From: an archaeon
GTDB lineage: Archaea; EX4484-52; B79-G9
Reading direction: 5' to 3'
Assembly (NCBI GenBank): GCA_043813875.1
Contig: JBDRKP010000061.1
Coordinates: 1-26,992 of the forward strand
Length of the DNA stretch: 26,992 bases
The notes beneath the pieces are model-generated. The model was not told the origin of the DNA and did no database searches. It saw only the letters and a list, made by a program, of their open reading frames with translations. This document shows, in pieces, positions 1 to 26,992 of the stretch; the stretch's first letter is position 1, and each line of letters begins with the position of its first letter. The position numbers were made by a program, and so were the translations under genes.

Positions 1-163
1 CTTGTTTTTCAAAATAAGCAAGTTTTCAATTTCGCAAATAAACTTGCGAAATGCTCGGGAGCTTGCCACAAAGTGGCAAAGATATGGGAATTCAACATTT
101 TTTGAGCTAGCTCAAAAAGCTTGGCATGATTAATGCCATGAGTCATCAAAAGTTGTTGAATTC
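1..163. repeat. Cluster of tandem/nested inverted repeats (REP/MITE-like or structured RNA)
   Basis: Hairpins at 1-22, 29-52 (ATTTCGCAA/TTGCGAAAT) and 63-79 (TTGCCAC/GTGGCAA). Outer stem 88-97/154-163 (GAATTCAACA/TGTTGAATTC) encloses a perfect 20-bp palindrome at 99-118 and a hairpin at 122-138. Confidence 0.7.
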
Positions 164-174
164 ACTATATATAG

Positions 175-223
175 GTGTCCAACATATTGGAAGCTTTATA
201 TAGATAAGTGTCCAATATATTGG
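175..223 (+). promoter_or_regulatory. TATA box flanked by two repeated palindromic boxes (putative operator pair)
   Basis: GTGTCCAACATATTGG (175-190) and GTGTCCAATATATTGG (208-223), 33 bp apart, flank TTTATATA (195-202). ATG at 225 fits a leaderless start. Confidence 0.6.
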
Positions 224-224
224 T

Positions 225-1514
225 ATGTCATTCGAAGCCCTGATGGAATGGAACCCCTGGTGGGCGCTAAAGAACGTGCCGGACGCCCTTAAAGGAAAAG
301 AGCGCGAAACCACAAAAAAGATAGAAGAATTCCTCAATCTACGCCACATAAAGATAATTGCAGGAATTCGGCGCAGCGGGAAGTCCACAATACTGTACCA
401 GATAATAAGCAGGCTGATAGAGACAGGAACAGACCCGAAATCAATACTCTACATAAATTTCGAAGACGAAAGCCTGATGACCCTTGATTTTGACAAAATA
501 ATAGAGATATACATACAGAAACTAAAAACAGACACAAAAGACACATACCTCTTCCTTGACGAGATACAGAACAGGCCAAGATGGGAATTCTGGGTCAAAA
601 CCAATTACGATCAGAGGAAATTCAGGCAGATATTTGCCTCCGGCTCCTCGTCGCTTCTCTTGTCATCAGATTACGCAACACTGCTGACCGGAAGAGAGCT
701 GACATTCACCGTATATCCCTTATCATTCAGGGAATTCCTGAGATTCAAAAACCTTGACACAGAGCTGATATCAAAAGAAAAAAAAGCAGAGATAAAAGGT
801 TATCTGGACGAATACATAAGATACGGGGGATTTCCGGAGATTTCGCTTGAACCTTTGAAAAAGCACGAGATACTCACAGAATACTATTCAGCGATACTTG
901 AAAAAGACATAATTTACCGCTACAAGCTTGAAGCAGACAAAGTCAGGAATCTTTCAAGATACCTCCTCGGCAACATATCAAACACCCACAGCTACAGGTC
1001 ACTTGGAGGAGTTGCAAACTTGTCTCCCACCACAGTATCAACCTATCTTGCCTGTATTGAAAATTCGTTCCTAATATTCCAGGTCAATGCGCACTCATAC
1101 AAAATAAAAGAGCAGCTCCAGTACCCGCGAAAAATATACTGCATTGACACAGGCCTCAGGAACGCGGTATCATTCCGGTTCGCAGAAGACACGGGACGAT
1201 TGATGGAAAACATTGTTTTGATTGAACTGAAAAGAATGAACAAAGAGACATATTACTGGAAAGACAGCGAAAATGAAGTAGATTTCCTGATAAAAGACAA
1301 CCTGAAGCCAAAAGAGCTCATACAGGTCTGCCACGACATATCTGACGAGAAGACCAGGAAGCGGGAGATAAAAGCACTGGTGAGATGCGCAAAGGAATTC
1401 TCCTTAAAAGAAGGACTGATAATAACATCAGATCACGAAGAAGAAACAACCATAGATAGCATACGTATAAAAATAGTGCCTATGTGGCAATGGCTCCTGC
1501 AGAATAAAATCTAA
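225..1514 (+). CDS. AAA_14 / DUF4143 family ATP-binding protein
   Basis: N-terminal NPWW, Walker A GIRRSGKS, Walker B FLDEIQ, GSSS, GGFPE, KIYCIDTG, and C-terminal MEN...EVDF...IQV nuclease-like motif. Confidence 0.9.
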   Translation: MSFEALMEWNPWWALKNVPDALKGKERETTKKIEEFLNLRHIKIIAGIRRSGKSTILYQIISRLIETGTDPKSILYINFEDESLMTLDFDKIIEIYIQKLKTDTKDTYLFLDEIQNRPRWEFWVKTNYDQRKFRQIFASGSSSLLLSSDYATLLTGRELTFTVYPLSFREFLRFKNLDTELISKEKKAEIKGYLDEYIRYGGFPEISLEPLKKHEILTEYYSAILEKDIIYRYKLEADKVRNLSRYLLGNISNTHSYRSLGGVANLSPTTVSTYLACIENSFLIFQVNAHSYKIKEQLQYPRKIYCIDTGLRNAVSFRFAEDTGRLMENIVLIELKRMNKETYYWKDSENEVDFLIKDNLKPKELIQVCHDISDEKTRKREIKALVRCAKEFSLKEGLIITSDHEEETTIDSIRIKIVPMWQWLLQNKI

Positions 1515-1518
1515 TCTC

Positions 1519-2955
1519 TCAGCACCCCTTCTTATCCTTCTTCCTGATCTCCCCGATAGACTTCAGCGTATCATCCTTCATCGGGATAAGATACTCGCCG
1601 GTGATGCAGGCAGTACACAGGTGATCGATTCCGATCGCCTTCTTCAGGCCATCCACTGTCTGGTACGTAAGACTATCAGCCTTCAGGATCTCATCAATCT
1701 CCTCAATCGTATGATTATAAGCGATAAGCTCCTCGTAAGTCGGCATATCGATCCCGTAGATACACGGGTTGATAACCGGCGGACAGGATGAAAGGAGATG
1801 CACCTCAACCGCCCCGGCATTCCGAAGCAGCTCAACCAGCTTCCTTGAAGTCGTCCCGCGCACGATACTGTCATCTACAAGAGCGATCTTCTTGCCCTTG
1901 ATCTCAGAAGAGATCGGATTGATCTTAAGGCGCATGGCATTGACCCTCTCAGCCTGGGTAGACATGATAAACGTACGCCCTATATACCTGTTCTTGATAA
2001 GCCCCTCCCTATATTTCACACCAATATTGTTCGCAAAAGCAAGCGCCGCAGTCCGCGACGTATCAGGAGCCGCAATGACAGTATCAATATCCTTCTTCGA
2101 CCATTGTTCAGCAAGCTCGCGTCCGAGCGCAAGCCGTGCCTCATAGACACTCTCATGATCAAGGACAGAATCAGGCCTTGCAAAATACACATATTCAAAC
2201 ATGCAATGCCCCTTCTTCTTCACCTTCTGAAGGATGCGCCGCGTGACATTCATATCCATATCGACAAGAATAGCCTCACCGGAACTGACATCGCATATAA
2301 CCTTATGATTCAGGACATCAATCGCCACACTCTCCGAAGCGAAAATATAGCTATCAGGGGAGCCATCCATGCTCTTGCCGAACACAAGCGGCCTGATGCC
2401 ATAAGGATCGCGGATAGCAAGCAGCCCCACACCCTCGATCATGACGACAAGCGAATAGCTGCCAGAAACCCTTTTCATCATGCATTCAGTAGCCGTAAAT
2501 ACATGTTCTGCAGTAATTTTCCCGCGCCCTGAGACCTTCTTCAGCTCAAGCTTAAAGACACCAAGAATAGCCTCAAGATCAGAATTAGAATAGATACTGA
2601 TATTATTATCCCACAGGTAATCAACAAGCTCAGGCGTATTTATAGTATTCCCGTTGCTCGCCATAGCGATATTCACAGGAATCTTCACCTCAAACGGCTG
2701 GCAGTTCTTACCGGTATTCGTCCCGGCCGTCGTATACCTTACATGCCCTATGCCGATATTCCCCTTGAGCTCAGCAATATCCATCGCGCTAAAAACATCA
2801 CTGACAAGCCCGACATCCTTCTTGAGGCGCATCTTCTTGCCGTCATGCACGGTTATCCCGCACGCATCCTGCCCCCTGTGCTGAAGGGAAAGAAGGCCCG
2901 CATAAATATCAGGAGCAACATCCTTCGAACCGATAATACCTATAATCCCACACAT
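1519..2955 (-). CDS. purF: Amidophosphoribosyltransferase
   Basis: N-terminal MCGIIG (Ntn nucleophile Cys), LQHRGQD, GHVRYTT, CMFEYVYFARPDS, PRPP motif VDDSIVRGTT. Confidence 0.97.
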   Translation of the reverse strand: MCGIIGIIGSKDVAPDIYAGLLSLQHRGQDACGITVHDGKKMRLKKDVGLVSDVFSAMDIAELKGNIGIGHVRYTTAGTNTGKNCQPFEVKIPVNIAMASNGNTINTPELVDYLWDNNISIYSNSDLEAILGVFKLELKKVSGRGKITAEHVFTATECMMKRVSGSYSLVVMIEGVGLLAIRDPYGIRPLVFGKSMDGSPDSYIFASESVAIDVLNHKVICDVSSGEAILVDMDMNVTRRILQKVKKKGHCMFEYVYFARPDSVLDHESVYEARLALGRELAEQWSKKDIDTVIAAPDTSRTAALAFANNIGVKYREGLIKNRYIGRTFIMSTQAERVNAMRLKINPISSEIKGKKIALVDDSIVRGTTSRKLVELLRNAGAVEVHLLSSCPPVINPCIYGIDMPTYEELIAYNHTIEEIDEILKADSLTYQTVDGLKKAIGIDHLCTACITGEYLIPMKDDTLKSIGEIRKKDKKGC

Positions 2956-3794
2956 CAGAATCGCCTCTTTATATGATCAAGAACAGATGAAAATACAGCA
3001 ACCCCGGGCCCGTCTTCACTGCGTGTTTCCCCGCCATACCATCTCTGGAGCGTATACTTGCTAATAACTCTCTCAGGATGCGGCATCATGCCAAACACAT
3101 TGCCCTCCGGATTAGAGATACCTGCGATATTGAAGAGCGAGCCGTTCGGATTCCACGGATAATCCTCATTGAAATTGCCCTCATCATCAACATACCGGAA
3201 CACAATCTGGTCATTCGCCACAAGCTCGCGAAGTATCTCATCCTTCTGCTCAAGCGGCAGCGTGAAATTACCCTCGCCATGCGCAACAGGCATCTCAAGA
3301 ACCGCCCCTTTAGGTATATTTTTCGTCCATGCGCACTTGCCCTTTGAGACATGCTTCAAAAGAACATGCCTGCACTCGAAATGCGAAGACGCATTCTGCC
3401 GCAGCACCGCATCAGGATAATCAGGGACAATCTCCTTCCCTCCAGGCAGCAGCCCAAGCTCGACAATCACCTGGAACCCATTGCATATCCCGCCGACCGG
3501 ATAACCCTCCCTGACGAACCGGACAATATCATCCTTGAGTCCCGCCTTAAGCCTCGCCGCCCAGATAGCCCCTGCGCGCACATAATCCCCTGCAGAAAAC
3601 CCGCCAGGAAAGACGATGCACTGGTAATCATCAATCTTCCTCTTCATATCATGAGTTATATCCTTCTTCAGGAACTGGTTTATATGGACGATCTCAGGCC
3701 GGGCACCAAGCATTGAGAACGCATCAGAAGTAGCGGCTTCATTATTCGTGCCCTCCATCACCATCACAGCAACCTTGATATCGTTTACCTTCAT
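2955..3794 (-). CDS. purQ: Phosphoribosylformylglycinamidine synthase subunit PurQ (glutaminase)
   Basis: PGGFSAGD, GICNGFQ (catalytic Cys), AHGEG, NPNGS, GMMPHPER. Confidence 0.96.
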   Translation of the reverse strand: MKVNDIKVAVMVMEGTNNEAATSDAFSMLGARPEIVHINQFLKKDITHDMKRKIDDYQCIVFPGGFSAGDYVRAGAIWAARLKAGLKDDIVRFVREGYPVGGICNGFQVIVELGLLPGGKEIVPDYPDAVLRQNASSHFECRHVLLKHVSKGKCAWTKNIPKGAVLEMPVAHGEGNFTLPLEQKDEILRELVANDQIVFRYVDDEGNFNEDYPWNPNGSLFNIAGISNPEGNVFGMMPHPERVISKYTLQRWYGGETRSEDGPGVAVFSSVLDHIKRRF

Positions 3795-3805
3795 TCAAAA
3801 CACCA

Positions 3806-6142
3806 TTACCCGACAATCTTTCTTATGCCTTCATCCCACGCCCTGCACACGGCAACTGAATCAGCATCAATCAGCTTCTTTTTGCCATCAGACACGACAA
3901 GCTTCCCGTCACCCGTCACCTTCCCGATAAAGTAGAAAGGCACATCATTCTGTTTCATGGTCTTCAGAAAAGCATCTGCATCCGCTACCTCGGCAACGAA
4001 ACGCGTATTAGACTCTGAAAACAGCTTGAAATCGCTCCTCAACTTCCCCATAGCGGAAATATCAGCTGAAGCTCCAAGCCCGCCCGACCCGATAATCATC
4101 TCTGCAAGCGCCACCGCAATCCCCCCGTCAGAGACATCATGGCACGCGACAACCGCTCCCGACTCGATTGAAGAAACAACCGATTCGCACGACCTTTTCA
4201 GGAGATCAACATCAACGCGCGGCACGACCCCGCCGCTCACGCCGGAAAGCCGGCAATATTCAGACCCGCCAAGCTCTTTTTTCGTCTCGCCCACGACATA
4301 CAGCCGGTTGCCGTCCTTCTTGAGCTCCACAGTACATGTCTTACGTATATCATCAACCATCCCTATGCCAAAAATCGTAGGCGTCGGCAGGATCGACCCC
4401 TCGACACCCTCGTTATACAAAGAGACATTGCCTGACACAAAAGGAACACCAATACCCTTTGCCACAAAGCCGAGCCCCCGCACGCTTTCATGAAAGACCC
4501 CCATGCGGTCCGCCTTTTCCGGGTTCCCGAAATTCAGGTTGTCGGCAAACGAATGCGCCCTCGCCCCGACAGCCGCAAGATTCCTGCATGCCTCATCCAT
4601 GGCCGAAGCGCTCCCCCAGTAAGGATTCATCCCGACCATCCTCGGATTCACGTCACATGTCACCGCAAGCCCGCGATAAGAATTGCTAAGCGGCCTGAGC
4701 ACAGCAGCATCGCCATGCGTCGTCCTGTTGATCTTCCCGACAAGAGGCTTCACCACAGTGGACGCCATGATCTCATGGTCATAGACCCTGACAATATCCT
4801 CCCTGCTCGCTATATTAAGGCTCGAAAGAAGATCAAGAAGCATCTTATTATAATCCCTGGGCTCTGCCACATCCGGCTCGCTCTCATCGATCTTCGGGAG
4901 CTTCATAGGCCGGTCATAGAGCGGCGCCTCGACAAGGAAATCGATATCCATATCAAATATCTTCTCGCCATTGCAGTCAATGGCCAGATTCCTGCTCTTC
5001 GTGACCTCGCCGATCACGCTCGCCTCGACATCCCACACATTGCAAAGATCAAGCAATTTCTTTACGTCCTCACGCTTCACAGTAACCATCATGCGCTCCT
5101 GCGACTCAGATACCCATATCTCCCATGGCGCCATATTTTCTTCCTTTAGAGGAACCAACTCAAGATCAATACGGGCCCCAAGCCCGACAGGCTGCGCCAT
5201 CTCGCCGACCACGCACGAAAGCCCTCCTCCGCCAAGATCCTTCATCCCTGTAAGCAGCCCCTTCCTGTTCGCCTCAAGGCAGACGTGGATAAGGGGCTCC
5301 TTTATGATAGGCTGTCCCACCTGGACAGCGCTCCTGCCCGAAGTCTCGGAATCCTCGGAAAGTTCGACAGACGCGAAAGTCACCCCGTGGATTCCGTCGC
5401 GCCCGGTCCTGCCCCCGAGAATCACATAGACATCACCGGCACCTCCGGCATAGCTGTGTATCAACTCATCTTTCTTCATGAATCCAAGACACCCCACATT
5501 CACAAGGCAGTTGGTGAGATAAGAGTCATCAAAATAAACCATCCCCCCGACATTCGGGATGCCTACCTGGTTGCCGTAATCACGGATACCGGAAATGACT
5601 CCCGAATACAGGAACCTGGGATGCTTCGTCCCGCGGGGGATCTTTTTAGAATAATCAAGCGGCGCAAAAAACAGCGGATCAAGAACACATATAGGCTGCG
5701 CACCCATGCACACGATATCCCTTAATATTCCCCCGACACCGGTCGCTGCGCCTCCATGCGGCTCGACAGCAGACGGGTGGTTATGCGACTCGAAACCCAC
5801 GACATAAGCATGCTCCTCGTCAAACTCGACGACACCTGCATCCTCCTTGATCACAGAGATGTTCTGCGGCGCCTCTATCCCGAACACGAACTTCTTGAGA
5901 ATCTTTTTAGACGACTTATAAGAGCAGTGCTCGCTCCATGCCTGCCCGAGCGCCTGCAGCTCGATATCAGTCGGGTTTCGCCCTATTTTGGAAAAATAAT
6001 CGCGCACGCGCCTCATCTCATCAAGCGAAAGACCGACACCTGCCTCTCGGCTTATAGCCATAAGGTCATGATCAGTAGCCTTAAGCACATCGACCTCATA
6101 CAGCTCGCACTTCACATCTCTTCTGGTGAACAGCGCACTCAT
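3806..6142 (-). CDS. purL: Phosphoribosylformylglycinamidine synthase subunit PurL
   Basis: WSEHCSYKSS, ESHNHPSAVEP, GAATGVGG, DLGGGG, SESQERM, HDVSDGG. Confidence 0.97.
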   Translation of the reverse strand: MSALFTRRDVKCELYEVDVLKATDHDLMAISREAGVGLSLDEMRRVRDYFSKIGRNPTDIELQALGQAWSEHCSYKSSKKILKKFVFGIEAPQNISVIKEDAGVVEFDEEHAYVVGFESHNHPSAVEPHGGAATGVGGILRDIVCMGAQPICVLDPLFFAPLDYSKKIPRGTKHPRFLYSGVISGIRDYGNQVGIPNVGGMVYFDDSYLTNCLVNVGCLGFMKKDELIHSYAGGAGDVYVILGGRTGRDGIHGVTFASVELSEDSETSGRSAVQVGQPIIKEPLIHVCLEANRKGLLTGMKDLGGGGLSCVVGEMAQPVGLGARIDLELVPLKEENMAPWEIWVSESQERMMVTVKREDVKKLLDLCNVWDVEASVIGEVTKSRNLAIDCNGEKIFDMDIDFLVEAPLYDRPMKLPKIDESEPDVAEPRDYNKMLLDLLSSLNIASREDIVRVYDHEIMASTVVKPLVGKINRTTHGDAAVLRPLSNSYRGLAVTCDVNPRMVGMNPYWGSASAMDEACRNLAAVGARAHSFADNLNFGNPEKADRMGVFHESVRGLGFVAKGIGVPFVSGNVSLYNEGVEGSILPTPTIFGIGMVDDIRKTCTVELKKDGNRLYVVGETKKELGGSEYCRLSGVSGGVVPRVDVDLLKRSCESVVSSIESGAVVACHDVSDGGIAVALAEMIIGSGGLGASADISAMGKLRSDFKLFSESNTRFVAEVADADAFLKTMKQNDVPFYFIGKVTGDGKLVVSDGKKKLIDADSVAVCRAWDEGIRKIVG

Positions 6143-6384
6143 TCAAACCTCACCGTATAGTCATTTACCACCGGATTGATCAAAAGTCTCATGCACATGC
6201 TATCGATCTGGGCCTTTGCAGCATCCTTGCTTGGCGCATCAAGCGTAATCTCGAACACCTTTGATGTCCGGACATCAGAAACCGCAGAAAAACCGAGGAG
6301 CTCAAGCGCCTTTTTAGTATTCAGCCCTTCCGGATCAAGAATACCTTTTTTCAACCGGATAGTAACAAAAGCGTTATACTTCAT
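6139..6384 (-). CDS. purS: Phosphoribosylformylglycinamidine synthase subunit PurS (81 aa)
   Basis: LKKGILDPEG and LLINPVVNDY motifs. Start moved to ATG 6384, which has GGTGA 4 nt upstream. Overlaps the purL start. Confidence 0.93.
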   Translation of the reverse strand: MKYNAFVTIRLKKGILDPEGLNTKKALELLGFSAVSDVRTSKVFEITLDAPSKDAAKAQIDSMCMRLLINPVVNDYTVRFE

Positions 6385-6545
6385 ACAATCACCCACATAG
6401 TCCATATAAACAGAACAATGAAACTCCAACAAACAAGATAGATAAGATTATCTCGCCGATATTGAACTATTCTTCAATCAAATATTTAAATGCAACTCAG
6501 GAAAGGTTTAAAAATATTATAATTCCATTATATTAAGACGAATTT

Positions 6546-6899
6546 TCAAGTTCCGGTTTCTAGACAATTCGGACTATATGCATAAATAGTAGGTTCTTTT
6601 TCTTCTAGAGATACCCAACCCACAGATTCATTAGATCCTATAAGCTTAGAATCAACAAGCATTCTATGCACAGATCCCAATTCATCTGAAGTAAATGCAT
6701 TCACATCCAAACACTCACCCCTCATATGCTGTTTCATTGTATTTTTCACAGCATATCCGACTAAAAGCAACTTTTTTTCAGGCGCTCTGTAAGTCACGAT
6801 CTTATCTGAAATTCCATCACACTCATCAGACGCCACCATCACAACACTACCTGAGGACACTGGAATCAATTTATTTCCTTGATAATTAAAACAAGTCAT
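6546..6899 (-). CDS. Hypothetical protein (117 aa)
   Basis: AT-rich ORF with GGTGGTGA SD 4 nt before ATG. No recognisable motif. Confidence 0.6.
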   Translation of the reverse strand: MTCFNYQGNKLIPVSSGSVVMVASDECDGISDKIVTYRAPEKKLLLVGYAVKNTMKQHMRGECLDVNAFTSDELGSVHRMLVDSKLIGSNESVGWVSLEEKEPTIYAYSPNCLETGT

Positions 6900-7041
6900 C
6901 TAATCACCACCATAACTGATTTTAAACTCAATTGCAAGCCTTCTGTTTAATGCCATAAATTCTCAGATTAGCAAAATTATAGTTGATGTCGTTACTCGCT
7001 GGACAAATATAACCAATGAACCGATAGACATCAATCTATAT

Positions 7042-7077
7042 GTAAACGTCATTAGTCTAAAAAGTTATGACGTTTAC
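7042..7077. promoter_or_regulatory. Perfect 11-bp inverted repeat (terminator/processing hairpin or regulator site)
   Basis: GTAAACGTCAT (7042-7052) N14 ATGACGTTTAC (7067-7077), just downstream of the 7087 stop. Confidence 0.45.
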
Positions 7078-7086
7078 TATATTTAG

Positions 7087-7524
7087 TTAAAATTCATAAG
7101 TTTCATGAAATCCTCCGGGGCGAGACTTTACTGCAGGTCTGCTTTTTTCTGATTGATAATACTCCATTAAAGTTGAAACTGACTCAAGTAAAAGAAAAAA
7201 TGGTTTGCCGAAAGTACCGTTTTCTTTTACTTTTGTATTATTTTGTAACTCATCTAAATGACTGGTTACAGAGCTTCTGTATTCTTCAGGGATTGTATTT
7301 TCAGCACTATCCCTTGATAGACCCTTAAAATTTTTGAATACATCAAGTCTGCCTATTGCTTCGCTATTAAGATAGAAGAATGCCTCAACTTCACTAGACA
7401 TTGTGTGCCCATTATTCATAATTTTATTTCTACATAAATCAAGCGAAAACCCATCGTTATACACAATATTGGAATTATATGGACCCACTCCATTGTAATC
7501 AATTTTAATATTTTTGATTCCCAT
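7087..7524 (-). CDS. Hypothetical protein (145 aa)
   Basis: AT-rich ORF. Start moved to ATG 7524, with GAGGTGA 5 nt upstream. No recognisable motif. Confidence 0.65.
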   Translation of the reverse strand: MGIKNIKIDYNGVGPYNSNIVYNDGFSLDLCRNKIMNNGHTMSSEVEAFFYLNSEAIGRLDVFKNFKGLSRDSAENTIPEEYRSSVTSHLDELQNNTKVKENGTFGKPFFLLLESVSTLMEYYQSEKSRPAVKSRPGGFHETYEF

Positions 7525-7657
7525 TTTTATCACCTCATATTCAACCACGTTAGCGCAGTTGTTATCACACAGTAGTATTACCTACAATATATAATTAATC
7601 GAATTATTTTTTATCAAAAGGAAAGATTTATATAGAATAATAACCACATGATAAAAT

Positions 7658-8680
7658 ATGACTGAAAACAATCAAAATTATGACATTCCCTTAAAAGTCC
7701 TTACAATAAAAGACAGGAAAATCCTAAAAGAACTATTCGAGAATGGAAGAACCCCATTTTCAGTCATTGCAAAGCGGGTGGGCTTAAGCAAAGAAGTTGT
7801 GAATTACAGGGTAAAGAAACTAATAGATAATGGAATATTGTTAGGATTCAATACAGTTATCAATGTAAATAAACTTAGCTGGCAAATCTATTTCATCAAT
7901 ATCCGATTGAGAAATATAGATGATGCTGTTGAACAAGAGATTATCAAATTAATGACGAATCACCCAAACATTGCGCAAGTACTAAAATGCATGGGAAATT
8001 ACGACCTGATATTGAAAGTATTTGTTAAGGATTATATTGAAGTAAATAATCTGATGAAAAATATAGAAATAAGATTTAAGACACACATTGACGAATACGC
8101 AATTGATTTTGTTGAAAATGAACATCCAATACCCGTGCCATTTTTATATGAGCCGTTCAAGATCAACGAACACCAAAGCATACCTAAAAAAGACACAACA
8201 CCAGTCCCTGTTTTAAAAACAGACCTAGAGATATTAAAAGCACTGTCAAATGATGCAAGAATGCCGATTGCAGATATCGCAAAAAAAATAAACATGTCAG
8301 GAGAACTTACAAGATATCACTTAAAAAAACTTGAAAATAACAACCTGATAATAAAATACAGGCCAAGCGCATGGTCAGGAAGTAAATCCATAGGATATAG
8401 CTGGTATATAGTCATGCTAAAATTGAATGAAATAAACAGGATCGCACAAAAAAAATTACAATCATACATTATAAATAACCCCAATATGACCTATTACTAC
8501 AAATGCATAGGCCAGCACGACATTATGTTTGAAATCAGGCTAAAGACAAGTGATGAGCTTAACAAAGTACTGATGGACATAAGAAGCATATTAAAAAATG
8601 ATCTTAAATCGCATGAATTATCAATTATCTTAAAAGAATACAAATACACTTATTTTCCCGATTGCTTGCTCGAAAAATAA
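7658..8680 (+). CDS. Tandem (duplicated) Lrp/AsnC family transcriptional regulator
   Basis: Two wHTH-RAM modules: DRKILKELFENGRTPFSVIAKRVGLSKEVVNYRVKKL...GNYDL and DLEILKALSNDARMPIADIAKKINMSGELTRYHLKKL...GQHDI. Confidence 0.9.
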   Translation: MTENNQNYDIPLKVLTIKDRKILKELFENGRTPFSVIAKRVGLSKEVVNYRVKKLIDNGILLGFNTVINVNKLSWQIYFINIRLRNIDDAVEQEIIKLMTNHPNIAQVLKCMGNYDLILKVFVKDYIEVNNLMKNIEIRFKTHIDEYAIDFVENEHPIPVPFLYEPFKINEHQSIPKKDTTPVPVLKTDLEILKALSNDARMPIADIAKKINMSGELTRYHLKKLENNNLIIKYRPSAWSGSKSIGYSWYIVMLKLNEINRIAQKKLQSYIINNPNMTYYYKCIGQHDIMFEIRLKTSDELNKVLMDIRSILKNDLKSHELSIILKEYKYTYFPDCLLEK

Positions 8681-8782
8681 CAGGGGTCTTGGTTTTCATC
8701 CATAACTACCTGGAAATATTCCTTGCCATCGTCATGAAAATATGAGAGATCTGTAAAAGAGCCGCTACCTATCAAAAGAAGC

Positions 8783-9886
8783 TCATACAATTATTTCATC
8801 CAATTTGTTCTTCCTGACCGCATCCTTGACCTCAAGCGCGATCCTTCTCCCGCACGACATCGGCTTGCCATAAAAGAGGTGAGAATAGGGCGACTCCTTC
8901 GCATAGACATTAGTCCCGGCGACAATCCGTGCGCTTATCTCAAACACCTTCACTTCAAGATCCGGCGTGACGACAGTCTCAAGGCAGAAAGGCCCGTTCA
9001 TGCCAGGCGAAAAAAGCTCTGCTGAAGCATCGACAACTCTTTTTCCCATCTCAAGCACATGAGGCAGAAGCGATTCTCTCAGGACGCAGCCAGTATTGCC
9101 TGTCACAGTATAGCCGGGGACAACTCCTGCTTTCGCCATCTCTGCATTGGTCATGCCAAGCCGGTGCAACTCATCGATATTGCTCTCATCGCGCCTGTCG
9201 ACACCCGTAAGTTCGACTGCCCCAAGCCTACACTTATACCCGGAATCGCTGATAGGGCTATAGAAAAAATGCATATAATACCTGACACCGACAAGATACT
9301 CCTGTATCGTCGTGTTCTCAGTCACGAGGCCGCGCTTCTTGATCTGTTCATAATACTCCTTTGAACCTGACACCTTGAAATACCCAGCGCCGCCCTTCGC
9401 CCCGTCGAACTTGACAATCGAAAGGCAATCAATATCATCAGGGCTCAAAAACACCCGCGGCATCGAAAGCCCGGCAGTATCATAAAGCCAATGCCTCTCC
9501 TTCTTCCGGTCACCTTCCCAGTCAAGCACAGCCCTGTTGCCGATCATCGGCACATAAAGCTTGTCCTCTATATTCTTCGGCCCGAGATACTCGACAAACG
9601 ACCCGTGCGGCACAAGGATGACATTCATGGAAATAAGCTTATCCTGCATCTCTGGCTTAAGTATATCCTTGATGCTGTCGACAACAACAAACTCGTCCGG
9701 GCATGCGTGAGGAAACGCCTTATAAGTATCCACTCGGTCCTTTGTACAGATGCCGACAGTCTGAAATCCTTCATCGCGCGCCCCCGCAAATATCTGCAGC
9801 GCAGAATGCGAACACACAGTCCCGATCTTGATCTTCTTCTTATCATACTTCAAAAGATGCCCATGTATCACAGAAAGTGGAATCAT
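8783..9886 (-). CDS. purP: FAICAR synthetase, formate-dependent (archaeal PurP family, ATP-grasp)
   Basis: CSHSALQI, VPHGSFVEY, GAKGG, GPFCLET, FEISARIVAGTN, MSCGRRIA. Confidence 0.92.
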   Translation of the reverse strand: MIPLSVIHGHLLKYDKKKIKIGTVCSHSALQIFAGARDEGFQTVGICTKDRVDTYKAFPHACPDEFVVVDSIKDILKPEMQDKLISMNVILVPHGSFVEYLGPKNIEDKLYVPMIGNRAVLDWEGDRKKERHWLYDTAGLSMPRVFLSPDDIDCLSIVKFDGAKGGAGYFKVSGSKEYYEQIKKRGLVTENTTIQEYLVGVRYYMHFFYSPISDSGYKCRLGAVELTGVDRRDESNIDELHRLGMTNAEMAKAGVVPGYTVTGNTGCVLRESLLPHVLEMGKRVVDASAELFSPGMNGPFCLETVVTPDLEVKVFEISARIVAGTNVYAKESPYSHLFYGKPMSCGRRIALEVKDAVRKNKLDEIIV

Positions 9887-9954
9887 AAAGATATAATGGC
9901 ATATCTACTTTATTAAATTTAAGTCCAAAAAGACCCGGGCACACGAAGAAATTT

Positions 9955-10593
9955 TCACTTCCTCGCAACAACTCCCTGCACATCATCCACCCACGCAACA
10001 CTCAAAAAACCAGCCATATTCAACCGCTTGATGATACCCTTGAGATAATTCTTCCCCTGCTTAACCCCTGGCTTTCCGACATAATGAAAAAGCTTTCCGC
10101 CTCTCTTAAGGACACGGAAAAGCTCAGAGTAAAACTCAAGAGAATAAAGTTCAGATGCAAGCGAAACACGAGGCGGGTCATGAAAGATGTAATCAAAAGA
10201 TGCCCCGTCAAATTTCTTGATTTCCAAAGACGCATCTCCATTAACAAGCCCGATTTTAGTGTTATAAAAAAGCTCTCTTGAATACGGATTCTTCCTTGCG
10301 ATAAGAATGACATTCTCATCCTTCTCGATGGTGACGACCTTCACGACACTCTGCCGCCTCGCAGCAAGAATAGCCATATATCCAAGCCCTGTGCAGCAGT
10401 CAAGCACAACCCCCGATACATTCCCAAGCACCCGCATCTTCATACCAGCATCTGTCTTTGGGTCCGTGCCCTTCACCCGATGCATGATGATGCCAGATAT
10501 CTCAAGCGCAGGCCATGTCCCTGTCGGAACAAGCTTATAGAACCGCCGGGTCTTCTCATCGTAAAACTTCATATCATCCGAATCTGAACCCAT
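9955..10593 (-). CDS. Class I SAM-dependent methyltransferase (archaeal COG2521-like)
   Basis: EISGIIMH, VLDCCTGLGY (SAM motif I), HDPPR, LYSLEFY, FHYVG. Confidence 0.85.
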   Translation of the reverse strand: MGSDSDDMKFYDEKTRRFYKLVPTGTWPALEISGIIMHRVKGTDPKTDAGMKMRVLGNVSGVVLDCCTGLGYMAILAARRQSVVKVVTIEKDENVILIARKNPYSRELFYNTKIGLVNGDASLEIKKFDGASFDYIFHDPPRVSLASELYSLEFYSELFRVLKRGGKLFHYVGKPGVKQGKNYLKGIIKRLNMAGFLSVAWVDDVQGVVARK

Positions 10594-10636
10594 AATAAGA
10601 ATAAGTCAATCAAATATTAAATACATCACAGAGCAA

Positions 10637-11455
10637 TCATCCAATAAACACAATTCCCGCATAACCGACAATTGCGCCCTTGTCTTTAGAGACATCATAA
10701 GAAGTCGCATACTTGACCAGCTTTGCCTTCGAACCAGATACAGCAGCAAGAAGCACGGCAATCGGCGCATAGCCGCAGACAGTCGTCTTACTCGCAAGTT
10801 CCAGTGCATCAGCTGCCCGAAAACCTAAGATAGCATCAATGATCTTCTTATCAGTCTTCTCTACCCACTTCACCTCATCCTTGCTTGCAGGCTTGAAGCC
10901 ATACATATCCCCGAAATGCGTAAAATCAGAACTCGCGATGACAATTGCCTTCTTCCCGGAAACAGCCTCGCGGATGGCTTCACCAAGAAGCTCGAAATTC
11001 CTGCCATTCAGGTCAGATGAGACACTGACAGCGACCAGCTTGAAACTCCCGATCACCTTCTGTAAAAAAGGCAGCTGCACCTCAATAGAATGCTCGTACA
11101 TATGGGCAAGCTCATCAGGATGAGCGATTTCACACCGGTCTATAATATCCTGTGCAACCGGAACATCGCACTCGACAACACCGAGAGGCGTCTTCCAGCT
11201 ATCAAGAGAAACAGCAACTCTGTCCCCGACACCACTATGATTAGTACCAAGAACAACAACAACATCATACGCCGGAAGCATCTTATATACATGCGCAGCA
11301 ACAGCACCCGAATACGCATAACCGGCATGAGGGACAATAGCCCCTACAATACAGCTATCCTTCTTGACCTTGACCTTCGACAATATTTCATCTAACTGCT
11401 TATCCAGATTATCTAAAGAAAACGGGTAGAACCCGTCAGCAACCGGTTCTCGCAT
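10637..11455 (-). CDS. MEMO1 family protein (AmmeMemoRadiSam protein B)
   Basis: REPVADGFYP, PHAGYAYSG, EHSIEVQLPFLQ, ASSDFTH, TVCG, VGYA. Position near rps2 is typical for archaea. Confidence 0.92.
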   Translation of the reverse strand: MREPVADGFYPFSLDNLDKQLDEILSKVKVKKDSCIVGAIVPHAGYAYSGAVAAHVYKMLPAYDVVVVLGTNHSGVGDRVAVSLDSWKTPLGVVECDVPVAQDIIDRCEIAHPDELAHMYEHSIEVQLPFLQKVIGSFKLVAVSVSSDLNGRNFELLGEAIREAVSGKKAIVIASSDFTHFGDMYGFKPASKDEVKWVEKTDKKIIDAILGFRAADALELASKTTVCGYAPIAVLLAAVSGSKAKLVKYATSYDVSKDKGAIVGYAGIVFIG

Positions 11456-11614
11456 AGCTTATATTTGTCCTGAGGTGATATTTAAAGTTATTGGATAAGC
11501 GCATCTGTAAAGAGAAACAACCCCTAAACACAACAAAACCATTATACATATTCCTAAAATGGCCGAAAAGATTCATCCTGTCACAAGAATATTGCCCCAT
11601 AGAGCCATTCACAT

Positions 11615-12106
11615 TCATCCCAGGTAAGCAAATACCTCTCCGAGTCCATAAGTCACAAAAGAGACAATGATTGCAGAAGCGACAACGCCAAAAGCAATAA
11701 CAGCAAACGACTTCTTCCTGTCAAGTCCAAGCACGGATGCAAACAAAGCCCCAGTCCACGCCCCGGTACCCGGCAAAGGCACAGCCACGAACCCGAAAAG
11801 AGCAAGCTCTTCATATACCTCAAACTTTTTCCGGTTTTTCTCTATTTTTCTGGCAAGCCTCTTCCCAAGCATCCACTTCACAAACCTCATGAAATGAGCC
11901 TGCTGAAGGAAAAGCAAAATTACCGGCACGACCAGGATATTGGCAAAAAGGGAGCCGAAAAAAACAACAAAAGGATTGATGCCCATAACAGCGCCATAAA
12001 CGATTGCCGCCCTGCACTCACCGAAAGGCAGCAGAGCGATAAGAATCATGACGATGACTGGATCTAACTCGCCAAGCAACCCTAGAACCACAGCCTCTAA
12101 TCCCAT
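11615..12106 (-). CDS. COG2426 'small multi-drug export' family membrane protein
   Basis: Several hydrophobic segments, LPFGECR, signature FVAVPLPGTGAWTG. Confidence 0.85.
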   Translation of the reverse strand: MGLEAVVLGLLGELDPVIVMILIALLPFGECRAAIVYGAVMGINPFVVFFGSLFANILVVPVILLFLQQAHFMRFVKWMLGKRLARKIEKNRKKFEVYEELALFGFVAVPLPGTGAWTGALFASVLGLDRKKSFAVIAFGVVASAIIVSFVTYGLGEVFAYLG

Positions 12107-12160
12107 AACATCAGTTATAAATTATACCCAAAGTTATATAAAGGCAGAATCTGGACCGGA

Positions 12161-12850
12161 TCAGTTCCTGTCTCTCTGCCCGCCACGGCTGGATCTTCCG
12201 CGCTGCTGTCTTGGCCTCTCACCATCTTCACGGCTGAGACTAGGCGTATCAGGCATCTCGAAATCCTCTGCAACATACTTGAACTCTGCATCCCCTTTAA
12301 TGACACCGCGAATCTTTAGATACTCTCTTGCAAGAATCCAGAAAAACAATGCCACAGACTTCTTGCCCTTATTGTTCAAAGGCACTATTAAGTCCACATA
12401 CTGGGGATTATTATAAGTGTCACACAGGCCGATGACAGGTATATTTGCATTATAGGCCTCAAGAAGCGCCTGCTTATCAGCAAAAGGATCTGTGATGACA
12501 ATGATCTTAGGCTCAAAATAGCCGTCATAATGAGGATTTGTCAGAGTCCCAGGCATGAAACGCCCGTATTCAGCATGCACCCCGGCAACAGCCTCAGCAA
12601 ACATCACGACAGACTTATGTCCGTTCTTCTTCCTTGAAACCACCAGTATTTCCCCTGGCTCATATTGGGCAAGCATCTGTGAAGCAAGCCTGATTCTCTC
12701 ATCAATCTTCTGGATGTCAAAAACAGCAAGCTTATCAGACCTGACTTTATAGATATAAGGTGCCATCACCTTCAGTCTCTGTATCATCCCGATATGTATA
12801 CCGGTAGATAGATAAACATTCAACGGAACCAATAATTCTTTCTGCGCCAT
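12161..12850 (-). CDS. rps2: 30S ribosomal protein S2 (uS2)
   Basis: YLSTGIHIG, GRFMPGTLTNP, PVIGLCDT, VPLNNKGKKS, WILARE. Start moved to ATG 12850 with AGGTGA 5 nt upstream. Confidence 0.95.
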   Translation of the reverse strand: MAQKELLVPLNVYLSTGIHIGMIQRLKVMAPYIYKVRSDKLAVFDIQKIDERIRLASQMLAQYEPGEILVVSRKKNGHKSVVMFAEAVAGVHAEYGRFMPGTLTNPHYDGYFEPKIIVITDPFADKQALLEAYNANIPVIGLCDTYNNPQYVDLIVPLNNKGKKSVALFFWILAREYLKIRGVIKGDAEFKYVAEDFEMPDTPSLSREDGERPRQQRGRSSRGGQRDRN

Positions 12851-12980
12851 ACTAATCACCTTAATTTGTTTCGAGTGTTGCAAACTCTATTCCATCTCTA
12901 TAAAAAGAATACAGTGCTAACCAACCTTTCGGCTGATGTGTCAGCAACAAGAGATTCCTGTATTGTCTATCGCTGCACTC
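12851..12980 (-). ncRNA. Structured 5' leader of rps2 (candidate ribosomal leader)
   Basis: TTTATAAA at 13003-13010 predicts a start near 12980. Nested helices GAGUG/CACUC, AAUACAG/CUGUAUU, UGCUGAC/GUUAGCA and UCAGCC-GAAA-GGUUGG. The G-U pairs work only on the minus strand. Confidence 0.5.
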
Positions 12981-13204
12981 AGGATAATCTTGACCCATCA
13001 AGTTTATAAATGTTTAGTATGAACCCAAAATCAGAGGCAACAAGCATGCAGCGTTCCTGCGCAGAAAGCACTTCACAACCTACAGATAGCCTTTCAGATA
13101 TCGAATTATTCATGTTCGTATTTACCAGTCGCCTCATAAAAATACCTGAATCTGACCATATATAAAACTGAAACATACACCTTGCTAAAAGATATCCAAC
13201 ATCC

Positions 13205-13278
13205 AAAAAAGTGCGCTTTTTGCCCCGCCAGTGGGCATAAACTAGAAAAAGCCTCCTTTCTCACCCAGATGAGCGCAC
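13205..13278 (-). other. Multi-helix junction followed by a U6 tract (terminator or small structured RNA)
   Basis: Closing stem GUGCGCU/AGCGCAC (13272-13278/13211-13217), two internal hairpins (13244-13261, 13221-13237), then T6 on the minus strand (13205-13210). Confidence 0.4.
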
Positions 13279-13369
13279 AAAGCCGAAAAATCCGACAAAA
13301 TAGTTGTTAATCTCAATTTGCCCACTCGCTAAATAAAGAAAACGAAACGGAAGCCCCGCCGCACACGAA

Positions 13370-13717
13370 TTAATGCAGCTTATCTATGCGATTTTTCAAC
13401 TGTTTTTTCAAGAATTGATTTAATGCTTCATCAACTGTCTTTTCTTCAGTTACTATAGGTGTAATGTCACTATTTGCCAGATCGTTATATATCCGTTGTC
13501 CCATCCCATAACTGATTACAATATTGCAGTCTTTGACATTTTTAATCATGGCTGAATGGTCGCAACTCCCGCATTCTCCGGAATTTTTGCCAATATTTTC
13601 TCTATACTCTCTATTGGCTGCTTTACCATTTTCAATATCAAAAACTACAAACCCCAAAGCTCTTCCAAAGTGATGTGATATTGTCTTTTTATCATCACTT
13701 GCTATTGCTATCTTCAT
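13370..13717 (-). CDS. NifB/NifX family (dinitrogenase FeMo-cofactor biosynthesis domain) protein, 115 aa
   Basis: MKIAIASDD...ISHHFGRA..F, ISYGMG. Start moved to ATG 13717, overlapping the DUF134 gene end. Confidence 0.88.
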   Translation of the reverse strand: MKIAIASDDKKTISHHFGRALGFVVFDIENGKAANREYRENIGKNSGECGSCDHSAMIKNVKDCNIVISYGMGQRIYNDLANSDITPIVTEEKTVDEALNQFLKKQLKNRIDKLH

Positions 13718-14048
13718 TTTTAAAACCCCCTCTATGACAAAAACCCCTGCCTTTACCAACAACTTTAAAATTTCCGCCCTCTATCTTTAGTGCCTTTCCA
13801 TTTACTATTACATCAGCTATTTTTCTCCTCGCAGATAAGACCAATCTATGAAATGTTGGCTGTGAGATATTCATTTTTTTTGCACATTCTTCCTGGTCAA
13901 GCCCTTCTAAATCTTTTAATCTCACAGCTTCAAATTCATCAACATTTAAAATAGCTTCTTCTAAATCAGCTAAAGGAACGCCTCTGGGCTTGAAATAGGT
14001 TATCTCCGGATTAAATCCTACTCTTCTGCAAAGTCTTGGTCTGGGCAT
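13695..14048 (-). CDS. DUF134 family HTH DNA-binding protein
   Basis: MPRPRLCRRV, YFKPRGVP, EFEAVRLKDLEGLDQEECAKKMNISQPTF...ARRKIAD...GKALKIEGG. Confidence 0.92.
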   Translation of the reverse strand: MPRPRLCRRVGFNPEITYFKPRGVPLADLEEAILNVDEFEAVRLKDLEGLDQEECAKKMNISQPTFHRLVLSARRKIADVIVNGKALKIEGGNFKVVGKGRGFCHRGGFKNEDSNSK

Positions 14049-14050
14049 AT

Positions 14051-14080
14051 TATGAATAATAATTCATATACCTATTTAAA
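14051..14080 (-). promoter_or_regulatory. TATA box plus 18-bp palindromic operator of the DUF134 gene
   Basis: TATGAATAATAATTCATA (14051-14068) lies 4 nt from TTTAAATA (14073-14080, minus strand). Confidence 0.7.
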
Positions 14081-14111
14081 GGTTTCCCGAAACAAAAAGA
14101 AAAGCAAGCAA

Positions 14112-14342
14112 TTACTTGATTTCTTTAAGTCTGTTTTCTATTGCCTGCTTTTCTGTTTCAATCTCTTTGAGTTCTGCTTCAAGGATTTTCTTTTCCTCTG
14201 CTTCCGTCAGGGTAACAGGTCGATTATATCTTAGACCCAATCCCCTGCCAAACCCTCTTCGCATACCACCGCCACAAGGGCCTAACCCTCTTCCAGCCAG
14301 GGACCCTTGTCCAACGGGTCCTGTTCCGTCTCTATTTGGCAT
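14112..14342 (-). CDS. DUF5320 family Gly/Arg-rich small protein (76 aa)
   Basis: MPNRDGTGPVGQGSLAGRGLGPC...GRG followed by a coiled-coil tail. GGAGGT SD upstream of ATG 14342. Confidence 0.88.
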   Translation of the reverse strand: MPNRDGTGPVGQGSLAGRGLGPCGGGMRRGFGRGLGLRYNRPVTLTEAEEKKILEAELKEIETEKQAIENRLKEIK

Positions 14343-14366
14343 TTTTATCAACCTCCATAGTTTAGT

Positions 14367-14396
14367 TATGAATATATATTCATATAACTATTTAAA
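14367..14396 (-). promoter_or_regulatory. TATA box plus perfect 18-bp palindromic operator of the DUF5320 gene
   Basis: TATGAATATATATTCATA (14367-14384) lies 4 nt from TTTAAATA (14389-14396), the same geometry as the 14051 site. Confidence 0.72.
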
Positions 14397-14494
14397 TGTT
14401 CCGATGTTTTTTGGTGCGGTGGGACTTCTAAAATATAGTCTGCTACGCAGAAATTGAAAATACATTTAAAAACTTTCAGCACGATAGATAACGC

Positions 14495-14551
14495 ATGTTC
14501 GGCTATCAGACAAAAAAATCAATATTAACACCCATACTCCCCGCTTACTGA
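14495..14551 (+). CDS. Putative leader peptide of the pro operon (MFGYQTKKSILTPILPAY)
   Basis: ATG lies 22 nt after TTTAAAAA (14465-14472), the leaderless position. Two CCC Pro codons near the end. Followed by a pyrimidine tract and alternative helices. Confidence 0.45.
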   Translation: MFGYQTKKSILTPILPAY

Positions 14552-14636
14552 TAGTCATAGATCTTTCTTTCTTACATAAAAGCGGTTTATGGCGAAACCA
14601 TGATCACTCAGATATAAGACCAAGGAGGTAAGAAAC

Positions 14637-14696
14637 ATGGAAAAGATGACAAAAGGTGGATGTAATCCCATACAGGAACGAACTCAAAGAATGTAG
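14637..14696 (+). other. SD-led uORF (MEKMTKGGCNPIQERTQRM) overlapping the proB start out of frame
   Basis: AAGGAGGT (14622-14629) precedes ATG 14637. The proB frame is +1 relative to it and is closed by TGA at 14647-14649. Confidence 0.5.
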
Positions 14697-15459
14697 GAGG
14701 ATAGTGATAAAGATAGGGACAAACACGATAATAGACAGCGACGGCAGATTCAACCACAGCCTGATAAGAAGCATCGCAGAGGAAATCCGCGATCTCAAAA
14801 AAGAAGAAAGACAATTCGCGATCGTCACAAGCGGCGCAATCGGCCTCGGCAACCGCCACATGGGCTGGAAAAAGACAGAAAGCATAGTAGACAACCAATG
14901 CGCCGCATCCGTCGGCCAGGCGCTCCTCATGCACGCCTACCACGACTGCTTCAAAGAACACGGCCTGATCGTCTCCCAGATCCTCCTCACATACTCAGAC
15001 ATCTTCGATCCCCGCCGGGAAACCACAATCAGAAACCTCACAAAAAGACTCCTAGAGACAGGAATGATACCAATCATAAACGAGAACGACTCCGTCTCCA
15101 CAGAAGAGATAAGCTTCGGTGACAACGACATACTCTCGGCCCACGTCGCAAGGCTCACAGAAGCAGACCTACTGATACTCCTCACAAACACAGACGGCCT
15201 CTACAGGGACATAAAAAAAGAAGACACCATAAACGTAATAGAAAACATAGACCCTGAAATCAAAAAATACATAAGCGAAAAGAAATCACCAGACGGCAAA
15301 GGCGGCATGTCATCAAAACTCATCGCCGCAGAACTCGCAAAAGAATCAGGCATATTGACAGTGATAGCTAAAGGCACAGAAAAAGACATAATAAAAAGAA
15401 TACTGTCTGGAGAACACACAGGGACACTATTCAGCCTTAACGGAGGTAGAAAGAAATGA
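14656..15459 (+). CDS. proB: Glutamate 5-kinase (no PUA domain); true start uncertain
   Basis: RIVIKIGT, VTSGAIGLG, AASVGQ, QILLT, PIINENDSV, FGDNDILSA, GKGGMSSK. Confidence 0.93.
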   Translation: MDVIPYRNELKECRRIVIKIGTNTIIDSDGRFNHSLIRSIAEEIRDLKKEERQFAIVTSGAIGLGNRHMGWKKTESIVDNQCAASVGQALLMHAYHDCFKEHGLIVSQILLTYSDIFDPRRETTIRNLTKRLLETGMIPIINENDSVSTEEISFGDNDILSAHVARLTEADLLILLTNTDGLYRDIKKEDTINVIENIDPEIKKYISEKKSPDGKGGMSSKLIAAELAKESGILTVIAKGTEKDIIKRILSGEHTGTLFSLNGGRKK

Positions 15460-16229
15460 AGCTCGGGATCATAGGAACCGGAAACCTTGGAAAACCAATA
15501 ATAGACCGCATGATAGAAAACAACATCCACATAATGGCAAGCAGCAGGACACCTGCAACATACAGGGGACTGGAAATAACAAGCGACAACAGTCGCCTAG
15601 CAAAGGAATCAGAAATAATCATTCTCGCAGTAAAGCCCCAGTCCATGGATGAGGTCCTGGAAGAGATAAAAGACAACGTAAAAGACAAGCTCATCATAAC
15701 CTTCGCAGCAGGCCTGAAAATCAGCTACTACGAAAAAAGGACCGGCGCAAGAATAGCAAGAGTGATGACAAACATAGCGGTAAGATACGGCAAAGGCATA
15801 AGCGCATACACTCTCTCAAAAACCTGCACAGGGCAAGACAACAAAGAAGTTGAAAAAATCCTTAGATGCCTCGGAAAATCCATCAGGACAGAAGACGAAA
15901 ACGCACTTGATGTGATTACAGGCGTCTCTGGCAGCGGAATCGCATACTTCATAAAAATTATGGACATATTCCAGAAATCAGCCATACAACACGGCATAGA
16001 AGCGAAACAGGCAAAAACAGTAATAACACAGACCGTAAAAGGCGCTCTCGCCATGATGGAAAACACAGGACAGACAAACGATAAACTGATAAGAGAAGTA
16101 GCATCAAAGGGCGGGACAACCGAACAGGGCTTAAAGGAACTGGAAGAAAAAGAAATCGAAAAGATACTGGACGGCACCATAAAAAGAACCATAGAAAAAT
16201 GCAGATCAATAGGTGATGCATACGACTGA
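15456..16229 (+). CDS. proC: Pyrroline-5-carboxylate reductase
   Basis: IGTGNLG Rossmann motif, LAVKPQ, RVMTN, TGVSGSG, VASKGGTT. Confidence 0.93.
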   Translation: MKLGIIGTGNLGKPIIDRMIENNIHIMASSRTPATYRGLEITSDNSRLAKESEIIILAVKPQSMDEVLEEIKDNVKDKLIITFAAGLKISYYEKRTGARIARVMTNIAVRYGKGISAYTLSKTCTGQDNKEVEKILRCLGKSIRTEDENALDVITGVSGSGIAYFIKIMDIFQKSAIQHGIEAKQAKTVITQTVKGALAMMENTGQTNDKLIREVASKGGTTEQGLKELEEKEIEKILDGTIKRTIEKCRSIGDAYD

Positions 16230-17454
16230 CATAAAAGATATCGCAGAAAAAGCAAAAAAAGCATCAATCAAAATATGTAGATTAGATACAGACGAAAAGA
16301 ACGAGATACTGAAAAACATGGCAAAAAGTCTCGACATGAACAGGGCAGAAATCCTCAAGGCAAACGAAATAGACGTAAAAGCCGCAAGAGAAAAGAACAC
16401 AAAAGAATCACTCATAGATAGGCTCGCACTCAGTGACGGGCGCATCAGCCAGATGATAGGATCCATTGAAGAGGTGATCAGGCTAAAAGACCACGTAGGT
16501 GAGATAATCACACAAAAAACCTTAAAAAACGGCCTGGAATTAAAAGAGATCAGAACAGCATTCGGCGTGATCGGCGTCATATACGAATCCAGGCCGAACG
16601 TGACAGTAGACGTTTCCACACTATGCCTGAAAAGCTCATCCGCAGTCATACTCAAAGGCGGCTCTGAGGCGCAGAACACCAACAAAGCAATAGTAAGCGC
16701 ACTAAACACTGCCTGCCCAATAAAAGACGCCATCCAGCTGATAGAATCAACAGACCGGACAGCTACAAAAGATCTCATCCAGCTTGACCGCTACATAGAC
16801 CTCATAATCCCAAGAGGCGGAAAGTCGCTGATACACTTCGTGCGCGAGAACTCAAAGATCCCGGTCATAGAGACAGGCACAGGAAACTGCCACATATATG
16901 TAGACGAAAGCGCCGACATAGACGAGGCAATAAAGATAATAATAAACGCAAAAACCCAAAGGCCGGGCGTATGCAACGCAGCAGAAAAAGTCCTCGTACA
17001 CGAAAATATAGCAGAAGCGATACTGCCGAAACTGAGAGAAGAACTGATTAAAAAAAACGTAGAGATAAGAGGCGACAAAAAGACACAAGAGATAATCAAC
17101 TGTAAGCCTGCTACAGACGAAGACTGGCCAACCGAATACCTGGACCTCATAATAGCCATAAAGATAGTAAAAGACACACAAGAAGCGATAGACCACATCA
17201 ACATTTACGGCACAAGACACTCAGAAGCGATCCTGAGCAAAAACAAAAAGAACATAGACACATTCTTCAAAGAGATAGACGCAGCCGCAGTCTACTCGAA
17301 CGCCTCCACAAGATTCACAGACGGCGGTGAGTTCGGCCTTGGCGCAGAGATAGGCATAAGCACACAGAAGATGCACGCAAGAGGCCCGATGGGACTGATT
17401 GCGCTCACCACGACCAAGTACCTCATAACCGGCAACGGTCAGATCCGGACATGA
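16216..17454 (+). CDS. proA: Gamma-glutamyl phosphate reductase
   Basis: GVIGVIYESRPNVT, LKGGSEA, IPRGG, GVCNAAE (catalytic Cys), NASTRFTDGGEFGLGAEIGISTQKMHARGPMG. Confidence 0.96.
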   Translation: MHTTDIKDIAEKAKKASIKICRLDTDEKNEILKNMAKSLDMNRAEILKANEIDVKAAREKNTKESLIDRLALSDGRISQMIGSIEEVIRLKDHVGEIITQKTLKNGLELKEIRTAFGVIGVIYESRPNVTVDVSTLCLKSSSAVILKGGSEAQNTNKAIVSALNTACPIKDAIQLIESTDRTATKDLIQLDRYIDLIIPRGGKSLIHFVRENSKIPVIETGTGNCHIYVDESADIDEAIKIIINAKTQRPGVCNAAEKVLVHENIAEAILPKLREELIKKNVEIRGDKKTQEIINCKPATDEDWPTEYLDLIIAIKIVKDTQEAIDHINIYGTRHSEAILSKNKKNIDTFFKEIDAAAVYSNASTRFTDGGEFGLGAEIGISTQKMHARGPMGLIALTTTKYLITGNGQIRT

Positions 17455-17546
17455 ATAAGTGCACTTCAGCCCAAACCCACACATAATAAGCAAAAAAAAT
17501 AGACAAAATATTTTTTAACAAAATAAAAATAGAACGCAAGTGCCAG

Positions 17547-20090
17547 TCACAAAAGGATTGTATTTTCTTTACCAATTTTATCAATCACTTTTCTCAATAA
17601 ATAACCACGATATAACGTCTTATAATCGCCAACTAAAATGAGTTTATTTCTGGCTCGCGTTATGGCAACATTTACCAAACATTCATTTTCGATAAACTTC
17701 AATTTGTATTCTGGAAATGAATATCTCTTACTCCTTGCAAAACTCAGAATAATTATATCTTTTTCTCTACCCTGATATTTATGAACTGTATCAACTTCGA
17801 CATTATTTATTTTAATATCATTGAGATATTTTTTTATCAATAATTTTTGTTTAACATAAGGTGTAATGACACCAATATCTTCGGCATTAACTTCATTAAT
17901 AAATAATGAAACAATATCTGCAACATACATTGCTTCTTTTGAATTTGAACATCCAGAGCCAATCTCATCTTCATAATAGCCTCTTTTTGATGTATCTATA
18001 AATAAAACAGGCATCATTGGGCTCAAAAATTGATTACTACAGACATTTAAACGAAGAATTCTTTCATTAACACTTTCTGATGTCCTTAATTTTCCTTCAT
18101 AAAAGATTTCACTTGCAATCTGGGCAATAATTTCATGCATCCTATACTGAATCGTAAGCAAAGTTGCCGCATAAGGATATAGTTCAAAAAACCGATTGAA
18201 TATCGATAAATTCATCTCCTTGGATATATCTTCTTCTTCTATTGGCTGCAATTGACGATTATCACCAACTAAAATAATTTTTTTGCATTTTAAAATAGGT
18301 AAAAGAGACATAAAACTAGCCACTTGACTAGCTTCGTCCATTATCATCACATCAAAATCAATATCATCTAAAAAATAATGACATGACGAAATTGCAGTAG
18401 CTGCAATTATATCTGCATCATTTATTATTTCAGAGATTATGGCTTTTTTCAATTTTTCAACAGTTCTCTTGTGATAATCTAGAGAAGAGGATAGATTTTG
18501 ATACTCACCGGATAAATCGTTTTTATGATTAATCTGGATGAAAAGTTCGGTATTTATAGACTTTATTTTTGAATCATATAAATCAATTTTTGTCTCTAGA
18601 AATCCTTCATAAATAATATAAACCTCATTAGTTAGTTCAAAATCTTTCATTTTTATTTTTGAAGCTTCTTGTTCTTTCAAAGTTGGTAGATAATGCTCTT
18701 TTAAAACGTTATAAATCCTAAACTCAAAATTTAATGCATCTCTATCAGGAAATCCATTACCATCAGGATACATTTTATAGAACTCTCCGATACATATCTT
18801 TCTTAATTGCTTAGATCTTTTTTGAAGTACCGATATTTCGTCTAAATAATCTCTATTTTTCTTATATTTTATTTTTAATTTTTCGATCTCGACATTATCG
18901 AATTTATAGAAAAAAGATTTAATTTTTATACCTAAAATAGATATTTTCATATCTCTTGTCTGGATTTTCAGTTTTTGTATCTCTTTTTTGTCCGGTATCT
19001 TTGTTTCTAACTCATTCATTTGGAGAATATTCTTACTTAAAGTTGAACAGAATTCCGACTTCTTTGTGAGTTCAGTTATCGCATTAAATGTGGAAGATAT
19101 GTCTTGCGAATCAGTAGTAATGGTAGATTTCGAAATCAAATCGAGATATTTTTGCTTTTCGCTTAGAAGACCAATACGTTTTTTATCAAGAGTCTTTTTT
19201 TTCTCATTAAGTTTGTTTATCTCTTCTTGTGCTGAATCAATTTCATCTCTCTTTTTCGGCAGATTACAGAATATTGAATTTATTATATCCTGAAGTCGCT
19301 CTACTTCTTTCCAATCTTTATGTTTTTTCATTTTTTCAAATATTGAATATTCTTTGACTTCTGCATCAATTTCTTCAATCGGACCAATCCTTACAATCTT
19401 TTCTAATTCTCTATTCATTAATCTTTTGATAATATTATCGACTGCAAGATTTGTCCATGCCGTTATCAAAATTTTTTGATTTCTTTTTGAAAATTGCCTG
19501 ATTAATTCTTCAATAACATACGTCTTTCCTGTTCCAGGAGGACCTATTATCAAGTGAAAATCATCAGCCTCGATAGACTTTCTTACTGCATCTTTCTGAT
19601 TTTCATTAAGTCTCTTTGAAATGAAAGATACACTTTTTTTACAATATTGTGGTCTGTTCTCCCCAAGCATAAAGTCTAGTATTTTTACATTATCGGAACT
19701 AACGTTACCCTTCCTTAGGTTTTCAATAATAGGTTTTAGTCTATCTAAAATAACCGTTGTCTTGTTAATATCTATAATAACTTTCTTCTTTTCAAATTGT
19801 GAAGGATTTCTTTTAATTTCAATTTTAAGAATCAGATTATAATATTCTCTCACTATGCCTCTTATTTCAGTTCCTAATACACTATCTTCTCTAATCAAGA
19901 TTTGCGAACCAATCGATAAATCTATTTGTTTAGTAGGTCTTAATTTAACTATTAAAAGTCCTTCATTCAAATCTATTTTTTCTACAGTCCCATCTATTGT
20001 AATCTGTTTTTTCTTTTTTGCTTCAACGAATCCTTCTATTTCTGAAGCAATCTGGAAATATTTCGCACTATTTATGGAAACATCTTCCAT
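17547..20090 (-). CDS. Upf1/DNA2/NAM7-like superfamily 1 helicase with a long coiled-coil insertion
   Basis: LNENQ Q-motif, GPPGTGKT, TAWTNLAVDN, DEASQ, GDNRQLQP, QYRM, TVHKYQGRE, NVAITRAR. Long K/E/L-rich insert between motifs Ia and II. AT-rich. Confidence 0.92.
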   Translation of the reverse strand: MEDVSINSAKYFQIASEIEGFVEAKKKKQITIDGTVEKIDLNEGLLIVKLRPTKQIDLSIGSQILIREDSVLGTEIRGIVREYYNLILKIEIKRNPSQFEKKKVIIDINKTTVILDRLKPIIENLRKGNVSSDNVKILDFMLGENRPQYCKKSVSFISKRLNENQKDAVRKSIEADDFHLIIGPPGTGKTYVIEELIRQFSKRNQKILITAWTNLAVDNIIKRLMNRELEKIVRIGPIEEIDAEVKEYSIFEKMKKHKDWKEVERLQDIINSIFCNLPKKRDEIDSAQEEINKLNEKKKTLDKKRIGLLSEKQKYLDLISKSTITTDSQDISSTFNAITELTKKSEFCSTLSKNILQMNELETKIPDKKEIQKLKIQTRDMKISILGIKIKSFFYKFDNVEIEKLKIKYKKNRDYLDEISVLQKRSKQLRKICIGEFYKMYPDGNGFPDRDALNFEFRIYNVLKEHYLPTLKEQEASKIKMKDFELTNEVYIIYEGFLETKIDLYDSKIKSINTELFIQINHKNDLSGEYQNLSSSLDYHKRTVEKLKKAIISEIINDADIIAATAISSCHYFLDDIDFDVMIMDEASQVASFMSLLPILKCKKIILVGDNRQLQPIEEEDISKEMNLSIFNRFFELYPYAATLLTIQYRMHEIIAQIASEIFYEGKLRTSESVNERILRLNVCSNQFLSPMMPVLFIDTSKRGYYEDEIGSGCSNSKEAMYVADIVSLFINEVNAEDIGVITPYVKQKLLIKKYLNDIKINNVEVDTVHKYQGREKDIIILSFARSKRYSFPEYKLKFIENECLVNVAITRARNKLILVGDYKTLYRGYLLRKVIDKIGKENTILL

Positions 20091-20094
20091 GTTA

Positions 20095-20841
20095 TTACCA
20101 TTTATTTGATAAGACAGCTTCTATCGCTTGCTGAGTTAATGGTTTACTATCATTCCAAACAGCATTAAAGAACTGACGAACCTTATTTAGCATATTTTCG
20201 TCTCTTAAACATATCCCTGCCTCATAATTGACAGATAAACCCTTTTTAGTTAAATTGGCAGAGGAAATTATAGCCACCCTATTATCTATTATAAGCATTT
20301 TTGCATGCAGATCATTATTATATCGTATATCTGCACCATAGTTATCTTTCAAAACCCTAAACTTGTCTAAATCAGTTATCCCCCGATCAATATCTTCTTT
20401 TATGAGGCGAGTAATAATTTTGATTTCGATCTTATTCTTACCATTTGTTTTCTGAAAATATGAAAGTTCGTTGAGAATATGTGTTATCCATGGGGAAGAA
20501 ATCAGTATTTCTTTTTTCGCATTAGATAATTCCCTGCTAATTTCACCATAAACGGTGTTCTGCGCTTCATTAGGTGTTGTTACTATAAAAGTATACGCTC
20601 CCTTTGACCGTTCCAAATCTAATTTTAATTTTTTCTTTTCTTCCTCTAAATCTTTATTTTGCTCCATTATTTCTTTTTGTTCTATCGTAGCCAATTTCAA
20701 TATTTTGACGCTTTCTTCCAATGATTCTATTTGCTTCTCTTGTACGTCTTTTTTAATTTTAAGTTCTTCTATCAATCTTGTATCTTTTCTATATTCCTTT
20801 ATTTTTTCAGCCAATTCAATGATTTCTTTTGATACTTTCAT
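20095..20841 (-). CDS. Phospholipase D-family (single HKD, Nuc-like) nuclease with N-terminal coiled coil
   Basis: ISSPWI and LHAKMLIID...SSANLT...NYEAG. Heptad-like K/E-rich N-terminus. Ends 4 nt before the helicase start. Confidence 0.88.
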   Translation of the reverse strand: MKVSKEIIELAEKIKEYRKDTRLIEELKIKKDVQEKQIESLEESVKILKLATIEQKEIMEQNKDLEEEKKKLKLDLERSKGAYTFIVTTPNEAQNTVYGEISRELSNAKKEILISSPWITHILNELSYFQKTNGKNKIEIKIITRLIKEDIDRGITDLDKFRVLKDNYGADIRYNNDLHAKMLIIDNRVAIISSANLTKKGLSVNYEAGICLRDENMLNKVRQFFNAVWNDSKPLTQQAIEAVLSNKW

Positions 20842-21087
20842 TACTACCACAAGAGATTTAGTTTTTATTTAGTTTTTTAACCTTAAGAAATAATCGATAC
20901 CATTATATTATATCAATTGACAAAAGAACCATATCCGCATAAAATTTATTTATTTTGTGTTTATTTCCTTAAGCGACGCATTTTTAATCTCCTCCGCTAC
21001 ACTCAATCGCATTTAAATGATATTGGTTAATGTTACTTAAGAAAGAATTTTATCATTCCACCTGCGGACCAGTCCAAATCGCTTTTA

Positions 21088-21137
21088 AGGGACTTAATAA
21101 AATCCCAGAGGTTATGCTTATAACTGAGACAACCTCT
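21088..21137 (-). terminator. Two tandem hairpins downstream of the bactofilin-like gene
   Basis: Minus strand GAGGUUGU...AUAACCUC followed by GGGAUUU...AAGUCCC, at the edge of the AT-rich insert. Confidence 0.3.
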
Positions 21138-21168
21138 TTTTCTTGATTCTTCATATTAGGATATCCGC

Positions 21169-22326
21169 CTAAATGAGTTTCTTCTTGCGAAAATTCACAT
21201 ACATCTCCTTCCCGGCAAGAAGAATCGCCCCAAAACCGAAGACGACAACAAGCAACGCAACAAAACCCCCGACACCGGGCACAAGACCGACCAGCTCAAA
21301 CACCAAAAGCCCGAGGGCAAGCATAAGCACAAGCGAATCGCTCTTGCTGCCGCCCATCCTCAAAAGATACTTGCCGAAAAAGACGCTCACATATATCTTG
21401 GATACGTATATCATGACAAGATACAAGACAAGTGAAATCAACGCAAGCGGCAGCCCGATGATGCTGATCATCAACAGTATGGCAAAAAACGGCACCACAA
21501 TCAGCCCCACAATACCCCAAAGTCCCGAAGATAAAGCAGAGCCCCTCAAAGTATTACAGACAGTACGTGTATGTATCGGGAACAGCCGGACAAGGATAAA
21601 TCCCACAATGAATATGGAAAGAAATCCGGCAACACTATCATTGAACCTCTGAAAATCTGTTTTCACACGCGTTGCAGGCGGCAGAGTCTTATTCACACTT
21701 CCGGATACAGAAGAGCCCTCATCAATGACAATATCATTTAGAGACACATAATTCACATCGCCTCCGACACGCGCAGTCGGCATTATGCGGGGAGCCGCCT
21801 GATTATCCCCCGTATCGATAGACACATTCCCGGCGATATTGCCGCCGATCACAACATTAGAAGCGCGCACATCAAGATTCCGCCCAATATGACCCATGAC
21901 ATCGGCAGCGCCCGTAGCCAAAAACGCATCCCGTCCGACAGAGCCCTCATCACCCATCTTGAAAGAACCCGAAGCGCTCATTAGATTATCCGATACATCA
22001 CCCGTGATATCAATACTCCCCGATGCAAGGATGGCATCATCCATGACACGTCCCTTGATATCAACACTGCCTCCCGCAATTATGACATCACCTTCCACAT
22101 CCCCGTTCACAAAAATATTGCCTCCGGCAGCGATAAGATCACCCTTGATCCTGCCGTCTATAGTGATATCAGAAGCCATGACAATAAGATCGTCATCTAT
22201 GACCTCGCCCTTAAGAAGGACGAACTTGTCGCCGCCCCTTACCTCAAGCGCAAGAGCCGTCGGCGCGACAAAAAGCATCACTAACAAAACAGCCATCGAA
22301 TAACCAAACAACCTATTTACATCCAT
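21169..22326 (-). CDS. Membrane protein with polymer-forming (bactofilin-like) beta-helix repeats
   Basis: Signal-peptide-like N-terminus (…PTALA), repeated GxVxGD units, several C-terminal TM helices. Start moved to ATG 22326 with GAGGTG SD. Confidence 0.8.
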   Translation of the reverse strand: MDVNRLFGYSMAVLLVMLFVAPTALALEVRGGDKFVLLKGEVIDDDLIVMASDITIDGRIKGDLIAAGGNIFVNGDVEGDVIIAGGSVDIKGRVMDDAILASGSIDITGDVSDNLMSASGSFKMGDEGSVGRDAFLATGAADVMGHIGRNLDVRASNVVIGGNIAGNVSIDTGDNQAAPRIMPTARVGGDVNYVSLNDIVIDEGSSVSGSVNKTLPPATRVKTDFQRFNDSVAGFLSIFIVGFILVRLFPIHTRTVCNTLRGSALSSGLWGIVGLIVVPFFAILLMISIIGLPLALISLVLYLVMIYVSKIYVSVFFGKYLLRMGGSKSDSLVLMLALGLLVFELVGLVPGVGGFVALLVVVFGFGAILLAGKEMYVNFRKKKLI

Positions 22327-22433
22327 CAAAACCACCTCGAACATCCGAACGCATTTATCTCCCCAGACATAATCTATATGCACCCCGAGAAATAAAAATA
22401 TATCCTATACCCTATACACACGGTTCCTATACA

Positions 22434-23063
22434 TCAGAAATTAAGAAACCGTATGGCCCGGTCGACATCCTTCGAATCGATGACAATCAGCGTATCATCA
22501 TAGCAGCTCATGAACTCAAGGATATTGATCTCATTATCAAAAAACAGGCCGGAAATATAATAAACAGCTCCGGGCGTCCTCTCGATACCCGGGCTCGTGA
22601 TAGTTACGAGCGACAGGTTCTCCTCCTTGCTGACAATATACTTCTTGAAATCCGCATCAATCAGGCTCTCGCTCTGCTTCTGGACAATCAGCGTGATAGT
22701 CTTTGCCCCCTCGATCGAAAAAAACAGCGCCTTCGCCTTCTTTATCTTCTTCTCGATATCGATAAGAGAATCAGGATACACATACTTCTCAAGAGTGAAG
22801 ATGACGACATTGTTCTTGATCTCGATATTGCTGTTCTTGAAAAGAGAAAGAATCTTATCCTCTATGGGCTTGTGCTTTATCTTATCCTTAAACCTTCGCG
22901 CAGCAACAAGAATGGCCTCATTTGACATCTTATTCCCAAGCTCATACTCCTTTGCGATCAGCCTCGAAAGAGCAGAATAATTGATCAGTCCCTTCCTCAG
23001 GCAATCCTTGATAGACGCATGCTCGCGGATATACTTCTCAGTCAACTCAGTAGTCGTTGCCAT
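22434..23063 (-). CDS. Archaeal ACT-domain protein with N-terminal helical/HTH-like region
   Basis: DCLRKGLINYSALSRLI N-terminus and C-terminal ACT-like TPGAVYYISGLFFDNEINILEFMSCY. TATA at about 23087-23093 implies a leaderless start. Confidence 0.75.
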   Translation of the reverse strand: MATTTELTEKYIREHASIKDCLRKGLINYSALSRLIAKEYELGNKMSNEAILVAARRFKDKIKHKPIEDKILSLFKNSNIEIKNNVVIFTLEKYVYPDSLIDIEKKIKKAKALFFSIEGAKTITLIVQKQSESLIDADFKKYIVSKEENLSLVTITSPGIERTPGAVYYISGLFFDNEINILEFMSCYDDTLIVIDSKDVDRAIRFLNF

Positions 23064-23108
23064 ATAAGATATTCATCAGCAAGACATATAAATCTAACCC
23101 CTATGTTC

Positions 23109-23143
23109 GAAATGAGACAAAAAACAGGAAATTGTCGCATTTC
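23109..23143. promoter_or_regulatory. Inverted repeat between divergent promoters (putative operator)
   Basis: GAAATGAGACAA N11 TTGTCGCATTTC (11 of 12 bases complementary). Confidence 0.45.
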
Positions 23144-23176
23144 AGTCATCAGAGATATAAACCAGCCAAAGAAATA

Positions 23177-23730
23177 ATGGAAAATAAAAAATAACAGAAG
23201 ATGAAGAAAAAGCAATAAACAAAAATCAGGCGATACCCATTTCAACAACAAAATACGAAATACTTCAGACAACAGACTATAGCGACCCACTTTTTCGAAA
23301 AAATATAGCAGAACTCCTTGAAGAGAGCTTCGAAAAAGAACTCATAGAAGACTACTTCCAAAAAGAAGGCATCACAGAAATATACTACGAAAAAAATTAT
23401 GATGGCGCAGCAATAATACAACAAATAGGCAACACCCTATACCTAGACAAGCTGGCAGTCCACTCGTCATTGAAAAATAACGGCCTTGGAAGCTGCCTAT
23501 GGAAAGAAATCACCATCGAATACGACCAACTGATATTACGCGCATCAAAAGACAACAACGCAGCAAACAAATTCTACAAAGAAAGATGCGAACTCGTAGC
23601 AGAAACAGAAGACTGGAACATATACTCATACAGCAAGCATGACAATAAACTGCCAGATGAATTAATAATAAATGCCGTAGCAAAAAAAAGACCGACAATG
23701 ATAAAACGCAAAGATTCCAAAGCAATATAA
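23177..23730 (+). pseudogene. Stand-alone NAT (DUF619 / N-acetylglutamate synthase-type GNAT) domain gene, frameshifted at its start
   Basis: Open frame 23188-23730 (180 codons) has LLEESFEKEL..DYF, YDGAAI, YLDKLAV...NGLG..LW, LILRA...NKFY but no ATG/GTG/TTG before 23470. ATG 23177 reads MENKK-stop, and one extra A in the A6 run would fuse the two frames. Confidence 0.65.
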
Positions 23731-23749
23731 AAAATGAAAAACAAACATC

Positions 23750-24730
23750 CTAAGAAAAAACAACGACGACCTTAAGCGACTCCTTGGCCGCCGAAGCGAC
23801 ATCAAACCCTTTCTGGATATCATCAAGCTTGACCCTGTCAGTGATCATGCTTAAGACATCCACCTTCTTCTTCCTGATTAGCTCAAGCGCCTCCAAAAGA
23901 TCATCAGGCGCCGCCCCATAACTTGACACAAGCGACAATTCATTCCTCCAGAAATCCGCATTAGGGATACTTATCTTCTCTGAGGGGATAGCAAAAAGCA
24001 TGATGACCCCCTTCCTGTCAGCATACCTGAAAGCGTTGTCAAATGCCTGCTTAGCGCCAGTACACATAACAATCCTGTCCGCCTTGACACCAATCTCCTT
24101 TCGGGCATCAGCCGCGACATCAGCCCCATACTCATTGGCCTTAGAAAGCCGATAAGCATTTACATCAGTAGCGACAACCCTCGCACCCCGAAGTTTCGCA
24201 ACAACTATATTAAGAAGCCCGGAAATCCCGCATCCCATCACAAGGACTGTATGCCCTTTGCCGACATCCATGATCCTCTGCGCCCGCACGACACATGCGA
24301 GCGGCTCAATCATCGTCGCCTCATCATACGATACATTTGAAGGCAGAACATAAGTCCCATAAAGGACATTGATAGCAGGCACCCTCACAAACTCTGAAAA
24401 ACCCCCAGGATCATAATTGCCGTTATGCAACGTCTCGCAGGCAGTATGATTGCCAGCCAGGCAATACTTGCAGTCATTGCAAGGCACATGATGGCTCACA
24501 AAAACCCTCTCACCCGTCGAAAACTTATCGGACTTCGACTCGACAATATCCCCTGCCATCTCATGCCCAAGCACACGCGGCGCCTTCTTTATCCTGTACC
24601 ACTCCATCACATCAGTACCACAGATGCCACAAGCCCTGACCTTGACAAGAATCTCACCGTCCCTGATTTGAGGCTTCGGCCTCTCAGCTATCCTGACATC
24701 TTTATTATTATAATAGACAGCGACCTTCAT
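23750..24730 (-). CDS. Zn-dependent medium-chain alcohol dehydrogenase (sorbitol/threonine dehydrogenase-like)
   Basis: CGICGTD, GHE, structural Zn CNDCKYC-x7-C, IEPLAC, GCGISG. Confidence 0.9.
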   Translation of the reverse strand: MKVAVYYNNKDVRIAERPKPQIRDGEILVKVRACGICGTDVMEWYRIKKAPRVLGHEMAGDIVESKSDKFSTGERVFVSHHVPCNDCKYCLAGNHTACETLHNGNYDPGGFSEFVRVPAINVLYGTYVLPSNVSYDEATMIEPLACVVRAQRIMDVGKGHTVLVMGCGISGLLNIVVAKLRGARVVATDVNAYRLSKANEYGADVAADARKEIGVKADRIVMCTGAKQAFDNAFRYADRKGVIMLFAIPSEKISIPNADFWRNELSLVSSYGAAPDDLLEALELIRKKKVDVLSMITDRVKLDDIQKGFDVASAAKESLKVVVVFS

Positions 24731-24744
24731 CAAAGAAAACCTGC

Positions 24745-25539
24745 TCACTTCTTCTTCTCCTTCTCATAGATAGAATAAGCATCCTTCACAGCCTTGCCGT
24801 CATGTACAATCGCCCGGACAGCCTTGATCATACCGACAGGACTATCGCTCTGGAATATGTTACGCCCCATATCGACCCCGGCCGCGCCATCAGATACCGC
24901 ATTGAAAGCCATCTGCAAAGCATCCAACTCCTGCTGCTTCTTGCCACCGGCTATGACGACAGGCACATTTCCGCACGCTTCGACAACCGATTTGAAATTC
25001 TCAGTATAATACGTCTTCACTATATGCGCCCCAATCTCGACACAGATCCTCGACGCAAGCCCAAGATACCTCTCATCGCGCGCCATATCCTTCCCCACAG
25101 CCGTCACAGCAAGCACAGGAATCCCGTAATCCTGACCCATATCCACAAGAGCCGAGAGATTCCCGATAGTCTCATTCTCATACTCCCCGCCCACATACAC
25201 AGAACAGGTGATAGCAGAAGCATTTATCCTGATGGCATCCTCGATGCAGGTAGTTATGATCTCATTGGACAACTCCTTTAAGATACTCTGTCCGCCTGAG
25301 ACGCGAAGGATGATCGGCACATCCGCATCCGGGCTGATCCAGTTCCTAAGAGCCCCTCTCGTGATCATCAGCGCATCAGCATAAGGCAGCAGAGGATTCA
25401 CTGTCCTTGAAAGATCCCTCAGCCCCGTAGTCGACCCCTGGAAATAGCCATGATCCACCGCAAGCATCACGCAGCGATTCGTCCTCGGCTTGATTATACG
25501 CGACAACCTGTTTCTCATACCCCAATCCATGCAACTCAT
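24745..25539 (-). CDS. lsrF: LsrF-like class I aldolase / 3-hydroxy-5-phosphonooxypentane-2,4-dione thiolase
   Basis: MDWGMRNRLSRI, LAVDHGYFQG, AVTAVGKDMARD, VKTYY (Schiff-base Lys), VIAGGKK, GVDMGRNIFQS. GGAGG SD before ATG 25539. Confidence 0.85.
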   Translation of the reverse strand: MSCMDWGMRNRLSRIIKPRTNRCVMLAVDHGYFQGSTTGLRDLSRTVNPLLPYADALMITRGALRNWISPDADVPIILRVSGGQSILKELSNEIITTCIEDAIRINASAITCSVYVGGEYENETIGNLSALVDMGQDYGIPVLAVTAVGKDMARDERYLGLASRICVEIGAHIVKTYYTENFKSVVEACGNVPVVIAGGKKQQELDALQMAFNAVSDGAAGVDMGRNIFQSDSPVGMIKAVRAIVHDGKAVKDAYSIYEKEKKK

Positions 25540-25557
25540 AACAACAACCTCCAAATA

Positions 25558-25770
25558 CTATTTCTCTGGTCTTACCAGCAGATATCCCTTATCGATCAGC
25601 CAGTGATGGAATTCATAAGTAGTATGCATGCACTTCCTCTTGCATATCTCCCGAAGCTCATTATAATCCTCTGACCCGTCTTCTTTTTTGTCCATGATGA
25701 TCTGTACGGGGCAATTGACATCATTGCAGAATTCCCTTTTCTTATAACCCACATATCCTTCAAACGGCAT
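25558..25770 (-). CDS. Small Cys/His-rich hypothetical protein (possible metal binding)
   Basis: C-x4-C ... C-x3-C-x-H ... FHHWL. First gene of an apparent operon with lsrF. TATA-like TTTATATA upstream. Confidence 0.7.
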   Translation of the reverse strand: MPFEGYVGYKKREFCNDVNCPVQIIMDKKEDGSEDYNELREICKRKCMHTTYEFHHWLIDKGYLLVRPEK

Positions 25771-25824
25771 AATTAAATAACAGGTTCGAGATATATAAAA
25801 CTTGCGCCCGCAAAAGAAAATAAA

Positions 25825-26418
25825 TCAACATTTCACAATCCTGCTCTTCTGGAACTTCAGGGCATCATTCAGGTACTCGATATCCCTCATTTTCATCCTC
25901 TTATACAGATGATCAAAAACTTCCTTCGTCGCAAGCACATCCCCCATCGCCCTGTGCGCCTGCACATTATCCACATGAAAATGATTGCAGACAGATTGAA
26001 GGCGATAAGAAGACAAATAGGGCACAATCCTCCTTGACAACTTGCACGTGCACAACGCATCATTGAAAAGCCCCTCAATACCGCACTGCCTGAAATTATG
26101 GTCCAGGAAATTATAATCAAACGTAGTATTATGCGCAACAATCACATTATCACCGATAAACTCCTTGATGCGAAAAGAGACCTCAGCAAAAACCGGTGCA
26201 TCCTTAACCATCTCATTGGTAATGCCCGTAAACCGCGTAATGAAACCAGGAATCCTCCGTTCAGGATTGATAAGAGTGGAGAACTCATCAATTGCACGAT
26301 AGGCACCTAAATCAACATCCCACTTCACCTTTACACCGGAAAATTCAGTGACTTTGTCCCTAAAGCGCGAAAGCCCTGTAGTCTCAATATCAAGAATCAC
26401 AAAAGAAGATTTTTCCAT
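25825..26418 (-). CDS. DEDDh 3'-5' exonuclease (DnaQ / PolC-type epsilon-like)
   Basis: ExoI LDIETTG, ExoII VAHNTTFD, ExoIII HRAMGD. Confidence 0.92.
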   Translation of the reverse strand: MEKSSFVILDIETTGLSRFRDKVTEFSGVKVKWDVDLGAYRAIDEFSTLINPERRIPGFITRFTGITNEMVKDAPVFAEVSFRIKEFIGDNVIVAHNTTFDYNFLDHNFRQCGIEGLFNDALCTCKLSRRIVPYLSSYRLQSVCNHFHVDNVQAHRAMGDVLATKEVFDHLYKRMKMRDIEYLNDALKFQKSRIVKC

Positions 26419-26660
26419 ACAAAATATAAGAGCTATTTATTAATAAACATAACCTTCGAACAGGATCATCAGGCTTCCAGTCCTGGCAGAAAAAAGCAGT
26501 ATACAAAAGTCGAACAAGAAAATCAATCAATAAGAAAAAAGAGTATCCTAAAAAAATACATCGCAAAAGAAAGACAACAAAAGACCGCCCCAACCCAATT
26601 CAACTCAGGAAGGGGCAAAAAACAAACCAACTGGATATTGATTGATGAAATCAATTTCAC

Positions 26661-26702
26661 TTATTTTTTCTTACCCTTTGCTGCTGCTTTTTTAGCTGCC
26701 AT
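26661..26702 (-). CDS. Putative 13-aa Lys/Ala-rich micropeptide MAAKKAAAKGKKK
   Basis: AGGTGA (26708-26713) lies 5 nt before ATG, as for rps2. TATA-like TTTAATTA upstream and T-rich tracts downstream. Confidence 0.55.
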   Translation of the reverse strand: MAAKKAAAKGKKK

Positions 26703-26870
26703 AATCTTCACCTATAGCCCGCCAGAAGACAGACCACGGGATATAATTACCCTAAGTGGTTAATTAAACTATGCATTTTTTCCTAAAGAACACGCATAAA
26801 ATAACCGGCACAAGATATCGAAATAAATATAAATAGCACCCATGACACCAGAAAATAAAACGAATTTGAG

Positions 26871-26992
26871 GCATCGCCTATCCCCGCAGCAAGCTACGGG
26901 GTATTACGGCGATGCTAATTATTAAGATATCAACTCATCAAAGCCCCCATTCAAGTGCACACGTTCAAAATCGCAGCAAGCTGCGGGGTATT
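26871..26992. repeat. REP-like GC-rich palindromic repeat, two copies
   Basis: CCCCGCAGCAAGCTACGGGG (26882-26901) is nested in GCATCGCC/GGCGATGC (26871-26878/26908-26915). A 21-bp near-identical copy CGCAGCAAGCTGCGGGGTATT lies at 26972-26992. Confidence 0.7.

Follow-up and report, generated by a model that had tools for sequence, protein, structure and literature searches.

How is a proB gene translated when the Shine-Dalgarno (SD) sequence and ATG in front of it open another reading frame, and does the leader RNA before it sense proline? The gene is followed by proC and proA on an archaeal contig of 26,992 nucleotides (JBDRKP010000061.1, assembly GCA_043813875.1), the whole of which we call the window. 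A sequence-only reading of the window had suggested that a short leader ORF with two Pro codons forms a proline attenuator, in which stalled ribosomes control either termination or access to the next SD. On the computational evidence described below, we propose that proB is preceded by a proline sensor of 200 nt, which works in two stages at the level of translation and whose output is a +1 frameshift, similar to that of prfB, at a hungry Pro codon. We assign this proposal a probability of about 0.6. Its second stage, the frameshift in a second short ORF (ORF2), is the better supported one. The features are listed in Table 1.

Table 1. Positions of the leader features and the pro genes in the window (both relatives named, G005 and G040, are introduced in the text)
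Feature	Position	Strand	Remarks
TATA-like box TTTAAAAA	14465..14472	+	30 nt 5' of ATG 14495
ORF1, 18 codons (MFGYQTKKSILTPILPAY)	14495..14554	+	UGA 14549-51, then in-frame UAG 14552-54
Helix A, 5' arm GGCUAUCAG	14501..14509	+	pairs with 14548-56
ORF1 Pro codon CCC	14531..14533	+	codon -7 from the shared UAG; Pro in 3/3 leaders (CCC, CCC, CCU)
ORF1 Pro codon CCC	14540..14542	+	codon -4 from the shared UAG; Pro in 3/3 leaders (CCC, CCG, CCG)
Helix A, 3' arm CUGAUAGUC	14548..14556	+	over the ORF1 stop codons
Hairpin D	14553..14593	+	AGUCAUAGAUC with GGUUUAUGGC (14584-93), pyrimidine tract inside; RNAalifold consensus of 3 leaders
Pyrimidine tract UCUUUCUUUCUUAC, candidate anti-SD	14562..14575	+	can pair with 14622-35
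UAA closing the +1 frame of ORF1	14577..14579	+	just past the anti-SD
Shine-Dalgarno AAGGAGGT	14622..14629	+	serves ATG 14637, 7 nt away; SD and AUG kept in G005 and G040
ORF2, 19 codons (MEKMTKGGCNPIQERTQRM)	14637..14696	+	stop TAG 14694-96; 0 frame of the proposed frameshift cassette
proB (glutamate 5-kinase)	14650..15459	+	+1 to ORF2; TIGR01027 243 bits (cut-off 186), E 3.9e-72
Internal SD-like GGUGGA	14655..14660	+	3 nt 5' of the proposed P-site codon; contains GTG 14656
Proposed shift site AAU CCC	14664..14669	+	P-site Asn codon, A-site hungry Pro codon
proC (pyrroline-5-carboxylate reductase)	15456..16229	+	TIGR00112 205 bits (cut-off 197)
proA (glutamate-5-semialdehyde dehydrogenase)	16213..17454	+	NF001221 584 bits

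The TATA-like box, the ATG, the 18 sense codons and the two CCC codons of the first short ORF (ORF1) all lie where the sequence-only reading had placed them. Because the box stands 30 nt before the ATG, the mRNA of ORF1 would be leaderless, with transcription presumably starting at the ATG. We compared the pro leader among three sequences only, from the window genome (G000), a genome of the same genus (G005) and a genome of another family (G040); these are kin and hence not independent. In G005, the box (TTTAAAAAA) is at L004:1318 and the ATG at 1348, which is the identical 30-nt spacing. Thus, ORF1 starts 30 nt past a TATA-like box in two loci, and in the third it has its own SD.

The ORF1 orthologues are MQDYQLDPSPVPPHY in G005 and MVNYKMSNDMEQFPNPPRFF in G040. 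Both leaders keep ORF1 with its Pro codons, the motif UAGUCAU and ORF2, as well as a tract of pyrimidines able to pair with the next SD; the in-frame UAG of the motif is common to all three leaders. Comparison of the regions upstream of proB in relatives, which the earlier reading had proposed as a check, bore out the Pro-bearing short ORF, as it is kept in 3/3, with Pro unchanged at two codon positions despite synonymous change. The last Pro codon of ORF1 is exactly 13 nt from AGUCAU in each leader, so that a ribosome stalled on Pro would directly abut the next helix. Among the Pro codons of the window genes, CCC is the least used (26/224). Recoding of UGA in ORF1 was rejected, since TGA ends 15 of the 23 window genes.

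The possibility has to be considered that there is no regulatory element here, and that the short ORFs and helices arose by chance in an AT-rich divergent promoter region. The two Pro residues among 17 codons of the window ORF1 are not significant by themselves (P = 0.13 at a genome Pro content of 3.7%), a signal that the sequence-only reading had called modest, and the fold energy, the helices and the result of the Rfam search given below are also those expected of chance in the window alone. However, the three leaders together have 9 Pro in 50 codons of ORF1 (P = 8e-5). Furthermore, the leader blocks, both ORFs, their frames and stops and the Pro codons are kept at ProB identities of 48-69%, where neutral intergenic DNA would be scrambled, and the cassette described below recurs at other operons. 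It is this conservation, and not the window sequence alone, that raises the observation above chance, and we find an origin by chance scarcely credible.

Three complementary pairs had been named in the leader (14501-09/14548-56, 14541-46/14580-85 and 14568-75/14628-35), together with a pyrimidine tract after the ORF1 stop (14562-75). All are present, although the pairs are not above chance in the window alone. A contiguous helix of at least 9 bp (GU allowed) arose in 133 of 500 dinucleotide shuffles, which puts the window helices at chance level, and the 146-nt leader was no more stable than its shuffles (z = -0.92; 37 of 200 were at least as stable). In G005, helix A is formed by GACUAUCAG and CUGAUAGUC, with a G.U pair changed to A-U; in G040, 8/10 pairs are kept, with one double change from C-G to A-U (read by eye). 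Hairpin D is the predicted fold when a ribosome is at or before the last Pro codon of ORF1. The predicted duplex between the anti-SD and the SD has an energy of -11.4 kcal/mol in the window and -7.6 kcal/mol in each of G005 and G040.

One codon past the last Pro codon, the fold predicted 3' of the ribosome changes in the window genome and in G005, but not in G040. Predicted opening of the SD on stalling was 0.40 versus 0.03-0.09 in G005 and 0.44 versus 0.37-0.40 in the window genome, and there was none in G040. Minimum-free-energy folds of the whole leader differed among the three species, and constrained folds with the ribosome masked did not switch the SD consistently, a refined version being clean for two of the three. 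On paper, helices A, D and C exclude one another, in a set of only three sequences and at chance level in one.

Control by transcription termination at the pyrimidine tract, which the earlier reading had allowed for, was rejected. Between the ORF1 stop and ORF2, neither the window genome nor G005 has a U run of five or more (G040 has U7 and U5), and the intrinsic, U-run terminator of a trpL-type attenuator is thus not found in these two. An Rfam search gave nothing at the gathering threshold in the window, and raising E up to 10 on 14400-14760 yielded two matches at chance level; no curated structured-RNA family, T-box or riboswitch, was matched.

The SD and ATG downstream of ORF1 had implicitly been taken as those of proB. 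They open ORF2, which is out of frame with proB. Of the earlier reading as a whole, therefore, the conserved leader ORF with Pro codons stands, and the terminator and the assignment of the next SD and ATG to proB do not. ORF2 had gone unmentioned; set beside the loci of his, trp, cys and ile, it tells us more than ORF1 does. The 16S rRNA of the window genome ends with GGAUCACCUCCU. The orthologues of ORF2 are MYKKTKGGRDPKQDRAKKI in G005 and MYDEIKNGECLPFERKTEGC in G040, and the SD, the AUG, an ORF of 19-20 codons and proB in the +1 frame are kept in both (ProB 69% and 48% identical, respectively). A Pro codon is found at the frame junction in 3/3 leaders: GGU GGA UGU AAU CCC in the window, GGU GGA CGC GAU CCU in G005 and GGU GAA UGU CUU CCU in G040. 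A TGA at 14647-49 closes the proB frame, in which GTG 14656 is the sole start codon before the conserved RIVIKIGT. This start lies 26 nt from the SD, and the ORF2 stop is 38 nt further downstream.

This GTG, conserved in the proB frame in 3/3 leaders, is central to a classical form of leader-peptide control acting on translation. ORF1 stalling and alternative helices would gate the next SD, ProB would be made from GTG 14656, and ORF2, with no frameshift, would be a coupling or helper ORF whose translation opens up the RNA or brings ribosomes to the GUG. ORF1 with its two Pro codons and the predicted pairing between anti-SD and SD are found in 3/3 leaders, the 1:2, 2:3 and 3:4 topology of helices A, D and C would suit attenuator logic, and phage MS2 offers a known precedent for ribosomes that, having terminated, restart at a start codon shortly upstream. 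However, the GUG is far both from the SD and from the ORF2 stop (the distances just given), and a ribosome stalled at the Pro codon of ORF2 would cover it, so that regulation would have the wrong sign. Such control also leaves unexplained why each of the his, trp, cys and ile loci has, at the identical offset, a codon of its own pathway, and how five loci in the phylum and two TrpB2 loci without ATG, GTG or TTG are translated; the trp, cys and ile cassettes, moreover, have no ORF1-like leader in front. We consider classical control rather unlikely, and return to the frameshift at ORF2, for which these other loci provide the comparison.

In order, the cassette consists of an SD, an AUG, a short ORF, GGUGRN, 3 nt, one codon and then a pathway-cognate codon; the enzyme is encoded in +1. 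Besides proB, it precedes his, trp, SerK-like and CimA-like genes in the window genome and its relatives. In the window genome, it reads GGU GGA UGU AUU CAC at his, GGU GGA UAC CUU UGG at trpE, GGU GAA UAC CGG UGC at a SerK-like gene after cysK/M, and GGU GGC UGC UUU AUU at a CimA-like gene; the SerK and CimA assignments are family matches below the curated cut-offs. The offset of the cognate codon was set on pro and his and was then applied to trp, cys and ile. The probability that these three match the offset by chance is about 1e-5, as calculated from the amino-acid frequencies of the genome. In the window genus, the his leader contains three His cassettes linked by a connecting ORF.

We tabulated 25 cassette loci. 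In all of them, an AUG opens a 0-frame ORF that stops shortly past the shift site, and the enzyme is read in +1. A cognate codon lies within the overlap in 24 loci; in 20, it stands at the fixed distance from GGUGRN. GGUGRN with its 3-nt spacer is present in 20/25; the five loci without it still seem to depend on a frameshift. This element can form 5 pairs with the 16S tail, in a register unlike that of the prfB SD, and includes a potential GUG start. The P-site codon is CUU, CUC, UUU or CCC, the classical +1-prone codons, in 15/24 loci. After a slip, AAU in the window would re-pair with AUC at 2/3 positions and GAU in G005 with AUC at 1/3; the window codon newly in the A site would again be a Pro codon (CCA).

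Wherever the 5' end of a trpE locus is available, Y/C-L-W is kept in the short-ORF frame (9/9). The changes are synonymous there (UAC/UAU, CUU/CUC), yet non-conservative in the TrpE frame (T/I/V, F/S), and conservation passes to the TrpE frame 3' of UGG. Across the cassettes, the junction codon, cognate in 24/25 loci, is tied to the product of the gene itself, and it would be decoded slowly. In five of the 25 loci (trpE of G031, hisG of G020 and G031, and the SerK-like genes of G022 and G027), the enzyme frame has no ATG, GTG or TTG in the overlap. The same applies to TrpB2 of G407 and G412, from another archaeal order; these two and G158 of that order carry M..C-L-W short ORFs. A GTG is present in the enzyme frame of the other 20/25 loci, which leaves room for ordinary GUG initiation at proB itself.

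Exceptions were also observed. The short ORF before the SerK-like gene has no Cys in G027, and the gene has no cassette in G002. At CimA of G005, the motif is present and the AUG absent; CimA/LeuA genes of family f4 have plain starts in all 7 loci; and TrpB2 of G408 is in frame with an ATG. No leader was found upstream of proC-proA-proB in G020, and proB of G025 lacks its N-terminal part. The 9-mer GGTGGATGT has 12 copies in the genome, which is about the chance level, and only the pro and his copies are in a leader context. The Trp-cassette pattern gave 23 matches in 359 genomes outside the phylum versus 10 for the reversed control, and among those matches that were given a locus, G158 alone was in a trp context.

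From these loci, a wider statement may be drawn, for and against which we see the odds as evenly balanced: some archaea, of at least two orders, would control amino-acid biosynthesis with a modular, reprogrammable, prfB-like +1 frameshift cassette, in which one cognate codon (Pro, His, Trp, Cys or Ile) reads tRNA charging and gates the first enzyme, and which can be chained into multi-stage, ultrasensitive leaders such as those of proB (ORF1 with ORF2) and his.

The same loci could be explained without any sensing, if the frameshift were constitutive or the enzymes started at near-cognate codons; the short ORF would then supply a start, and the cognate codon would sense nothing. Near-cognate AUC, AUA and AUU codons occur in the start-less enzyme frames, and in G027, whose short ORF has no Cys codon, the junction could lie at the UGA stop. 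Frameshifting at a set ratio is common, according to the accessible sections of a 2016 recoding review (PMC5009743). However, the codon at the fixed offset fits the pathway in five pathways, three of them found after the rule had been set, at the chance value given above, and the cognate codon is kept across families whereas its neighbours vary. Frameshifting without sensing is, in our view, decidedly unlikely. We thus continue with the reading in which the junction codon is the sensor.

In the proposed second stage, ribosomes would load at the strong SD and begin ORF2. At the eleventh codon, they would reach CCC 14667-69, located one codon and 3 nt past GGUGGA. With ample Pro-tRNA, the CCC would be decoded and the ribosome would end at the UAG, giving no ProB. 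With scarce Pro-tRNA, the empty A site would favor a +1 slip into the proB frame. ProB would thereby be made with 10 extra N-terminal residues (MEKMTKGGCN-PYRNELK...), and coupling would then give ProC and ProA. This logic would be that of Escherichia coli prfB with a hungry sense codon replacing the UGA stop.

The first stage, the logic of ORF1 and the helices, is modeled from the predicted pairings and is put forward weakly. By default, the SD of stage 2 would be paired with the pyrimidine tract past ORF1. If a ribosome were held at the last of the two invariant Pro codons of the leaderless ORF1, it would stop 1 nt before AGUCAU, and hairpin D could then free the SD from the anti-SD. Alternatively, the held ribosome might shift +1 and translate across the anti-SD. 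The +1 frame of ORF1 does cross the anti-SD in 3/3 leaders, which is not significant, and this second route is an idea only. By either route, the stage-2 SD would be open only under proline shortage.

Other shift mechanisms had no site conserved across the three pro leaders and were rejected: a +1 slip at the ORF2 stop, -1 slippery heptamers and transcriptional slippage. The relatives searched at the order, class and phylum levels were the same 42 genomes each time. Further proB leaders were sought in genome contigs (10 loci) and metagenome contigs (80 loci); ProB was at most 45% identical in all, and Pro-rich short ORFs upstream of these loci were noise only. The Pro-rich matches at L072 and L120 are the C-terminus of the upstream gene, which we take to resemble Obg. 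In public sequencing runs, the shares were at most 0.11, and four runs gave no contig over 14406-14813. A genome-wide scan for leader ORFs enriched in a single amino acid returned mostly low-complexity noise, and the His- and Trp-rich matches that we inspected were spurious.

Among known systems, the cassette most resembles prfB, where the shift site in E. coli is SD-UAU-CUU-UGA; the trp cassette, GGUGGA-UAC-CUU-UGG, is almost identical to it. Both have a short AUG-started 0-frame ORF and a functional product read in +1. The cassette may further share with prfB an SD-like element inside the ORF, 3 nt before a P-site codon that is often CUU, and its slip, too, would be set off at the A site by a codon that is slow to be read when the gene's own supply is short. 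They differ in that the slow codon would here be a sense codon for an aminoacyl-tRNA, whereas in prfB it is a stop read by RF2, and in that the output is here a biosynthetic operon in an archaeal host. GGUGRA pairs with another part of the 16S tail than the prfB SD does, and thus the 3-nt spacer may not be mechanically equivalent. In addition, the P-site codons AAU and GAU of the proB cassettes re-pair poorly.

ORF1 resembles the trpL, hisL and pheL attenuators, in which a leader ORF contains codons cognate to the pathway and the ribosome position picks alternative RNA pairings. Its invariant Pro codons, cognate to the end product, fit this type, and so may the predicted A/D/C topology. In contrast to it, the leader has no hairpin with a U run as terminator, regulation would act on the SD instead of on transcription, the regulatory codons of ORF1 number just 2 to 4, and a frameshift-type stage follows. 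As in the translational attenuation of erm and cat, an upstream leader ORF precedes an SD that pairing may mask, and stalling within the leader ORF would release this SD; in erm and cat, the ribosome stalls because of a drug and the nascent peptide, and in our proposal because the A site is empty at Pro codons. mRNA leaders also read proline or tRNA-Pro charging in Salmonella mgtL and mgtP and in the T-box of Bacillus proBA. The former control Mg2+ transport and virulence genes via Rho or intrinsic termination, and the latter binds uncharged tRNA directly; the proB leader, unlike it, matches no T-box or other Rfam family.

A eukaryotic likeness is zip-2 of Caenorhabditis elegans, as described in the accessible portion of its report (PMC11831180): an upstream ORF overlaps the main ORF in its -1 frame, and slow elongation causes a +1 shift into the main frame that yields a fused product, so that the element acts as a sensor. 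There, the signal is a general inhibition of elongation in a eukaryote; here, it would be an amino-acid-specific junction codon that varies by operon. As far as the accessible text of the 2016 review (PMC5009743) goes, no natural hungry-codon frameshifting with a functional product is known, and the available part of a 2021 review of archaeal recoding gives a single frameshift case, a -1 event. We found no archaeal leader-peptide attenuator in the published literature.

Leader-peptide attenuation is a textbook story of Bacteria, and we know of essentially no sensing of single amino acids at the mRNA level in Archaea. If the wider statement above is true, hungry-codon frameshifting would have its first natural use here, and Archaea their first leader control specific to an amino acid. 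A single cognate codon at a frameshift site would be a direct read-out of tRNA charging that needs no protein regulator, works on both leaderless and SD-led mRNAs, and changes its specificity by a one-codon swap. The cassette would also be a compact part for synthetic amino-acid sensors. Gene callers would mis-start or miss such genes, some of which have no in-frame start codon, and this would affect the reconstruction of pathways in archaea with small genomes.

We found that the SD AAGGAGGT and the following ATG, which the sequence-only reading had implicitly taken for the proB start, open a 19-codon ORF (ORF2). The proB frame is +1 relative to ORF2 and is closed by a TGA; its earliest possible start is a GTG 26 nt from the SD. 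The core of ORF2, GGU GGA UGU AAU CCC, belongs to a layout that we call a cassette: SD, AUG, short ORF, GGUGRN, 3 nt, one codon and a codon cognate to the pathway, with the enzyme frame at +1. We infer that ORF2 and proB form a Pro-tRNA-sensing +1 frameshift cassette.

The source MAG (G000; 1.64 Mb, 90 contigs, 91.5% complete, the window being contig C61) has euk/arch-type uS2 and PurP among its archaeal markers in the family search. The leader elements fall within the 300-nt stretch separating the DUF5320 gene from proB. The DUF5320 promoter contains a perfect 16-nt palindrome, ATGAATATATATTCAT, and the similar ATGAAT..ATTCAT lies upstream of a DUF134 (HTH) gene; the DUF134 regulator probably uses the palindrome as its operator. 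The first 49 nt of the palindrome stretch have a copy with 88% identity on another contig, and many metagenome contigs match the window at this stretch only. Directly downstream of proA and convergent with it are genes for an 847-aa SF1 helicase (AAA_11/AAA_12) and then a 251-aa PLD-family nuclease, a pair that resembles defence or repair modules. Among the purine-synthesis genes lies one for a 340-aa protein that contains two Lrp/AsnC-type modules in tandem.

Positions of the features in the window (no prefix) and in other contigs and genomes
Feature	Position	Strand	Remark
purF, purQ, purL, purP	1519-9886
Tandem Lrp/AsnC-type protein	7658-8680	+
ATGAAT..ATTCAT	near 14050-14075
DUF5320 gene	14112-14351	-	divergent from proBCA
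Palindrome	14368-14383
TATA-like box	14465-72
ORF1	14495-14551		ATG 14495, 18 codons, CCC at 14531 and 14540, TGA 14549-51
Helix A	14501-09/14548-56
Hairpin D	14553-93		predicted
SD of ORF2	14622-29
ORF2	14637-14696		ATG 14637, TAG 14694-96
TGA closing proB frame	14647-49
GTG of proB	14656
proB, proC, proA	14656-17454	+	TIGR01027 243 bits, TIGR00112 205 bits, NF001221 584 bits
Helicase and PLD nuclease	17547-20850	-
Palindrome-stretch copy	G000:C54 28815-28864
his leader	G000:C65:200-410		L126/L144
108-aa protein	G000:C65:382-708
CimA-like motif	G005:C118 ~1400-1500		L153
proB of G025	G025:C11 1492-2115	-	L006
TrpB2 cassette	G158:C2 1440-1540		L198

Other biosynthetic operons of G000 were inspected, and the genome was then scanned for the ORF2-like layout. 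The his leader has an SD, an AUG and MKNEMSKKMGGCIHIC, with a long ORF in +1, and its core (GGU GGA UGU AUU CAC) matches that of ORF2 with His in place of Pro. The layout scan gave AUG GGU GGA UAC CUU UGG (MGGYLWRGKY) at trpE. Cassettes were also found at a ParB_N protein gene adjoining cysK/M (GGU GAA UAC CGG UGC, METIMGEYRC...; best family archaeal serine kinase SerK, E 2.8e-16, below the cut-off) and at a LeuA/CimA-family synthase gene (GGU GGC UGC UUU AUU; best match citramalate synthase, below the cut-off). Thus, two codons after GGUGRN the cassettes encode Pro, His, Trp, Cys or Ile ahead of pro, his, trp, cys-related or ile-related genes, respectively. With the rule set on pro and his, the chance of the trp, cys and ile fit is about 1e-5 at the amino-acid frequencies of the genome.

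The comparison set of 42 species genomes is the whole phylum; order, class and phylum searches give the identical set. ProB was detected at E <= 1e-30 in five of them, G000 included. The layout and the entire leader are preserved in G005 (same genus, ProB 69% identity) and in G040 (another family, 48%); in these two and G000 alike, an SD and the AUG open an ORF2 of 19-20 codons in the -1 frame that overlaps the proB start. In G020 the gene order is proC-proA-proB, proC is leaderless and a leader ORF is absent. The ProB of G025 covers only residues 99-262 and is probably a remnant; its gene follows a CBS-domain gene, and the 5' part is degenerate and rich in T. Further ProB from genome and metagenome contig collections reached no more than 45% identity and lacked a comparable leader.

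TrpE occurs in 11 of the 42 genomes, and each of the nine loci with a 5' end has an SD followed by a short ORF that begins at AUG, lies in the -1 frame and encodes Y/C-L-W. Before UGG, the short ORF shows synonymous changes (UAC/UAU, CUU/CUC) that are non-conservative when read in the TrpE frame (T/I/V, F/S); 3' of UGG, it is instead the TrpE frame that is conserved. G031 has no ATG, GTG or TTG in the TrpE frame and no GGUGRN, and the short ORF MITNYLW is still kept. Among five hisG loci from four genomes, both G005 copies retain the G000 arrangement. In family f6 (G020, G031), hisG itself is +1 of a 32-33 codon ORF ending ...CPHS(H/Y)F, with the junction CCC CAU and no canonical start before the conserved KLKLAIPKG. 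Among the SerK-like loci other than two that could not be assessed, ...R-C (CGG UGC) occurs in five; the enzyme frame lacks a start in G022 (family f8), where ...R-C is kept, and in G027, where the short ORF has no Cys, and the G002 locus has no cassette. At the CimA-like loci other than that of G001, GGU GGA CAU CUU AUU is kept in G007, G006 and G005, and seven family-f4 loci have plain starts. In G005, the short-ORF frame has no AUG and the upstream gene ends 20 nt before the motif; this cassette has either decayed or receives its ribosomes from the upstream gene. Over the tabulated loci, the cognate codon lies within the overlap in 24 of 25, GGUGRN is present in 20 of 25 and the enzyme frame lacks a canonical start in 5 of 25.

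An alternative model has the enzyme start at GUG under an inhibitory short ORF with no frameshift. A ribosome stalled at the cognate codon would cover the GUG (in trp also the SD), so that under this model starvation would reduce synthesis of the enzyme, an effect of the wrong sign; nor can the model account for enzymes whose frame lacks a start. Slipping by +1 at the hungry cognate codon would carry the ribosome into the enzyme frame and raise enzyme synthesis in starvation; it thus gives the right sign, and explains the frame-specific substitutions and the start-less loci. The layout of the cassette resembles that of prfB, with a candidate SD-like element, 3 nt, a putative shift-prone codon and an A-site codon that would be slow to decode. 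The G000 16S tail is GGAUCACCUCCU, and therefore GGUGA or GGUGG can form five pairs with it. The P-site codon is CUU, CUC, UUU or CCC in 15 of 24 loci. After the slip, the A-site codon would be non-cognate in the his, trp, cys and ile cassettes, as it would at pro in G005 and G040. The window would have CCA, still Pro, which, with the poor re-pairing of AAU, is a weak point of the frameshift reading there.

We scanned the trp-cassette pattern over 401 archaeal genomes (42 of the phylum and 359 others) with a reversed-pattern control. It matched in 9 of the 42 (control 0), in eight of these at trpE, and gave 23 matches in the 359 others against 10 for the control. Among outside matches given a locus, only G158 is in a trp context: an SD and MKGGCLWGSEACS with TrpB2 in +1, adjoining a TrpY-family regulator. 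In the order of G158, a short ORF with C-L-W (-1 frame; M..C-L-W) occurs at 3 of 13 TrpB2 loci examined, two of which (G407, G412) have TrpB2 frames without any start codon; TrpB2 of G408 is in frame with an ATG, and the remaining nine have ordinary starts.

The his leader of this genus (also G005 L145, L148) contains three His cassettes. Two overlap in tandem directly after the promoter (GGU GRA UGU/UAU CUU CAU, then in +1 GGU GAA UGU UUU CAU), and a connecting ORF of 44-59 codons in the next +1 frame, open in all three loci, ends at or overlaps the AUG of the third. This arrangement resembles a cascade of frameshifts. A 108-aa protein without a Pfam or NCBIfam match is encoded by the first long ORF 3' of the his cassette; its G005 orthologues have the motif GRLVVPAYVRRKLGI, which we take to resemble AbrB/SpoVT-type DNA-binding domains, and the protein is a possible regulator of his, with its gene upstream of hisG.

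Upstream of ORF2, the ORF1, TATA-like box, three complementary pairs and pyrimidine tract described by the sequence-only reading are all in place. Its competing helices are present as complementarity, but at chance level in the window sequence alone: the leader fold has a z of -0.92 (equalled or bettered by 37 of 200 shuffles), and 133 of 500 dinucleotide shuffles contain a helix of 9 bp or more. Likewise, two Pro in the 17 codons of the window ORF1 has P = 0.13. When leaders upstream of proB in relatives were compared, as that reading had proposed, the Pro-codon short ORF was found in G005 (MQDYQLDPSPVPPHY) and G040 (MVNYKMSNDMEQFPNPPRFF). Anchored on the in-frame UAG of the common UAGUCAU, the three sequences have invariant Pro at codons -7 (CCC, CCC, CCU) and -4 (CCC, CCG, CCG) and Tyr or Phe at -2, and the last Pro codon is always 13 nt 5' of AGUCAU. 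Together, 9 of their 50 codons are Pro; with Pro at 3.7% this has P = 8e-5, an overstatement since the three leaders are kin. The TATA-like box is 30 nt 5' of the ORF1 ATG in G000 and G005; in its stead, ORF1 of G040 is preceded by an SD.

The pyrimidine tract after ORF1 (anti-SD) can pair with the next SD in each leader (-11.4, -7.6 and -7.6 kcal/mol), and the best predicted fold of the free leader is helix A plus anti-SD:SD. When the RNA 3' of the ribosome was folded alone, hairpin D was predicted with the A site no further along than the last Pro codon, and anti-SD:SD replaced it one codon later. The probability of an unpaired SD changed from 0.40 to 0.09-0.03 in G005, a clear switch, and slightly in G000 (0.44 to 0.37-0.40); G040 showed no switch (0.13 to 0.21 throughout). 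The +1 frame of ORF1 spans the anti-SD in all three leaders, and therefore a frameshifted ribosome could unmask the SD instead, an idea paralleled by the his leader, where two upstream cassettes lead via the connecting ORF to the third AUG. The odds between stalling and shifting at ORF1 are about even. The earlier observation is real but incomplete. Its interpretation was right in spirit, the element probably being a proline-sensing leader, and wrong on control by transcription termination and on the implied position of the proB start.

Searches of the non-subscription full-text literature gave no account of biosynthetic genes controlled by frameshifting that responds to one amino acid, nor of archaeal leader-peptide attenuation. 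The review PMC8211752 reports a single frameshift case in Archaea, a -1 event, and the review PMC5009743 states that "no examples are known" of hungry-codon frameshifting that gives functional trans-frame proteins. Among published systems, C. elegans zip-2 (PMC11831180) is the nearest analogue. From the sequence comparisons, we consider it somewhat probable (roughly 60%) that the proB leader couples a leader ORF to a novel form of regulatory +1 frameshifting.

Follow-up and report, generated by a model that had tools for sequence, protein, structure and literature searches.

A candidate proline-sensing +1 frameshift leader ahead of proB in an archaeal lineage

In the classical attenuators of the his and trp operons, a stalled ribosome alters the folding of the RNA and thereby frees a downstream terminator or ribosome-binding site (RBS). 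In eukaryotes, the second uORF of ATF4 overlaps the main start codon out of frame in a scanning-dependent manner, and antizyme senses a metabolite by a polyamine-dependent +1 frameshift; the leader described here shares no sequence relation with either. The frameshift site of prfB combines a CTT-T slippery sequence with a Shine-Dalgarno (SD)-like stretch 3 nt upstream (PMC12421855). A 2016 review of recoding attributes the +1 shift at the Ty1 site CUU_AGG_C to a slowly decoded A-site codon while CUU occupies the P site, and states that starvation-specific trans-frame products were without a known example (PMC5009743). An upstream RBS located 16 nt before the main ATG lowers translation of the main ORF by occlusion in Sinorhizobium meliloti, where uRBS10 and uRBS12 each have an upstream ATG with its own SD, 7–16 nt before the main start and out of frame with it (PMC13285730).

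The proB leader and its counterparts in relatives

The analyzed stretch (hereafter the window; 26,992 nucleotides from an archaeon, contig JBDRKP010000061.1 of assembly GCA_043813875.1) contains a proline operon, all features of which are on the + strand. It consists of proB (glutamate 5-kinase, 14656..15459; a Pfam AA_kinase protein that scores 243 bits with NCBIfam proB, whose cut-off is 186), proC (pyrroline-5-carboxylate reductase, 15456..16229) with its ATG overlapping the proB stop, and a proA-like aldehyde dehydrogenase gene (16213..17454; assigned to the Aldedh family only) with its GTG within the end of proC. The leader ORF that carries the putative proline sensor, uORF2 (14637..14696; 19 codons and TAG at 14694–14696; translation, MEKMTKGGCNPIQERTQRM), is preceded by the SD AAGGAGGT (14622–14629), 7 nt before ATG 14637–14639. 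The +1 frame of uORF2 is that of proB, which is shut by TGA at 14647–14649 and open from 14650; its earliest start codon, GTG 14656, lies inside uORF2 and has no SD-like 5-mer at proper spacing before it. The SD, ATG 14637, the uORF2 stop, TGA 14647, and the GTG without a properly spaced SD had been described in the sequence-only reading and were confirmed, and the AAA-G (14652–14655) and CCC-A (14667–14670) sites that it had pointed out were found in place, as was the CCC-ATA (14531–14536) of the upstream leader ORF, uORF1. Within uORF2, the SD-like core GGTGGA (14655..14660, including GTG 14656–14658) is followed by AAT CCC (14664..14669), in which AAT is the codon proposed to occupy the P site and CCC the Pro sensor, i.e., the proposed hungry A-site codon. 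Reading AATC as a single step gives an open trans-frame product, MEKMTKGGCNPYRNELKECRRIVIKIG....

The 3′ end of the 16S rRNA of this genome is GGATCACCTCCT, to which AGGAGGT is fully complementary. GGAGG is found 11–16 nt before the first in-frame start in only 41 of the 1482 long ORFs, with the uORF2 site (−13) at the mode, and any SD-like 5-mer in only 373, so that SD-less starts are normal here. Because GGAGG is so rare before ORFs, and because the SD, the ORF and the frame offset are kept in relatives, the SD-ATG of uORF2 is beyond chance. Further upstream, uORF1 (MFGYQTKKSILTPILPAY-stop, 14495..14551) contains two Pro codons and is probably leaderless. A TATA-like box, TTTAAAAA (14465..14472), is located 23–30 nt before its ATG 14495 and is likely the promoter of a leaderless proB-operon transcript; the A+T maximum in this genome lies 24–30 nt before start codons (811 upstream regions). 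An internal promoter for a leaderless proB mRNA beginning at GTG 14656 was also considered and rejected, the sequence 24–30 nt upstream being AGGTAAG and not an A+T-rich box.

uORF2 and proB resemble prfB in that a short ORF with an early in-frame stop is followed by a product in the +1 frame, a candidate internal SD-like stretch lies a few nt before the proposed shift codon (GGTGGA ends 3 nt before AAT), and a slow A-site codon would report the level of a substrate of translation. They differ in that the sensor is a sense codon (CCC, Pro) instead of a stop codon that the encoded protein itself decodes, the targets of the putative regulation are biosynthetic operons, the host is an archaeon, and the proposed P-site codon is AAT instead of the slippery CTT. 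The corresponding leader of trpE in this genome (GGT GGA TAC CTT TGG C) does have a CTT-T run with a following C, as in prfB (PMC12421855). With Ty1 (PMC5009743), the locus would share a +1 shift that occurs when too little aminoacyl-tRNA is at hand for the codon in the A site, but the Ty1 tRNA is permanently rare and sets a fixed product ratio, whereas the codon here would report amino-acid supply. Like leader-peptide attenuators, the locus has short upstream ORFs with end-product codons (one Pro codon in uORF2 and two in uORF1) through which charged tRNA could be sensed; unlike them, it has the enzyme frame starting inside the sensor ORF and not at a downstream start of its own, and leaders of its kind mostly carry just one sensor codon. 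Folding of the three proB leaders gave no significant alternative structure. The probably leaderless, Pro-rich uORF1 is reminiscent of the mycobacterial polycysteine leaderless short ORFs (10.1101/834739). In common with uRBS10 and uRBS12, an out-of-frame upstream start with its own SD is situated within ~20 nt of the main start (19 nt here), but those two are without an amino-acid sensor codon, and the main genes there possess their own SD and start codon.

The leader was compared among the window, the genomes G005 (ProB 69% identical) and G040 (48%), and contigs of the runs X1 and X5; another genome, G025, carrying only the C-terminal two-thirds of proB, was left out. Genome searches at the class and phylum levels gave the same 42 genomes as that at the order level, and protein-guided scans of genome and metagenome contigs yielded only ProB relatives of ≤41% identity, mostly bacterial, and no information on leaders. 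The frame offset between uORF2 and proB, for which the sequence-only reading had proposed a check in relatives, proved to be identical in G005, G040 and two independent metagenome contigs, one from X1 (14452–14853 at ~85% identity, gap-free from 14563 to 14739) and one from X5 (14539–14689, 0 gaps). The uORF2 counterparts in the two genomes are headed by an SD (AAAGGAGG in G005 and GAGGTG in G040) and comprise 19 and 20 codons; the stop is located 38 nt past the GTG in 3/3 loci, and the start is 19 nt (window and G005) or 22 nt (G040) from the GTG, out of frame with it. The uORF1 counterparts, MQDYQLDPSPVPPHY in G005 and MSNDMEQFPNPPRFF in G040, contain four and three Pro, respectively, and the TATA-like box is identical and at equal distance in G005.

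Pro is the fifth codon counted from GGT in all three proB loci and in one further contig fragment, in the contexts CCC-A (window), CCT-A (G005), CCT-T (G040), and CCC-G (the fragment). The codon before it reads AAT-C, GAT-C, and CTT-C in the window, G005, and G040, respectively. Among the four codons preceding the sensor in these three sequences, two changes are synonymous when read in the proB frame, compared with zero in the uORF frame; with all families of such leaders included, the count is 3 versus 3 and favours neither frame.

Similar modules before other amino-acid operons

The proB leader follows a layout found also before other amino-acid operons, consisting of an SD or a promoter, an ATG, GGT-GRN, two codons, a sensor codon, and a near stop; the enzyme is encoded in the +1 frame. 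In this genome, among operons whose gene functions were checked, one such module with the sensor TGG precedes trpE, three with the sensors CAT, CAT, and CAC form the his leader, two with the sensor TGC precede a cysK/SerK-like operon, and one with the sensor ATT precedes a gene for a CimA-like synthase. Scanning the genome more widely by pattern proved too noisy to add to the eight modules found. The sensor codon thus fits the pathway in each case (Pro for proB, Trp for trpE, His for his, Cys for cysK/SerK-like, and Ile for CimA-like). This rule was first seen on Pro and Cys and afterwards tested on His, Ile, and Trp, for which the matches have a chance probability of ~5e-5. Over all loci read, all of them from kindred genomes, the sensor codon is cognate in 35 of the 36 modules (proB, 3/3; SerK-like, 6/7; cys module, 1/1; trpE, 9/9; CimA-like, 5/5; his, 11/11).

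In half of the modules (18/36), CTT or TTT stands immediately upstream of the sensor, and in two more, the his leaders of G020 and G031, the codon immediately preceding His is CCC with C as the next base; within G000 alone, CTT or TTT occupies this position in 4/8 modules (p = 2e-4). At four loci, namely hisG of G020 and G031, trpE of G031, and the SerK-like gene of G022, the enzyme frame contains no ATG, GTG, or TTG between the upstream stop and the conserved N-terminal motif, and at each of them a sensor ORF that begins with ATG overlaps it in the −1 frame. The linkers between module and CimA-like enzyme are 16, 16, 20, 23, and 23 codons long and always in frame. In the CimA-like leader of G005 the sensor frame is devoid of ATG, and the f6 his leaders are without an SD-like GGTGGA-type stretch.

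Two modules of the his leader are 16 nt apart, such that a +1 step in one would put the following one in frame, and the ORF formed in this way terminates at the third module, its stop overlapping the ATG there as TGATG or ATGA, an arrangement kept in both G005 copies. Judged from sequence comparison, the modules may constitute a regulon of "frameshift attenuators" (to date Pro, Trp, His, Cys, and Ile) throughout this lineage of archaea with small genomes, in which one hungry end-product codon would direct the ribosome +1 into the enzyme; we give this proposal even odds. Under the same reading, three +1 steps could be chained in the his leader, for which we consider the chances to be evenly balanced.

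The first four residues read from the GTG, V-D/N-V/A-F/I, also occur at the start of unrelated proteins that follow other modules, yet are found in just 3 of the 1482 ORFs genome-wide, so that this N-terminus looks like a by-product of the module. GTG is present in the +1 frame of 31/36 modules. In the ProB family, 34 relatives were fetched, of which 32 had a placeable IVIK motif, and in 19 of these the gene-caller start coincides exactly with the codon of GTG 14656; both counts would speak against a shift.

Routes from the leader to ProB

We regard it as the best explanation, with a probability of about 0.5, that uORF2 acts as a hungry-codon +1 frameshift sensor similar to that of prfB, with a sense codon as the trigger. 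uORF2 would then be the proline version of a conserved module heading the amino-acid biosynthesis operons of this archaeal lineage. Ribosomes are proposed to load at the strong SD, to initiate at ATG 14637, and to read MEKMTKGGCN until AAT (14664–14666) is in the P site and CCC (14667–14669) in the A site. When Pro-tRNA is ample, uORF2 would be read through to TAG 14694 and ProB would not be made; when it is scarce, the A site would stay vacant and the ribosome would step +1 into the proB frame, giving a product with the N-terminus MEKMTKGGCN-PYRNELK..., after which ProC and ProA would be made through coupling. GTG 14656 may add basal initiation. From the comparative evidence among related genomes, we infer that the change of frame is ribosomal, is located at the Pro codon, and is raised by starvation. 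A hungry A-site codon is the better fit because Pro at a fixed place is conserved, and not CCC-N. Moreover, GTG 14656 is located 8 nt upstream of the P site of a ribosome waiting at the sensor codon and would be covered by it, for which reason a change of frame alone would give the right sign of regulation. Against the shift, AAT (window) and GAT (G005) re-pair poorly after a +1 step, CTT occurring only in G040, and the A-site codon after the step, CCA, is also Pro, so that with proline generally short the ribosome would come to a second stall.

In the main rival explanation, ProB would be initiated in the ordinary SD-less manner at GTG 14656, with uORF2 serving as a regulatory overlapping ORF that occludes or modulates this weak start; ribosomes would arrive from the strong SD 19 nt upstream, and the Pro codon would somehow tie their traffic to proline. 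In 3/3 loci the proB frame has GTG as its earliest start codon, which is also the called start of 19/32 related ProB proteins, and SD-less starts are usual in this genome (SD-like 5-mer in only 373/1482 long ORFs). Upstream of the sensor, the two changes synonymous in the proB frame, against zero in the uORF frame, point the same way, and the occlusion by an upstream RBS in S. meliloti provides a precedent (PMC13285730). However, a stall at the Pro codon would bury GTG and starvation would lower ProB, the wrong sign for a biosynthetic operon. The four related loci having no start codon in the enzyme frame, the CTT/TTT enrichment before the sensor, and the 16-nt phasing in his are left unexplained, and V-D/N-V/A-F/I, which heads unrelated proteins behind modules, looks like a by-product of the module. 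We therefore hold initiation at GTG to be possible but rather doubtful. The sequence-only reading had placed the shift at the Pro codon itself, peptidyl-tRNA-Pro slipping from CCC (14667–14669) to CCA with ATA waiting in the A site. The product peptide would be identical to that of the hungry-codon model, CCC-A in the window is joined by CCC-G in one related contig fragment, and CCC-C before the His codon in G020 and G031 suggests that slippage of tRNA-Pro is plausibly used in the lineage. Nevertheless, the slip site is not conserved, since both relatives have CCT and neither CCT-A (G005) nor CCT-T (G040) re-pairs. ATA, the commonest Ile codon of the genome (43% of Ile codons), is not a slow A-site codon, CCC makes up 20% of Pro codons, and the cognate codons of other modules (TGG-C, CAT-C, TGC-A, and ATT-G) cannot re-pair after +1. 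Slippage on CCC in the P site is thus unlikely, while the general idea of that reading, synthesis of ProB through a +1 shift that senses tRNA-Pro, is strongly backed by comparison with the module family and further by the start-less loci.

Termination at TAG 14694 followed by reinitiation, either back at GTG 14656 (38 nt) or onward at GTG 14704, would account for the equal stop–GTG distance in 3/3 proB loci and has parallels in the stop/start coupling of proB to proC and in ATGA overlaps within the leaders of his and cys. The onward site, AGGAGG-ATA-GTG within proB (14695..14706), which had earlier been offered as an alternative in the form TAGGAGGATAGTG, was rejected as a candidate, because it is replaced by AAAAAA-ATC-GTA in G005 and AAAAGG-ATA-GTC in G040 and altered by 14697 G>A and 14706 G>A in the X1 contigs. 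The distance from the stop back to GTG varies from 14 to 38 nt among the other modules, the sign would again be wrong (more proline, more termination, more ProB), and loci without a start codon could not be served; reinitiation is accordingly very improbable. The whole arrangement could also be an artefact or accident, that is, a one-base assembly error, a recent indel, or a chance SD-ATG without function, considering that the metagenome-assembled genome is in 90 contigs and that deletion of one base before GTG would fuse the frames. The frame offset shared by G005 (69%), G040 (48%), and the X1 and X5 contigs excludes the error or indel that the sequence-only reading had allowed for, the layout is found again in four other operons of the same genome, and an artefact, refuted so far as this comparison permits, is hardly credible.

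If the frame change is real, the hungry-codon sensor would represent a new mode of amino-acid sensing, in which one ribosome decides at one codon and no regulatory protein, riboswitch, or alternative RNA fold is needed. It would be the first natural case of hungry-codon frameshifting used as an amino-acid sensor that makes the needed protein, and a rare example of +1 frameshifting programmed into cellular genes of archaea. Being short and modular, the module would be expected to change the amino acid sensed upon exchange of one codon. Gene callers mis-start or miss such enzymes; since hisG, trpE, and the SerK-like gene are start-less in some genomes, pathways that are intact in these uncultured archaea could be counted as broken when their metabolism is reconstructed.

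Expression background and RNA folding of the leader

No tRNA-Pro was among the 15 tRNAs found by aragorn in the 90-contig metagenome assembly, so no argument is drawn from tRNA supply. The coverage by the RNA run X2 is confined to 14305–14400 and 15014–15192, small parts of the stretch. No credible Rfam family was detected within 13900–15000, the sole match being a microRNA model (E = 0.19). A pyrimidine tract (14562..14575) contains TTTCTTAC (14568–14575), complementary to GTAAGAAA (14628–14635) beside the SD of uORF2, and is paired with the SD region in the minimum-energy fold, which is not significant (z-score, +0.94). Against shuffled sequences, the folds of the three proB leaders gave z = +0.94, −0.43, and −1.84, and no structure is claimed. 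Between the window and G005, the stems 14501–14509/14548–14556 and CCGCTT/AAGCGG co-vary.

The overlapping ORF at the proB start

The SD element AAGGAGGT (14622–14629, forward strand) is a full match, because the 16S rRNA of the genome ends in GGATCACCTCCT. The ATG (14637) located 7 nt past it opens uORF2, MEKMTKGGCNPIQERTQRM, a 19-codon ORF that ends at TAG 14694–14696 and overlaps proB, the gene for glutamate 5-kinase. proB is on the same strand in the +1 frame relative to uORF2; its frame is shut upstream by TGA 14647–14649, and its first start codon, GTG 14656, has no SD-like 5-mer at working distance upstream in the window. proC and a proA-like gene come next, each start overlapping the end of the gene before it. 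On re-check, everything that the sequence-only reading had stated about the sequence of the proB start region was correct.

The window corresponds to contig C61 in a metagenome-assembled genome (1.64 Mb, 90 contigs, 91.5% complete), whose phylum comprises 42 genomes within the collection searched; related ProB proteins are labelled 'Candidatus Woesearchaeota archaeon' in their source records. SDs are rare in this genome: any SD-like 5-mer lies near a start in 373 of 1482 long ORFs, and GGAGG begins 11–16 nt ahead of the first start in 41 of the 1482. It is therefore unusual to see a perfect SD, at the modal distance, in front of an ORF of 19 codons. An A+T peak 24–30 nt before the start codon is a mark of leaderless transcripts; since the A+T maximum over 811 upstream regions of the genome lies exactly there, and SD genes are few, leaderless translation is apparently the norm.

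In a genome of the same genus (G005; ProB 69% identical), the SD AAAGGAGG is followed 8 nt later by the ATG of a 19-codon ORF, MYKKTKGGRDPKQDRAKKI, and the proB GTG lies within the 12-mer ACAAAAGGTGGA, identical to that of the window. In a genome of another family (G040; 48% identical), a GAGGTG and an ATG come with the 20-codon MYDEIKNGECLPFERKTEGC, and the GTG of proB again falls in the +1 frame. The uORF2 stop is 38 nt past the GTG in all three loci, and a Pro codon is held at one fixed site. The proposed comparison of the 5′ ends of proB among relatives thus showed a conserved frame offset, which argues against the assembly error or recent indel that had been raised as alternatives. Contigs of two sequencing runs are likewise gap-free where they cover the overlap: one of 1150 nt from run X1 spans 14452–14853 at ~85% identity, with a sole nearby gap of 2 nt at 14562, and one from run X5 spans 14539–14689 with 13 differences and zero gaps. 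uORF2 is confirmed as genuine and not an artefact. In the more distant G020 (ProB 36% identical), proB follows proA, starts with a plain ATG and lacks any uORF2-like ORF. G025 carries a partial proB (L004, contig C11), possibly truncated or a pseudogene: the alignment begins only at residue 99, and nothing N-terminal is encoded in the DNA upstream.

Probable sensor codons before other operons

A scan of the same genome for strong SDs ahead of short ORFs revealed a near-identical context on contig C43, before a ParB-fold gene adjoining cysteine synthase (best NCBIfam match, serine kinase SerK; 59 bits, below cut-off). Its leader ORF, METIMGEYRCNQRTHYT, overlaps a +1-frame GTG and is present in six relatives, five of which keep the Cys codon. 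Anchored at GGT, the proB and SerK-like leaders align as GGT-GRN, two codons, and a codon for the end product (Pro and Cys, respectively). A genome-wide search with this pattern found the module before three further operons: trpE (assigned by Pfam Anth_synt_I_N and Chorismate_bind), with the leader MGGYLWRGKY containing GGT GGA TAC CTT TGG; a CimA-like synthase, with MKRDQTTKTGGCFIAR containing GGT GGC TGC TTT ATT; and the his operon, with three modules (...CTT CAT, ...TTT CAT, and ...ATT CAC). For the CimA-like enzyme, NCBIfam ranks citramalate synthase CimA first (385 bits), with a score that is below the cut-off yet exceeds those of the isopropylmalate synthase models. Another Cys module, MTGGHICGTKK, stands at the front of the cysK operon. 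The SDs of the sensor ORFs are among the few perfect ones of the genome.

The Trp sensor is kept in all nine trpE leaders from two families, and the Ile sensor in all five CimA-like leaders; for His, every module of the two his leaders from G005 keeps the sensor, as do a pair of differently built leaders from G020 and G031. Overall, the cognate codon occupies 35 of 36 modules, a count that overstates independence since the genomes are kin; only G027 deviates, in its SerK-like leader. The chance of His, Ile, and Trp all matching is ~5e-5, for the window's genome only and with operons tested after the rule had been seen. It is very likely (probability about 0.9), judging from these sequence comparisons, that uORF2 is a proline-sensing leader ORF of a lineage-wide family.

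On C43 (L050, 123–476), the cysK-operon module opens a 64-codon low-complexity +1 ORF, the stop of which overlaps the ATG of an SD-led, 51-residue Cys-rich ORF without a family match; cysteine synthase follows. At the SerK-like locus of G003 (L053), some 35 codons are inserted after the Cys module and ahead of the conserved domain, and this insertion is in frame with the module's +1 frame.

Entry into the enzyme frame

The best-fitting mechanism for uORF2, to which we give roughly even odds, is a +1 frameshift at AAT-CCC, by which the ribosome would step +1 at the sensor codon and so enter the enzyme frame; taking AATC as a single step yields the stop-free MEKMTKGGCNPYRNELKECRRIVIKIG... in the window. 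A tRNA-Pro-sensitive +1 frameshift had been proposed from the sequence, and the sensor-codon family and start-less enzyme frames favour such a ribosomal step, although the CCC-A site chosen for it is not conserved. Four features point to such a step. First, at four loci the enzyme frame lacks ATG, GTG, and TTG from the upstream stop to the conserved N-terminal motif (hisG of G020, 40 codons; hisG and trpE of G031, 21 and 14 codons; the SerK-like gene of G022, 28 codons), and at every one of them a sensor ORF that starts with ATG overlaps it in the −1 frame; GGTG is also missing from two of these four leaders. Second, the codon ahead of the sensor is slippery: 18 of the 36 modules have CTT or TTT there, among them four of the eight in the window's genome (p = 2e-4), and the his leaders of G020 and G031 have CCC followed by C, directly before the His codon. 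Third, in the his leader of the window's genome (L062, contig C65, 164–708), modules 1 and 2 are tandem units 16 nt apart, and a +1 step at module 1 would therefore bring module 2 in frame. A step at module 2 would lead into a 41-codon ORF, the stop of which shares bases with the ATG of the SD-led module 3. A step at module 3 would in turn open an ORF of about 100 codons (108 here, no Pfam match) that ends over the hisG ATG. This phasing and these overlaps recur in both G005 copies; the G005 counterpart of the 108-codon ORF reads like a putative AbrB-type DNA-binding fold. Fourth, the linkers from the module to the CimA-like enzyme differ in length (16, 16, 20, 23, and 23 codons) yet all stay in frame.

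The main rival, possible yet clearly less probable, is that ProB initiates at GTG 14656 under some other control. A +1-frame GTG occurs in 31 of 36 modules, where it forms part of the conserved GGTGRN, and gene callers start 19 of 32 ProB relatives exactly at this codon (34 fetched; IVIK motif placeable in 32). However, the residues after the GTG (D/N, V/A, F/I) also head unrelated proteins behind other modules and follow the start in only three of 1482 ORFs genome-wide, and therefore look module-derived. Furthermore, with CCC 14667 in the A site, the P site is 8 nt past the GTG; a ribosome waiting there would cover GTG 14656, so that stalling would shut initiation off, not on, and the sign of proline control would fit only a frame change. 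Against the frameshift stand the P-site codons AAT in the window and GAT in G005, both poor re-pairers (CTT occurs only in G040), and the +1 A-site codon of the window, CCA, which is Pro again. Over the four pre-sensor codons, synonymous changes number three in the uORF frame vs three in the enzyme frame for all families, and zero vs two for proB alone (three sequences); past the sensor, constraint falls on the enzyme frame (35 vs 20). In the CimA-like leader of G005, the sensor frame contains no ATG.

The slip from CCC to CCA, as originally formulated, is unlikely, as CCC-A is replaced by CCT-A in G005 and CCT-T in G040 and the downstream ATA is the commonest Ile codon of the genome (43%); CCC makes up 20% of its Pro codons, and its assembly contains no tRNA-Pro genes. 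Re-initiation at AGGAGG-ATA-GTG fares no better, the site being missing from G005 and G040 and altered in X1 contigs (14697 G>A and 14706 G>A, each synonymous in proB).

Classical attenuation also places a sensor codon within a leader ORF. So do the mycobacterial polycysteine leaderless ORFs (10.1101/834739), and both act via RNA refolding on a downstream start. Occlusion is the possible mode of action of an upstream RBS that is out of frame and near the main start (PMC13285730). In prfB, a +1 frameshift reports a translation substrate: the trpE module GGT GGA TAC CTT TGG C resembles the prfB motif as outlined in PMC12421855 (CTT-T, then a stop codon and a C, with an SD-like stretch three nucleotides ahead of CTT-T), except that Trp replaces the stop codon. 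The Ty1 +1 site, CUU_AGG_C, needs a slow A-site codon (PMC5009743); of starvation-driven hungry-codon frameshifting that yields useful trans-frame proteins, the relevant passage of that 2016 recoding review states that 'no examples are known'. Our full-text searches, limited to literature outside subscription journals, turned up no description of such a system.

uORF1 and minor features of the leaders

Upstream of uORF2, the Pro-rich uORF1, MFGYQTKKSILTPILPAY (ATG 14495, ending at 14551, forward strand), is probably leaderless, because a TTTAAAA box lies 24–30 nt ahead of its ATG and no SD is present. Similar ORFs behind the same box contain four Pro codons in G005 and three in G040, and the 7-mer TAGTCAT after the stop is invariant among the three. 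A pyrimidine tract (14562–14575) is able to base-pair with the uORF2 SD region, but the predicted folds are no better than those of shuffles; that uORF1 gates access to this SD is a conjecture.

Several further features were observed. A hairpin is predicted over and right after the Pro sensor codon in G005 (L002, 1500–1521) and G040 (L003, minus strand, about 2278–2257), the window counterpart having 3 bp only. The other his leader type (L097 in G020, L098 in G031) is an SD-led ORF of 33–34 codons ending ...CSPHSHF or ...YCPHSYF, with hisG joined in the +1 frame without a start codon. In the ProB relative P0007 (1530-nt contig), the called protein starts at the contig edge with VIVFLVR..., and VIVFLLR recurs 42 residues on, at the normal N-terminus; the repeat may be a duplicated module or leader. 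Between the proB leader and a divergent DUF5320-like gene (14112–14351, minus strand) lies an A+T-rich palindrome, TTAGTTATGAATATATATTCATATAACTA (14352–14385).
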